Positions 1-64,000 of a stretch of DNA of 64,000 bases are shown here, in pieces. Position numbers and translations under genes: made by a program. Positions within the stretch are counted from its first letter, which is position 1, and the number at the start of each line of letters is the position of its first letter. The stretch comes from an uncultured delta proteobacterium. GTDB lineage: Bacteria; Desulfobacterota; Desulfobacteria; Desulfobacterales; JAFDCJ01. The notes beneath the pieces were generated by a model. It was given only the letters and a program-made list of their open reading frames with translations. It ran no database searches and was not told where the DNA came from. Location of the stretch: contig CAVYNY010000019.1 in assembly GCA_963769935.1 (NCBI GenBank), forward strand, positions 32,001-96,000, written 5' to 3'.

Positions 1-312
1 CGGCCAAGCATGCATGCAATAATTACCATTTCATTGATTACAGCGGTTGCAGCGACAAATATAGTGCTTTTCTGGTTCGCTTTAAACACTCATATCAATT
101 AATTTGACCGTTACAGTCAGATCCTTAAAATTCAATTCAAATAAGATTAACAATCACTGTCGTGTAATTCTATTACCCCTAATGTTAAATAAAGTTTAAA
201 GCCTGTCTATTTTTTTGAACAATTTTCCCGATCATAAATTTTAAATTTGATTTCAGTTCTTCTTAAAATTATAGCGGAATCGCAAAAATAGAAGCTTTAA
301 AGGTGAGGGCTT

Positions 313-720
313 ATGCAATTATCAATATTGAATGACAATGCCTCAAGCGCACTTAAGGACAAGACAGTTTTGCTTATAGATGATGAAAAATTGGTGATCG
401 AAATCGGCGAGCTGATGCTGCGGCGGCTGGGGCATAAGGTTTTTAAAGCCAACAGCGGATTTGAAGCCGTCAAAATCTTTGAGGAATACCAGAGCCAGAT
501 CGATCTTGTGATCATGGATATGTACATGCCGGAAATGAATGGCCAGGAATTAACAGATAAGTTGCGCAAAATAGATCAAAAAATTAAAGTATTGCTCTCA
601 AGCGGCGGCTTGGCGGATTTAGAGGAAAGGGAAATACTCGACAGAGGTTTCGACGGCTTCATCAGGAAACCTTATAGTATCGATTCCTTATCGGAGGAAA
701 TGGCTAAGATCTTGAATTGA
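313..720 (+). CDS. Single-domain response regulator (CheY-like receiver)
   Basis: Receiver motifs: LLIDDE, DLVIMDMYMPEMNG (phospho-Asp), FIRKPY; SD-like gaggg upstream. Confidence 0.9.
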   Translation: MQLSILNDNASSALKDKTVLLIDDEKLVIEIGELMLRRLGHKVFKANSGFEAVKIFEEYQSQIDLVIMDMYMPEMNGQELTDKLRKIDQKIKVLLSSGGLADLEEREILDRGFDGFIRKPYSIDSLSEEMAKILN

Positions 721-803
721 ATGTCCAACGATTGCATCATTATCCTATGGCCTATGCATCTATGAAAGGTCAAAGTAAAATTTTAATAATAAAGTAAACC
801 CTT

Positions 804-1715
804 TTACAGCAGGTTTTCCGTGCGGTTGCGTCCCAGATCTTTGGCGCGGTACAGGGCTTCGTCGGCTTTGCCGATCAATTGATCCAGGGAGGTCTCCTGA
901 TCGCCGTTATCCATCATGGCCAGGTGGAAGCCGAGCGATATTGTCACCCGCACCCGCGTCTCCCCAAAATCAAATTCAGAATTCTCGACCCTCCCGCGCA
1001 AGCGTTCGCAGTGCAGCTGCATGCCTTCTTTGCTGAGACCACCGCGCGGCATGATGATGAACTCTTCGCCGCCATAGCGCGCAAAAACATCTTCAGGGCG
1101 TTTGCTGCCGCTGATAATGCTCGCAAAGCGGTTCAGGACGAAGTCTCCCATTTGATGACCATAGGTATCATTGATAAGCTTGAAATGATCAATATCCATC
1201 ATAATGATACCCACCTGGTCAAGATGTCGACGGGCATAAGACAGCTCTTCTTCGGCCCGTTTCATAAAGTATTGGCGATTGAAGATGCCGGTTAACCCGT
1301 CAATGAACGCGCTGCGTTTGAGGTTGCGCTCCAGCTGCAGTTCGGCCTCATCTTTGAATTCAATTTTCATAAGCGAATGGCCGACCTGGATGGGAACACC
1401 GGGCGGCACGTGCGTTCGGGTGATTTTAAGGGTATTCACATAGGTTCCATTGGTGGAATCACGGTCCTCGATTTCGAAAATTTCGCCATCCCAATGGAGT
1501 GCGCAATGAACGCGGGAAGCCCAATCATCTTCGATGGTGATATCGGCCTGGGGCGACCGCCCGATCGTCGCCGCACCCGGTTTCAGGGCATGGCGCTTGC
1601 CGCTGTCCCTGCCGATAAAAATCACCAGATACGGATGCAGGGTGCTGTTTTTGACAAAGGATCGGGTATCCTCGAAGATTGTCTGGTTGAGATCGGTGGT
1701 GCTGTCCTTTTTCAT
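804..1715 (-). CDS. FHA-domain diguanylate cyclase
   Basis: FHA motifs IGRS, SRVH and STNGT; GGDEF domain with DIDHFKLINDTYGH and RYGGEEF; RPED I-site. Confidence 0.92.
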   Translation of the reverse strand: MKKDSTTDLNQTIFEDTRSFVKNSTLHPYLVIFIGRDSGKRHALKPGAATIGRSPQADITIEDDWASRVHCALHWDGEIFEIEDRDSTNGTYVNTLKITRTHVPPGVPIQVGHSLMKIEFKDEAELQLERNLKRSAFIDGLTGIFNRQYFMKRAEEELSYARRHLDQVGIIMMDIDHFKLINDTYGHQMGDFVLNRFASIISGSKRPEDVFARYGGEEFIIMPRGGLSKEGMQLHCERLRGRVENSEFDFGETRVRVTISLGFHLAMMDNGDQETSLDQLIGKADEALYRAKDLGRNRTENLL

Positions 1716-1930
1716 AAATGACTGCCGTTTCTGGTGGTGTTAAGCTTAATCTTAGTAAAATTTGCCCGATTGGTCAAATCGCATTTAAACCATTACTTTT
1801 AACCTTGCCAGAATACAAAAAATTCTGTTAGAAATGATTCAGCACCCAACGTTTTTTTCCGTCCCAAAACCACGAAAATTTAGGATCACGGAATTAATCT
1901 TAATTTGTCCTTTTCGTCGAGGAAACGACC

Positions 1931-3664
1931 ATGAAACCAAACTCCAATGAAACCCGACCGAAAAACTCAGCCGCTTCCGAGCCGGCTTCAAATTTCATTA
2001 AACATATTATTGATGAGGATTTAAGTACGGGCCGATTTGACAGCCCCATCCATACCCGCTTTCCCCCCGAACCCAACGGTTATCTGCACATGGGTCATGC
2101 CAAGTCGATCTGCCTGAACTTCGGTTTGGCTCAGGAATACAAGGGGCTTTGCAACCTGCGTTACGATGATACCGATCCGAGCAAGGAAGAAATGGAGTAC
2201 GTGGAGTCCATCAAGCAGGATGTGCGCTGGTTGGGATATGAGTGGCAGGATCGGGAGTATTATGCCTCCAATTACTTCGAACAGCTATTTGAATATGCCG
2301 TTCAGCTGATCAAGGCCGGCAAGGCGTACGTGGACAGCCTGAGCGCCGATGAAATCCGGCAATACCGTGGGACCTTGACCGAGCCCGGGAAAAACAGCCC
2401 CTATCGCCAGCGCTCCATCGAGGAGAACCTGGATCTGTTCGAGCGCATGCGGGCCGGCGAATTCAGCGAAGGAGCGCATGTGCTGCGGGCCAAAATCGAC
2501 ATGTCATCCCCCAATATTATTCTGCGGGACCCGACCTTGTATCGCATCAAGTATGTCTCCCATTACCGGATGGCAAGAATGTGGTGTATTTACCCGATGT
2601 ATGATTTTACCCACTGTCTGTCGGATTCCATTGAGGGGATCACGCACTCGATTTGCACCCTGGAATTTGAAACAAACCGCGCGCTTTATGACTGGGTGCT
2701 GGACCAGTTGGAAGTCTATCATCCCCGCCAAATCGAATTTGCACGTCTGAATTTAAATTTCACGGTTTTAAGCAAGCGCAAGCTCATCCGGCTGGTCGAA
2801 GAGGGCTACGTGTCCGGCTGGGACGACCCCCGCCTGCCGACGATCTCCGGCCTGCGCCGGCGCGGGTATACGCCCGAGTCCATCCGCAGTTTTTGCGACC
2901 GCATCGGTGTGGCCAAGGCCGACAGCATGGTCGATATCGCCCTGCTGGAATATTGCATCCGCGAGGATCTGAACAAAAGCGCCCGCCGGGTGATGGGCGT
3001 ACTGCACCCATTGAAAGTCGTGATCGACAACTACCCTGCAGGAAAGACCGAAGAACTGGAAGCCGTCAACAATCCCGAAGATCCGGGCCTGGGCACCCGC
3101 AAGGTACCTTTTTCGCGCGAATTTTATATCGAAAAAGAGGACTTCATGGAGGATCCGCCGAAAAAGTTTTTCCGTCTGGCCCCCGGCCGGGAGGTCCGGC
3201 TGCGCTACGCTTATTTTGTCAAATGCACCGATGTCGTCAAGGATCCTGCAACCGGTGAGGTTGTCGAGCTGCGCTGCACCTATGACCCGGCAACCCGCGG
3301 CGGCGACGCCCCGGACGGACGCAAAGTCAAGGGCACCTTGCACTGGGTGTCGGCGCCGCACTCGATTCCGGCTGAAGTTCGCCTTTACGAGCATCTTTTT
3401 GTGAAGGAAAATCCCGCTGTTGTGGAGGAAGGCAAAGATTTCACGGATTATGTAAATCCCGGATCTTTGGAAGTTTTAAAAGATTGCCGGGTGGAACCCA
3501 GTCTGAAGGATGCCAAACCCGGCGATCGCTGCCAGTTTGAACGACTCGGCTATTTTTGCGCGGATTCAAAAGACTCCGCCCCCGGAGCCCCGGTTTTTAA
3601 CCGCACGGTGACGCTGCGGGATACCTGGGCCAAAATTCTGAAAGCCCAGGAGAAAGGCACTTAA
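1931..3664 (+). CDS. glnS: Glutamine--tRNA ligase
   Basis: [17 protein letters not shown] (HIGH variant), [32 protein letters not shown]. Confidence 0.97.
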
Positions 3665-3826
3665 AATAATTAGAGAATCCTGTCCCAGGGCCCAGCCAAC
3701 GGCGGGGTAGGACTTCACTTCGGAGGGATGGTTTCTGTCGTCAGATAATTCATGGAATATTTATACGAAGCAGCCAATCATCTCTGACCTGGCTCAAATG
3801 CCCAGGTTTTCAATGTTTGGAATAAC

Positions 3827-4876
3827 TTAAACAATCTGATCCAGGTACCATTGGTAAACCTGCCGGATTCCCGATTTAAGCTGGATTTTCGGCTGCCACC
3901 CCAGTTTACCCAGCCGGGATCCATCCAGCAGTTTCTGCGGTGTGCCGTCCGGTCTTTCGGCATCCCAATTGATGCTGCCTTTAAAACCCACAACATCGGA
4001 AACTACCTCCGCCAGCTCAAGGATGGTCTGGTCCCTTCCCCAACCGATATTGATAATTTCCGATTCATCGTAGCCACGCATCAGAAACACACCGGCATCG
4101 GCCAGGTCGTCGACATGCAGGAATTCGCGCCGCGGCGTGCCCGTGCCCCAGAGGATTACCACCGGCTGATTCGTTGAGCGGTCGGGCGTTTGATTGGTTG
4201 ACAGGTCGATGCCGATAGATTTCTTTATATCGTCGGGGATGGGCCCAAAGACAGCTTCATCTTTTTGAATTGCCTGCCAATCGCCGGCCGCAGCCAGTTT
4301 GGCCAGGTGAAATTTGCGGATCAGGGCCGGGAGCACATGGGAGGTTTCCAGATCGAAGTTGTCGTTGGGGCCGTAAAGATTGTTGGGCATGACGCTGATG
4401 TAGCGGGTATGATACTGGCGATTGTAGGCCTGGCACATCTTTATCCCGGCAATCTTGGCTACTGCATAAGATTCATTGGTGGGTTCGAGATAATCGGACA
4501 AAAAATATTTTTCCTTGATGGGCTGCGGGCAAAGCTTGGGATAAATGCAGGAGCTGCCCAGAAAGAGCAGTTTTTTTACTTGGTTTTGATAGGACGCATG
4601 AATGATGTTGGTCTGGATGGTGATATTTTCGTATATGAAATTGGCCGGGTAAATGTTGTTGCCCCAGATGCCGCCCACCCTGGCAGCGGCCAGAAAAACA
4701 TATTCCGGCTCTTCTGCCCTGAAAAATGCCTCGACCCGGTCCTGCCGGAGCAAATCCAGCTCAGCATGGGATCGGGTGACGATGTTCCTGTAACCTTCGG
4801 CCTCGAGCCGGCGTACAAAGGCCGAACCGACTAACCCCCCGTGCCCGGCAACATAGATTTTAGCTGTTTTTTCCAT
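3827..4876 (-). CDS. fcl: GDP-L-fucose synthase
   Basis: AGHGGLVGS, LGSSCIYPK, YAVAK, NLYGPNDNF, WGTGTPRREFLHVDD; start placed at MEKTAK. Confidence 0.95.
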   Translation of the reverse strand: MEKTAKIYVAGHGGLVGSAFVRRLEAEGYRNIVTRSHAELDLLRQDRVEAFFRAEEPEYVFLAAARVGGIWGNNIYPANFIYENITIQTNIIHASYQNQVKKLLFLGSSCIYPKLCPQPIKEKYFLSDYLEPTNESYAVAKIAGIKMCQAYNRQYHTRYISVMPNNLYGPNDNFDLETSHVLPALIRKFHLAKLAAAGDWQAIQKDEAVFGPIPDDIKKSIGIDLSTNQTPDRSTNQPVVILWGTGTPRREFLHVDDLADAGVFLMRGYDESEIINIGWGRDQTILELAEVVSDVVGFKGSINWDAERPDGTPQKLLDGSRLGKLGWQPKIQLKSGIRQVYQWYLDQIV

Positions 4877-4886
4877 CCAAACGTTC

Positions 4887-5753
4887 CTAACGAATAGCCA
4901 CAAACCACGGATTCAGCAGATTCTCCTTGTTATAAACCAGCGGTTCTTCAGTATCGTACTTGAACACCTTGGCCCCGGAGAATTCAACGATGGCCTGGCC
5001 GGCTGCCGTATCCCATTCCATGGTCGGTCCCGTTCTGGGGTAGATGTCCGCCCGGCCCTCGGCTACCAGACATAGCTTAAGAGAACTGCCGGCCGATATA
5101 AATTCAACCTCACCATATTCCCGACGCTTTTTTTCAACAAAAGCCTCTAGTTCGGGTGTCGCATGAGAGCGGCTGCCGGCGATGGTGAATGGTCGATCAG
5201 CTGATGGGGCGAGGGGCAGTTTTGATGAATGCGCAATCAGATCGTGCAGCAGTCGACCTGCGTCGCTGTCCGACATGTCGGCCAGTCGATTCTTCGCGAC
5301 GGATTGGCTGTCCAAAAAGTCGGCTAACCGGCGAACGTCGGCTCGGTAGGCGCCAATTTCTTCGGATGCAAAATATAGAATGTCTTTATCGGGCAGATTG
5401 ACAACACCGGCTATTGGTTTTCGACCGCGAATCATTGCGATGTTGACGGTAAATTCACCGTTTTTCTTGATAAACTCCTTAGTTCCGTCCAGGGGGTCGA
5501 TCAGCCAGTAGACATCCCATTTATTTCTCTGCTGGAAGGGGATATCCTTGCCCTCCTCGCTTAAAATTGAAATGGCGAATTCCGCCAGATCGTTTACTAT
5601 CGTTTTATGAGAAAGCTTGTCTGCAAGGGTGAGCGGTGATTTATCAGCCTTTTCCTCGACCTTGAAATCAGACGATCTATAAACTTCAAGAATCGCATTT
5701 CCGGCCTTGATTGCAGTCTGAATGGAAGCCAACAGGCATATTTTAATGTTCAT
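4887..5753 (-). CDS. cysQ: 3'(2'),5'-bisphosphate nucleotidase
   Basis: KADKSPLTLAD, LSEE, WLIDPLDGTKEF, GSSLK, EWDTAAG; start placed at MNIKIC. Confidence 0.93.
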   Translation of the reverse strand: MNIKICLLASIQTAIKAGNAILEVYRSSDFKVEEKADKSPLTLADKLSHKTIVNDLAEFAISILSEEGKDIPFQQRNKWDVYWLIDPLDGTKEFIKKNGEFTVNIAMIRGRKPIAGVVNLPDKDILYFASEEIGAYRADVRRLADFLDSQSVAKNRLADMSDSDAGRLLHDLIAHSSKLPLAPSADRPFTIAGSRSHATPELEAFVEKKRREYGEVEFISAGSSLKLCLVAEGRADIYPRTGPTMEWDTAAGQAIVEFSGAKVFKYDTEEPLVYNKENLLNPWFVAIR

Positions 5754-5936
5754 CTTTTTCCCGATACTCCCTATTATTGCAGCTCCCACCCGTCGATTTC
5801 ATTGGCAAAGTTTGCGTAAGCAACTGAACTAAAAATAAATATTAATGGTTTAACTCCAAATGTTAGTGGGCTTTAGTCTATTATGAACCCAACTGAAAGT
5901 CAATTTGAGATACCGCTGCCTAAATCTTCAACCGAT

Positions 5937-6797
5937 CTACATCACAATTCCCACATATCCCACGAAACTATCGCCCGGTGATTTGTCGAAACTGGTGGCG
6001 TAGGCAATCTCATCCGCTTGATTCGCGCCCAGATTTTTGGCGGCCTCGATGGCAGTGGCGGCCGCCCCCGCACAACATGCATTCCGACTGGCAAGCGCCT
6101 CGGCGATAACTTTTTCAGGCTCCAGCGCCAGCATCGCATTGATGACCCGGCGATCGTTCTCGCTGCGCACCCAGTCCAAGGCCTTTTTACCGGTACCTTT
6201 TGAGGTGAAACCGTAATTGTAGCCGTAATGCGTCAAATCTGTGGAGCCGATGACCTTGACCTTCAAGCCCATTTGATTGGCGATGTCGACGGCCGCCTTA
6301 CCGATCGGCAGAGAACTTTTATTCGGCGGCACGCCCACGGCAACGATCTTCGTCTCCGGGAAAAAGTACTTGATAAACGGCAGCTGCAACTCAACGGTGT
6401 TATCCTGGGTAAACCGATCCGGCGTTTCAAGCGTAAATGAAAAACTTTTTGCCAGTTCGGCCGCCAGCCGCTCTTCGACCGGAATTTCACCGAAGGGTGT
6501 CTCCCAGGCGCCTTCGGGCATCAGATAAGAGGAGGAGTCCGGATGAAGGTGCATGCCGAAGACGACAATCACATCCGGCGGTTCCCGGTCTTTCAATAGG
6601 TTGATCACATTGCAGGCAATACCGCCCGAAAAATACCATCCGGCATGCGGCACAATGCCGCCCACCCGCTTTCGGTCCGGCGGCTTAATGTTCTTGCCCT
6701 CCACCAGAAAACCGGCAATCTCTCTTTCACAATCGGCCGCACTCGAGGGATACCAGCTTCCCGCAAACATCGCCCTTCTGACATTCGAGGTTTTCAT
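5937..6797 (-). CDS. amrB: MEMO1-family / AmmeMemoRadiSam system protein B
   Basis: AGSWYP, IVPHAGWYFSG, ELQLPF, STDLTHYG, VGY at the C-terminus; SD gggagg before MKTSNV. Confidence 0.88.
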   Translation of the reverse strand: MKTSNVRRAMFAGSWYPSSAADCEREIAGFLVEGKNIKPPDRKRVGGIVPHAGWYFSGGIACNVINLLKDREPPDVIVVFGMHLHPDSSSYLMPEGAWETPFGEIPVEERLAAELAKSFSFTLETPDRFTQDNTVELQLPFIKYFFPETKIVAVGVPPNKSSLPIGKAAVDIANQMGLKVKVIGSTDLTHYGYNYGFTSKGTGKKALDWVRSENDRRVINAMLALEPEKVIAEALASRNACCAGAAATAIEAAKNLGANQADEIAYATSFDKSPGDSFVGYVGIVM

Positions 6798-6931
6798 GAT
6801 CCACCTCCCATCAGCTTTTAATATAGAGGAAACTGTTTTTATTTTAAAACAACTTAACATGTACCATACTGACTTTAAATTGGCAATTAGGGTTTGCTTT
6901 GATGTTACCCCCGCCGGCGCGCCGTCCCGGC

Positions 6932-6959
6932 TTGACAGCTAATCATTTATCATTATTGT
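6932..6959 (+). promoter_or_regulatory. Putative sigma70 promoter for nifU-nifS
   Basis: TTGACA (6932-6937), 16-bp spacer, TATTGT (6954-6959) in an AT-rich spacer upstream of nifU. Confidence 0.35.
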
Positions 6960-7117
6960 TAAGTTCGACTTTTCATTTAAAAAAAGATGATTATTTTGAA
7001 TTCAAGTTAATGAAACGAGGGCCGTCTGCGAAAACCGGTACGCGCTGAGATACCGGAAAAATTTAAAAGGTTATGGGGGATGGTCAGGCAACCATTTGAC
7101 CACGCCAGGAGGGTTAT

Positions 7118-7945
7118 ATGTGGGAGTACACGGATAAGGTAAAAGATCATTTTTTAAATCCGCGCAATGTGGGTATCATGGAAGACGCCGACGGCGTCGG
7201 AGAAGTGGGGTCCATCGCATGCGGCGACGCCCTGACATTTTATTTCAAGCTGGATGAAAACGGGAAAATTAAGGATGCCACATTTCAAACCTTCGGGTGT
7301 GCCAGTGCAATTGCATCGTCCTCGGCGCTGACCGAAATGGTGAAAGGCCTGACCCTCGAGGAAGCCAAAAAAATTACCAACGATGACATTGCCGCGTACC
7401 TCGGCGGCCTGCCCAAAGAGAAGATGCACTGTTCGGTTATGGGCCGGGATGCCCTTGAGAAGGCCATCACCTGTTATCTCGGTGAACCTGAAAAAAAATT
7501 GGAAGGCAATATCGTCTGCGAGTGCTTCGGTGTGACGGATGTTGAAATCGCGCGCGTGGTCAGGGAAAACCACCTTTCCACCATCGAGGATGTAACCGAT
7601 TATGTCAAGGCCGGCGGCGGCTGCGGCAACTGCCACGATAAAATTCAGGAAATCATCGACTCCATCATAGGCACGCAACGGCCGCTCAAGAAAAAAGCCC
7701 CGGTGTTGACGAATCTGCAAAAGATTAAGCTGATCGAGGAGAGCATCGAGCGCGAAATCAACCCGAGCCTTAAAAAGGATGCCGGCCGACTGGAGCTGGT
7801 CGATGTGGACGGCAACCGCGTATTGGTACGAATGGGCGGCACCTGCGCATCCTGCGCCAAATCCTCGATTACCCTCAAACACTATGTTGAATCCAAACTG
7901 CGGGAACTGGTAGCGCCTGAACTCGTGGTCGAGGAGGTGCAGTAA
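7118..7945 (+). CDS. nifU: Fe-S cluster assembly scaffold NifU (three-domain)
   Basis: ACGD, FGCASAIAS, KMHCS; BFD-like CECFGV...GCGNC; C-terminal Nfu CASC. Confidence 0.96.
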   Translation: MWEYTDKVKDHFLNPRNVGIMEDADGVGEVGSIACGDALTFYFKLDENGKIKDATFQTFGCASAIASSSALTEMVKGLTLEEAKKITNDDIAAYLGGLPKEKMHCSVMGRDALEKAITCYLGEPEKKLEGNIVCECFGVTDVEIARVVRENHLSTIEDVTDYVKAGGGCGNCHDKIQEIIDSIIGTQRPLKKKAPVLTNLQKIKLIEESIEREINPSLKKDAGRLELVDVDGNRVLVRMGGTCASCAKSSITLKHYVESKLRELVAPELVVEEVQ

Positions 7946-9132
7946 TGAAGGTTATCTACCTGGACAATAATGCCACCACTAAAGTTGCCCCGGAAGTGAT
8001 GGAGGCCATGCTGCCGTATTTCAGCGAATATTACGGCAATCCGTCAAGCATGCATTCGTTTGGCGGTGATGTTGCTGCAAAAATCAAAGAGGCGCGCGAA
8101 AATGTGGCCAATCTGATCGGAGCGGCCTCACCGGATGAAATCATTTTTACCAGCTGCGGCACGGAAAGTGACGGCACGGCCATTCGGGCCGCCATTGAGT
8201 CTTACCCCGACAGAAAGCATATTGTCACCTCCAGGGTCGAACATCCCGCCATAAAAAATCTGTTTGAAACCCTGTCCAAAAAAGGCTGCCGGGTTACGTT
8301 TGTGCCGGTTGACCATGAAGGCCGGCTGGATGTGGACTACCTCTACGACAATTTGAGCGACGACACTGCCATCGTCAGTCTGATGTGGGCCAACAATGAA
8401 ACCGGCGTGATCTTTCCGGTGGAAGAAATTTCACAGGAAGTCAAGGACCGGGGAATTGTGTTTCACACCGATGCGGTTCAGGCCGCCGGCAAGTTCCCGA
8501 TCGATGTCAAGACCACCGGAGTGGATATGCTGTCGCTATCAGGCCATAAATTCCACGCCCCCAAGGGCATCGGGGTGCTTTACATCCGCAAAGGCACCAA
8601 ATTTTCTCCCTATATGATCGGCGGGCATCAGGAACACGGCCGCCGCGGCGGAACCGAAAACGTGGCCTCCATCATCGCCCTGGGCAAGGCGGCCGCAATG
8701 GCCAAAATACACCTGAATAACAATGGATATGAGCGCATCGGAAAACTGAGAGACAAACTGGAAACCACCCTGCTGGAAAAGATCCCCCATACCATGATCA
8801 ATGGCGAGCGCGAACACCGCCTGCTGAATACCACCAATATCTCCTTTGAATATGTGGAAGGCGAGGCAATTCTGCTGATGATGAATGAATTCGGCATCTG
8901 CGCCTCATCCGGTTCGGCCTGCACCTCCGGCTCCCTGGAACCGTCTCATGTAATGCGCGCCATGGGAGTGCCGTATACCGCTGCTCACGGCTCCATCCGG
9001 TTCAGCCTCAGCCGCTACTCCAAAGAAGAAGAAATCGATGTCGTCGTTGAAAAGCTTCCGCCCATCATCGAACGCCTGCGGGGGATGTCGCCCTTTTGGA
9101 AAGAAGCCTTCGGGCTGAAAGCTAAATGCTGA
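7945..9132 (+). CDS. nifS: Cysteine desulfurase NifS
   Basis: YLDNNATT, HTDAVQ, SGHKFHAPKG (PLP Lys), SSGSACTS; TAATG overlap with nifU. Confidence 0.96.
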   Translation: MKVIYLDNNATTKVAPEVMEAMLPYFSEYYGNPSSMHSFGGDVAAKIKEARENVANLIGAASPDEIIFTSCGTESDGTAIRAAIESYPDRKHIVTSRVEHPAIKNLFETLSKKGCRVTFVPVDHEGRLDVDYLYDNLSDDTAIVSLMWANNETGVIFPVEEISQEVKDRGIVFHTDAVQAAGKFPIDVKTTGVDMLSLSGHKFHAPKGIGVLYIRKGTKFSPYMIGGHQEHGRRGGTENVASIIALGKAAAMAKIHLNNNGYERIGKLRDKLETTLLEKIPHTMINGEREHRLLNTTNISFEYVEGEAILLMMNEFGICASSGSACTSGSLEPSHVMRAMGVPYTAAHGSIRFSLSRYSKEEEIDVVVEKLPPIIERLRGMSPFWKEAFGLKAKC

Positions 9133-9157
9133 AAATTGAAGGGGTTGATTGAGTTTA

Positions 9158-9406
9158 ATGACTGTACAGGTAAACATAGGTGAAGCTAAATCCAAACTAT
9201 CGAAATTGATCAACCAGGTAATTGCAGGCGAGGAGGTCATTATTGCCAAATCGGGCAAGCCCGTAGCCAAAATCGTACCGCTTGAAAAACCGATTCAGGA
9301 TCGCAAACCCGGATCGGCAAAGGGCAGAATAATCATTGCTGATAATTTCGATGCACCGCTGCCTGACGATATTTTTAAGGAATTCTACAAAGGAAATATA
9401 ATTTAA
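9158..9406 (+). CDS. Phd/YefM-family (prevent-host-death) antitoxin, no toxin adjacent
   Basis: VNIGEAKSKLSKL...GEEVIIAKSGKPVAKIVP...RKPGSAKG...DNFDAPLP. Confidence 0.88.
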   Translation: MTVQVNIGEAKSKLSKLINQVIAGEEVIIAKSGKPVAKIVPLEKPIQDRKPGSAKGRIIIADNFDAPLPDDIFKEFYKGNII

Positions 9407-9615
9407 AAGTGGTCTGGTAAGGCAAGGGTGATAGGACATTTAAGAAAGTTTTATAACGCTGTGCGCTCGCCGGGATAAATCCGCGATCCGCAATCAAGCC
9501 GTTCTCACCAGCAGCCTCTTTTTTACACTATGCTCTATGCGAATATGTTCCGCCTTCCCCCTTCCGAACTCCATCCTCTGTCATCAGTTCTCTGTCTTCC
9601 GCCATCTGGCTCCTG

Positions 9616-10410
9616 TCATGTGTCTTCCGTCTTCTGCTTTACCTTCCCCTTAAGCCACTCCAGCCAAGGCTCCAATCCTTCCTCAGTTTTTGCGGACATC
9701 TCAAAAATCGGCATATCAGGGTGAACCTGGTGGATGAAGTCGATAGCCTTTTGCTTGTCGTAGTCCAGATAAGGCAGCAGATCAATCTTATTGAGTAAAG
9801 CAACTTCACATTCCCGGAACATGAGCGGGTATTTTACGGGCTTGTCTTCACCCTCCGTCACGCTCAATACCACCACGCGGGTGTCTTCACCGATATCGAA
9901 CTCAGCCGGACAGACCAGGTTGCCGACATTTTCTACGATTAATAGATCGAGATCATCCAATTCCAGGCTCACGGCGGCCTTTTCAATCACGTGGGCGACA
10001 AGGTGGCAATCGCCGCCGAATTCGTCCGTATTGATCTGCACCACGGGTGCACCGCTTAGGGCCAGCCGGTCGGCATCATTGGTGGTGCAGATGTCGCCGA
10101 CGATCACCGCCGCTTTTATCTCCGGCATAATGCGGGCCAGCGTCTTTTCCAGGGTGGTGGTCTTGCCGGAACCCGGAGAACTCATGACGTTGATGACAAA
10201 TACGCCCTTATCCGCAAACAGCCGGCGGTTTTCGGCCGCCATCTTATCATTGACGTCAAGAACACGACGAACCACCTTGATTTCCCGAGTTCCGCTCTTT
10301 TGGGTGGTGACGCCGGAATCACCGTCACGGGCATGGGAATGCGGATGTTGGTGATGGGAATCCGTATGGTGAAAGTATTTTGGGGTTTTAAATAACCTGT
10401 CAAGAAACAT
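9616..10410 (-). CDS. hypB: Nickel-incorporation GTPase HypB
   Basis: His-rich N-terminus, SSPGSGKT, CHL, VENVGNLVCPAEFD, EGEDKPVKYP, NKID; start overlaps the hypA stop. Confidence 0.93.
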   Translation of the reverse strand: MFLDRLFKTPKYFHHTDSHHQHPHSHARDGDSGVTTQKSGTREIKVVRRVLDVNDKMAAENRRLFADKGVFVINVMSSPGSGKTTTLEKTLARIMPEIKAAVIVGDICTTNDADRLALSGAPVVQINTDEFGGDCHLVAHVIEKAAVSLELDDLDLLIVENVGNLVCPAEFDIGEDTRVVVLSVTEGEDKPVKYPLMFRECEVALLNKIDLLPYLDYDKQKAIDFIHQVHPDMPIFEMSAKTEEGLEPWLEWLKGKVKQKTEDT

Positions 10411-10765
10411 GGTCGTCCTCTCCGGAAATTTCGATTGATTCGATATCAAGTTCGCGGCCGGAAATAATCTCAAGCGCTCCGCTGCCGCAGTTTTCGCAGG
10501 TAAAGGCCGGACTGTTGATGGTCCATTGCGCATCGCAATCTTTGCACCTGGCCACCACCGGCAACTCTTCAATCGCCAGGGTCGCGCCGTCGAGCGGCGT
10601 ATCCTTGACGACAACTTCAAAACAAAATCGTAAACTATCCGGCACCACGGCAGCCAGTTTGCCGATTTTTAAATTCACTTTTTCAATTCGCACCTTTCCA
10701 GCATCCGGCGGGATGGAGGCGGTGGCTATTTCAACAATCTGCAGCGCGATGCCCATTTCATGCAT
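10400..10765 (-). CDS. hypA: Nickel metallochaperone HypA
   Basis: MHE start, two CxxC motifs (CKDC, CENC), GREL. Confidence 0.95.
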   Translation of the reverse strand: MHEMGIALQIVEIATASIPPDAGKVRIEKVNLKIGKLAAVVPDSLRFCFEVVVKDTPLDGATLAIEELPVVARCKDCDAQWTINSPAFTCENCGSGALEIISGRELDIESIEISGEDDHVS

Positions 10766-11640
10766 TATAAATTAAACACCTCCGCACAAAGCTGCCCAAT
10801 TTCGCCCAGATTCTCGCACACATGAATGCCGGCGGCCTGCATAGCGGCGATTTTAGCCTTCGCCGTGCCGCTGCCGCCGCTGATGATCGCACCCGCATGC
10901 CCCATACGCCGTCCCGGCGGCGCTGTCAGGCCTGCAATAAATCCGACAACCGGCTTGCTCATTTTTGAGGACACAAATTTGCAGGCCTCTTCCTCGGCGG
11001 TCCCGCCGATTTCGCCGACCATGACGACCCCTTCCGTATCCGGGTCATTTTCGAAAGCCGCCAGGCAATCGATAAAGTTTGATCCGATGATCGGATCGCC
11101 GCCGATACCGATGCACGTCGTCTGTCCGATATTTTGTAGTGTTAACTGATTGACCACCTCATAGGTTAGGGTCCCGGACCGCGATATGACCCCAATCGGT
11201 CCGCCGGGTTTATGAATCGCAGCCGGCATAATGCCGATTTTGGCCTCGCCGGGCGTAATGATTCCCGGACAATTGGGTCCGATCAGGCGCGAGGGCTTGC
11301 CCACCAGAAAATTCATGACCTTCATCATATCCAGGACCGGAATGCCCTCGGTGATCGCCACAATGACACCGATTCCGGCATCAGCGGCTTCCATAATTGA
11401 TTCCGCTGCAAATGCCGGCGGCACAAAAATCAGACTGCAGCTGGCGCCGGTTTCATCCACCGCGGTTTGGACCGTATTAAAAACAGGGATATCGTCCATT
11501 TTCTGGCCGGCTTTGCCCGGTGTGACCCCGGCGACCACCCGGGTTCCGTATGCCACGCAGCGACGGGTGTGAAACTGTCCCTCCCGGCCGGTAATGCCCT
11601 GAACCACAACCCGTGAGTTTTTATCTACGAAGATGCTCAT
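10765..11640 (-). CDS. sucD: Succinate--CoA ligase subunit alpha
   Basis: [32 protein letters not shown] (phospho-His). Confidence 0.96.
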
Positions 11641-11792
11641 TGTTTATTCCTTAATTCGTAAAGCTTAAATAATTACTCAACTCAATCAACCCCTTTGGCT
11701 TTCAGCTTTAAGCTTTCCCGCCTCCAACCTCTATCCTCTAACCTCCAACCTCAAGCCGGCCGCCCTCTGCGCTTTGCGCCCCGCTCTGTCCT

Positions 11793-12956
11793 TTATCCAT
11801 TCGCAATTTCCGCCACCTTCCGGGCGGCATCTTTCAAATCCTTGGCGGTAATCAAGGCCAGACCGGATTCGGCCAGGATCCGGCGGCCTTCTTCAATATT
11901 TGTGCCTTCCATCCGGATCACGACCGGAACGCTGATGCCGGTTTTTTGGGCTGCCTGGACCACGCCTTTAGCCAGCACGTCGCACCGCAGGATGCCGCCA
12001 AAAATGTTGATCAGAATCCCTTTGACGTTGGGGTCGCTTAAAATAATCCTGAAACCGTTTTCCACCATCTCGGCGCTGGCCCCTCCTCCCACATCAAGAA
12101 AATTGGCCGGCTCCGCACCGGCAAGTTTGATCAAATCCATGGTGGCCATAGCCAACCCCGCACCGTTGACCATATTGCCGATGTTGCCGTCCAGATTAAT
12201 GTAGTTGAGATGATACTTGGAAGCTTCCACGTCCAGCGGATCTTCTTCTTCGAAGTCCCGGTAATCCTGAACGTCCTTGTGCCGAAACAGCGCATTGTCA
12301 TCGAAGTTGATTTTCGCATCCAATGCCACGATGGTCTGGTCGGCAGTTATCACCAGTGGATTGATCTCGACCAGTGAACCGTCATAGTCGACGAACAGCC
12401 GGTAGAGATTTTGCAGCATGGCGCTGAACGGTTTCATGACAGCTGCCGGCAGGTTTAGGCCGAAAGCAATCTGGCGGCAGTGATAGGCCTGAATGCCCTG
12501 CAAAGGATTAATGGCAACCTTGATAATTTTCTCCGGCGTCGTAGCGGCCACTTCTTCAATATCCATGCCCCCGGCTTCGCTGGCCATAATCACAATCTTG
12601 GCAATCGCCCGATCGGGAATAATACTCAGGTACAGCTCCCGGGCGATATTTAACCCCTGCTCCACCAGGACTTTTCTAACTTTCCGACCCTGCGGCCCGG
12701 TTTGGTGAGTAACCAGATCCATCCCGATGATCTGCCCGGCCAGGTCTCGAACCTCCTGCTCGGTTTGGGCCAGTTTGACGCCGCCGCCTTTGCCGCGCCC
12801 CCCGGCGTGAATTTGAGCTTTTACCACAACCGGGTACCCCCCCAGGGATTTGGCAACCACAGCCGCTTCAGCGGGGCTAAACGCCACCCGGCCCTGCGGG
12901 ATGGGCACACCGTATTTTTTAAAAAATTCCTTAGCCTGGTATTCGTGAATTTTCAT
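11793..12956 (-). CDS. sucC: Succinate--CoA ligase subunit beta
   Basis: MKIHEYQAK, KAQIHAGGRGKGGG, EINPL, NGAGLAMATMD, NFLDVGG. Confidence 0.96.
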   Translation of the reverse strand: MKIHEYQAKEFFKKYGVPIPQGRVAFSPAEAAVVAKSLGGYPVVVKAQIHAGGRGKGGGVKLAQTEQEVRDLAGQIIGMDLVTHQTGPQGRKVRKVLVEQGLNIARELYLSIIPDRAIAKIVIMASEAGGMDIEEVAATTPEKIIKVAINPLQGIQAYHCRQIAFGLNLPAAVMKPFSAMLQNLYRLFVDYDGSLVEINPLVITADQTIVALDAKINFDDNALFRHKDVQDYRDFEEEDPLDVEASKYHLNYINLDGNIGNMVNGAGLAMATMDLIKLAGAEPANFLDVGGGASAEMVENGFRIILSDPNVKGILINIFGGILRCDVLAKGVVQAAQKTGISVPVVIRMEGTNIEEGRRILAESGLALITAKDLKDAARKVAEIANG

Positions 12957-13000
12957 AGGTTCGTTTTGTCCGTGTTGGTTCGTTAAGATGGTTGAGTTCG

Positions 13001-13100
13001 TCCCAGTGAAATTCGCTTCGCTCGTCCCTTTCGGAAATTTCACGGGATAAATCCCCATGAAATCCGCTTCGCTGATACTACGTATATTTCACGGGATAAA
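13001..13100. repeat. Two tandem ~50-bp hairpin elements (CCC..TGAAAT...ATTTCACGGGATAAA)
   Basis: Units 13001-13051 and 13052-13100 share tgaaat-cgcttcgct and atttcacgggataaa; each is self-complementary at its ends. Confidence 0.8.
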
Positions 13101-13285
13101 TTTGGATCGTTGGCTTTAGGCCTTGAGCTTTTCCGCTTCCTGCCTCAAACCGGACGCTTTCCGCCCTTTGCGCTCAGTTTTAGTCTTTCAGCTTCCTGAT
13201 CTTCTGCTCTTCTCATCTTCTGCGCTTCTTATTTCAAGGCCTCCAACCTTTAGCCTTTTACCTAATACCTTGCGCCTTCGGCCTT

Positions 13286-15298
13286 CTACCCAATCACGGC
13301 CAGCACATCACCTTTGGCCACCGAATCGCCGCTGCTGTAGTTGATGGCCTGAATGGTGCCGCTGGTGGGAGCCGGCAGGGCATTTTCCATTTTCATGGCT
13401 TCCAGGATAAGGACCGTATCGCCTTCTGCAACTGAATCGCCGACATTTTTCTGATAGCTGACGATCATGCCGGGCATCGGCGCTTTAAGCGGTGTGCCGT
13501 TTACAGCGGCAGGCGCTTGCGGCGCAGCGGCAGCAGGCGCGCCTTTTTTAGGTGACGCCGGCGGGGCTGCGGCCGGAGCAGCCGGCGCGGCGGCAGGCCG
13601 GGCATAAACCGGCGGTGTCATGCCGGACCGCGGCTGCATGTAGTCAACCACCGGAGCGCCGTCGACGGAGTCCACCCCGACCTCGAAATAATCCCCATCG
13701 ACGAACACATTATAGGTGCGCAGATTTTCACTCCTGGCAGGCGGTTCCTTCTCTGGTTTTTCAACAAGTTTGCCGGCCTTGGCCTTTTTAATAAGTTCCT
13801 GCTCGGCTTTTACATCCTCCAGTGTTCGCGGTCTGACCTCGGCGGGCGGTTGTTCCTTGCCGTATTTCCAATTCAAAAACCGTTTGCCCGGTTACCGGAT
13901 ACAGAGCATAGATCAGCACATCGTCCAGGTCGACGGCCAAGCCTTGCGTTTCTTCCCTGGCTTTTTCCAGTTCCGGCTCCAGGACCTCGGCCGGTCGACA
14001 GGTAATCGGCTCGTCCCTCTCTCATAACCCTTGAGGGCTTTTTTCTGAACTTCGGAATTGATGGGCACGGCGGTTTTGCCGTAAAGCCCGTAGCACAGAT
14101 CTTTGACCTGGGCCGTAATCATCTTGTAGCGTTCATTCTCATCATCAAACAGAACATTGTTGACGGTCTGGATCCCGACGATCTGGCTGGTGGGAGTTAC
14201 CAGCGGAACCTGTCCCAAATCCTTTCGAACCCGCGGCAATTCCGCATAAACCTGGTCGATTTTGTCAAGCGCATCCATTTCTCTGAGTTGATTGACCAGA
14301 TTGGACAACATGCCGCCCGGGGTCTGGTGCAGCAGAACATTGATATCAATGATCGACATCTTGGTGTCGTCCAGAAGATGCCTGTATTTGGGCAGAATTT
14401 CCTTTTCAAGAACTTCATTGATTTTTGCCAGATGTTTGATGTCAAAACCGGTGTCCCGGTTGGTGCCGAGCAGGGTCATGACCAGCGGTTCGATGGCCGG
14501 ATGAGAAGTACGATACGCGTAAGGCGACATGACGGTGTCAATGATATCAACCCCCGCTTCAATGGCCTTGAGCTGGGACATCGAGGACATACCCGATGTA
14601 AAATGGCTGTGCAGATTAATCGGCGGTTTGACGGCGTCTTTCATGGCCTTGATGACGGCATAGGCGTCATAGGGGGCAATCAGCCCGGCCATATCTTTCA
14701 GGCAGATGCTGTCCGCGCCCATGGCTTCCAATTCTTTAGCTTTACCGACATAATAGTCGATGTTGTAAACCTCGCCGCCCATTCGCGGCTCGGTCATGGT
14801 ATAGCAAATGGATCCTTGGAAGTGTTTGCCGCTGGCCTTGATTACCGGCACCACGGTTTCGAAATTGCGGTAATCATTCAAGGCATCAAAGGTCCTGAAA
14901 ATGTCAATGCCGTTGGCGGCCGCCCGTTCCACGAAGGCCCGGGCAACATCGTCGGCATAGTTCCGGTATCCCACCAGGTTCTGAGCTCTCAGCAGCATGG
15001 AAAAAGGGGTCTTTTTGATATATCGTTTCAGCGTCCGGATTCTTTCCCAGGGATCCTCATTTAAAAAGCGGTGCATGGTATCAAAAGTGGCGCCGCCCCA
15101 GACTTCCATGGCCCAGAAGCCGACATCATCCATCATTTCGGCCACGGGAATCATGTCTTCAGTGCGCCCGCGGGTTGCGAACAATGACTGGTGACCGTCC
15201 CGCAGGGATAAATCCTCTATTTTGACTGGATTTTCCGCTGCCGGCCGATCTTTGCCATAATTCATGGCTGTCATTTTAACTGCAATATCTTCGCTCAT
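13286..15298 (-). CDS. Pyruvate carboxylase subunit B / transcarboxylase 5S domain fused to a biotin-carrier domain; interrupted by two compensating indels
   Basis: LRDGHQS, WGGATFD, KDMAG, HSH, PGGM, VTPTSQ; C-terminal EAMKM. The two ORF pieces are in the same frame and the shifted middle reads DEPITCRPAEVLEPELEKA...VLIYALYP. Confidence 0.9.
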
Positions 15299-15325
15299 TT
15301 TAAAGTTCTCCTTTAAAAACATATT

Positions 15326-15553
15326 TTAAATACGAAATCCTCTCTGGAATGTGCGCAATTGCATCAGATTGCGCAACTGCATCTGGGCTTGCCGGCCGCT
15401 CATGCTCCACGGTGAAAAGCCCGCTGCTGCAGCAGAGATATATGGCGCCTGCGCCCTGCCTCCCAGGGCCGCCTGCATCAGGACGGCTTCTTCTTCATAA
15501 ATGTGATGCATCACCGCCGTAATCGCCGCGGTTATTTTCTGTTGCTTGTCCAT
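15326..15553 (-). CDS. Small hypothetical protein, possible carboxyltransferase accessory subunit
   Basis: 75 aa with SD ggaga; AAITAVMHHI...SPWSMSGR resembles the 'AAI.AAV...W...GR' pattern of acyl-CoA carboxylase epsilon/delta-type peptides; lies between the two carboxylase genes. Confidence 0.7.
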   Translation of the reverse strand: MDKQQKITAAITAVMHHIYEEEAVLMQAALGGRAQAPYISAAAAGFSPWSMSGRQAQMQLRNLMQLRTFQRGFRI

Positions 15554-15687
15554 ACCTTCTCCCCTCAGAATGGAATATATTCTATTGAAATTTATATATT
15601 GAATGAATTCTATCGATTTTAAAAATTATTAAACGCCTGAGCGAAGCGATTTCCACAAATTTTCAATATTCAATCGTCAATATTCAA

Positions 15688-17244
15688 TTACATGGGTATA
15701 TTGCCATGCTTTTTCGGAGGCCTGGTTTCGCGTTTGGAGCACAGGGCCTCCAGCGCATCGATCAATCGCGGCCGGGTTTCACTGGGTACGATCACGGCAT
15801 CGATATAACCTCTTTGAGCTGCCTGGTAAGGATTGGAAAAAAGCGTTTCATATTCTTTGATTTTTTCCCGGCGTTTGGCATCCGGATTTTCGGCCCCTTG
15901 AATCTCTTTGCGATGGATGACATTGGCAGCGCCAGCCGCTCCCATGACCGCAATTTCAGCCGTCGGCCAGGCAAACGCCATATCCGCACCCAGGTCCTTG
16001 GAGCACATGGCCAGATAGGATCCGCCATAGTCTTTGCGGGTTACGAGCAGCAATTTGGGTACGGTGGCCTCGGAATAACACCATAGTAGCTTGGCGCCGT
16101 GACGGATAATTCCGCCCCATTCCTGCTGGCTCCCGGGCAGGTAGCCGGGGACATCGGCAATGGTTAAAAGCGGAATATTAAAGGAATCACAGAATCGGAT
16201 GAACCGGGTGGCCTTGTCCGAAGCGTTGATGTCCAGACAACCCGCCAGCACCTTGGGTTGGTTGGCAATAATGCCGATGGCTCTGCCGTTCAGTCTGGCA
16301 AAACCGACGATTATATTGCCGGCAAAGTATTGGTGCGGTTCAAAAAAATCACCGTTGTCAACGATGGACAGAATCACCGCTTTCATATCGTAGATTTTGC
16401 TGGGGCTGTCGGGTATAATTGTATTCAAGGTCGCATCGGTCCGCCGGCGGTCATCGCCGGTTTCAACATAGGGCGCATCTTCCATGTTGTTGGAAGGCAG
16501 ATAGGAAAGCAGCCGCTTTATCCGGCTGATCGCATCTTCATCACTCTCGCAGGCGAAATGGGCCACGCCGCTTTTTTCGTTGTGGGTTTTGGCGCCGCCC
16601 AGCTCTTCAAAAGAAATTTCCTCACCGGTAACCGCTTTGATCACTTCGGGTCCGGTAATGAACATGTAACTGCTGTTTTTCACCATGAACACCCAGTCCG
16701 TCATGGCCGGCGAGTACACGGCACCGCCGGCGGTAGGTCCCATGATGGCCGAAATCTGCGGGATCACGCCCGAGGCGGCTGAATTGCGGAAAAATATCTG
16801 CCCGTAGCCGGAAAGCGCATCCACCCCTTCCTGAATTCGGGCACCACCCGAATCATTGATTCCTACAAACGGCACCCCGGCCTTGAGGGCCAGATCCATA
16901 ACCTTGCAGATCTTTTTGGAGTGCATTTCACCAAGACTGCCGGCTCTGGCGGTAAAATCCTGGGAAAAGGCAAATACCGTTCGCCCATCCACCAGGCCGT
17001 GGCCGGTGATCACGCCGTCAGCCGGTATATCCACGTTTTGCATATCGAAATTAACGCAGCGGTGGCTCACGAACATGTCGAGTTCGCGGAATGTGCCCTT
17101 ATCGAACAGCAGATTCAGGCGCTCACGGGCTGTCAACTTACCCTTTTCACGCTGGGCGGCGACCGCTTTCTCGCCACCCATTTCAAGCAGCTTTGCTTCC
17201 CGGGCTTTTAAATCACGAATTTTATCTTCCACGACTCCCATCAT
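15688..17244 (-). CDS. Acyl-CoA carboxyltransferase (methylmalonyl-CoA carboxyltransferase 12S / PccB / MmdA family)
   Basis: GKLTARER, DSGGARIQEG, GGAVYSPA, DVPGYLPG, AEIAVMG, KKHGNIP. Confidence 0.94.
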   Translation of the reverse strand: MMGVVEDKIRDLKAREAKLLEMGGEKAVAAQREKGKLTARERLNLLFDKGTFRELDMFVSHRCVNFDMQNVDIPADGVITGHGLVDGRTVFAFSQDFTARAGSLGEMHSKKICKVMDLALKAGVPFVGINDSGGARIQEGVDALSGYGQIFFRNSAASGVIPQISAIMGPTAGGAVYSPAMTDWVFMVKNSSYMFITGPEVIKAVTGEEISFEELGGAKTHNEKSGVAHFACESDEDAISRIKRLLSYLPSNNMEDAPYVETGDDRRRTDATLNTIIPDSPSKIYDMKAVILSIVDNGDFFEPHQYFAGNIIVGFARLNGRAIGIIANQPKVLAGCLDINASDKATRFIRFCDSFNIPLLTIADVPGYLPGSQQEWGGIIRHGAKLLWCYSEATVPKLLLVTRKDYGGSYLAMCSKDLGADMAFAWPTAEIAVMGAAGAANVIHRKEIQGAENPDAKRREKIKEYETLFSNPYQAAQRGYIDAVIVPSETRPRLIDALEALCSKRETRPPKKHGNIPM

Positions 17245-17395
17245 CCTGTTCCTTTCTTCGTATGACCCACCCTGCATTTCATATCCACCCCCACAGGGTG
17301 TGTCTGCCAACCTGACTCGTTTTTTGTCGACCGAAAAAATCAACCGGCAACTGAATCATTCCAACCGAGGGTTTAAAAGTTAAAAATAAAGCCTG

Positions 17396-18388
17396 CTATA
17401 CAAGTAATTGATTGTCAAGGAAAAAAAGCAGCTCTTCGGCGGCGAGGGTGGGGGCGGTAATACCTTTTTCAACCGCCCGGGTCAGCCTCGGCAGATGCTT
17501 TTTTACCTCGGGATTTTGTTTGAAACGGTTTCTAAGTCCTTCTTCGATCAGAGACCACATCCAGTCCAGAGCCTGCCGGCGCCTCTTAAGTTCCAGTTCA
17601 CCCGTATCCGCAAGCTTCTTGCGATGAATCAAAACGGACTGCCAGATTTCTCTGACGCCGGCCTGCTCCACCGCACTGCAGGTCAGCACCGGTGGAATCC
17701 AGGTCGGCGACGCATGCCGTAAAAAATGCAGTGCATTTTGATAGATTCCGGCTGCTTTTTTCGCCTTGGCCACGTTATCGCCGTCGGCTTTGGTGATGGC
17801 GATGGCATCGGCCAGTTCAAGAATCCCTTTCTTGATTCCCTGAAGCTCATCACCGGCGCCGGCCAGCATCAGCACCAGAAAAAAATCAACCATGGAAGCC
17901 ACTGTGCTCTCCGATTGACCGACCCCGACCGTTTCTACAATGATGACATCGTAACCGGCGGCTTCACAGATAAGCATGGTCTCGCGGGTTTTGCGGGCCA
18001 CTCCCCCCAGGGCGCCGGCCGAAGGGGACGGGCGAATAAAGGCATTGTTTTCAGCCGCAAGTTTTTCCATGCGGGTCTTATCGGCCATGACACTGCCGCC
18101 GCTGCGATTGCTGCTGGGATCAACGGCAAGGACCGCAACGCGGTGGTTATCTTGAACAAGGGACATGCCCAGGCTTTCAATAAACGTACTTTTGCCGACC
18201 CCGGGGACACCCGTAATGCCGAGTCGGACAGCCTTTCCCGTATGGGGCAGCAGGGAATCAATGATTTTGCGCGCCAGGTCCTGATGGGCAGGCAGCGAAC
18301 TTTCGATTCTGGTGATGGTTTTAGAAACCATCCGGCGTTCCCGGTCAAGCACGCCGTCGATGTAGGCCTGAGGATCCAAAGAATTCAT
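17396..18388 (-). CDS. meaB: Methylmalonyl-CoA mutase-associated GTPase
   Basis: GVPGVGKST, AVDPSS, DKTRM, ETVGVGQSE, GDELQGIKKG. Confidence 0.95.
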   Translation of the reverse strand: MNSLDPQAYIDGVLDRERRMVSKTITRIESSLPAHQDLARKIIDSLLPHTGKAVRLGITGVPGVGKSTFIESLGMSLVQDNHRVAVLAVDPSSNRSGGSVMADKTRMEKLAAENNAFIRPSPSAGALGGVARKTRETMLICEAAGYDVIIVETVGVGQSESTVASMVDFFLVLMLAGAGDELQGIKKGILELADAIAITKADGDNVAKAKKAAGIYQNALHFLRHASPTWIPPVLTCSAVEQAGVREIWQSVLIHRKKLADTGELELKRRRQALDWMWSLIEEGLRNRFKQNPEVKKHLPRLTRAVEKGITAPTLAAEELLFFLDNQLLV

Positions 18389-18440
18389 ACTCTTGATTTT
18401 AGCACCTTTATAGCTTCAATTGTTAGAGATAGGGTTGACG

Positions 18441-18684
18441 CAAATCAAAATCACAAATCCCAATTAACAAATCTCAAACAAATTACAATCACCAAAATAC
18501 AAAATTCAAAACGGAAGTTAATCTGTCTTGATGATCGCTTCAGACAAATACGCAATCCTTCATCACGAAAGCACGAAAGTTCAAAACACGAAAAAATAAA
18601 ACAGATAGATTTTCTTGGTTTGGCCGGTTTCGGTCATTGGCTATTGTGATTTGGGATTTATTTGTTATTTGGTGCTTGGAATTT
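18441..18684 (+). repeat. Intergenic element family A, copy 1 (imperfect inverted AT-rich heptamer arms)
   Basis: Left arm ...accaaaatacaaaattcaaaac; right arm gtttcggtcattg...ttgggatttatttgttatttggtgcttggaattt; similar to 59487-59800 and 61812-62007. Confidence 0.75.
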
Positions 18685-18833
18685 AGACCTTACCGGCTGC
18701 ACGCTGCTATTCGTTTTCGGCCTCCTGAGATTTGACATGACAACCGCCAGATTTTCAGATGTCAGCACTGCCGCTGACACCTGAAACCCGACACCTGACA
18801 CCTCTTACGACATGCAACAGCCGAACCGGTCAA

Positions 18834-20975
18834 CTATACAGCAAGTGCCAGCGACTTCTCCAAGGCATTCAGCACCTGATTGGCCGATTCCGTCACCGCT
18901 GTACCGGGACCGAATACACCGGCGGCTCCTGACTGGTACAAAAAATCATAATCAACCGGCGGAATGATCCCCCCGACGACCACCAGGATGTCCTGCCCGC
19001 CCTCGGTTTTCAGAGCTTCGATCAATTGAGGCACCAGCGTTTTATGGGCTGCGACCTGACTGGAAACACCCACCACATGCACATCGTTTTCCACTGCCAT
19101 GCGGGCAACCTCGGCCGGCGTTTGAAACATAGGACTGATATCCACGTCAAACCCGAGGTCGGCAAATCCCGTGGCAATCACCTTTATTCCGCGGTCATGG
19201 CCGTCCTGGCCCATCTTGGTTACAAGTATCCTGGGGCGCCGCCCCTCTTTTTCCTGGAATTGTTCAGTTCGCTTGAGCACGGCTTCAATGATTTCATTTT
19301 TCCCGTACTCGGCGGCATATACCCCGGAAATACACTGGGTGGTGGCCACATAGCGTCCGAACTCCTTTTCCAGGGCGTCGGATATTTCGCCGACCGTCGC
19401 CCGCAGCCGGACCGCAGCGATGCTTAGTTCCAGCAGGTTGGCACCGGACACGGCACCTTTGGTCAGGTCATCCAGTGCTTTTTGCACGGCGGCATTGTCG
19501 CGGGTTTTCTTCAACTCCTTAAGCCTTGCGATCTGCTCATCACGCACGCTGGCCGGGACTTCCAGTATTTCCAGATTGACATCTTCTTCAATCTGATACT
19601 TGTTAACTCCCACAATAACGTCTTTGCCTTGATCAATCCGCGCCTGCCTGCGGGCCGCCGATTCCTCGATGCGCATCTTCGGCATGCCGGTCCCGATTGC
19701 CTTGGCCATGCCGCCCATCTCTTCCACCTCTTCGATAATCTTGCTTGCCTCCCGTATGATGCCGTCGGTCAGGGACTCAAGATAATATGATCCCGCCAGA
19801 GGGTCCACCACATGACAGATCTGAGATTCTTCCTGAACGATGAGCTGGGTATTTCTGGCAATTCTGGCGGAAAAATCCGTTGGCAATCCCACGGCTTCGT
19901 CAAAAGAATTGGTGTGCAGGGACTGGGTTCCACCCAGCGCAGCCGACAGGCACTCCAGCGTGGTTCGGATAATATTGTTGTAGGGATCCTGCGCCGCCAG
20001 GCTCCAGCCGGATGTCTGGCAATGGGTGCGCAACATGGTCGAACGCGGGTTTTTGGGGTTAAAGCGGCTGATGATGCGGTGCCACAAAAAGCGCGCCGCC
20101 CTCAGCATGGCAATTTCCATGAAAAAATTCATCCCGATGCCAAAAAAGAACGAAAGCCGCGGCGCAAAATCATCGATATCCAGTCCGGCATTCAGAGCCG
20201 CCCGCACATATTCTAAACCGTCGGCCATGGTAAAGGCGGTTTGCAGCACGGAATCGGCCCCGGCTTCCATCATATGATAACCGCTGATGCTGATGGTGTT
20301 GTATTTGGGCATATGTTTCGAGCAGTAGCCGATAATGTCCGAGACGATCCGCATGGAGGGTTCCGGCGGATAGATATAGGTATTGCGCGTCAGAAATTCC
20401 TTTAAAATATCGTTCTGAATGGTACCGCTCAGTTTTTCCCGGCTGACGCCCTGTTCTTCGGCGGCCACGATATAGCCTGCCAGAATCGGCAGCACGGCAC
20501 CGTTCATGGTCATGGAAACCGTCATCTGGTCCAACGGGATCTGATCGAAAAGGATTTTCATATCTTCAACGGAATCCACCGCAACCCCGGCTTTGCCGAT
20601 ATCCCCGACAACTCTAGGATGGTCGGAGTCATATCCCCGGTGGGTAGCCAGATCAAAAGCCACCGAAAGCCCCTTCTGGCCGGCCGCCAGGCATCTTCTG
20701 TAAAAGGCGTTGGATTCTTTGGCAGTTGAAAAGCCGGCATACTGGCGAATCGTCCAGGGGCGGCCGGCATACATGGTGGCATTGGGTCCCCGCACGTAGG
20801 GTGCCATTCCCGGCAGGGTGTTGACATGCGCCGTTCCTTCAAGGTCCTCCTTCGTATACAACGGCTTGACGGTAATTCCTTCCGGGGTGTGCCAGTTTAA
20901 CGACTCGACAGGCTTTCCTCTCATCTCCTTGGTTGCTTGACTGATCCATTTTTCAATATCAGGACGCTCGGACAT
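18834..20975 (-). CDS. scpA: Methylmalonyl-CoA mutase (B12-dependent, single chain)
   Basis: [11 protein letters not shown] (Tyr specificity residue), [23 protein letters not shown]12-binding motif. Confidence 0.96.
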
Positions 20976-21201
20976 AACGGTACACTCCTTTGATCTCGGA
21001 TAATAGTTTTCAAAATAAATTTTATTTTGTGTGCCTTCGAATTTTTGTATTCTAGCAGATTGATGCTGTATATTGGATACTTGTTACTGGATTCTCGAAA
21101 CTCAACCCGTAACTTGCAACTCGTAACCTAAGACTCGCACCGCGCAACGCGCATCTCGTAAGCCGAAACCCGTGACTCGTAACCCGCAACGCGCACCCCG
21201 T

Positions 21202-21606
21202 CTAATTTCTTTCACAAAGCTCCACGAGCACACCATTGGTAGATTTGGGATGCAAAAACGCTATCTTGGCGCCGCCAGCCCCTAGTCTGGGTTTTTCATC
21301 AATCAGCCGGATCCCTTTCTCCTTAAGCTCCTGCAGGGCAGCTGCAACATTCTCGACTCTAAAAGCGACATGCTGAATCCCTTCGCCTTTTTTTTCCAGG
21401 TACCGCGCGATGGGACCATCCGGCGCCGTGGATTCCAGCAATTCCACTTCGCTTTCTCCTACCGGGAAAAACGCCGTCGTCACTTTCTGCTCGGCTACAG
21501 TTTCCGAACCTTCGAATTCCAGACCCAGTACATCCGTCCAAAAATTTTTCCCCTGATCAATACTATTGACGGCAATCCCAAGATGATCGATTTTCAAGAC
21601 CTTCAT
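21202..21606 (-). CDS. mce: Methylmalonyl-CoA epimerase
   Basis: IDHLGIAV, ELLE, GIQHVAFRV, FLHPKSTNGVLVEL. Confidence 0.95.
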   Translation of the reverse strand: MKVLKIDHLGIAVNSIDQGKNFWTDVLGLEFEGSETVAEQKVTTAFFPVGESEVELLESTAPDGPIARYLEKKGEGIQHVAFRVENVAAALQELKEKGIRLIDEKPRLGAGGAKIAFLHPKSTNGVLVELCERN

Positions 21607-21779
21607 GGCACCTCCTTGTATTTATGGTTTTGAGACCTGTCTCACTTTCTGATCTGCTTAACTTCTGCTCTTCTTATTTGTAAGCCTCCAACCTTTATCC
21701 TTTAACCTTTCACCTTTCACCTAACACCTTCTGCCTTGCGCCGTGCGCCATGCCCTTTGCCCTCTGCCCTATGCGCCTG

Positions 21780-22001
21780 CTATGGAGCAGATTCTACGGC
21801 TACAACCTCGGGTACTTCCTGCTTTAAAATTCTTTCGATGCCGTTTTTTAGGGTCATTTGAGACATAGGACATCCGCCGCATGCGCCCCGCAGGCGCACC
21901 GTCACGATGCCCTCCTGCACATCCACAAGCTCCACATCGCCGCCGTCGGCCTGGAGCATGGGTCTTATTTTCTGCAATGCTGCTTCAACTTTTTCCTTCA
22001 T
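21780..22001 (-). CDS. Stand-alone Nfu (NifU C-terminal domain) protein
   Basis: [14 protein letters not shown]...GACGGCPMS. Confidence 0.93.
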
Positions 22002-22192
22002 GATATTTTCTCCTTTGTTCCGGTTTCGTGCGTTGTGATCGTTGAGCTCGTTAAGATGGTTTAGATCGTTTAAAGGTTCAGGGTTATAGATTCTGGACTC
22101 TGCGTTAAAGACCCCGAAAGGTATAAATTATTCTGTCCTCTGTCTTCTTTCTGCTGACACATCGTACGAAACTTCACTTATTTCGACTGCCG

Positions 22193-22250
22193 ACGTAGGG
22201 CGGGCCTCCGTGCCCGCCGGAATGGGTCGGCGCGGAGGCCGACCCTACGT
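22193..22250. repeat. Inverted pair of GTAG-type REP-like sequences (REPIN-like)
   Basis: acGTAGggcgggcctccgtgcccgcc ... ggtcggcgcggaggccgaccCTACgt; each half is an imperfect palindrome after GTAG. Confidence 0.75.
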
Positions 22251-22377
22251 AAGTGCATGATCAGCGTTTCTTTTATGATTAAATTGACCGCTCCGCGGCC
22301 AGCTGCTGGGCTGCCTGCCCTGCGCAGCCTGGAAGGCGAAGCGGAGACACCTGACACCTTATCTCCCGGCCCCACCG

Positions 22378-23496
<1,119 letters not shown>

Positions 23497-24561
23497 TCAA
23501 TAAATAAACATCGCATCCCCGTAACTATAAAACCGATAACGGCATCTGACCGCCTCCCGGTAAGCATCCAATACCTTCTGCCGGCCGGCAAAGGCCGTTA
23601 CCAGCATCAGCAGCGTCGATTTGGGCAAATGAAAATTCGTGATCAGGGCATCGACGATTTTAAATCGGAATCCAGGGTAGATAAACAGGTCGCAAGTGCC
23701 GCAGCCCGCTTCTATCCTGCCGTCGGCATTGGCCGCGTACTCGAGTGTGCGCACGCAGGTGGTGCCGACGGCAACCACTCGGTGTCCGGCGCTCCGGGCC
23801 GAATTTATCGTTTCGGCCGTCGCGGCGGCAATGGAAAACTGCTCTGAATGCATTTGATGCTGCCGTATGTCGGTGACTCTGACCGGCATAAACGTTCCGC
23901 AGCCGACGTGCAGCGTCAGTTCCACAATTTTAATCCCGCCGGCGCTCAGCTCACTGAGAAGGTTTGACGTAAAATGCAGACCGGCAGTCGGGGCCGCCAC
24001 CGCTCCCTTGCGGCTGGCATATACCGTCTGGTAGGACGTCAGGTCGTCACAGGGAGACCTCCTCCCGGAATTTCTTTTAATATAAGGCGGAAGGGGCACT
24101 TGTCCAATCTTGTACAGCAACGACTCAAAATCGCCGGCTGTGTGAAATTCAAGGGTACAGGCACCATTGCCGGAGTCCAGAACTTTGGCCTTCAGGTCGT
24201 CTGCAAAGTGCAGCCAACTTCCGGGCCGGGGACGTTTGGAGGCCTTCACCAGACACCGGCAGGCAAACCGGCCGTTTGCCTCCTCTGACCGGCGTCCGCC
24301 GGCATAATCGGCGATCAGCAACTCGACCTTGCCTCCGCTTTCTTTTCTGCCCTCCAGACGGGCGGGGATTACGGCCGTGTTGTTTATCACCAGAACATCG
24401 CCGGGTTTGAGGAAATCACCAATAGCGTTGAAGGTTGCATGCAATAAGCCGCCGGTTCGACGGTCCAGGCACAAGAGTTTCGAACGATCCCTTTGTAAAG
24501 CCGGTTGCTGGGCAATTAAATCGGCCGGCAGATCGTAGTGATAGTCGTTTAAAGAATACAT
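23497..24561 (-). CDS. queA: SAM:tRNA ribosyltransferase-isomerase
   Basis: PLPPYI, YQTVYA, AAPTAGLHF, VGTT, TNFHLPKSTL, FYSYGDAM. Confidence 0.97.
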   Translation of the reverse strand: MYSLNDYHYDLPADLIAQQPALQRDRSKLLCLDRRTGGLLHATFNAIGDFLKPGDVLVINNTAVIPARLEGRKESGGKVELLIADYAGGRRSEEANGRFACRCLVKASKRPRPGSWLHFADDLKAKVLDSGNGACTLEFHTAGDFESLLYKIGQVPLPPYIKRNSGRRSPCDDLTSYQTVYASRKGAVAAPTAGLHFTSNLLSELSAGGIKIVELTLHVGCGTFMPVRVTDIRQHQMHSEQFSIAAATAETINSARSAGHRVVAVGTTCVRTLEYAANADGRIEAGCGTCDLFIYPGFRFKIVDALITNFHLPKSTLLMLVTAFAGRQKVLDAYREAVRCRYRFYSYGDAMFIY

Positions 24562-24562
24562 C

Positions 24563-24748
24563 CTAATACCTGCCGAAGTAAACCAATACCAACCCGAGCA
24601 CCATTAGCACAAGTCCGAACCTCCGCAACGAACCTTCCGGCGTCGCGGCTATCTTTTTAATCCAGAATTTCATTTTTTCCGGAAAGGCAAAATAAGGCAG
24701 CCCTTCGATGACCATGACCATTCCAATGACGCACAGAAAATACTTCAT
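24563..24748 (-). CDS. DUF2065-family small membrane protein
   Basis: 61 aa; GMVMVIEGLPYFAFP...LRRFGL. Confidence 0.85.
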   Translation of the reverse strand: MKYFLCVIGMVMVIEGLPYFAFPEKMKFWIKKIAATPEGSLRRFGLVLMVLGLVLVYFGRY

Positions 24749-25195
24749 ACTTTTCAGACCTGTCCAATTTCGATACGCGACTGAGAAGGTTGAATATAAT
24801 CTGTTGAATCGAGTTTTGTCAAAGCAAAATGAATCCGCTTGGCTGTCATAGAAAAAGGCGGCATCATGTCCGACCCGAACCCGGCCCAATATACCCTTAC
24901 CAAACATGAAGAGTTAAAAACATTTATCCAACGTTGGGGTATATTCTCCCGCCGTAAAACAGGGCCATAAACCGAACTGATCCCTCCGCATCTTCTGACA
25001 GCCGGCGATTCACATCGGAGACCGTCCTTGCCCGGCTTGCAAATGGGCTTTCAGTGGTTAAGTTAATGCTCTCAAATTTATTCTTGTCATACCTACGCAT
25101 TAATAGTAATAATTACGAATTCATAGAATTGCCAAAGCCTGAAGATATTCCTCTGGCTGCCCGATGTTGTATTCATTAGGGTAAAGGAGCTTGCC

Positions 25196-27712
25196 ATGGT
25201 TAAAGCTGAACCATCTATTGTCAAGCGTTCCCTGTATTCCTGGATTCTCCCCGGCAATCTTAAACTGCAATTGCTGCTTCTGATCATCATCCTCGTGATG
25301 GTATTTACCAGGGTCTTGCCGCTTGAAATGCAAAAACGCATCGTCAATCAAGCCATCAAGCTGAGGAGCATTGATATGCTGTTTTTGTATTGCGGCATCT
25401 ACCTGGCGGCGGTGGTTTTCTCCAGTCTGCTGAAATACCTGACAAATATCATTCAAACCCGTCTCACCGAGCTGACCACCGCCCGCATGCGCAAAGCGCT
25501 GTACCAGCACATCCTGACCCTGCCGCTAAGCTATTTCAGAAAAACTCAGCCCGGATCCGTTGTCAATGCCCTTGTTTCCGAGTTAACCCTGCCCGGCAAT
25601 TTCGTCGGGATGGCAGTGGCAGCACCCGTCTCCAACCTTCTAACCCTGCTGGCTTTTGCCGGCTACCTGTTCTGGCTCAATCCGCTGTTGGCGGTCGTAT
25701 CGTTGAGTATTTATCCGTTCGTCATATTATTGCTGCCACTGCTGCAACGGGGCGTCAATAGGGCCAATAGAAAACGGGTGTACACGGCCCGCTCGCTATC
25801 GTCGCGCATTGCGGAATCCATCTCCGGCATTCATGAAATCCACGGCAACGGTTCCTATAAGTTGGAGGGCGACAAATACAACAAGCTGGTCAACAGGTTG
25901 CTGAAAATCAGAATCGTTTGGAGCCTGTATCGATTCGGCGTCAAAACGCTCAACGGGTTTTTCACCGGCCTGGGCCCTTTTCTGGTATTTATCCTGGGCG
26001 GCTGGCTGACCATCAAAGGCCGGCTGGAACTGGGTGCCCTGGTCGCGTTTCTGTCGGCCCAGGAACGTTTATTTGATCCCTGGAAAGAACTCATCGAGTT
26101 TTATCAGGTCTTCCAGGACGGCAAGGTCAACTACGATCGCACCATGGAATATTTTGACGTTGAACCGGAGTACGAACTTGAGCCCCGTGACCGCGAACCG
26201 CTGGAGTTGGAGGGCAGCGTGGAGGTAAAGGATTTGTCTTTCGTAACCGACAGCGGCATTCACCTGCTCGACGGCATCAACATGTCCTTGAAACAAGGCG
26301 AGCATATGGCGCTGGTGGGATTTTCCGGCAGCGGCAAAAGCACGCTGGCGCTTTGTATCGGACAGCTTTACAAATACACCGGCGGCAGTGTGATGATCGG
26401 CGACAAGGAAGTTTCCGGGCTTACCAAAAGAGACATGATAAACAATATGGGGTTTGTGGCCCAAAGCCCGTTCATTTTCGACGGTACGATTGAAGAAAAC
26501 ATTCTCTACTCCTGCCAGGCCAAATTCGGAGGCAACGGTCAGGGGGTAGGAAAAAACGGCATGCCCTCCCTGGACGACATTATCGCCGTCCTCCATCAAA
26601 CCGGCATTTTCGTTGACGTGCTGCGTTTTGGACTTAACGCTATTTTAACCCACGATCGGCATGAGGAGTTGATCAATGCGATCATCCGCATCCGCAAAAA
26701 CTTCAGACAGGACTACGGTGAAGAACTGGCGGATTATGTCGAATTTTTTGATGAAAATAAATATCTTTACTTCTCCAGCGTGGCTGAAAACCTGACTTTC
26801 GGCGCTCCCAACAAAGCTGAATTTGCCGCCGAAAATTTGGCTAAAAGCAGCTATTTTCTAAATTTTCTGGATACCGCCGATCTGACCCGCCCGCTGCTCA
26901 GCCTGGGCGCCAATCTCTGCCGGCAAACGGTTGACATTCTGGGCAATTTGCCGCCTGACGCCGTTTTTTTTCAACAAAGTCCCCTAAACCCGGAGGAACT
27001 GGAAGATTTCAAAGTTCTGGAAGAACATTTGAAGAAAAAGAGACTGCATGAACTGGATGATGGGGAACGCCAAAAACTGCTGGAACTGGGCTTGCGATTT
27101 ACACCCGGTATTCATAAGATGGCCGCGCTGCCGGAAATTCTGGAAACATTGATCCTTGAAAGTCGGGCGCTGTTTCACGATAAAATTGCGGAAGACGACC
27201 CGGACGCCTTTACTTTTTATCAAATGTCGGAATACATATATTCTCAGACCATTCTGAACAATATCTTTTTCGGTAAAACAAAAACCGCCAATCCCCAGGC
27301 CCAGGACAAAATCGACCAGAACATTATTCAGCTTTTAATTGAGGAAGATTTTTTGGAAGCCATAATTGAAATCGGCATGCACTATCAGGTCGGCACCAAG
27401 GGAGATAAATTGTCCGGCGGGCAGCAGCAAAAGCTGGCGATTGCCCGAATATTTCTCAAGGCGCCCCGGATTTTGATAATGGACGAAGCGACGTCGGCGC
27501 TTGACAACAAATCCCAGACCCGCATTCAAAACCTGCTGGAAACCCGCTGGAAGAAGAAAAGCACCGTGGTTTCCGTTGTTCACCGGCTGGATACCATCAA
27601 AAACTATGACAAGGTCGCGGTCATGAAAGCCGGCAAAATTCTGGAAATGGGCACCTATGATGAACTGATAGCCCGGAAAGGAATGCTTTATGAGCTTGTC
27701 GGAAAGAAATAA
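25196..27712 (+). CDS. ABC exporter (TMD+NBD fusion) with a large insertion inside the NBD
   Basis: Multi-TM N-terminus; GFSGSGKS, FVAQ, LSGGQ, IMDEATSALD, VHRL. Confidence 0.92.
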   Translation: MVKAEPSIVKRSLYSWILPGNLKLQLLLLIIILVMVFTRVLPLEMQKRIVNQAIKLRSIDMLFLYCGIYLAAVVFSSLLKYLTNIIQTRLTELTTARMRKALYQHILTLPLSYFRKTQPGSVVNALVSELTLPGNFVGMAVAAPVSNLLTLLAFAGYLFWLNPLLAVVSLSIYPFVILLLPLLQRGVNRANRKRVYTARSLSSRIAESISGIHEIHGNGSYKLEGDKYNKLVNRLLKIRIVWSLYRFGVKTLNGFFTGLGPFLVFILGGWLTIKGRLELGALVAFLSAQERLFDPWKELIEFYQVFQDGKVNYDRTMEYFDVEPEYELEPRDREPLELEGSVEVKDLSFVTDSGIHLLDGINMSLKQGEHMALVGFSGSGKSTLALCIGQLYKYTGGSVMIGDKEVSGLTKRDMINNMGFVAQSPFIFDGTIEENILYSCQAKFGGNGQGVGKNGMPSLDDIIAVLHQTGIFVDVLRFGLNAILTHDRHEELINAIIRIRKNFRQDYGEELADYVEFFDENKYLYFSSVAENLTFGAPNKAEFAAENLAKSSYFLNFLDTADLTRPLLSLGANLCRQTVDILGNLPPDAVFFQQSPLNPEELEDFKVLEEHLKKKRLHELDDGERQKLLELGLRFTPGIHKMAALPEILETLILESRALFHDKIAEDDPDAFTFYQMSEYIYSQTILNNIFFGKTKTANPQAQDKIDQNIIQLLIEEDFLEAIIEIGMHYQVGTKGDKLSGGQQQKLAIARIFLKAPRILIMDEATSALDNKSQTRIQNLLETRWKKKSTVVSVVHRLDTIKNYDKVAVMKAGKILEMGTYDELIARKGMLYELVGKK

Positions 27713-28214
27713 GCCAAACCCCTCAAGTGAATTCCAGGAAAATCTGGATATCTTGCGACAAACCTACTTTTTCTCCGGACTTCCACTTGAAACCCTTAAA
27801 ATTTTCGCTTATCTTTGTACCAGGGAAAGATTCAGACAAGGTGAGCATATTTTCCGTCAGGACGAAGACGACGGCCAGGCGTTTTATATTATCGATGGCA
27901 AAGCCATACTCGAGCGCAGAAACAACGGCGATATTTCCGAGATCCGTGACTGTAAGGCCGGGGAATTTCTGGGAGGCTTGACGTTGCTGGGTGAAACGGG
28001 CCGATTATTTTCGCTGAAATCAGTTTCGAACACAACCTGCCTAGTATTGAGCCGGGAGAAATTTTCCAAAACCATGGAACAGTTTCCCGGTTTGATGATG
28101 AAGATATGCAAAGCCGTGGCCCAGCATATCGATACCTGGGAAAAGCGGTTTCTTGCCGACCAAGGGGATCAATGTGGTGGATGCATCGGAAGATTGGGAG
28201 TCACTCTTATCTGA
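27690..28214 (+). CDS. Cyclic nucleotide-binding domain protein
   Basis: FRQGEHIFRQDEDDGQAFYIIDG...GEFLGG...R; no HTH; overlaps the ABC gene end. Confidence 0.85.
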   Translation: MSLSERNKPNPSSEFQENLDILRQTYFFSGLPLETLKIFAYLCTRERFRQGEHIFRQDEDDGQAFYIIDGKAILERRNNGDISEIRDCKAGEFLGGLTLLGETGRLFSLKSVSNTTCLVLSREKFSKTMEQFPGLMMKICKAVAQHIDTWEKRFLADQGDQCGGCIGRLGVTLI

Positions 28215-28305
28215 GCTGCGGCGGCGGGGCAAAATCACAAAAGGAGTGTGATGGAACAGCAGGATCAGAAGCCCTGAACGCGGATCTTCGAAAGGTGGTC
28301 GCTTT

Positions 28306-28737
28306 ATGGCGAAAAAAAAGTATTCATTTGAACTCAAGAGCAGCCTGGGCGAATTAGATAATTTATGCCTGAATCTGGAAACTCTCGGCGAAAAAATCGG
28401 ATTATCCAAGAAACTGGTCTTTGAGATAAACCTGGCGTTGGATGAATTGTTCACCAACATCATCTCCTACGGATTCAGCGACGAAGAAGAGCATACCATC
28501 AAGGTGACCATAACCCCGCATAAAGGGAAAATTTGCCTGAGCATCGAGGATGACGGCATACCGTTCAATCCGATCGAATTTGAAACTCCTGATGTCGCCT
28601 GCTCGGTGGAAAACTGTAAAATCGGGGGACTGGGAATTCACATTATGCGCAAGCTGATGGACGATATATGCTATCAGCGCTGCGGGGATAAAAACGTTTT
28701 AACGCTCAAAAAAAACCTCTCGCAAGATGAATCTTAA
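28306..28737 (+). CDS. Anti-sigma factor / Ser kinase (RsbW/SpoIIAB-like HATPase)
   Basis: LDELFTNIISYG, EDDGIPFNP, GGLGIHI. Confidence 0.9.
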   Translation: MAKKKYSFELKSSLGELDNLCLNLETLGEKIGLSKKLVFEINLALDELFTNIISYGFSDEEEHTIKVTITPHKGKICLSIEDDGIPFNPIEFETPDVACSVENCKIGGLGIHIMRKLMDDICYQRCGDKNVLTLKKNLSQDES

Positions 28738-28805
28738 TTCTAAAGAATACTCCAACACAAAATACGCGAACGGATTTTTAATACGAGCCAACTGGGAGGA
28801 TGGTA

Positions 28806-29138
28806 ATGGAAATTATCGAGGAAAAACAAAGCGGCATCAACATCTTTAAACTTAACGGTCGCCTGGATTCGAATACATCACAAGGATTTGAGCAAAAACT
28901 TTTTCAAGCGATCTCCGACGGGTCGAAAAATGTGGTTGTTGATTTTAAGGATCTCGACTATATCTCAAGTGCCGGTTTGCGTGTTATCTTAAAAGCCACG
29001 AAAGCCATCAAACGCGAAGACGGCCGACTCATGCTCTGCTCCATGCAGGATTATGTCAAAGAAGTCTTCGAAATTGCAGGGTTTGACTCCTTCCTACCCA
29101 TTGTTGCCACCATGGACGATGCGCTCAAGTCATTTTAG
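28806..29138 (+). CDS. STAS-domain anti-anti-sigma factor (RsbV/SpoIIAA-like)
   Basis: GRLD, DYISSAGLR (phospho-Ser), VFEIAGF; SD gggagg. Confidence 0.92.
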   Translation: MEIIEEKQSGINIFKLNGRLDSNTSQGFEQKLFQAISDGSKNVVVDFKDLDYISSAGLRVILKATKAIKREDGRLMLCSMQDYVKEVFEIAGFDSFLPIVATMDDALKSF

Positions 29139-29213
29139 GCGTTATGTTAGCGTGAAATTCAATGATAAACAGCTTCAACTTGTGAGCTTGCCATTTCGGC
29201 AAATTTGACATCC

Positions 29214-29246
29214 GAGTCCCGCTGCAGGCGGGATTCGTCTTTTCTT
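29214..29246 (+). terminator. Putative intrinsic terminator between convergent genes
   Basis: gagtcccgc-tgcag-gcgggattc stem followed by gtcttttctt. Confidence 0.4.
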
Positions 29247-29256
29247 CCGCCAAAAT

Positions 29257-29640
29257 TCATCGCAGGCCGAGGAGACCGCGCTGCCCCAGTTGTTTGATGA
29301 AACTAGTCACGGAAACCTCGGCTTCCCTGTTTTCCAAACGATGAGTTTCGGCAAAAATCCGGACAATCCGGCGCACGGATCGATTCCCATCCACCAAATC
29401 CCATACGGCGGTTCCCATAGCATCCAACTGAAGCTTTTTGGTATGAACTCGATCCGTTGGGCCTCCCAGACGCTTGGCCAGAGCAGCAATCCACGGCCTT
29501 GCCGTCAGCGGATATTCTAAGAGCACCTCCCCGTTCTCAAGCCGTGTTTCAGCAATATGAAGGCTTTTGGCCGGTCGGCATTCAAGCGCATGGCTGCGCG
29601 ATAGCTGACTTTTTCGATGCTTGCTTTTAAAGACTTTCAT
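29257..29640 (-). CDS. PqqD-family / RRE-like protein
   Basis: C-terminal LDAMGTAVWDLVDGNRSVRRIV...EAEVSVTSFIKQLGQRGLL matches the PqqD winged-helix pattern. Confidence 0.8.
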   Translation of the reverse strand: MKVFKSKHRKSQLSRSHALECRPAKSLHIAETRLENGEVLLEYPLTARPWIAALAKRLGGPTDRVHTKKLQLDAMGTAVWDLVDGNRSVRRIVRIFAETHRLENREAEVSVTSFIKQLGQRGLLGLR

Positions 29641-30583
29641 AATCGGTGCAGATCTGATTCAACAGTTGGAAATCAAGCGCGCGTTTGCTTTCGGCCCGAA
29701 CACCGAGCAGCCGGTTTTTATCGTTCAGATGCCACAGTCGATACCAAAAAAAAGACGGCTTTACTTTCAGCCGGCGGATGGCTCGCCGCCAGTCGTCGGG
29801 GGGCGACACCTGCCATTCTACTGCGGCGTATCCGTCAATCGTCGACCCTTGCGGCTGGCCGGCGGAAAAATCAGGGATCGTTCCGCAAAACCAGACGAGG
29901 TCCCGCCCGCCCAGCAAAGCGGCTGCCGGTGCCCAGCGGTAAAACCGGACGCTTTGCCGACCATCGGAAAATAAAAGTTCATATTTGCCGGTTTCGAACC
30001 GGTAGTGCAACAACCCGAATGGAGCGGGCAGTTTGAGCCGGAGGTCGAAAACTTCCCAGCGTATCATGCCGTCCGAGCTGTGGTCGCGGAAAGATTTGAG
30101 CACCGCCAGCAATACCTTTTCGCGTTCCGGTGAACTATCCCCCGTAAATTGAATCAGGGTTGCATTGCGGCATACAGGGCAAAACAGGATGGCTCCGCGC
30201 CCCCCTGCATTCTGGCTTTGCCACAGAAAACCGCTGGCCTCATAATCCGCCAGAGCCTTTTGCCAGGGCGGCGGCAGAAACCATTCAGCAATGCGGCCTC
30301 TGATGTTGCCGGATTGTGAAGCAGAGAGCCGCTTCAGGTGGGCTCTGTGGGAAAAAGTCCCTTTCACAGATCCCCACTTAACTTCCAGCACGGGTCCGGC
30401 TTCATCCTCCAGTATCAGATGCCGGGTGCCGATCCGGCCGATCTCCCATAGCGGCGGGGTCTTAAACCGGATTCCGTTCCAGGCGACGTGTCTCCAATGG
30501 TTGGTCAAATCGTTAACTTCTGACTTTAGACGCTTAAACAACAGGTTGTCAGATGATTTTGAACTAAAGCTACCGCGGCACAT
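29627..30583 (-). CDS. Hypothetical cytoplasmic Trp-rich protein with two similar halves
   Basis: Long ORF overlapping both neighbours; WNGIRFKTPPLW and WEVFDLRLKLPAPF begin similar segments; start uncertain (TTG at 30508 possible). Confidence 0.75.
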   Translation of the reverse strand: MCRGSFSSKSSDNLLFKRLKSEVNDLTNHWRHVAWNGIRFKTPPLWEIGRIGTRHLILEDEAGPVLEVKWGSVKGTFSHRAHLKRLSASQSGNIRGRIAEWFLPPPWQKALADYEASGFLWQSQNAGGRGAILFCPVCRNATLIQFTGDSSPEREKVLLAVLKSFRDHSSDGMIRWEVFDLRLKLPAPFGLLHYRFETGKYELLFSDGRQSVRFYRWAPAAALLGGRDLVWFCGTIPDFSAGQPQGSTIDGYAAVEWQVSPPDDWRRAIRRLKVKPSFFWYRLWHLNDKNRLLGVRAESKRALDFQLLNQICTDYESL

Positions 30584-31193
30584 AAAGGTTCCAGCCGGTC
30601 AACTCCGTCGTCATCGTTTTAGAATCCTGCTGGCGGAGTTTGTCTAGTTTATCCAGCCCCTTGACTTCGTAGCAGTGTTGATCCTCCTCAATCAGGCTGG
30701 TCATGGTGAGCTTGATGGCATTGCCCAGTTTTTCCTCCGTATCCATTGAGTTGTGCTGCAGGGTCATACTGATTCGGCTGCCGTCCTTGTCGACAAAAGA
30801 CCATTTCCAGCTGATCAGAATATGAAAAGGATCACCGCGATACTCATCCGGCTCACCGTATTTCGCCTTAATCTTCGCAAAAAGTTTTTTATAAAAATCT
30901 TCGCTCGAATCGTCATACTTGAGCTTGATCCTGACGATATGACCCGGCGCCGTGCAGGTGGCATAAGCAATCAATCCGGTTTTAATGCCTTCAAGCGGCC
31001 TTGTCTCCACTTCTTCAATGTTTTCCATATACCGGGTGGGCAAAGCGGTTTCCATGATGACATAGTCTTTGATATCTTCGATTCCGCCGTTTAATTTAAA
31101 AACCGCAATCTGATGCGGCGCATCGGCGGCCGGACAAACATTGGCAATCCATAACAGTGCTGCGCTGGCTGCTAAGACAAGTATCCGTTTCAT
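30570..31193 (-). CDS. Hypothetical secreted/periplasmic protein
   Basis: Sec-type signal MKRILVLAASAALLWIANVCPA; 207 aa. Confidence 0.8.
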   Translation of the reverse strand: MKRILVLAASAALLWIANVCPAADAPHQIAVFKLNGGIEDIKDYVIMETALPTRYMENIEEVETRPLEGIKTGLIAYATCTAPGHIVRIKLKYDDSSEDFYKKLFAKIKAKYGEPDEYRGDPFHILISWKWSFVDKDGSRISMTLQHNSMDTEEKLGNAIKLTMTSLIEEDQHCYEVKGLDKLDKLRQQDSKTMTTELTGWNLYVPR

Positions 31194-31488
31194 ACGGGGC
31201 TCCGATCTGATATTGACGAATGACGAATGTCGATTGACGAATTAAGGTATCCAATCAATTTAAATTTATTATAGTATAGGCAGACTACCAGGATGAAGCA
31301 AGCCTTATGAGCGACTATTTACAAACGATCTGCCGGCGGGGAATCTGATCTATACTTACATAAATTAAAAACCAGGATTTTCATATCCGTGAACCCTGAA
31401 CCTCTGATCCTCTAAACTCTAAACTCTGAACCCTGAACTTTGAACCTTGAACCCTCATTCTTCATTGGTCAATCTTCATTCGTCATTC

Positions 31489-33450
31489 CTAATATGCCAA
31501 TCGCTCCAGAGACTTGAGAATCAGCGTAATTCCCATGGCAAACATACCGGTCAATCCCATGCCGCAGGAAAAACCGGCCAGAAGCACCGGCGCATACTGC
31601 CGCCACACGGCGCCGTAACGCTTCAAAAAGAAAAAGCGCCCCAGCAGGGCTCCGACAACTTCCAGAATAAGCCCGTGGGGTGTACTCTGCCCCAGTCCGC
31701 GCACCATCCCGTAGACCAGCATGATCGGCAGTCCGAACAGGGTTAAGATCCCGTAAGTGACAACCCCCAGGCCCAGGCCCGCCAGCACATGCGTCCCGCT
31801 GAGGGCCTGGTAGAAAAGAGAATTGCCCTCCAGGGTGGAAGTCTGCATCAACAGCGTGTTCAACGCCTGCAAATGCCACAATTCCTGGGCATAGGGGTAG
31901 GCACTGGATGGAATCGGAGCTAAACGCCAGATGAATTGAGAAAACAGCAAGCTGGCCACCATCACGATGGGAAAAACCACAATTTCAGATTTGATGATGC
32001 CGCGAATGCTCGTACCGGTCAGTTCGATCTCGCGAAAACTGACCGTCGCCTTGCCGTAATTGTGGATCGGTATGGGTGCATACCAGATCTCAAGGCCGTG
32101 GTAACCGAAATACTTGGCGCCGGCAATGAAACTGGCTTCACGCACCAGCGGCAGACTGACAAACTGCCCGGCAATACCTTCCATGCGCGCGGTAATATAA
32201 GAGACAATCGGGGTGTAGATAAATCCGTAAGCCAGAAAGAACATCACCGGAAAGTGGGGAACCAGCCAGACGCACAACAGCACGTATGACGTGGTTGAAA
32301 AAACATAAATCCCGATCGAAATCCAGAAATTAAAATCCCCCCGGCCCGGAGGCGGGCGAAAAAGATCCTGCAAGGTGCCGCGCTGGGCCGCACTGGATTT
32401 GCTGAAAGATCGCAGAACATGCCAGATGCCGATCAAAGCAATGGCCAACCCCAGGCCGATGCCGAAGCTCAGGTAGAAATCGAAATTATTGGCAAAGATT
32501 GTATCGACCGTCAACATCCCCGGATGCCAGCGAGTCAGGATTCCATGGTGGTACAAAATCGGATTTGCCACAATGGTAATGATCAGCCCCACCAACCCGC
32601 CGATGACCGCCCAGAAAGGCAAGACCATTCCGATGAAAACCAAACCGAGGTCCAACTGAATGCCGGTGGCCACCGCCGGAAGAATATCCTCGGTATGCCC
32701 GGTCAATTCAACCCACGGTATGGGAATCAGTCGAATCGGTTCCAGAAGGATTAGACCGGAAACGGTGGGCAGCAAAACATAGATCGCTCCGAAAGCCAGC
32801 CCGATCACTCCGCCGATGGAAAACACGCGCCATTTCCAGCTTTTCTCCTTATCTTCGGCCGATTCAGCCAGCGCCATAGTTCCCAGAGCCGCCACCGGCG
32901 CCATGGGAAACGGCAGTTTTTCGACATCGGAGGTGATTCGAAAAAGGGCATAGCCCAGTCCGAACTGGTCGATGCGTTGGATAATCTGGGTTCCAATGAG
33001 CAGCAGGATTGGAATCAGCCAATCGCGATGATAAAAAGTCCGCTCCAACAGCGATGAAGAGTCCGGCGACGGTGCCACCCAGGAGGGAATCAAATCCGTC
33101 AGACCCAGCATCCGGGCCGCATCGGATTGCACGAGGTATTGGTTCCACAATAGGCCTTGAAACGGCGTATGCAGAGCTGCGCCGGCCATATAGTACAGCA
33201 GGAAAATTTCCTGCTGCTTCAGGTCACTGTAGGAACGCTTGGCCAGCTCGGCAAAAAGAATAATGGTTACCCAGCGAGCTGCCGGCCCGATTCCGGTGCC
33301 GATAACCAGCTGCAGATACATACTGCCCGGCATCATGAGAAAGCCGATAAAAATCGCCCCCACAACCGTCTTCCAGTTAAACCCCTCCTCGAAATGATCC
33401 GGGGTCTTTAAAAGATCTCTATACTCCTGAAGTTCTTTATCTTCGTACAT
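31489..33450 (-). CDS. OPT-superfamily-like 'peptide transporter' membrane protein
   Basis: 653 aa, many TM segments; LKQQEIFLL and VEKLPFPMAPV motifs typical of OPT relatives. Confidence 0.75.
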   Translation of the reverse strand: MYEDKELQEYRDLLKTPDHFEEGFNWKTVVGAIFIGFLMMPGSMYLQLVIGTGIGPAARWVTIILFAELAKRSYSDLKQQEIFLLYYMAGAALHTPFQGLLWNQYLVQSDAARMLGLTDLIPSWVAPSPDSSSLLERTFYHRDWLIPILLLIGTQIIQRIDQFGLGYALFRITSDVEKLPFPMAPVAALGTMALAESAEDKEKSWKWRVFSIGGVIGLAFGAIYVLLPTVSGLILLEPIRLIPIPWVELTGHTEDILPAVATGIQLDLGLVFIGMVLPFWAVIGGLVGLIITIVANPILYHHGILTRWHPGMLTVDTIFANNFDFYLSFGIGLGLAIALIGIWHVLRSFSKSSAAQRGTLQDLFRPPPGRGDFNFWISIGIYVFSTTSYVLLCVWLVPHFPVMFFLAYGFIYTPIVSYITARMEGIAGQFVSLPLVREASFIAGAKYFGYHGLEIWYAPIPIHNYGKATVSFREIELTGTSIRGIIKSEIVVFPIVMVASLLFSQFIWRLAPIPSSAYPYAQELWHLQALNTLLMQTSTLEGNSLFYQALSGTHVLAGLGLGVVTYGILTLFGLPIMLVYGMVRGLGQSTPHGLILEVVGALLGRFFFLKRYGAVWRQYAPVLLAGFSCGMGLTGMFAMGITLILKSLERLAY

Positions 33451-33464
33451 GAGCCGTGTTCCGT

Positions 33465-33877
33465 GCTACGGGTTGCGGGTTACGAGTTGCGTGGTGCGCG
33501 TTGCGCGGTGTGCAGTGTGTTGCGCGGCGCGGGTTACGCACTGTACATCGCGTATCCTGAGTAAGGCATTTCGTTAGCAACATTGCTTTTTATCCCGTTT
33601 AGTTCCATTCCTTTTCGACGTATTGAACGAAGTTATCAATTTTCTCTCTACGGTCCATATTGATGAAGTTTCTGCGAGAACTTATGTATTTTCACAGCTA
33701 AATCATATGATGCAGAATCAATCAAAAATGCCAGTGATTTTCGTCGGAACTGCCAAAGTTCAATGCAATATTTTATGCAATTATCGGGTTGACCGAATCT
33801 CTCACCTCGTTGCTGGCAATACGATTTTCGCAACCCGCACCTCGCACCTCGCACCTCGCAACCCGCAACCCGCATCT
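33465..33877. repeat. Inverted pair of degenerate heptamer arrays flanking an AT-rich spacer
   Basis: gcgggtt/acgagtt/gcgcggt units at about 33465-33540; complementary aacccgc/acctcgc units at about 33829-33877. Confidence 0.75.
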
Positions 33878-35916
33878 CAATTCGGCAATACCAGGTAGCT
33901 CGAATAACTGAACAATCCGTAAATGGCCCAGGAACCGGCCATCAGGAAATCGCCGATGATCAGGCCGATAAAAAAATTGCGCAGCTTTTTAAACAACCCC
34001 ACCCCGCCGTAGCGCATGCACAGTGCATTGCAAAGCCATCCGACGAAAAAGCTGAACCACAGGATTCGCATGGCAGAACTGTACGCGGTTAAATAGCCGA
34101 TGGGATGTATCGGCCACCAGTAAAACCGATGGTAGCAGATCACTAAAATCAGCATCACGAAGGCACCGGCCAGGGTGAATATTGTCACCCACTTGCTGGT
34201 TTCGATCGGCATTTCGATCAGGCTGTATACGTTGTCGTAAACCGCCACAGTTGTTTGGGTAGCCCAATCGAGCTCGAGCTCGCGCACACCGTATTTGTAG
34301 CACAGCGCAAGCATGGCCAGAAACGATACAATGATCCCGGCCATCAGCGTCAACATGATAAAGAAAAATATCCGGTGATTGTTTGAGGTTTTGTCCGTCA
34401 CCTTGCGGGCATGCAGCAGCGACGGCATGAGAGACTCCCGCAAATCAACAAAAAGCATTTTTTGAACGACAGCTGCCACAACAAGGCCGACGCTGGTGAA
34501 ATACCGGGTGCCGAAAAAAGCGATGACACCATCCAGCGGCGCTGCTGTCAGGGTAAAATACGCAATCCCGCCCTGGCAAATCACCCGAGTGGCCACCAGG
34601 GTAAAAAGGAAGAAAGCGCCGACCACCACAAAAGAAAAGAGGAACGGGATACCGAAATATGAGCACCAGATCACAATCGCAAATCCGCCGCCGACAGCCC
34701 CCCAGAATGCCAGTCGGGTGGAAATCCACTCCTGCTCTAAATTTTCATCCCTTTCAAGGCCGAAGCCTTTTCGCAGCATCTCCAGAAAATGAAACCGCGC
34801 CAGCCAGGCCAGAAACACGAAAAACACCAGATATGCGCCGATCATCTGAGTTTCTTCGGGTCGCGCTATGGTTGGGCCGAAGGTTACCCCCAGCGCCGCC
34901 TCCGGTATGTTTAGACCGAAGATGTATAGCAAGCCGATAAGCAGCGCTCCGGCAATATAGAACAGCCAGAATGAAAAGGATACCTGCTTGGACGTCAGAA
35001 AGGCGAATCCAATAAAAGCCGGATAAATATAGATTTTAAGTTTATAGAAGCCTGAAAAAAGACCCTGCTTGGGAAAATAATTGCCGGCCAGAACCAAGGT
35101 GGGAATCGACGGAACCGATGGATTGTAAAAATTCAGTCCGTTAATCAGGTGCAGACATACCGGCAATAAAATGCCGGCCAGCATAAATCGATTGGCGAAA
35201 AAACGACCCAGTTGATTATTGTCAAAGGCCTCCTGCATCAACAGCGGAACCTGGAGCAGAGGAAAATTCATCCGTTCGTGGTATAGTCCCTGTTTGCTCA
35301 AAAGGCTGACAATGCAGGCCAGCACGATATAGCACAGGAAAACAAACCCCGCCCATCCAAGCAGCGGTCCCAGCCAGGCATCCCAGGGGATGTTCGCCAG
35401 GACCTCCAGCCATCCCATCTGCCGGCCGTCGGTCAATCCGTTGTAAAGTTCTTCAATGGCTTCCTGACTTTGAGGATACCAGCTTTGGGGCAGCAGGGGC
35501 TGCAGGACTTGTTCCCAGCGGTTTTCAACCGTAGCGAAGTGATAGGGTGCCGTTAAATTGATGAAAAAGGTGCGCACCAGGCCGGTCCAGGCGATGCCGG
35601 ATAACAAAACCATCAGAGACCAGGAAACCAACAGTTCTTTGCCGGTCAGCAGACCCCGGCCTTTGAAAATTGTCCGGATTACGGCGGTAAAGATCATCAG
35701 CCAGATCAGTAAATAAAACGGTGCCAAAGGAAAATGGCCTCCGCCCAGGGGGGTCCCCTGCCGATAGGCATTGTTGAAAGGCGTGATGATGCAAATCGCA
35801 AGGGCCAGACAGGAGCCCAGCAATAAGGCGCGCAATCGGATCTTATCGCCGGAGGATGCCTCAACGGCCCGGGATTTCGATTCCTCAGTCAAAATGCTGT
35901 TTTGGCTTTCGGTCAT
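33877..35916 (-). CDS. Polytopic membrane protein, DUF6785/DUF6784-like (OPT-related)
   Basis: About 679 aa; LTGKELL, W.AWLGPL, ERMNFPLLQVP, WWPIHPIGY, FIGLIIGD. Confidence 0.75.
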   Translation of the reverse strand: MTESQNSILTEESKSRAVEASSGDKIRLRALLLGSCLALAICIITPFNNAYRQGTPLGGGHFPLAPFYLLIWLMIFTAVIRTIFKGRGLLTGKELLVSWSLMVLLSGIAWTGLVRTFFINLTAPYHFATVENRWEQVLQPLLPQSWYPQSQEAIEELYNGLTDGRQMGWLEVLANIPWDAWLGPLLGWAGFVFLCYIVLACIVSLLSKQGLYHERMNFPLLQVPLLMQEAFDNNQLGRFFANRFMLAGILLPVCLHLINGLNFYNPSVPSIPTLVLAGNYFPKQGLFSGFYKLKIYIYPAFIGFAFLTSKQVSFSFWLFYIAGALLIGLLYIFGLNIPEAALGVTFGPTIARPEETQMIGAYLVFFVFLAWLARFHFLEMLRKGFGLERDENLEQEWISTRLAFWGAVGGGFAIVIWCSYFGIPFLFSFVVVGAFFLFTLVATRVICQGGIAYFTLTAAPLDGVIAFFGTRYFTSVGLVVAAVVQKMLFVDLRESLMPSLLHARKVTDKTSNNHRIFFFIMLTLMAGIIVSFLAMLALCYKYGVRELELDWATQTTVAVYDNVYSLIEMPIETSKWVTIFTLAGAFVMLILVICYHRFYWWPIHPIGYLTAYSSAMRILWFSFFVGWLCNALCMRYGGVGLFKKLRNFFIGLIIGDFLMAGSWAIYGLFSYSSYLVLPN

Positions 35917-35941
35917 CAATCCTTCTTTTTGGTTTCAGTTA

Positions 35942-38900
35942 TCAAGGCCGCATGCCTAATTCTTCTTCCGCACTGATTAACAGCCGTTCGTAGTGTGCTT
36001 TCGTAGGGTCGTCAAAGGAGCGCCATAGCAATAATTGCTTGCGGACATCATGCAGAAAGGCTTTGTTGATCCGGCGCCAGGCATTGGCTTCGCCCGACTC
36101 ACGAATGAGTTGAACGTAAATTTCCAAAAATCCAGCCTCGTTTACAGCCGGTCTGAATATAATCGCCACCCGCTGCATGATTCCGAAATCAAAGGGTGCC
36201 AGCCAGACCCGTGCTTTTAACCGAAGGCATTGATCATATTCACATGCGCCTTCCGTACAATCATACCCGTCTTCAGTCAAACCGGGTGCTTTCTCGCAGA
36301 CAAAATCGAATTCGATATCGGCGGTGGAAAACATGCCATGGGAAATATCCTGGTGTCCCTCGAAATATTCATATATAAAGCCCCCGATACTGCGGTGCTC
36401 CTTGTAAGTCATTAAAAACGGGAGGGTCATTTCCATTTCATTGCCCCGCGCCTGGGGCATCGACCAGGAGCGGTTTACATCGGGCATCGCAATCTCGCCG
36501 GCCACTTTAGCGGGATAAATTACCGAAATCAGCACCACGACGATAACCAGAATCATGGCGGCAACACCGGACAGCGAAGAGTAATTCACGGTAATGCCCG
36601 ACCACAGAGCAGTCTCGGCAAAAAGTTTGGCGGAGGTTTGGGCCAGCAAATATCCGAACACCACGCTTAAGACGGCAAATGCCAGGGCCTCGGCAATGAA
36701 AAGAAAGGCTACATGGGACGGTGCCAGCCCCACCGAGGTATAGATCCCGATTTCACGCTTGCGCTCATAGACACTGCCGATCATGGTATTCAGGACAATA
36801 AATACAGAAATAATCAGCGGAATTATAATGTTGGGCACCCCGCTGTAATTCATGGTATCGCTGGCATGGTAAAGGTAGGTGCCGTCCTTTTCTCCGCTGA
36901 ACAGAGACAGTCCGAAGCGATCATTCAGAGTTTGAGCTGCAGTCGCGATCGATATGCCGGAGGGGGGTCGCACGGCGACGGCCTTTAAATGCCCCCCGGC
37001 CGCCAGCAGAAAGCGGTACGGCACGATGAGGGTCAAATCGCCGGCCACATGTTGATAGCGGCTCTGAAATTCCCGCACTTCATCGCCGGATTCCAGTGCT
37101 TCTTCTTCCACTTCGGTCAGCTCGGATGACATTTCCCGCGGAAAGGTGACCGGCGTTATGGGTTCGCCGTCCAGATCAACGTTCTCCTGCAATTTCCGGC
37201 CGGAAAAAATACCGACTACCTGAAACGGCATTCCCCAGAGATAAACGGTATGGTGCTGCGGCCGGGAAAGATCAATGTTCAATTGCTCCGCCATCCGCTC
37301 GGGCAAAAGTACGGCCTGCTCATCGCTTGGAAGCAGCCAGCGTCCCGCCACAAGAATTTTATCGAGTCCCGAGACCTGCGGTTCTTCAGCTGAAAGTCCC
37401 ACCATTCCCTGGGCTTCAGCAACACGGCCGTTGCGCATGACAGGAATACGATTGGTGCGAGTCCGATCTTCGTCTTCCAACCACACCCGGGGCACGACAA
37501 CAGCTTGATCGTCAAAGGCGTCGGCAATCATGCTGAAAGCTTTGGGCGGCAAACTTCTCCAATTGACGTTTTTTAACAGAAACCCCTGGTAGGGCGTCCG
37601 GCTGCTATACAAAACGCGAAAATGCCGCCGCATGGATTTAGCGGAAGTAAAACTCATGATCGTAAATGTCAAAATGACCAGCGTGGCACAAGTCAACGCC
37701 GTGCGCAAACGCCGACGTCTCAGGTTGCTGACGCCCAGCAGGAAGGCAGCTACGAATGCTTTCCAGCGGCCGATTTCACCGGATTGAACCACCTGGGCGC
37801 GAGTCTGAAGACGCTTCATTTCTTCCTCAAAGCGGAAGAAAATGATCAGCGTTACGATTAAGGAAAGTCCCATAATAAGGAATGCCAGAATGACAACCAT
37901 GGGACTATAGGCCAGCTGAAACGCGGGATGAACATTGTAGATCACAATGATCAGCGCCAGCAGGATGCTGCTGAAGGCAACGATACGCTTGTAAATATTG
38001 GCATAGCAAAACAGCAACCGTTCCAGACAGAAGGCAAAGGGAACAAACAGCGCAATGTAAAACAGCACACCGTAGAGAACATCTTTCTGGGTTTTTTCGA
38101 CGTCATCGTAAACCCGGCTGGCCAGGGCCCACGAGCCCTCGGCGGCTTCGAAAAATTTGCCGTACTGCTTGTTCTTTAAAGCAGATTCCGCGCTGCTCAA
38201 ATCCTTCTCTCCCGTCTGATGGAGGCTGCGAATGCGTTCGTTGTAGATGCCCCGCTCCTCCAGGTTGGCAATGCGCGGCGTCAGCAAGGCCCACATGTCC
38301 CGGGCGATTTTGTACTCAGTGCGATATAAAATCGGCCACTTATCAACCAGATAGCCCGTGCCTTGAGGGTTTTCGGCGTTGGCATTGAGCAGGATCAATT
38401 TTTTGCGCAGAATACTGTCGGAAAGCGTTATTTTCAGCGGTGTGCCGGCTTCCAGAAATACGGTCGTGATGCTGGAAGCGTTGCGGTAAAAAGAAACCCA
38501 GGTGTCGAGACGGCTCATAAAATAGTGCAGCGGTTCGGACTCGCGCCGGCCGTCAAGGATTTCTCCTCTATGCAGGTAGCGGAAAGTACGCGGCTCCATG
38601 AGATCAAACAGCGTTATGCCCTTGCAGGCGAACATAATCAGATCGGTTTCCATATGGCGGCGAAACATTTTCACCCGATAGGCATCTTTTCCGGTCTGCT
38701 TTTTGTCGATCGTCCATTGAATGTCACCGGTCATCGCGTCGAATTTATACCCTTCGAATATCACCTTGTGATAGCTGTTTTTTTTATCGGCCACGCCGCG
38801 CAGATGAAACTTTCCCATGTGGTCCACCATCACATAGTATCTGGCCGGACCCTGATAGCAAAGCAGCACGGTTCCCGGAGCCGGTTGATCGGCAAACAAC

Positions 38901-41029
38901 TCGCCGTGCCGTAAAAATTTGGCACTGCCGTTAATTTCACCAAATCCATTGCGCGGATAAATTCCTTCCTGCACCGCGGGCACCCGGGTCAGATATTGAA
39001 TCAACCCTGTCACCACGGCACTTTGGCGGAGAGCGAATCCAAAATCAACGTTTGCGGGCACATCGTGGGGGGTACCCCAGGCAGCGCGCGCATCGTTGAT
39101 GGTGACGAAGGTGAATCCATGATAACCGGCCAGAGCGGTAACCTCTCCGCCCAGAGGCGGCTGGTCCAGAAAGTAGCTCTGCCAGGATCGACGCTGACTC
39201 GGACGCAGGGTATCTTTGTACATTGCGGGAATCCCGAGTGACTTCTCAACATCCTGCGCACCCTTTTGCAGAATCTCTGCCAGCAAGGAATAAGCAGCGG
39301 TGCGGTTGATCCTTTCACGAAGGGGATACTGCCAGCCGTAATCGAACGCTCCGAAACCGTTCCCGTGACTGGAAAGGTGGAGCGACACGGCGGCGACCAG
39401 ATCGTAGACCTTGGCCTTGCCGCGAAATGATCGGGCGCTGCCGATCAGATCCAGCTGGGTTCTGGCATCGGCCAGAATGGCCCCCTGCTCATCGATCGCC
39501 CGCGGCACCATACGGGTCAGCACCTGTTGCTCCTCGGGCGATAATCCCGTAAAGCTCGGCATCCAGACCAGCCGCCTCAGCAACTGTCTTTCAGAGACCA
39601 AGTCTTTAATAACTTTCTGGTTGGCCGCGGTGTTTTCCTGCAGCCGAAGCCGCATCAAGCGGCGGGAAATTTTATCGGATTCAGTCTTTATTTGTTCTTC
39701 AAGGGCCATTTGGGCCAACGTTTGACTCTCGTTGTCCGCCGAATCTTCAGCCGCTGGTTTATCAAATGTTGCATGCTCCAGGGCCTTGATGGTTTTGCGG
39801 GTTTTCTTGATCAGAGCCTCTGATTCCCGCTTCATGTCACGCTGTATTATTGTCCGCGTCGTTAAACTCCAGACCAGTTCGCGCATCCCGGCCAGGGCCT
39901 GGGCATGGCCGCCGGTAGCCACCAGAATAACCGTTCTTTGCGGAGGATTATCCTTCAGATGTTGGGCTAAATACAGAAGTGTGGCCACGCCGCAGGCCTC
40001 ATCCGCACCAGGCGACAGTCCGGCTACCCAGGCCGAACTGTCATAAAAAGCGTCCACCATCACGGCCTGCTCCTGTAGTTTTGGGTCGGTCCCGGGGATG
40101 ATAGCGTAGATATTTTGGGAAATCACCTGTTCCCATTTTATTTCCGATGTCAGACGGACATTTTCGGCGACCCGTCCGGCGGGTGTTGTTTCAAAACCGG
40201 GAATAAGCTCCTGGAGACGATCCGACGAGATCCAGAAGCGCGGAAACTGAATTGGAGAAAGCTCAAACTTATCTTCAAAGAAGAATTTGGCGGAGTTGCC
40301 GCGGTCCACGTAGATCAAAGCTTTGGCCCCCAGATCGGCGGCATAAAGCCAGTTTTTACCGGATTCAAGCTCCATCAGGATGATCGATCCCTCTATATCT
40401 TTGCCTCTTAGGTCATCGAAACCACCGTTGCCGACGTAAATCAGGGGCGCCTGAATTCCGGTGGGCGGAATGGTCTGAGGCGCAACGGCGTTGCCATGGA
40501 TCGGTCTAATGGGAAGCGTGATAGCGCGATCTGCAATGGTCATCGCACTGTTTTTCGCTTTGACGACGGCAACTTCGAATTTTTGAGAATCGACCGTCTC
40601 AAAACCGAGAGCCGCAAAGCGGTCTTTTATATAGTCAGCTGCTGTACCGTTGCCGCTGCTGCCCGAAGATCGGTCCCCAAAAGAGGACAGTTCTTCCACC
40701 GTTTCCCGGAAGACTTTCCGATTCTGATCGGAAATTTCCGCCAGGGCGATAGGTCCGGAAGTGAAGAAAGTAAAAAGGAAGATCCCAATGCACAGGAGTA
40801 CTTTACGGCCGGCGGCCCGCGGCCGGCGGGATGCGGAATACTGGATGCCGGATGCTCGATACTCGATGCTCGATGCTGGATGCTGGATACTCGATGCTCG
40901 ATGCTCGGTACTGGATGCTCGATGCCTGCTGCTGGATACGCGGTGCGCGGTATTCAATCCAGGATAGCGAGATTCATGGCTTGGCGGAGACGCCGTTAAC
41001 GTATGATTGGGCAGAAGTTCTTTTTTCAT
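35942..41029 (-). CDS. Giant FtsX/MacB-type permease fused to an N-terminal M28-peptidase-like/PA domain
   Basis: Signal-like segment, GDRSSGS, PA-like insert, NIYAIIPG...AFYDS...GAD; NLRRRRLRTALT; SVYERKREIGIYTSVGLAP FtsX motif; start uncertain. Confidence 0.85.
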   Translation of the reverse strand: MKKELLPNHTLTASPPSHESRYPGLNTAHRVSSSRHRASSTEHRASSIQHPASSIEYRASGIQYSASRRPRAAGRKVLLCIGIFLFTFFTSGPIALAEISDQNRKVFRETVEELSSFGDRSSGSSGNGTAADYIKDRFAALGFETVDSQKFEVAVVKAKNSAMTIADRAITLPIRPIHGNAVAPQTIPPTGIQAPLIYVGNGGFDDLRGKDIEGSIILMELESGKNWLYAADLGAKALIYVDRGNSAKFFFEDKFELSPIQFPRFWISSDRLQELIPGFETTPAGRVAENVRLTSEIKWEQVISQNIYAIIPGTDPKLQEQAVMVDAFYDSSAWVAGLSPGADEACGVATLLYLAQHLKDNPPQRTVILVATGGHAQALAGMRELVWSLTTRTIIQRDMKRESEALIKKTRKTIKALEHATFDKPAAEDSADNESQTLAQMALEEQIKTESDKISRRLMRLRLQENTAANQKVIKDLVSERQLLRRLVWMPSFTGLSPEEQQVLTRMVPRAIDEQGAILADARTQLDLIGSARSFRGKAKVYDLVAAVSLHLSSHGNGFGAFDYGWQYPLRERINRTAAYSLLAEILQKGAQDVEKSLGIPAMYKDTLRPSQRRSWQSYFLDQPPLGGEVTALAGYHGFTFVTINDARAAWGTPHDVPANVDFGFALRQSAVVTGLIQYLTRVPAVQEGIYPRNGFGEINGSAKFLRHGELFADQPAPGTVLLCYQGPARYYVMVDHMGKFHLRGVADKKNSYHKVIFEGYKFDAMTGDIQWTIDKKQTGKDAYRVKMFRRHMETDLIMFACKGITLFDLMEPRTFRYLHRGEILDGRRESEPLHYFMSRLDTWVSFYRNASSITTVFLEAGTPLKITLSDSILRKKLILLNANAENPQGTGYLVDKWPILYRTEYKIARDMWALLTPRIANLEERGIYNERIRSLHQTGEKDLSSAESALKNKQYGKFFEAAEGSWALASRVYDDVEKTQKDVLYGVLFYIALFVPFAFCLERLLFCYANIYKRIVAFSSILLALIIVIYNVHPAFQLAYSPMVVILAFLIMGLSLIVTLIIFFRFEEEMKRLQTRAQVVQSGEIGRWKAFVAAFLLGVSNLRRRRLRTALTCATLVILTFTIMSFTSAKSMRRHFRVLYSSRTPYQGFLLKNVNWRSLPPKAFSMIADAFDDQAVVVPRVWLEDEDRTRTNRIPVMRNGRVAEAQGMVGLSAEEPQVSGLDKILVAGRWLLPSDEQAVLLPERMAEQLNIDLSRPQHHTVYLWGMPFQVVGIFSGRKLQENVDLDGEPITPVTFPREMSSELTEVEEEALESGDEVREFQSRYQHVAGDLTLIVPYRFLLAAGGHLKAVAVRPPSGISIATAAQTLNDRFGLSLFSGEKDGTYLYHASDTMNYSGVPNIIIPLIISVFIVLNTMIGSVYERKREIGIYTSVGLAPSHVAFLFIAEALAFAVLSVVFGYLLAQTSAKLFAETALWSGITVNYSSLSGVAAMILVIVVVLISVIYPAKVAGEIAMPDVNRSWSMPQARGNEMEMTLPFLMTYKEHRSIGGFIYEYFEGHQDISHGMFSTADIEFDFVCEKAPGLTEDGYDCTEGACEYDQCLRLKARVWLAPFDFGIMQRVAIIFRPAVNEAGFLEIYVQLIRESGEANAWRRINKAFLHDVRKQLLLWRSFDDPTKAHYERLLISAEEELGMRP
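40830..40955. repeat. Degenerate heptamer tandem array (GATGCTC-type, 18 units)
   Basis: gatgccg gatgctc gatactc gatgctc gatgctg...; 126 bp in strict 7-bp register. Confidence 0.9.
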
Positions 41030-41195
41030 TTTAAGGAATCCAGACCCAGTATCCAACAATCCGACACCAGAAGACCGAAGCCGGAGGTCGGAAGTCAAAT
41101 TACGGACATAATTTGCCTTATGACTTGAGCCTAAAGCCCACCGCCGGCCAAATCCAGCATCAATTATCCAGTATCGAGCATCCAGCAGCCAGCAG

Positions 41196-41933
41196 CTATT
41201 CCCGCGTCCCGATTTGCCCGATGGAAATTGACAGCTCTTCACGATCTTCGATTTTATCGACCCGTCCGTCCCGGACCCAAACCACCTGGTCGGAGACATT
41301 CAGCATTTTGAAGTCGTGGGTAGCAGATATGACGGTTACGCCGCGTTCCTGGCTCAGCCGCTTGAGCAGCGCTATGATTTCTTCGCCGGTTGTCAGATCC
41401 AGGTTGCCGGTCGGCTCATCAGCCAGAATGATGGCCGGATCATTGGCCAGCGCGCGGGCAACCGCAACCCGCTGCTGCTGTCCGCCGGAGAGCTCAAATG
41501 GTTTATGGCTGAAGCGGTCGCCCAGCCCCACCAATTCCAGGAGCTGCATGCCTTTTTCGACCGCAGCATCGTTGTGCATGCCGGCAAAAATCATCGGAAG
41601 GGTCACGTTTTCCAGAGCGGTCATAACCTGGATGATGTTAAAGGTCTGGAAAATATAGCCGATTTTGCGACAGCGCAGCCACGCCAGTTCGTAGGCATCC
41701 AACTGGGCGATATCAACCTCATCGATGAAGACCTTGCCGCTGGTCGGCTTGTCCAGACCGCCGATCATGTTAAACAGGGTACTTTTGCCGGACCCCGACG
41801 GCCCCATAATGGAAATGTAGTCACCTTTGGCAATTTCAAGGTTAACGCCTTTGAGGGCCTGCACTTCGATCTTTCCCAGCTTGAACACTTTGGTGACATT
41901 TGAAACGCGCACCACATTAGCAGCTTCTGCCAT
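41196..41933 (-). CDS. ABC ATP-binding protein (LolD/MacB-type)
   Basis: GPSGSGKST, GYIFQTFN, LSGGQQQRVA, LADEPTGNLD, ATHD. Confidence 0.95.
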   Translation of the reverse strand: MAEAANVVRVSNVTKVFKLGKIEVQALKGVNLEIAKGDYISIMGPSGSGKSTLFNMIGGLDKPTSGKVFIDEVDIAQLDAYELAWLRCRKIGYIFQTFNIIQVMTALENVTLPMIFAGMHNDAAVEKGMQLLELVGLGDRFSHKPFELSGGQQQRVAVARALANDPAIILADEPTGNLDLTTGEEIIALLKRLSQERGVTVISATHDFKMLNVSDQVVWVRDGRVDKIEDREELSISIGQIGTRE

Positions 41934-42205
41934 GGTTAAACTCCGATTCACGTAGTTTGAAGAGCGCTTCGCTTGAGGAGCGGCCTGCGGCCTTAAGGAG
42001 CAGCCCTGCGGGCTTTGAGGCAATAAAGGTCTGATCGGTTCCGCGAATTTGAAGTAGCTACCCAACCTCCCTGCTTCTTCCTCAGACTCTTGCGTTACTC
42101 CTTTTTCCAATTTCCGAATTTCGGCTTCAAACCTCCAATTCTGTCTTCATTCCTCTGTCATCTGCCTTCTGCCCTTTGCTCTCTGCTCCTTGCCCTCTGC
42201 GGTTA

Positions 42206-42904
42206 TCACTGCTCCACACGCATTGCCTCCACCGGCTGCATTCTGGCCGCAACCAGGGCCGGATAAAAAACACCCACTAGACTGAGCAGACAGCCCACTC
42301 CGGTTGCGACGGCAATTGAAACGATGACATTGTTCCAGGAAATCGCGGATAGGGCTACACTGCCAAAGCGCAGCCATCCGTTCAAGAGGGAAAAGACGCC
42401 GCCGAGAATGGCGCCGGCACCGGCACCGACCAGCCCCTGCATTCCGGCTTCCAGAAAAAAGAGGCGCAGGATGAAGCGGTCCAGTGCTCCCAGGCACTTC
42501 ATCGTGCCGATTTCTCGAAAACGTTCGGTCACCGCCATCAGCTGGGCATTTACGATGCCCACGACGCAGACCAGCAGGGAGAGAATGACAAGCCATCTTT
42601 GTTTGGGACTGCTGCCCACCGATGTATCACCGGGAGCAAGATCGTAGCCGGATGTAATCAGCATGCGAAGCAGTTCAGGATCATGCTTTTTCAGCATGCC
42701 GTTGGCAACATCGTCGCTGACACCCACAAAGCTCAAAAAGGAGACGGCCAGCACAAGACTCAGGGTAGTGATCAGGGAGCGGAAAAAGCGAACTTTAATG
42801 CTTTTCCAAGCAATTTCGACCGATTTTAGAAAAGGAAGTTTGACCAGGCGTTGCACTCGCTCCAGTTCTTTTTCCGAAACTGCTGGAATGGGTTTTTCGG
42901 CCAT
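42206..42904 (-). CDS. Small FtsX-like ABC permease
   Basis: RFFRSLIT, AVTERFREIGTMKCLGA, YPALVAARMQPVEAMR. Confidence 0.92.
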   Translation of the reverse strand: MAEKPIPAVSEKELERVQRLVKLPFLKSVEIAWKSIKVRFFRSLITTLSLVLAVSFLSFVGVSDDVANGMLKKHDPELLRMLITSGYDLAPGDTSVGSSPKQRWLVILSLLVCVVGIVNAQLMAVTERFREIGTMKCLGALDRFILRLFFLEAGMQGLVGAGAGAILGGVFSLLNGWLRFGSVALSAISWNNVIVSIAVATGVGCLLSLVGVFYPALVAARMQPVEAMRVEQ

Positions 42905-43168
42905 GATCAAAACCTCGCCTTCATTGTCCGGCTATCCGTCAAAAAAATAGGGGAGCAGGTCCCACCTGGGCAATGAAAAAGAAGGGGTGATAAAATGAGA
43001 AATTTCTCGCTCCGGCAGCAGTGGCTTGATTTGAACCCGCCGGGATTTTTATCAATCAGGAATTGACGATTTGCATCAATCTGTCCGCAACGCGCAGCCG
43101 AAAGGCTGACAATGGGTTCAATTACCATAATTGCGTGCCGGTGTAAATGAGAATGGTTCCTGACAGGG

Positions 43169-43813
43169 TTATTTTTTCCGGATCAGATAGACGCCGTCCC
43201 GAACGCTCAACATCACCTTTTCCACCCGCATTTCCTGTCTGACCTTTTCATTAAAAGCAGCTATGGCCCGGGCATTTTCGTTGCTTATTTTATTTTTAAA
43301 TATCTTGTGGCGCCAGAAAACGTTGTCTACAAAAATGAGCCCGCCCGGATTTAAGATTCGCAGGGCCTCATCAAAATAGTCGCCGTAGGACGGCTTATCC
43401 GCATCGATGAAGACAAGCTCTGCACAGCTGTCCGGCATCTGCCGAAGGGTATTTAAAGCGGGCCCCAATTTCAGCCGGATCTTATCGGCATGAGGACTTT
43501 TTTTGAAAAAGCGCTGCGCCATATCGGCATACGCTTTGTTGTTTTCGCAGGTTGTCAGGATACCATCTTCCGGCAGGGCCTCTGCTATGACCAGCGCCGA
43601 ATAACCGGTAAAGGTTCCGACCTCCACCGCCCGTTTGGTGCTGGAAATTTTAATAAGCAGTTGCAGTATCTTACCTTCAACTTTACCGATGCTCCAGAAA
43701 GCGCGGCCGGTCATTTTTTCGGTTTCCGTCATGAGCTCCTGAAGCAGCGGCGGTAAATCGTCCGTATGGGCATCCACATAGTTTTCTATGACTTTTGCCA
43801 TGTCAGCAAGCAT
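43169..43813 (-). CDS. SAM-dependent O-methyltransferase (COMT/CCoAOMT family)
   Basis: VEVGTFTGYS, FIDADK, VDN, RDG. Confidence 0.92.
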   Translation of the reverse strand: MLADMAKVIENYVDAHTDDLPPLLQELMTETEKMTGRAFWSIGKVEGKILQLLIKISSTKRAVEVGTFTGYSALVIAEALPEDGILTTCENNKAYADMAQRFFKKSPHADKIRLKLGPALNTLRQMPDSCAELVFIDADKPSYGDYFDEALRILNPGGLIFVDNVFWRHKIFKNKISNENARAIAAFNEKVRQEMRVEKVMLSVRDGVYLIRKK

Positions 43814-43954
43814 GTCCGGTTCCTGGGTAACTGATCCTGGCCCAGAGGATCATGTTTTCAACGATAGAACTAATTAGGGCAGTACTACTGAATGTAGACA
43901 ACTGCAGGTTTGGTGTCAAGCGTCAAAAAAAAATCCATAAGAAGGCCTGTTCCG

Positions 43955-44036
43955 GGCGGGAGGTTTTATCCCATAAGAAATAGGTTCAGTGCGGGCCAAA
44001 ATAAATCCTCCTGAGGTGGATAAACCTCCCGCCTAC
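43955..44036. repeat. REP-like inverted repeat
   Basis: ggcgggaggttttatcc ... ggataaacctcccgccTAC (GTAG on the minus strand). Confidence 0.6.
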
Positions 44037-44115
44037 CTACCAGGTCAGCCAATAGATCTCAGGGAAGGGTTTTACATCGGCCCGGACGGGGCGCAACCCG
44101 TGAAAACCGCTCAAT

Positions 44116-45603
44116 TTAGGAATGAAAGCGTCGCTTTAAGTGCTGGAGCCTGCCCAGAAAATATGCCCGGAAATGTAACCTGAGCAACCGTCCTTTGGAT
44201 CCTGACGTGGATTTGAATACGACGTCTTCGATCACCCGGTCGTCGGCCTGACCATTGGCAACCAACCAGATAATATTGTGCAGCACTTGTTTTTTTGAAA
44301 AGGGAAGCAGCTTCGGCACAAAGGCCCAGTTGCGCGCCATTCTTTTTTCCAAGCTGTCGACGCCGGCCTCATTTTCATCTATGTGCCCATCTGCCAACGC
44401 CTTGAGCGTCAGAGGATAATCCGGAAAATATTGCAGCGAGTACAGGTTGAAACGTCGGGGTTGCGGCAACTGTAATAAAAGCCGAATCGTTTCCTTTAAA
44501 GATTCCTCCGAATCATAAGGGTTATCGAGAATGAGGTCATATCTGACCTTAACGTCATATTTGGATATTTCCCGGGCCAGTTGAAGTATTTCGGTGTTTT
44601 TGCCCGGTCGATCGAACACCCGATTCCGAATGTGATCCGTGCCGGACTCGATGCCGATTTTGACTCGATGTAAACCGCTTTTTACCAGTCTTTCGATCAT
44701 CGACGATTTTATCAGCTGCGGGTTGTACTGAACCTTGAACGGCAATCCGATTTCCGCCGGATAGCGAGTTTCAAATTCTTCCAGCCAGGTCTCATCGGTA
44801 CCAAAATTTTCGTCATGAAACTCGACGATCCGTTTCTGATTGCCTGGAATGGCCAGTATTTCCTGCATCTCAGCGATGATGTTGCCAACCGAACGCCGGC
44901 GGCTGAAACGCCCCAATCCTTTATACATCGGCCGCAAGAGACTGTTTACGCAATAAGAACACGCAAAGGGACATCCCCGCGCCGGCATGACGGCCAAAAT
45001 CGGGTCTGATATGGTCGGATCTTGCCGGGTTACCTCGTTGGAACCGATAAAATAGAAGGAATCTCGGCTATAAGCTGGAAAAGGCAGGCGATCGAGATCC
45101 TGTATCAACGGTCGCATCGGATTCCTGATGACAGCGCCGTTGCTGTTTATCCAGAGGTTTTTAATGCGTCGATAATCGCTGTCATCCCGCAGCGCCGTGA
45201 CCAGCTCGGAGAATGCGTCTTCTCCTTCACCCATGCAAACCATGTCGGCATCTTTGACGCAGGCCGCCGGACTCAGTGTCGGATGAATGCCTCCCCATAT
45301 CACCGACGCCGACGAATTGGCTCGGATAATATTGGTTATCCGTTTGGCAACGTAGAGATAAGGAGAGTAGACACTTATGCCGACGAGTTTCGGATCGATT
45401 TCGGCAATTATTTCTTTTAGCAGCTGTTCTTCTTTTGAAGTTGGATAATGTACCGCATTCGTGTAAAAATCCTGAAAAAAGATCGTGAAGGGCCGAACGC
45501 CGGCTATATTTTCCAGCAGGGCATGCAGGATGCGGACCGGAAAGTTCTGATACCGGTATAAGGCCAGCAAGACGACTGGTATTGGTTGTCGGGAGGTGCT
45601 CAT
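44116..45603 (-). CDS. B12-binding-domain radical SAM protein
   Basis: WGGIHPT, GEGE, RGCPFACSYC (CxxxCxxC), DENF, GIESG; the frame is also open to an ATG at 45714. Confidence 0.92.
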   Translation of the reverse strand: MSTSRQPIPVVLLALYRYQNFPVRILHALLENIAGVRPFTIFFQDFYTNAVHYPTSKEEQLLKEIIAEIDPKLVGISVYSPYLYVAKRITNIIRANSSASVIWGGIHPTLSPAACVKDADMVCMGEGEDAFSELVTALRDDSDYRRIKNLWINSNGAVIRNPMRPLIQDLDRLPFPAYSRDSFYFIGSNEVTRQDPTISDPILAVMPARGCPFACSYCVNSLLRPMYKGLGRFSRRRSVGNIIAEMQEILAIPGNQKRIVEFHDENFGTDETWLEEFETRYPAEIGLPFKVQYNPQLIKSSMIERLVKSGLHRVKIGIESGTDHIRNRVFDRPGKNTEILQLAREISKYDVKVRYDLILDNPYDSEESLKETIRLLLQLPQPRRFNLYSLQYFPDYPLTLKALADGHIDENEAGVDSLEKRMARNWAFVPKLLPFSKKQVLHNIIWLVANGQADDRVIEDVVFKSTSGSKGRLLRLHFRAYFLGRLQHLKRRFHS

Positions 45604-45614
45604 CGTATAATATA

Positions 45615-45680
45615 GTTGGCCCGTTGGCCCGTTGGCCCGTTGGCCCGTTGGCCACCGTTGGCCCGTTGGCCCGTTGGCCC
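45615..45680. repeat. Near-perfect octamer tandem repeat (GTTGGCCC) x8
   Basis: Seven perfect units plus one unit carrying 2 extra bases. Confidence 0.95.
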
Positions 45681-45733
45681 GTTTCGGCAAACCGATAAAC
45701 CGGCAAACGGACATACCGGCAAAAATTGCTCAA

Positions 45734-47266
45734 CTATCGGAGACGGATTGGGTTGTCAAGGGAGATTTTCTGTGCGGTCGGTGTTTCGGCCAAGCCAGCT
45801 GCGCTGCGGCCGGCCCCACCTGCCGGATCAACTTCATAGGCTCTGATCGGCCGCGCAAATCCTTTCACGGTGATCATGCCCATCGGCCGGCAGTCAATAT
45901 GATCATTTACCAGGGCCCAGGTGGCATGGCTGATAAGAATTCTTCCCGGCTTGCAGGCCGTCTCCAGCCGGGAGGCCAGGTTGACCTGCATGCCCATGGC
46001 GCTGTACTCGCTTCTCCGGTGGGAGCCGAAACTGCCCACCGTCGCCATGCCGGTATTGATGCCGCATCGTATTTGCAGGGGAACCTCAACGCCCTCGCTG
46101 AACCATTTGTGCTGGAGTTTTCTCATTTTTTGCTGCATCTCGATCGCCATGTGTACGCAGCGCAAAGCGTGATCGCGGTCGTCGGTTCGGTCCGGTGCAC
46201 CGAAAAAAACAAACAGCGCATCTCCGGTAATATTGGCCAGGGTTCCCTCGTAATTTTGAATAATGTCATTCATACCGGAAAAATATTCGTTCAACAATCG
46301 GCCCATATCTTCGGGCTCCATGGCATCCGTGGCCCGGGTGAAATCCTTGATGTCGGAGAAGAACAGAGTCAATTTACGGCGACGGTGATCCCGCAGCGGT
46401 TCGACGTCTCCGGCCAGAATTTTCCCGATCAGCTGGGACGGCACGTATCTTGATAGAAATCTGTGGGCCTTGTCGATAATGCGCTTTTGCGTCTGAAGGT
46501 CCCGGGTCCTTAATTCAATCGTCTTTTCCTGCCTTAACCGGATATTGTTGACTTCTTCTATGCGGCGCTCAAGCTCTTCGATAATATCGCGTGACATCCG
46601 CAGGCGTATCAAATCCATATAACGGGAATAAAAAGCCTTGCTCTTCCAGTTGATATGATACTCACAGAAGGAATCGCCCTCGAATTGACACATCTTCTCT
46701 TCAACGACAGCCGGATTGCCCGTAAGTTTGCCGAGACCTTCATAGACGCCTTTGTTCATATCGCAGAAATGCCGGGAAATATCCGGGTCATCATCCCAGT
46801 GAATTCTGACAACCGCATACCCGCTTTGATTCTTGATGACCTTGATGGAACGATTGCGGTTAAACTTGGCATTTTCTTTGGGAAGGCGGTTGATGATGGT
46901 TTGAACACCGGCCAGCCGCATTAAAAATACCTGGGATCCCACTGCGGTTTTAAATATATTGCGGCCGGCTTTATAAATGGCCTGCGGATCGTTTAAAATC
47001 GCAATGGTGTTCCGGTAGACGCTTTTCAGCAAACCATTGCAAACCCAGTTGTGCGATTGCAGTAAATATTCGCTGGTAACCGGGGCGATTTTGCCGGTGT
47101 CCTCATCGCTGAACAGAAAGCTTTGACTGCCGGTGATGCCGTCGAAAAGTTCCCGGTAGGGCACCTCCGGCAGAACGCCTTTGATGTAATGCTCGCAGGT
47201 GAGGATATTGATGCAGCTGGTATCCTTTCTCATCGGATCGCCTGATATCAACGGAATCGCTTCCAT
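45734..47266 (-). CDS. Class III adenylate/guanylate cyclase with V4R-like N-terminal domain and coiled coil
   Basis: CQFEGDSFCEY; FSDIKDFT, GDALFVFFGAP, GINTG, VNLASRLE. Confidence 0.9.
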   Translation of the reverse strand: MEAIPLISGDPMRKDTSCINILTCEHYIKGVLPEVPYRELFDGITGSQSFLFSDEDTGKIAPVTSEYLLQSHNWVCNGLLKSVYRNTIAILNDPQAIYKAGRNIFKTAVGSQVFLMRLAGVQTIINRLPKENAKFNRNRSIKVIKNQSGYAVVRIHWDDDPDISRHFCDMNKGVYEGLGKLTGNPAVVEEKMCQFEGDSFCEYHINWKSKAFYSRYMDLIRLRMSRDIIEELERRIEEVNNIRLRQEKTIELRTRDLQTQKRIIDKAHRFLSRYVPSQLIGKILAGDVEPLRDHRRRKLTLFFSDIKDFTRATDAMEPEDMGRLLNEYFSGMNDIIQNYEGTLANITGDALFVFFGAPDRTDDRDHALRCVHMAIEMQQKMRKLQHKWFSEGVEVPLQIRCGINTGMATVGSFGSHRRSEYSAMGMQVNLASRLETACKPGRILISHATWALVNDHIDCRPMGMITVKGFARPIRAYEVDPAGGAGRSAAGLAETPTAQKISLDNPIRLR

Positions 47267-47730
47267 GGGCGCACTCCAACAGCGTTGACTAAGGGCTCAC
47301 TCAAAAATATCTTCACATTTTAACCACGATGGCAAAAGGACAGGAGACAGAGCAGTTTGCAATATAAAGATCGGCTTGGGAAAGCGTCAAACTAGAAGAT
47401 TTGTAAATAACACGGATTACCGGAATTCCGGTTCAGGGCGCCGAATGAAAACTGATTGAAATTAAGAGAAATACTGTATTTGAATAGAAAAGAGTCAGTA
47501 GGAAATCGCAGAAATGCTCATTTTATTGTAATATTTACCCGTCGATTCAGTAAATTCAAGGCATTGGCCGCACTTGCAGATCTAAAAGCTTATGGTTAAA
47601 AGCTTTCATTTGATAAAGGGTTTGCTCAATTTATTTGCCCAATTGAAACGGTTGCACATCTTCTTTACCCAATCTCTCCCACGGGTACTCATCTTGTCCG
47701 CAAAGCCTGGCCGGATCTGCCTTAAATGAC

Positions 47731-49865
47731 TTATTGCGTTTTTGAACGTTTATCAAGGTATTCGATCCGCTCGAGGATTTGGCGTGCCGCTTTATGATCC
47801 GGATCCAGGCGCAGTACCTCTGATACATGATATCTGGCCCGCTCAAACTCGCCCTGGGAAGCCAGAAGAATACTCAATCGTAAATGAGCATTGATATAAT
47901 TAGGTTTCAGTCGAATTGCTTCCGTATAATGAAGTTCCGCTTCCTTAAATTTCATTTGTTGTAAAAATATGCCGGCCAGGTTGGCGTGGGCCGTGGCTGA
48001 GTCAGGCTCCAGGCGCAGCGCCTCGGAAAACTGATGGGCCGCTTCGTCCAGCCGTTTCTGACGTGCGAGCGCAATTCCGAAGTTGGTGTGCGCGCCGGCA
48101 TAGCCGGGGTTTAGCCGCAGGGCTTCGAGCAAAATGCTGCTCGGCCTCCTCGAATTCACCTCGACTGCGCCAATTCAATCCCTAAATTATTGTGCGCCTC
48201 TGCAAATCCGGGTTCGATCCGCAACGCTTCTCTGTGGTGTTCTATCGCCTCGAGATGCCGGCCTTGTTCGGCCAGAGCAAGTCCTAAGTTAGTATGAGCG
48301 CGCGCATAATTGGGCACCTGTCGCAGTGCTTCAGAATATTGTTGAATCCCTTCCTCGAGCTTGCCCTGACGCACCAGCGCATTGGCGAGATTCAAATGCG
48401 CTAAGGCCGAGTCGGGTTCGAAACGCAAGGCCTCTTTAAAGAGACGGATGGCTTCGACATCCTGTCCCTTTTCGGCCAGAGCAAAACCCAGATTGTTGAG
48501 GGCCAAAAAACTGTTGGGGTTGATTTGCAGAGCGTGTTCAAAAAAAGTTTGGGTATCATGCCAGTACGGGACCTGCCGGGAGCTGCACAGCAGAAAAAAT
48601 CCTAAGACCATTACGCCGCAGATGGCCGCCAGTTTCTTTCTGGGCCATGTCAATCCCCAGGCCAATGCGATCGCCGGCCCGATCATAGCAAAATAAACAT
48701 ACCGGTCTGCAACCGTCGAATTGCGCTGAAATTCAAATGAAATGAACCCTAACACCGGCAGCAGGCCGAGGACAAAAATTCCTGCCGCCGCCGCAAGCCA
48801 CGGCAGTCGTTTCCGCTTTAACCAGAGCCATATGGCAACGATATACGGCACCGATCCGGTTATAAACAGCCAGCCGTGTCCCATTATATACTGCGGAGTT
48901 CGTCCGTAGTCCGGACCCAACCGCAGGGGCAATACCAGCTGGTAAAGATAAAACGCAACGGCATCGCCCGCAATCAGAGGGCGGGCCCATAGAGGCGGCT
49001 TAAAAGCAAGAATCGAACCGGTCTGCACCCAGCGGGTCAGAAGACCCCATGCCAGTGCAATAATGAACCACACCCACAGACCGGATAGATTCTCACGCCA
49101 GGATTGCCGCCAACCCCATGCAGCCAGCAACCAAACCATTACCGGTACAACAACGGCGGTCGGTTTTGCCAAAAGCGCCAGAACATATAGTCCGGTGGCG
49201 AGCCCGTAATGTAACCCGGGATGCGGCTGATTGCCCGGCAGCGTTTTGGCATCGATGGACACCAGATACTGCCAGACGGCCGCCAGCGCTAATAAGCCGA
49301 ACAACACATCCTTTAGGCCGGTAACCCATGCAACGGGTTCAACTTGAAGGGGGTGGATGGCAAACAGCAAGGCACCGCCGCAGGCCGCCCAGGACAACGG
49401 CATTGCGTCGACCTTGTCTGTCGCTTCCGTCTCTATCTGCCTTGTGCGACTCAACAGCAGCAACAAAATACGCCACAGAACCAGCACACTCAGCACGTGC
49501 AGCAAGAGATTAAAGCTGTGAAAAAGCCCCGGATCGGGAACCACTGCGGCAGCGGAATTCGCTTTTAGCAGCTTGGGCGCCCATGCCAGCGCGGCATAAA
49601 TCGTATAGAGGAGCGGCGCATAGAGACGTTCGTAAGGATAGCGCCAGAAGTGCAGCAGGTTGTCAAGGGAGGGTACCTGGAGGTAGGGATTTTTATAAAC
49701 ATTGACACTGTCGTCCCAGGCCAGAAACTGGTGGTGGGATATCGGCCAGAAGACAACCGTTGGTACTAAAATGAGGATTATGATGGGGATCAGCCGCATC
49801 CAGCGGTTGGTGCGATGAATGGGCGGCTGATGATCAGAGTCTGTAATCAGGCACCTTTCAGTCAT
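47731..49865 (-). CDS. TMTC-like GT-C membrane protein with C-terminal TPRs; frameshifted near 48130-48170
   Basis: WDD, FAIHPLQVEPVAWV, LLAKP, ADRYVY, then TPRs (AHNNLG, AHTNFG) continuing in a second frame. Confidence 0.85.
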
Positions 49866-51045
49866 CACCGATTCCTTGATTGCAATTTTTCTCTACCCAC
49901 CGGCTCAGAAATTTAGCTGCGTTGGCCGCACCATTCAGATCGATCGGCAGATCTTTTAACGCGGGTTTAATTTGAAGCAGTCTATGCATGTGCTTGCTTA
50001 AACGATCGGCGCGCATATCTTCTTCCGTCAATATTCTCATCGGGAAAAAATCCTTTATTTTTTCTACCCGCATCGGTTGCTCCCGCTGACGCGAGTAAGG
50101 ATAAACCAACGCCGGCACCTGGCTAACCAGCAAGTTCATACAGGTATTGTATCCGGCCAGGCTGACCGACAGATCGGCCGCGTTCAGATAATCCGGAAAG
50201 CGCCGGGTAAAACGACGGATGCGGATATCACTCGAGGCGCGGGCGGCTAATTTATTAAATTCTTCATCTTGCATGAAGGGACCGGCAAAAGCTTCAAGCC
50301 GCAGGGACATGCGGTTGCGCAGCAGTTCGCAGGCCGCGATGACACAATCTAAAAGCCGGTATCCGGACCGCCCGCCGCCGGCACTCGCCACAACCAGCTT
50401 CCGGCCTGCGGCCACCGCCAAAGAATGTCGCAGGCTGCGGCCGGCCGCCGGGTCTGTCTGCTGGGTGATATACCCCGTGTAAACCACTGGAATGGCGATG
50501 TCGTTCACCCTTGAAAAGGTCTCGTCGAGTCGCAGCAGACGCTCGTCGGAATGAACCAGCAGGACATCATAGTACCGGTTTAACTTTTGGATGACCCTTT
50601 CTTCGTAGGCGGCCGGATCTTTCTTTTCTACCAGGATATCCCTCAGACTGCAAACGGTTTTGACGGCACCGAAGGTGCCGCTCCGAATATCTGCCAGCAC
50701 GGGCTCCAGTTCAAAACCAAATAGGGTGCGGCCGAAGGGATGCAATTCAACAATGAAAATATCGGGCTGCTTCTCCCTAAACAATTCGGACAGGATATCT
50801 TTGCGTGCCTGCTGAATCTCGGCCACACTTTTTGTGGGGTCGCCGGGAATCAGGGTGGTGAATTTCTCATCCATGTAAAGCACCGGCAGCCTGACAAGCT
50901 GGACATGCCGCGGCAAATCCAGGACCACGTCCTGCCCGCCGGCAACCAGCGTTACAGCATGCCCCGACAGGGCACGCGCGAATTCGAGGCTGCGCACCAA
51001 ATGCCCCATCCCCCAGACGTATTGGCAGTAAATGATGATGTTCAT
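49858..51045 (-). CDS. GT-B glycosyltransferase, COG4671 / GT28-C-like
   Basis: YCQYVWGMGHL, ELHPFGR, SLRDIL, SAGGG, SLAGYNT, REQ. Confidence 0.88.
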   Translation of the reverse strand: MNIIIYCQYVWGMGHLVRSLEFARALSGHAVTLVAGGQDVVLDLPRHVQLVRLPVLYMDEKFTTLIPGDPTKSVAEIQQARKDILSELFREKQPDIFIVELHPFGRTLFGFELEPVLADIRSGTFGAVKTVCSLRDILVEKKDPAAYEERVIQKLNRYYDVLLVHSDERLLRLDETFSRVNDIAIPVVYTGYITQQTDPAAGRSLRHSLAVAAGRKLVVASAGGGRSGYRLLDCVIAACELLRNRMSLRLEAFAGPFMQDEEFNKLAARASSDIRIRRFTRRFPDYLNAADLSVSLAGYNTCMNLLVSQVPALVYPYSRQREQPMRVEKIKDFFPMRILTEEDMRADRLSKHMHRLLQIKPALKDLPIDLNGAANAAKFLSRWVEKNCNQGIGDD

Positions 51046-51141
51046 AATTAATCCGCCCTGATAAATAGCACATTCAGGGATACAAATTTTTTCTTAATAA
51101 CAAAAGACTTGAGTCAGGCCGAAGCGCCGGCGGCTTAATTA
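51043..51141. mobile_element. MITE-like ~100-bp element, family B copy 1
   Basis: cataattaatccgcc-ctga...ttcaggg...ggcggcttaatta; homologous to 60547-60661. Confidence 0.65.
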
Positions 51142-51279
51142 CTTTATGCTGCGCACATTTTTTAAGATTGGACTATTAATCGAAGTTTACTATCACGGTG
51201 CTTACAAACAACAAGTATATTTTATACATATACAGTGCACCGCGTATTTGACCGAATGCTGTTTCAAAATGGCATTGAT

Positions 51280-52101
51280 TCATGGTGCGTTTAAACAACT
51301 AATTGTAGAACTGGTGTATACCAAATCCTTAAAATGAACCAGTTGAAGCGTGTTATGGGTTTTGAGTACCTTCAAGAGAATATCCAGAAAATCAAATGCG
51401 GCTGAATTCATGCGCTGATGATGAATCATAATTCCGCACCAGCCTTCTGTAATTCCCCGGTGAAGCTCGTTAAACAGGTTATCCCATCCCGCCTGCGGCG
51501 AATCCTCCCTGCGGGTATGCAGATCGACATTGACATCAAAGCTCGGCAAACCCGGCGGGGGCGGCGGCCGGCTGCCGCGGCTGCGGGATACCGCTCGGTA
51601 CTCCAAGTTTTTCAGCGTCGCCAGAGCTTCCTGCCCGCATCGATTCCACGGCGGCGTGAAAACCGGATAGAAACTTTTGCCCATCAGGTCCCACAGGCGC
51701 TGCCGGCCGCATCGAATATCGCGGGCCAGCGCATCCGGGGTGCGCCGTGGGCCGAATTCCTGCTTTTTCCCTGCGAGCTCATGATTTACGTGCCGCCATC
51801 CGTGTTGGTGCCAGCACCAGAGGCGGGCGCCCTTTTTTCCGATGCCTTCGATCGCCTGCCAACGGACCGGAGTCAACCAGGCGGGTACGACGGCCAGACA
51901 GAGCGGCGCACCGTGTAAAGAAAAAACTTCCAGCAGACGTCTAAACCGGCTGCCGGGGGCAGCGATATCGTCGGCCCGGAAAAAGATGAATGCTTCCCCC
52001 GGACCTGATGCCTGTTCACAGGCGGCCTCGATACAACTTGCAGTTCTTGCAACCAGATCTGAAGGAAGACGTTGCCATATGGATGAAACGTATTTTTGCA
52101 T
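51280..52101 (-). CDS. Polysaccharide deacetylase-like (CE4/NodB-fold) protein
   Basis: FFRADD, QHGWRH, FTPPWNR, MIHH. Confidence 0.85.
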   Translation of the reverse strand: MQKYVSSIWQRLPSDLVARTASCIEAACEQASGPGEAFIFFRADDIAAPGSRFRRLLEVFSLHGAPLCLAVVPAWLTPVRWQAIEGIGKKGARLWCWHQHGWRHVNHELAGKKQEFGPRRTPDALARDIRCGRQRLWDLMGKSFYPVFTPPWNRCGQEALATLKNLEYRAVSRSRGSRPPPPPGLPSFDVNVDLHTRREDSPQAGWDNLFNELHRGITEGWCGIMIHHQRMNSAAFDFLDILLKVLKTHNTLQLVHFKDLVYTSSTISCLNAP

Positions 52102-52241
52102 AAAATTAGGTCCAGGGTTCTGGGTTCAAAAGGTTCTGGGCCCAGGGACTTAAAATTTAAGATTGAATATTATGGAATCCTGTCGTTTTTGGCTTCTTTT
52201 AAAATTCGGCAATTTAAACAAAATTAAAAAGACGGAACTCC

Positions 52242-53417
52242 TTAAATATTCAATCTGCAATATTCAATCTTCAATTTATCCAGCCAGGCGGCCGTGTTGG
52301 CGGCGCCGTCCAGCTCAATTCCGACGGGCACTCGATCCGCGTTAGACAATGCCCGCGCCATGATGTCTGCCAGGCGGTCGGGCTCAAGGTCTTGATCTGC
52401 GACTACCTTCAGGATTCCCATTTGATCCAGGCGTTCAGCCCGCATCCGTTGCTCGCGATTCTGGGGAAACGGCCACACCAGGGCGGGCACCCCGGTTGCC
52501 AGAATGTTCATGGTTGTGTTGTACCCTCCCATGCTGACCGACAGATTTGCCGCCGCCATATATGATAGAAAGTCGGGACTGAACTTGTTTATCTCGACAT
52601 CCTTGCCGGCCAGCCGCTGCAGACGATTGAATTCCTCCTGATCCAGGTAAGGCCCGGTGAAAACTTTCAGATACGGCCGCTTTTTCATGCGCAGACGATC
52701 AAAGGCGCAGATAACCGCTTCCAGAAGCGGTGCGCCCACATTGCCCCCCCCGGCACTGGCAACGATCAGGATCTCATCCCGATCGATTTGCAGCCGACGA
52801 CGCATGTTTGCCCCGGCACCCGGTGGGGGTCGGCGGGCGATGTAACCGGTATATATCACGGGAATTCTTATTTCATCAAAGCGGGCAAAGGTTTCGCTGA
52901 TTCGCGCCAGATTTGGATCGGCATGCACCAGCACCGCATCGAAGCAGCGGTTGAGGGAGTTGACCGCCCGCAGCTCGTGTTTGGCCGCGTCCTCCTTTTC
53001 AACGAGGATATCCCGCACGCTGCAGACGACACGACAGGGGGGCAGCTTTTTTTCGCCGATGGCCTGCAAAACGGGATCGAGCTCAAAACGAAAGGCTTTG
53101 CGCCCGAAGGGATAAAGCTCCACCAGGAAAACATCCGGTTTTTCTTTTTCGAAAAGGTCGAACAACCGCTTTTGCCGCTGTTCCTTGATTCGATCCAGCG
53201 CGGTATTTTTTTGGGAACTGTAAAGCCCTTTAAATTCCCGGTTCATCTGCAGGTCGGGCAGGTTGATTTTACGGACATGCTCCGGCAAATCCGTCTCGAC
53301 CTGCGGGCCGCCGGTTACCAGGATCACCTCGTGTCCGGACAGCGCCCGGGCAATCTCCAGGCTGCGAAACAGGTGGCCGATTCCCAGAACATGCTGGCAG
53401 TATTGAATAATTTTCAT
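52242..53417 (-). CDS. GT-B glycosyltransferase, COG4671 / GT28-C-like
   Basis: YCQHVLGIGHL, ELYPFGR, SVRDIL, SAGGG, SMGGYNT; paralogue of 49858-51045. Confidence 0.88.
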   Translation of the reverse strand: MKIIQYCQHVLGIGHLFRSLEIARALSGHEVILVTGGPQVETDLPEHVRKINLPDLQMNREFKGLYSSQKNTALDRIKEQRQKRLFDLFEKEKPDVFLVELYPFGRKAFRFELDPVLQAIGEKKLPPCRVVCSVRDILVEKEDAAKHELRAVNSLNRCFDAVLVHADPNLARISETFARFDEIRIPVIYTGYIARRPPPGAGANMRRRLQIDRDEILIVASAGGGNVGAPLLEAVICAFDRLRMKKRPYLKVFTGPYLDQEEFNRLQRLAGKDVEINKFSPDFLSYMAAANLSVSMGGYNTTMNILATGVPALVWPFPQNREQRMRAERLDQMGILKVVADQDLEPDRLADIMARALSNADRVPVGIELDGAANTAAWLDKLKIEYCRLNI

Positions 53418-53421
53418 TGGA

Positions 53422-54842
53422 TTACATTTGTCTGAGATACCGCAAATTGCTTAACAGAATCGACACGGGTTCTTGGCTTTTCACGGGCAGCAAACTGACC
53501 GTCTGATCGGTGGCAACCCGCGGCAAACGCGGTTTGTGGATGGCAAGCCCGGGATGCACCCTTTGCAAAAAATCGCAGAGAATTTCACCGGCCATTTTGG
53601 CTGCGGCATACTCGCCCATATCCAAAGGAAGCTCCTCGATCGCCGCCGAGGAAGGATAGAAAACCTTCTGCAGGCCGGCAGTCGGATCCGCCACACACTG
53701 AACCGTCCGGAGAAACCCGGTGACATAGTACTCGCAAAAGGCGGCAAAGCGCTGCGGCGAAAATTTGCCTTTGGCTGCTCCAAAAATATAAGGCGTGGCG
53801 AAATAGTACAAATACAGAGGCCTGGACCGATTGACAAGCCTGTCGACCAGCCCTTGGGGCGGATCCAGAACATTCAGCGGCAGGCAATCCGCCCGGGCCC
53901 CCTGAGAGACAATTTCATCGACAATCCGTTGGGCGTCCTGCCGGCCGCGATAATAGGTAAGGATGACCTCGGCGCCGCCGGCAGCCAGGAGCTTGGCGGT
54001 GACTTCTCCCAACCCACGGGATCCTCCGACAATCAACGCCCGTTGGGCTGAAAACTCCTCCGGTTCAACCTGACGGCAGACGTCGCTAAAGGCGGCCTGC
54101 TTTTGGGGTTTGGGGCGCAGGAAGGCTTTTACCTCCCCCTTCACCCCCGGGGCTTCAACCTCAATTGAGACCAGAGCCAGGCGCTTGTTGCAATCCGCAA
54201 CCTGGTAATTCAGGGTCGCCGTGCCGGCAATCTCCGCAGAAAAAGTCAGATTGAGGCTTGAATAAATTGAGTGCTGCCCCGGGCATTCCATGCCGACCAG
54301 ACGCGTGGTCGCCAGCAGAGCGGCAAGCTGTATCGGAGGCAGCACCCGGATCAGATCGGGGAAAAGCCCGCCGGCAAGCTCAGCCATCCAAATAAAGGGC
54401 AACGGTGCCCGAAGCTGCCGTCACCTCGTCAAGCGAGCGTTCGCGGCATGCTTGCCGGTTCATGAGACATCTTTGGCAGCGTACCCGGGCAGTGATCCTG
54501 CAAAGGGCTCCCGCTAATTTCAATCCATGCCGCAGGCGTGCCGTCCGCCTCAAGTTTGATGGCGAACTGGTATTCATCCTGCCGGGTAACCAAGCCGCAG
54601 ACGGTTTGCCCCACACCGATTCCGGCCTGAAAATTGGCTTTGACCGTCCGCAGCGCCAGAGGTTTCGTTCGGGATTTCAGATGATCATTCAGACTCCACA
54701 ACAGGGCATGCAGACCATGGACGACCTGACGCCCGAACAGCAGACGCCTGGCAAGCACGGGATCCAGGTGCAGCGGATTATAATCGCCGGAGAGTTTGGC
54801 GAAGGCCACCTGATCGTCTGAGGTAAATACGCGTTGGATCAT
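53422..54842 (-). CDS. MaoC-type dehydratase / SDR ketoreductase fusion; two +1 frameshifts near 54455 and 54385
   Basis: FAKLSGDYNPLH...VHG; second hot-dog-like part VGMECPG; GGSRGLG, SS, YAAAK. Confidence 0.82.
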
Positions 54843-55135
54843 AGTTCGTTAGGCGGATAAGGGTGCCGAAACGACAATTTGTTTCAAAATTGTCGAGGGC
54901 AGTTGCATGTGAAATTTTTAAGGTTTCAGTGTTCAGCCCAGCCGCCGGCCAAAACAACGGCCGGTTTGATCGAAAATTAAAACTTTTGGAAATCGGACAA
55001 AGTTGGATTAAATATCACGCCCACTTCGTTAGAGCTCACAGAAATCGCAGTCCGCCGGAGGCGGATTTCTTTTGCCGCAGGCAGCTGTAAACCCAGACCT
55101 TCGTGATCTCTGAGCGCTCTGTGTGAGATGTGGTT

Positions 55136-56820
55136 TCATATAAGCTCAATATGCCCGGGAACGGAAAAAGGCTGTTTTGCGTCCATGATAAAACACTCCC
55201 CCTGCTGCTGGAATCGGGGCGCCAGGCTTTTAAAAAAATCCAGACACGGTTTATTTTTGGATGTAGAAGTATATCGGGCGTAAACGTTTGCGACTCCCAT
55301 TGCCTGCGCCTGGTGAATCGCGACGGCAAGCATGGTTTCTTCTATTTTGCGTCCCAGCACCCGGCAGCTCAGAATAAAATCCACAATTTGAGCGCTTCGA
55401 TCCTGAATTTCCAGGCTTATTATACCGGTTAAACCGGCGTCGCCGAATTTATCCGAGACGCGCAAGGTCCATAGCCGGTGGTGCTCCTGTTCGGCCCAAG
55501 CCATGAGTTCGGCTTCGGACATACGTCTGGTGGACAGGTTCATTTGATTGGTTTTGTTCAGCAGCTGCGTGGCCCGTTGCAGGTTGGCCGGATGAAGTTC
55601 TTCAACCTGAACCCGAATAGCTAGCCGCATTAGCCATTCCTCTAATGAACGGACTGTTTTTTTCAACTCCCGCCGTTTGGTTTCCGAGAGATACATGGTG
55701 GACCGGGCCAGGTCTTCCCGGCTGAGAGAAGGCATCTCAAAACACCGCAGACTGAGCAGGGTCGCCGGATAAAACAGCGGGTCTTCCGGCCAATCAGGCA
55801 CCAGAACCTCCGGCAGGCTCTCTTTGACCCGCGCCCGCTCAACGGGACTGTCGTCAATAAATACCGCCGACTGGGGCCCAAGATTCAATTCGGCCAGCAA
55901 ATCGATGATATTTTGAACTTTATCCTGCCAGTTAATTCGCCAGCCGGCAAAATCTTCCAACCTGAGCACCATTTCAGGGTGCTTCCCGATTGCTTCCAGC
56001 GCGACCTGCTCCTCATTTTTACTCACAATGGCCAGAAGAATCCCTCGATTCTGCATCGATTTCAAAGCGTGCTGGAAATCGACATAGGCCTCCCCGATGT
56101 GATGATGTCCGCCCAGGACAAGATTCTCCCACCCGGCATCACCGACGATGCCGCCCCACAGCGTATCATCCAGATCCACGATGATAAGTTTGCGTGCATA
56201 CCCGAGCATTCCGCGCAGGGCGGCTTTGATATCCCGGGCGGCCGCCTTGAAGACCTCGTTGCCGAACGGAATTTTTCCCAAATACCACAGCTTGGGGCTG
56301 AAGGCCTGGATGCCCTGCCGGTGCAATCCAGCGCTGGGTATTGAGAACATAGATGTTGGCGGCCTTTGCCAGATTCTCGGCCAGCCTGAGATTCATGCGC
56401 ATGAGGGTGTTCGTCGGCCCGATTTCGGTCTGCATGTCCAGCACCCCGAAGACGCTTCGATAGGAAGGCAGCACCCAGGATGGAACGAACGCATACTTCA
56501 CCCGCCCACTCATGTTTACCAGCAGCGCACAATATTCATCTACCTGTTGCAGCACCTTCTGCAGCGAAACCGGTTCATACTTAAGAAGCGCCTTAAAGGC
56601 CGGCACAACGGACTGGGGCCGGGTCCAGATCACGGCGACATCCGGCGTATTTTGCCAGCAGGGCAACTCCCGGTTTAGCAGGGTTGCAACCGGCTGCCCG
56701 AACGGGGCGGAAATCGGCTTGATGCCCGGGAAATTCCGGATCATTGGCGATATAACCGGCGAAATTCTGCAGATTAAAATCTGAGACGAGAACACATGTG
56801 TAGGGTTGCTTATCCAGCAT
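55136..56820 (-). CDS. FkbH-like HAD-IIIC glyceryl transferase/phosphatase; two +1 frameshifts near 56730 and 56315
   Basis: DLDDTLWGG, SKN, FIDDSPVER, KTNQMN, DKFGDAG, LSCRVLGR. Confidence 0.88.
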
Positions 56821-57113
56821 TTTTTTCGTCCAGCCGCAGGTGGATGTAGTCGGCAAGCGTGCCAAGGGTGCGAAACACCTGATTGATCCGAGACAATGTG
56901 CGCTCATCGGTCAACAAAACGGGCCTGCCAAATTCGGCGGCTGTCTTTTGTTCCGTCACGGCAATCAGGTTAATCAGTCCCGCTGAATCCAATCGGCCGG
57001 AATCACCGGCCAGACGGTGTCTCCAGGTCTTTATCCAGGTGTTCATCCGGCGGCCGCAGCTGGTTGAGTTCGTCAATAACACTGAACAGCATTTGCGTAA
57101 TTTGGGCGTGCAT
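56810..57113 (-). CDS. Acyl carrier protein; one +1 frameshift near 57015
   Basis: Reconstructed MHAQITQMLFSVIDELNQL...LAGDSGRLDSAGLINLI...FRTLGTLADYI; LDS pantetheine site; SD aagga. Confidence 0.78.
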
Positions 57114-57227
57114 TGTCCGGGTTATTCCTTACTGTTCAAAAAAGTTATGGGCTTCGCATTTGCCGGTTTGCCTGTTTGCCGGTTTACTTAACCGGCTCAC
57201 GGGTTAACAGGTCAACGGGCTAACGGA

Positions 57228-58352
57228 TCAATAAAACGCGAGATCTCCGTCACCACCTTGCAGGCGGCAGTTTGCCAGGGGGATACCGGCAAACGCTTTC
57301 GATAGGAGAAATCCTCTCGATTTTTTTTTGGCAGACCAGCAGGGACAGCCGAGCCTTAAAAAATCTGCCGCCAACCGCTCGTCATACAGGCTGAGGATGC
57401 TTACATCCATCGCCAGCGCGTGTTGGAATGCTGCCGCCGTAATTGAAGGCGCGTGCCGGCTCTCAAAATAGGCATACACGACACTCATCCGATCATCACG
57501 CACTTTCAGCAGTAAAAATCCGATCATCTCATTGTGGTGCTCAAATACCTTGACGCCCAGATTCAGAAATCGGCCGGCGCGTGACGAAAAATAGTATCTT
57601 TTGCCGGCCGAATCTTTGAACGGCGCCGATAATATCCAGGGGTTGTTCATGATCCAGCTGAGGTCGGACTTTTCTTTGCGGGTCAGATCGTGCCGGTGAT
57701 GCTGTTTTATAAAACGGTCTGTCTCTTCATCGATGGTTGCGATATATTCGAACGTCAGATGCCGGCAGTGATTGCTGCGTCTTTGCCAGAAAAAATTTCT
57801 GAGATTCACGACTTCATCCGCCATGGCATCAAAGATTTTAAATACTACCCGCAATATCTTCAACGCCGGGAGCCGGCGGGAAATACTTGCACTAATATTC
57901 AACCGCAGCCGGATATCCAGTCCCTGCAAGGGATTTAAAGCCATAAACTTTTGAGAAGCCTGCAGCGCCAGCCCGGCCTCCCGGGAGCTTCCGGACACGC
58001 CGATATGCTGGTCATAGGCGTTTAGGGCCTTAAAAAGCAGAATGGTCCCGACGCCCGCGGTTGCCCGAGAGGGATCGACCCACCAGCTGGTCAACCAGCC
58101 CAATTTGTAGACAACGTCATTGACAAAGATTTTATCGGGAAGAATTCCGAGATAGCCGATCACCCGGTTATCCCGGTAGGCAACCAGCAGGACGGGATCA
58201 TCCGCATCCGCCCGGGGGTTGCGGCTGTATGACAACGCGCGGTGTTTGGTTATCGGCAGGGTTTGGGTCAGCCAGAAATCTTCTGACGCCAGCGCCGTCT
58301 TTAAATCGGCGACCGTAAAGGCTTTAATTTCCATCGCGTCCCGGTTTTCCAT
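57228..58352 (-). CDS. GNAT-family acyltransferase
   Basis: VIGYLG...WLTSWWVDPSRATAGVG acyl-donor loop; C-terminal GDGD. Confidence 0.72.
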   Translation of the reverse strand: MENRDAMEIKAFTVADLKTALASEDFWLTQTLPITKHRALSYSRNPRADADDPVLLVAYRDNRVIGYLGILPDKIFVNDVVYKLGWLTSWWVDPSRATAGVGTILLFKALNAYDQHIGVSGSSREAGLALQASQKFMALNPLQGLDIRLRLNISASISRRLPALKILRVVFKIFDAMADEVVNLRNFFWQRRSNHCRHLTFEYIATIDEETDRFIKQHHRHDLTRKEKSDLSWIMNNPWILSAPFKDSAGKRYYFSSRAGRFLNLGVKVFEHHNEMIGFLLLKVRDDRMSVVYAYFESRHAPSITAAAFQHALAMDVSILSLYDERLAADFLRLGCPCWSAKKKSRGFLLSKAFAGIPLANCRLQGGDGDLAFY

Positions 58353-58419
58353 AAGGTTTAATTAAACCTGAGCTGAACGATTCCAATACGAAGATTGAAA
58401 CAGGTGCAAAAACATTTTC

Positions 58420-58492
58420 GCCACCAAGACACCAAGACGCAAAGAGGAATATTAACCAACGGTTTCGCTTTGTGTCTTGGTGCCTTTGTGGC
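58420..58492. repeat. Inverted pair of short-period arrays (gccaccaagacaccaagac / gtgtcttggtgcctttgtggc)
   Basis: Arms are imperfect reverse complements. Confidence 0.7.
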
Positions 58493-58667
58493 AATTTATT
58501 CAGGCTTTTCCGGATTAGGATAGAATGTTCCGCTCATATACGGTCCGAGTATAGCGCAAAGGAATCGGCTGTCAAGCCGGAAGTATGGACAGTGTTTTGC
58601 TGCGTCTCAAGAAACCTGGAAAGCGACGGTCTACCAGTATTCCACCATTCCAATCGGGGCGAAGCCC

Positions 58668-59408
58668 CTAGCTTGCGACAAGGCTGTCGATATCGATTCT
58701 GCCGAGCACTTCGGTACTTATCCCGGGCCGGGCGGCAAAGAATTTTTTAAACCCGTAGGATTTGAGAATGGCGATGAGTTTTTCAGTGTACTCGTTGAAC
58801 GGAAAGCAGTACAGATCAGGTCGCAAAGCCAGGTTGTCCTCCATCCACCTCAGGCACAGCTCGGTATCATATTTAATGTAGTCTTCCCATTGCGCTTCCG
58901 TCCTGCGGGTCAGGACCTCATCTTTAAAATAATAGCCCTGAAATACCAGCTTGGAGCGGATGCTCAGGTTGCGGGCCGATATTTCAGGCCGATTTTTAAA
59001 GCGCGCCAGTTTCCATGGACTGAGCGGCTTGCGCCGGCGGGCATGAGTTGCGGTTAAGATCACGTCATGAAAATGACTGTGAACGCCGATTCTCACATTC
59101 GGCCGGGCGCATAATGCCTGAATTTCGTCCACCGTCATGAAATGATCATAGCGGCCTTCGATAAATGTCCGGTAGGCATACTTTTTGGTTTTTAGATGGG
59201 CGATGTATTCGCCGTCAAACATGGGCCGGGCCTTGCCGGGCTTAACAAAAGAGGTGGTGATAAAGAAGGTTAATTCAGCGGGATGTTTTTTCAGCAGAGG
59301 CAGATAATAATACTGTGAAAAAAGACCGTCATCAAAAGTCAGGCGGTACCGGTCAAGTCTTAAATCGAAATATTCTTTACGGATATCATGGATCATCAGG
59401 TATTGCAT
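58668..59408 (-). CDS. Polysaccharide deacetylase-family protein
   Basis: LTFDDG, TFFITT, GVHSHFH, FPFN. Confidence 0.82.
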   Translation of the reverse strand: MQYLMIHDIRKEYFDLRLDRYRLTFDDGLFSQYYYLPLLKKHPAELTFFITTSFVKPGKARPMFDGEYIAHLKTKKYAYRTFIEGRYDHFMTVDEIQALCARPNVRIGVHSHFHDVILTATHARRRKPLSPWKLARFKNRPEISARNLSIRSKLVFQGYYFKDEVLTRRTEAQWEDYIKYDTELCLRWMEDNLALRPDLYCFPFNEYTEKLIAILKSYGFKKFFAARPGISTEVLGRIDIDSLVAS

Positions 59409-59486
59409 GCGAATTCCGCTTTGTCAGGTTTGGATCATGAGGATTAACTGGTAATATGACAGTTGCCTGCTAATTCGAAATTAATA

Positions 59487-59800
59487 AAATTCCAAGCACC
59501 AAATACCAAAACTCAAACAAATCCCAATAACCAAAATTCAAAATTCCAAACTTATAATCCTTACTATAGCTTTTCTCAAGCGCATCGTCAGCGGCAGACC
59601 AGGGTCTATAAACGATGCGTATCAACTATGGAAAATGTTTTGGTCATTGAATATTTGAATTTGGGATTTACCTGCCCTGTTAAATTGCCCTGCAGAATTT
59701 GTGTGACAGGTCGAAAATATGATCTTCATAACTAACACCTTTACGGATTTGTCGAATTATTTAACAGGGTAAATAATTTGGTGCTTGAGATTTCAGATTT
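59487..59800 (+). repeat. Intergenic element family A, copy 2, with a nested IR element at 59675-59769
   Basis: Arms match 18441-18684; ccctgttaaat...atttaacaggg interrupts the right arm. Confidence 0.75.
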
Positions 59801-59860
59801 CTTATTTAACCTTGTTAATGCAAGTGAATCAGAACTATTTTTTGATGTTATCTGACCTCA

Positions 59861-60490
59861 TTAAGCATCGGGAATAAGGTCAAGTGCATTTACTTCTCCT
59901 ATCCGGAGCCTGCAGCGGCGGTGAATCAGCCAGTGAAGCTGATAGGATTCAAGAATCGGGGGCTCGCCGGGCAGAAACTTGCGGCCGCACAAATGATAAA
60001 TTAGGCTTTTAACCACCCCTTCATGAGTAACCACCAAAAGAGTTTGGCCGGGATACCGTTCGGCCGCTTCCTGCAATGCCATTTGGCTTCTCTGCAAGAC
60101 ACGGCGACGGGATTCTCCCCCGGGTGGACAAAAATCCCAGCCGGCATTTACCTGCTTGTCCAATATCCGGGTGGCTTCAGCTTCGATCTCGGGGATGGCC
60201 TTTCCCGCCCAATGGCCCCAATCCTGTTCTCTGAGCCGTGAATCGACGGTCAGCGGTACCTTCAAATAGGCATTGATTATCTCCGCCGTTGCCACAGCGC
60301 GCCCGGTATCACTGGCAAGAAGACGATTCCAGGAGAATGGCTCTAAAATCCGGCCCCAGCGGGATGCCTGCAGTTCGCCTTCCGGGGTCAACGGAGAGTC
60401 GCTGTGCCCCTGGATCTTTCTTTCTCGATTCCAAACGGTTTGCGCGTGGCGGATCAGGCCAAAGCGGGTAATTTTTGCTAAATCCTGCAT
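59861..60490 (-). CDS. Histidine phosphatase (PGM family)
   Basis: LIRHAQT, SDTGRA, LREQDWG, GGES, VTHEG. Confidence 0.92.
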   Translation of the reverse strand: MQDLAKITRFGLIRHAQTVWNRERKIQGHSDSPLTPEGELQASRWGRILEPFSWNRLLASDTGRAVATAEIINAYLKVPLTVDSRLREQDWGHWAGKAIPEIEAEATRILDKQVNAGWDFCPPGGESRRRVLQRSQMALQEAAERYPGQTLLVVTHEGVVKSLIYHLCGRKFLPGEPPILESYQLHWLIHRRCRLRIGEVNALDLIPDA

Positions 60491-60546
60491 ACAGCTTTAC
60501 TTTTAAACCGGTGTAGTAACGAAATTATCTTTATTAAAAGTTATAC

Positions 60547-60661
60547 ACAGCGTCATAATTAATCCGCCCTGAGATATAGAACCTTCAGGGTTGAATTTTG
60601 TGCGTTGACAACTTAAGAAAGTTGTTAAATTCGAGATCCGGCGGATTAATTATGACGCTGT
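60547..60661. mobile_element. MITE-like element with perfect 22-bp terminal inverted repeats, family B copy 2
   Basis: acagcgtcataattaatccgcc (60547-60568) / ggcggattaattatgacgctgt (60640-60661); two internal hairpins. Confidence 0.72.
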
Positions 60662-61788
60662 TGCGCGATTGATTTAAGCGATATCTCAAGCTGCTGATAA
60701 TTTTTATTTAAATCATGAAATTCGCGCACATAGGATTTCGCGGCCAGCCCCATTTGTTGTCTCAGGTTTTTATCGGTCATCAGGCGCTGAATGGCATCCG
60801 TAAAGGAATCCAACGCATACATCGGCACCAGAATGGCGGTTTTACCGTCCTGCACGGCTTCCGGAACGCCGGCATTGTCAAAGGCCACCACCGGCAGCCC
60901 GCAGGATTGCGCCTCCAGATAAACCATGCCTAACGATTCCCGGATGCCGGGAAATACGAATAGATCGGCCGCACTATAGAAACGATACATTTCCCCGCGC
61001 GGTATTTTCCCCACAAAGTGCACCCGGCCCGGCACATGCTCGCCGGCCAGTTGCGCAAGCTTTCCTCGCGCGCGGCCGTCTCCGGCGATGACCAGACGGA
61101 AGTTAAGACCCCGGCGCAGTAGTTCGCCGCAGGCCCGAATCACCCAGGTGAGCCCTTCGGTTTTGACATCCTGTCTGAACATGGCGGCTGAAAAAATTAC
61201 CGGTTCATCGGCCGCATGCCATTTTTTCCTCAACTCCCGGCGGGCTTGGGCATCAAAGGAAAAATCAGCGGGGATGATACCCGGCGCCACATAGGTCACC
61301 CGGCTCGCCGGCAAAAGACGCTTGAGGTTGAGCAGATCGACGGATTTATTGGCGAAAACGTGATCGGCGCAACGCAGGGTATTTTGGTTCAGATAAAACC
61401 CGGGTTTGGTAATCCACCGGCGCCTTCTTTTGGTGGAGTAGATGCCCTGGAATATGACATAGGGGATATTCAATTTGCCGGCAACAGGCGGGCCCAGTAA
61501 ATCCGGCGCCTTGTAATAGCTGTGATAGGTAAGCCATAAGTCGGCGACCTGGGCGGAAAGCTTGCGGACCACCCGCCTTCTTTCCCGGAACAATCCCGGC
61601 CAGAGCCAGGGCCTCCAGTAGATCCAGCGACACCGTAAATTGCTGATCGGAAAAACCTGGTGGCCGCGTTGCGCCAGAAAATCGAAGATCCCGGTGGCCG
61701 TAACAAGATCGCCGGAAGGATGCGGATGGCCCAGGGGTTTGAATGGTGCATAGAAGCATATTCGCAAAGAGCAAGGCGTCGTGCGCAT
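60646..61788 (-). CDS. Glycosyltransferase family 4
   Basis: FYAPFKPLGHPHPSGD, YHSYYKAPD, ESLGMVYLEA; start uncertain (61767, 61788 or 61809). Confidence 0.9.
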   Translation of the reverse strand: MRTTPCSLRICFYAPFKPLGHPHPSGDLVTATGIFDFLAQRGHQVFPISNLRCRWIYWRPWLWPGLFRERRRVVRKLSAQVADLWLTYHSYYKAPDLLGPPVAGKLNIPYVIFQGIYSTKRRRRWITKPGFYLNQNTLRCADHVFANKSVDLLNLKRLLPASRVTYVAPGIIPADFSFDAQARRELRKKWHAADEPVIFSAAMFRQDVKTEGLTWVIRACGELLRRGLNFRLVIAGDGRARGKLAQLAGEHVPGRVHFVGKIPRGEMYRFYSAADLFVFPGIRESLGMVYLEAQSCGLPVVAFDNAGVPEAVQDGKTAILVPMYALDSFTDAIQRLMTDKNLRQQMGLAAKSYVREFHDLNKNYQQLEISLKSIAQQRHN

Positions 61789-61811
61789 AGAGCATAGGGT
61801 AGAGGACATGG

Positions 61812-62007
61812 CAAACATCAAATACTTCGCAAATCAATATTCAATGACCATAACAAAACATAAATCACCGTAAACTCCCATCGTTTTGCACAGGATGGTC
61901 TAATTGAAATGATGTCTTTGGAAAATTGAAGAAGACGCATTTGTTTGGAATTTTGAATTTAGGTAATTGAGTTTTGTTTGGGATTTGGTTTTTGGTATTT
62001 GGAATTT
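61812..62007 (-). repeat. Intergenic element family A, copy 3 (inverted)
   Basis: Reverse complement gives aaattccaaataccaaaaacc...aaattcaaaattccaaac and gttatggtcattgaatattg. Confidence 0.7.
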
Positions 62008-62075
62008 TCACCAATTTCATTTTTCGAATTTTGCATTCCGAATTCCCCATTCCGAATTCTCGTACGCCCTCGGCC

Positions 62076-63320
62076 CTATATCTCCTTTTTGTACACTTCG
62101 GCGAGATCCTGCACCAGCCGGCGATTGTCGAAATCCCTTACAACCCGCTGTCGGCCGGCCGCCGAGACCTGGTTTCTCAATTGCGCATCGGTCAGCATGC
62201 GCAGCATGGCCCCGGCCAGTTTATCCGGATCGCCGGGCGGCACCAGCACACCGGTTTTTCCATTTTCCACCAGTTCGGGAATCCCCGAAATATTGGTCGC
62301 AACCACCGGCACGCCCATGGCCATGCTCTCCACCAGGACGTTGGGAATGCCGTCGCGGTCTCCATCCGGAGCGACTTCACAGCCAAGCACGAAGAGATCG
62401 GCATTTTTGTATTGCTCTAGAACGACATCATGGGGGCGGGTTCCCAGCAGCTGTGTCACAGAGGTCAGTCCCAGTTCTCTGATAAGCGACAGGATTTTTT
62501 CGCGCTCTTCACCACCGCCGATATGGGTGTGTAAAAATGCAACCTGCTGATCGCGTAAAATTTTAAGTGCTTTGTAAATTGTGGGCAGGCCCTTTTTGGC
62601 CGATAGACGGGCAATGGTCAGAATCCGGTAGGGCTGCACGGGATTGCTCACAATTTCACTTCCCCGCGAAAAAAGCTCGATATCAATGCCATGATAGATG
62701 CAATGAATCGGGGTTTTATGACCGTCGGCCAGCTCAAGCAGGTGTCGCCGGTTGTATTCGGTGCAGGTAACGACAAACCGGGCCAACCCGATTTTTTCTC
62801 GCAGCTGCCCGGGATCGGATGTATAGATATCTTTGGCATGGGCGGTAAAACTAAACGGCAATCCACTCAGCTGACCGGTGAACATGGCCACCGATGTGGG
62901 TGAATGGGCAAAATGGGCATGCAGATGGGTCACGCGGCTGGCCTCCAGCAACCGATGCACCAGATAGCCTGCCTGCAGCAGATGCTTGATGGTAGCCGAC
63001 TTGCGCGTTCGCAGGAACCTGCGATAGGCCGTTTTCAGTGCCGCGCCGTAAACCTTAGGTTTTTTGGCAGCCAGACGGCAATTATGGTAAACCAGCCGCG
63101 GCAGCGGCTTTATTAAGGTTTCGGGCAGGTAGTCGACCGGAGCCTTGATTTTTTTGACGCTGTCATGGGTAAAGTTTTCCCGCGGCTGGCGCATTGAAAA
63201 CAGGTGAATGGCAAAACCGAGTTTTTCAAGCAGACGGATTTCGTTGGAGATAAAGGTTTCGGAAATGCGGGGGTACCCTTTCAGGATCATCCCCAGAACC
63301 GGTGGGTTGAATGTGCTCAT
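62076..63320 (-). CDS. Glycosyltransferase family 4 (WcaL-like)
   Basis: LKGYPRISETFI, HAHFAH, HAKDIY, RDGIPNVLVESMA; ATGA overlap with the upstream gene. Confidence 0.92.
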   Translation of the reverse strand: MSTFNPPVLGMILKGYPRISETFISNEIRLLEKLGFAIHLFSMRQPRENFTHDSVKKIKAPVDYLPETLIKPLPRLVYHNCRLAAKKPKVYGAALKTAYRRFLRTRKSATIKHLLQAGYLVHRLLEASRVTHLHAHFAHSPTSVAMFTGQLSGLPFSFTAHAKDIYTSDPGQLREKIGLARFVVTCTEYNRRHLLELADGHKTPIHCIYHGIDIELFSRGSEIVSNPVQPYRILTIARLSAKKGLPTIYKALKILRDQQVAFLHTHIGGGEEREKILSLIRELGLTSVTQLLGTRPHDVVLEQYKNADLFVLGCEVAPDGDRDGIPNVLVESMAMGVPVVATNISGIPELVENGKTGVLVPPGDPDKLAGAMLRMLTDAQLRNQVSAAGRQRVVRDFDNRRLVQDLAEVYKKEI

Positions 63321-64000
63321 AATTTTTTGCACCTGAATTCAAGCAGGCGCTTTTGCATGGTTTCGATACCGGTCAACTGGAACCGGGAAATGGCTGCTCG
63401 ATAGGGTTCCGGGTTTTGCAGGAGGGCGGCAACCTTTTTGCTCAAAAGTTCGGGGGTGAAGTCATCCCACGGGATGTAATCGACCAGATTTTGTCGGTTA
63501 AAGGCCCGGGCGCGAATGATCTGCTCCTTGCGTGGGTGTTTCCCGCGGGATGACCAGGCTGACGGTTCCCTGGCCGAGGATTTCACAAAGTGTATTGTAG
63601 CCTCCCATGCTGACGACGAGATCGGCGGCCGCAAAGATTTTCTCCATTTGCCGATAAAAATGGATATGTTCGCACGCCCAATTTTCTGGCCCGCTTGAAA
63701 ACATCCCGTCTTTCCTGCTTGGGCATGAAGGGGCCTGTTATCAGGACGCTTTTAAATGACGGGGAGCCGCCATAGGACTCCAGCGCCGTCAGATACGTAT
63801 CCATGACTCTGTAGCCGTCGCCGCCGCCGCCGGTAGTGACCACCACCAATTTCTGATCATTTTTCAGCCCGATTTCTTTTTTGAAATGCCGCACCGTCTC
63901 TTTGCTGGGGATTTTACGGGGAATATAGCCGGTAAAATACATTTTCCGGCTGATGGATTCCGAGATATTATATTCTGTGATCGGGATCATAAAATTCCCG
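63317..64000 (-). CDS. Third COG4671-type glycosyltransferase, 5' end outside the window; two +1 frameshifts near 63662 and 63535
   Basis: FTGYI, TTGGGGDG, GPFMP, VSMGGYNT, IPR...KEQIIRA pieced together from three frames. Confidence 0.82.

Follow-up and report, generated by a model that had tools for sequence, protein, structure and literature searches.

Eight genes, g1 to g8, lie on the minus strand at positions 29257-42910 of the window (the whole stretch of 64,000 nucleotides that was analysed), between homologues of the glycosyltransferases and of the exporter for the phazolicin-protecting polysaccharide (PPP) of Sinorhizobium. This linkage to a PPP cluster gives a substrate lead for the module, and it is the new element of our analysis. 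Our preferred reading, which we hold tentatively, as somewhat short of even chances, is that the five core genes (g1 to g5) may encode an ATP-assisted receptor-and-carrier complex, which would capture and re-import the PPP-type glycan that is the predicted product of the flanking genes.

An ORF check confirmed the co-orientation and order of the eight genes given in an earlier note on this DNA, and its family assignments were upheld when HMM (Pfam/NCBIfam), profile and fold comparisons were run. The genes were correctly placed, but the system continues past the region delimited there on both sides. Contigs from sediment RNA libraries (four runs, one study) span most of the region; such contigs are not proof of transcription.

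The ABC motor and the ectodomain of g3

The first gene, g1 (42206..42910; 234 aa from a TTG, with an ATG at 42904), encodes a small FtsX/MacB-type permease (Pfam FtsX, E 5.5e-15) whose outer loop is very short by hydropathy, and which is predicted to be one half of an ABC transmembrane heterodimer. The product of g2 (41196..41933) matched Pfam ABC_tran, and its top NCBIfam matches were LolD, MacB and FtsE (E 1e-67 to 1e-61, LolD being the best and all lying below the equivalog cut-offs), as expected of an ATPase of the LolD/MacB/FtsE class found in type VII ABC transporters. Because the longest ORF begins to align with its homologues (71-93% identical) at residue 60, the start is probably at 41933, giving 245 aa.

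The giant permease g3 (35942..41029), characterized by Pfam (M28 and FtsX), hydropathy, a structure model (pLDDT 94.5) and fold searches, comprises a signal-like segment, an M28+PA ectodomain, three extra conserved TM segments, an FtsX module with a second ectodomain, and a conserved C-terminal domain of ~180 aa. Its longest ORF (1785 aa) reaches 41299; the true start lies downstream of that, at an uncertain position. MacB chains were the top PDB sequence matches of the C-terminal part, and the C-terminal domain itself had no match in that search. Since both g1 and g3 scored above the cut-off for PF02687, that is, as FtsX-type permeases, we infer that g1 pairs with the FtsX module of g3 as a dimer.

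The M28 fold with its PA domain was recognized in g3 both by a profile match to 2ek8 (E 1e-21) and by comparison of the ectodomain model with 1rtq (Z 25.8, rmsd 2.7, 263 aligned), the fold searches having an effective coverage up to about residue 600 of the model. With the first sites mapped from the 2ek8 alignment, and the last two ligand positions placed by the known motifs of the family, three of the five zinc ligands are gone. Among 94 sequences, the His/Asp/Glu/Asp/His ligands and the general-base Glu of active M28 enzymes are not kept: the first His position holds F60/Y25, the Glu-Glu position H83 and then A38/F21/G16, and the last His position G57/D29, while the bridging Asp (D60/E31) and the third ligand position (H57/D32) are retained. 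The earlier suggestion that the machine processes its substrate is not supported, because the metal site of the M28 domain has been dismantled.

M28/PA pseudo-peptidase ectodomains, such as those of the transferrin receptor (where the domain is a binding head), nicastrin, nicalin and the GPI-transamidase subunit, serve for binding and not for catalysis. The g3 ectodomain shares their fold, matching the GPI-transamidase chain 7w72_A (Z 18.8, rmsd 4.2, 269 aligned) and, weakly and by profile, nicalin and nicastrin; it differs from them in being prokaryotic, fused to an ABC permease, and enlarged by further beta domains and a long insertion of helices.

Type VII ABC systems (LolCDE, MacB, FtsEX-EnvC, YbbAP-TesA), as portrayed in PMC12646458, resemble our module in their large outer domain, their LolD/MacB-type ATPase and their pair of dissimilar FtsX-type permease units, and YbbAP also partners a hydrolase. 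Here, however, the hydrolase-fold domain is fused and has lost its metal site, the giant permease has a C-terminal domain as well as additional conserved TM segments, and two OPT-like proteins are inherited along with the motor. We recognized neither a membrane-fusion protein nor a LolA-like gene in the module. The earlier note knew of no described system of this kind, and our literature searches on DUF6785 and on the combination FtsX+M28+OPT+PqqD likewise found no description.

The characterized type VII systems in PMC12646458 act outward or mechanically, which counts against import. They include cases of membrane extraction, and one could imagine that the motor pulls the glycan, free or lipid-linked, out of the inner membrane and assembles it, anchors it or passes it on, with the OPT-fold proteins recycling a carrier or acting as a scaffold. 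Such an outward arm would be served equally well by the linkage evidence given below, and the resemblance of g3 to GPI-transamidase, nicalin and nicastrin would suit it; yet the GPI-transamidase match ranks under those to ordinary aminopeptidases (Z 25.8), and the glycan pathway already has an exporter of its own. We consider it rather unlikely.

The OPT-like pair

According to its model (pLDDT 86), g5 (31489..33450, 653 aa) is a membrane protein of the OPT/Yellow-Stripe fold. The best Foldseek match, over the whole length, was barley YS1 (7wst; E 7.6e-11, probability 1.00, TM 0.65), the next unrelated match having an E of 8.6e-3. A weak match to STT3 (E 0.0037) was dropped in view of this result. 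Identity to YS1 is only 12-14%, and neither g4 nor g5 matched the family profile (PF03169, represented in the PDB by YS1 entries 7wst/7wsr) at E 0.05; however, of the 43 g5 homologues scanned, 19 matched PF03169, 17 of them above the cut-off. The g5 profile gave only chance matches against PDB sequences, and no relative was found on viral contigs. Across the phylum, g5 is 71-86% identical.

The neighbouring g4 (33877..35919) is a polytopic protein composed of Pfam DUF6785 and DUF6784, with Atlas neighbours at 0.87-0.89. It aligned with g5 in hhalign (97.9%, E 4.8e-13, 578 columns), suggesting that it is a distant g5 paralogue that would belong to the OPT superfamily by this profile link. In contrast to the OPT/Yellow-Stripe family, we have here two divergent paralogues instead of one gene, and they are linked to an ABC ATPase. 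YS1, the solved fold relative of g5, is an uptake carrier (PMC9691689).

Linkage to a predicted PPP-type glycan pathway

On one side of the module, and on the plus strand, stand an ABC exporter whose ATPase region contains a long insert (25196..27712; SMb21269 homologue, 27% identity, E 7e-68) and, following it as in rhizobia, a cNMP-binding protein (27690..28214). The other side carries, on the minus strand, two SMb21266-like, GT28_C-like glycosyltransferases (52242..53417, 38%, E 4e-48; second copy 49858..51045, 34%, E 3e-42), a polysaccharide-deacetylase-like protein (51280..52101), the histidine phosphatase of the glycosyltransferase operon (59861..60490), and two GT4 enzymes resembling SMb21252 (60646..61821, 31%, E 9e-39) and RedB (SMb21265; 62076..63332, 38%, E 5e-66). 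In tblastn searches, RedA, RedB, SMb21266, SMb21252 and SMb21269, hence glycosyltransferases and exporter alike, all found their best matches on the window's contig (E 2e-43, 5e-66, 4e-48, 9e-39 and 7e-68, respectively). The redA-like gene appears interrupted in this genome.

The S. meliloti cluster smb21252-smb21271 (PMC10128002) shares with this locus homologues of SMb21252, RedA, RedB, SMb21266 and the exporter SMb21269, together with cNMP-protein and deacetylase-type genes. It differs in that g1-g8 are here in place of the Dpp-type importer SMb21260-63, a histidine phosphatase is added, and the SMb21256 homologue maps to another part of the genome; homologues of SMb21271 and of the lyase were not found in this genome. 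The slot of the module is occupied in S. meliloti and Phyllobacterium by an ATPase, a binding protein and two permeases. Conversely, the binding protein of the Dpp-type importer had no match in this genome or in the 19 genomes with g5, and g5 had none in a plasmid collection that includes 267 records with the glycosyltransferase. Rhizobia produce protective PPP although their cluster-bearing plasmids yielded no g5 homologue, a further point against the outward arm. A stretch from Manganitrophus has the glycosyltransferase and neither kind of importer. Six genomes, all of one family, have SMb21261-like binding proteins but neither the exporter nor the glycosyltransferase; these proteins were set aside as another system.

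Tn-seq of S. meliloti under phazolicin (PMC10128002, Data Set S1) gave log2FC values of -3.5 to -5.4 for the synthesis and export genes and of -0.41 to +0.53 (adjusted p 1) for the four importer genes. The rhizobial importer is thus dispensable for protection, behaving as a recycling arm would. The authors of PMC10128002 speculate that PPP is a surface polysaccharide.

The module genes also co-occur in other genomes, so the earlier proposal of a system does not fail on that count. Of the long Desulfobacterota loci, 33 of 36 contain all five core genes and 23 all eight. Among 301 genomes of the phylum, related genomes being no independent observations, g5 was found in 19, the PPP-type exporter insert in exactly the same 19, and the SMb21266-like glycosyltransferase in 20 (the same 19 plus one weak match). 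These 19 represent 12 families; all three markers were absent from six genomes belonging to the same order. Both g3 and g4 were present in 18/18 g5 genomes and in 0/3 controls, and exporter and g5 resided on separate contigs in 14/18. A control gene adjoining g1 occurred in 16/301 genomes, only two of them in common with the 19. In a sample of 41 relatives the agreement was imperfect, which counts against the link: G029 (98% complete) and G030 (60%) had DUF6785 and lacked the exporter, and 4/22 congeners (79-90% complete) had the exporter and lacked DUF6785. Locus L223 holds an unbroken run redA-redB-GT4-phosphatase-GT-deacetylase-g1-g2-g3; L219 and L014 together give the same run, interrupted ahead of g1 by a single Omp85-family gene. 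A homologue of the deacetylase-like gene directly precedes g1 in several genomes.

In the re-import mechanism that we propose, cytoplasmic enzymes resembling RedA, RedB, SMb21266 and SMb21252 would synthesize the glycan and the cNMP-linked exporter would deliver it to the periplasm. A type VII ABC motor, made of g1, the FtsX half of g3 and two g2 ATPases, might capture it through the dead M28/PA domain, acting as a binding head like that of the transferrin receptor. ATP-driven movement would then load a putative OPT-fold heterodimer of g4 and g5 for inward transport, a direction that we infer by analogy, while g6-g7-g8 could be optional adaptors between import arm and exporter arm. The g1-g8 system would fill the job of the rhizobial Dpp-type ABC importer, itself a putative PPP uptake system, without being orthologous to it. 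Import, as the earlier note had hypothesized, stays plausible, and its "polymer" option is the better one, given the genomic link to a glycan pathway.

A wider proposal, possible but on balance doubtful, is that of a new importer class, in which a type VII motor powers a fused pseudo-peptidase receptor that loads an OPT-fold heterodimer; the chassis would be shared by several bacterial phyla and, in sulfate reducers, would recycle the very envelope glycan that protects rhizobia from antibiotics. The module as we read it would join two transporter superfamilies in a partnership that we found in no paper, give a functional context to DUF6785/DUF6784 and to many prokaryotic OPT-like proteins, and extend the range of PPP-type pathways from rhizobia to sulfate-reducing sediment bacteria. 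The PPP link makes the orphan machine testable, with a candidate ligand, a genetically tractable source (S. meliloti, for which mutants have been published) and carriers in culture (Desulfopila sp. IMCC35008 and Desulfogranum marinum DSM 2058).

Accessory genes and the nature of the ligand

An exported protein of no known family is encoded by g6 (30570..31193); it has one hydrophobic segment, at the N-terminus, and was seen in Desulfobacterota loci only (0/80 distant loci). The soluble protein g7 (29627..30508) consists of two repeats (hhalign 93.7%, E 2e-7) with a conserved CxxC and His, a possible metal site. It had no match in a PDB sequence search, its named Atlas leads were weak (0.81-0.82), and g5, g6 and g7 all lacked a significant Pfam match. 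Since homologues of g7 measure ~293 aa and their alignment with it begins at residue 26, its start is probably a TTG at 30508, which would leave 61 nt between g6 and g7; of the overlaps described earlier for the last three genes, the one between g7 and g8 (14 nt) stands and the one between g6 and g7 probably does not. Finally, g8 (29257..29640) matched Pfam PqqD (PF05402) above cut-off (E 2.4e-9) and, by profile, TbiB1 (E 1.4e-7) and PqqD, showing the PqqD winged-helix similarity of a RiPP recognition element (RRE).

These three genes are accessory. Although g7 is always accompanied by g8, the two were found in only 8/18 other genomes carrying the core, so that, with g6 missing from distant loci, the idea of an obligate eight-part machine is not supported. 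No RiPP maturase was conserved among the recurring neighbour genes (ORFs of at least 70 aa). An adjoining B12 radical SAM gene recurs in 2/100 loci.

A rival along the lines of the first reading is a general importer of peptides or glycopeptides, in which the pseudo-peptidase binds, the OPT pair imports and the RRE receives, the link to glycan genes being regulatory or historical. All three folds are indeed present, and other lineages carry the module without PPP neighbours: none was convincing in 80 distant metagenome loci. The 80 named genome loci are all close relatives. The only GT28-like neighbour among the distant loci (L198) adjoins ftsW and is probably MurG, and the only exporter-like one (L200) has no long insert. 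One distant giant (L140) contains a LysM insert, which would suit this reading, and its g5 is 72% identical to a Poribacteria-cluster protein. Several bacterial phyla have the module chassis, and archaea have OPT-like relatives. Nevertheless, this reading appears improbable: it leaves unexplained both the 19/19 co-occurrence with an often unlinked exporter and the movement of g6-g8 with that exporter, and the RRE was not found in 10/18 genomes (one of these with a weak match). A peptide substrate deduced from the RRE is not supported, because in this phylum it is a glycan pathway that the genomes suggest.

The complex might instead monitor the periplasmic glycan, after the model of BceAB-like flux sensing, and signal to synthesis and export through g7/g8, the cNMP protein and an anti-sigma/STAS pair. 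Of 100 loci, 34 have a cNMP, 36 an anti-sigma and 38 a STAS gene, and an adenylate cyclase gene is found in the window as well as in rhizobial clusters. We regard a sensor as less probable still, however, since g5 retains a complete carrier fold at 71-86% identity, the module has no conserved kinase, and roughly half of the genomes do without g7/g8.

For the preferred re-import reading, the positions of the accessory genes are of interest. Where g6-g7-g8 are detached from the core, they stand behind the exporter and cNMP genes (L205, L206, L209). In genomes without g7/g8, the genes after the exporter were considered as divergent forms of g6, g7 and g8 and rejected (hhalign under 1%); S58 peptidases and rhodanese proteins are among their products.

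Composition and spread of the module

Eight ORFs, all on the minus strand (window 29257-42910), were confirmed on the sequence in the order given by the earlier note. Its assignments also stood for the genes that Pfam and NCBIfam could place, namely g1 (FtsX), g2 (a LolD/MacB-class ATPase), g3 (the giant, M28 plus FtsX), g4 (DUF6785 plus DUF6784) and g8 (PqqD); neither database gave a significant family for g5 (OPT-like, 653 aa), g6 (secreted) or g7 (two-repeat). The start of g2, as corrected, is probably 41933. That of g7 is probably 30508, so the overlap reported for the last three genes is restricted to g7/g8, and g6 and g7 do not share it. Short degenerate repeats fill intergenic and leader stretches at window 33450-33877, 31193-31489 and 40830-40960; because one such stretch sits in the 5' part of the longest g3 ORF, the true start is obscured, and the true g3 is shorter than that ORF.

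The 8.0-Mb own genome holds no full-length paralogues of g3-g8, and close homologues came from Desulfobacterales assemblies. We compared 80 genome loci, 36 of them at least 20 kb ("long"). The core, g1-g5, was found in 33 of the 36, the core with g7 and g8 in 32, and all eight genes in 23. Another 80 loci, from metagenomes and only distantly related, included many short ones; g3 was found in 53 of the 80, g7 in 30, g8 in 23, g2 in 22, g1 in 17, g4 in 12 and g6 in none. By these counts the core is no local accident: it spans lineages, in rearranged form. Relatives of g5 number at least 4465 in a 90%-clustered collection, and 1019 at E ≤ 0.001 among 50% representatives; 20 proteins were looked up and four clusters named to taxon, their members including Lentisphaerae, Ca. 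Poribacteria, Bathyarchaeia and Thermoprotei.

The OPT-like pair and the giant

A structure model of g5 (64 sequences, pLDDT 86, pTM 0.87) had a single significant match, barley Yellow Stripe 1 (E 7.6e-11, TM 0.65). Since g4 and g5 align over 578 columns (hhalign 97.9%, E 4.8e-13), both are read as putative OPT-superfamily proteins, g5 from its model and g4 from its sequence. Among g5 homologues, six of 800-1080 aa (P0122, P0126, P0127, P0130, P0145 and P0148) have additional domains of beta-propeller, PDZ or FGE-sulfatase-like type, in most cases as an insertion that follows residue ~545.

The model of the first g3 ectodomain (885 aa, pLDDT 94.5) shows an M28 aminopeptidase fold that carries a PA domain as well as a long helical insertion. 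In the 94 sequences compared, Phe or Tyr replaces the first zinc-site His, His plus a variable residue replaces the Glu-Glu pair, and Gly or Asp stands where the last His would be, while the bridging acid and the third ligand are retained; the last two sites were placed from what we take to be the M28 motifs. To judge from these substitutions, the M28 domain is no standard peptidase, which speaks against the earlier proposal that the module "processes" its substrate. A role of the module in sensing seems quite improbable to us. Three extra membrane segments preceding the FtsX module are strongly conserved, as is the C-terminal domain. At L136, L137 and L140, three distant loci, the giants reach 2400-2670 aa through large insertions, and none had a detected small FtsX gene in its vicinity; the LysM repeats inserted at L140 hint at an amino-sugar ligand.

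g7 is an internal duplication (CxxC in 46 and 45 of 47 sequences, His in 44 of 47), and g8 resembles the RREs of lasso-peptide systems and PqqD. The module might be a peptide uptake system, which we consider improbable.

Glycan genes and the rhizobial PPP cluster

Glycosyltransferases (GT), some GT28_C-like and some of GT4 type, recur beside g1 with a histidine phosphatase and a polysaccharide deacetylase. On the far side of g8, the recurring genes encode an ABC exporter that carries a long insert, along with cNMP, anti-sigma and STAS proteins. All are present in or adjoin the window, and at least one of GT, deacetylase or exporter occurs in 30 of the 36 long loci. The best own-genome matches of SMb21252, RedA, RedB, SMb21266 and SMb21269 all lie on the window's contig.

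The GT matched 267 records of a plasmid collection, the majority from Rhizobium (143) or Sinorhizobium (80); g5 matched none. Three GT-bearing neighbourhoods were inspected. The GT genes of S. meliloti and of Phyllobacterium have as neighbours an adenylate cyclase and an ABC importer of the Dpp type; in S. meliloti the exporter and the cNMP protein come next. Neither type of importer is present in the Manganitrophus stretch. By its coordinates in strain 1021, the S. meliloti neighbourhood is the smb21252-smb21271 cluster for the phazolicin-protecting polysaccharide (PPP). One study reports that nine genes are required for this uncharacterised putative surface polysaccharide, which protects against phazolicin (PMC10128002). 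Its Data Set S1 gives a log2 drop of 3.5-5.4 for the synthesis and export genes and no effect for SMb21260-63 (-0.41 to +0.53, adjusted p 1), which we identified by position as the rhizobial importer. Seven of the nine genes are up-regulated under predation, according to another report (PMC10315480).

When a single draw of 301 genomes from the phylum (≥90% complete) was profiled, 19 carried g5. The exporter insert occurred in exactly these 19, and the SMb21266-like GT in them and, as a weak match, in one more. Both g3 and g4 were present in 18/18 non-own g5 genomes versus 0/3 controls, and g7 together with g8 in 8 of these 18 core-bearing genomes; where away from the core, g7/g8 lay behind the exporter and cNMP gene, along with g6. 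A control O-methyltransferase adjoining g1 was found in 16 genomes, two of them among the 19. None of the 19 had an SMb21261-like rhizobial binding protein; such proteins (30-36% identity) occurred in six genomes of one other family, which lack the PPP exporter and GT. Exporter and g5 were on different contigs in 14/18, for some of which fragmentation accounts. Against this co-occurrence, a sample of 41 relatives, kin and hence non-independent, included six discordant genomes, mostly incomplete, one 98% complete.

A possible role in glycan recapture

Enzymes and an exporter already serve the pathway. The module stands where rhizobia have a dispensable importer, and it combines uptake-type carrier folds with a receptor-like dead enzyme. 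We therefore favour, tentatively and at somewhat under even chances, capture and re-import of the glycan, coupling and direction being inferred at every step: the glycan would be made by the pathway enzymes, sent out by the exporter, then caught and brought back by the module. The same synthesis and export genes could instead accompany outward assembly or anchoring of the glycan by the module, which seems rather unlikely to us. Distant metagenome loci outside Desulfobacterota showed no convincing PPP neighbour; in those lineages the chassis may therefore have different ligands.

The earlier remark that no described system combines these parts held within our search of largely open-access literature: none of the papers found describes a type VII ABC system genetically locked to an OPT-fold pair. 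We rate the module as new as a gene system, its parts as known folds and its mechanism as proposed.

Several observations concern the surroundings. A redA-like glycosyltransferase gene (G000:C19 ~95330-96530, window ~63330 to past the end) is apparently interrupted, with a 187-aa N-terminal ORF and the rest matching in separate pieces (homologues ~400 aa); an error of assembly or a pseudogene could explain this. A second PPP-type exporter copy, 55% identical, lies off-cluster (G000:C24:1023-3539) beside a 704-aa gene that by eye resembles a phospholipase-D/DedA-type fusion; second copies are common in congeners. At L210, L212, L213 and L214, which lack g7/g8, an S58 peptidase gene stands just behind the exporter and cNMP gene, preceded in three by an unassigned HD-like protein.

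Between the glycosyltransferases and g1 (window 44116-58352) are inserted B12 radical SAM, adenylate cyclase, TPR, SDR and GNAT proteins and two family-less ones (55136-56350, 56166-56795); of 100 loci, only 2 have the B12 radical SAM as a neighbour. Just upstream of g1, lineage-specific genes encode an Omp85-family protein (L014:2253-3569), a poly-gamma-glutamate hydrolase (L022:1644-2306; three related loci) or a PMT-family glycosyltransferase (L011:1422-3311).
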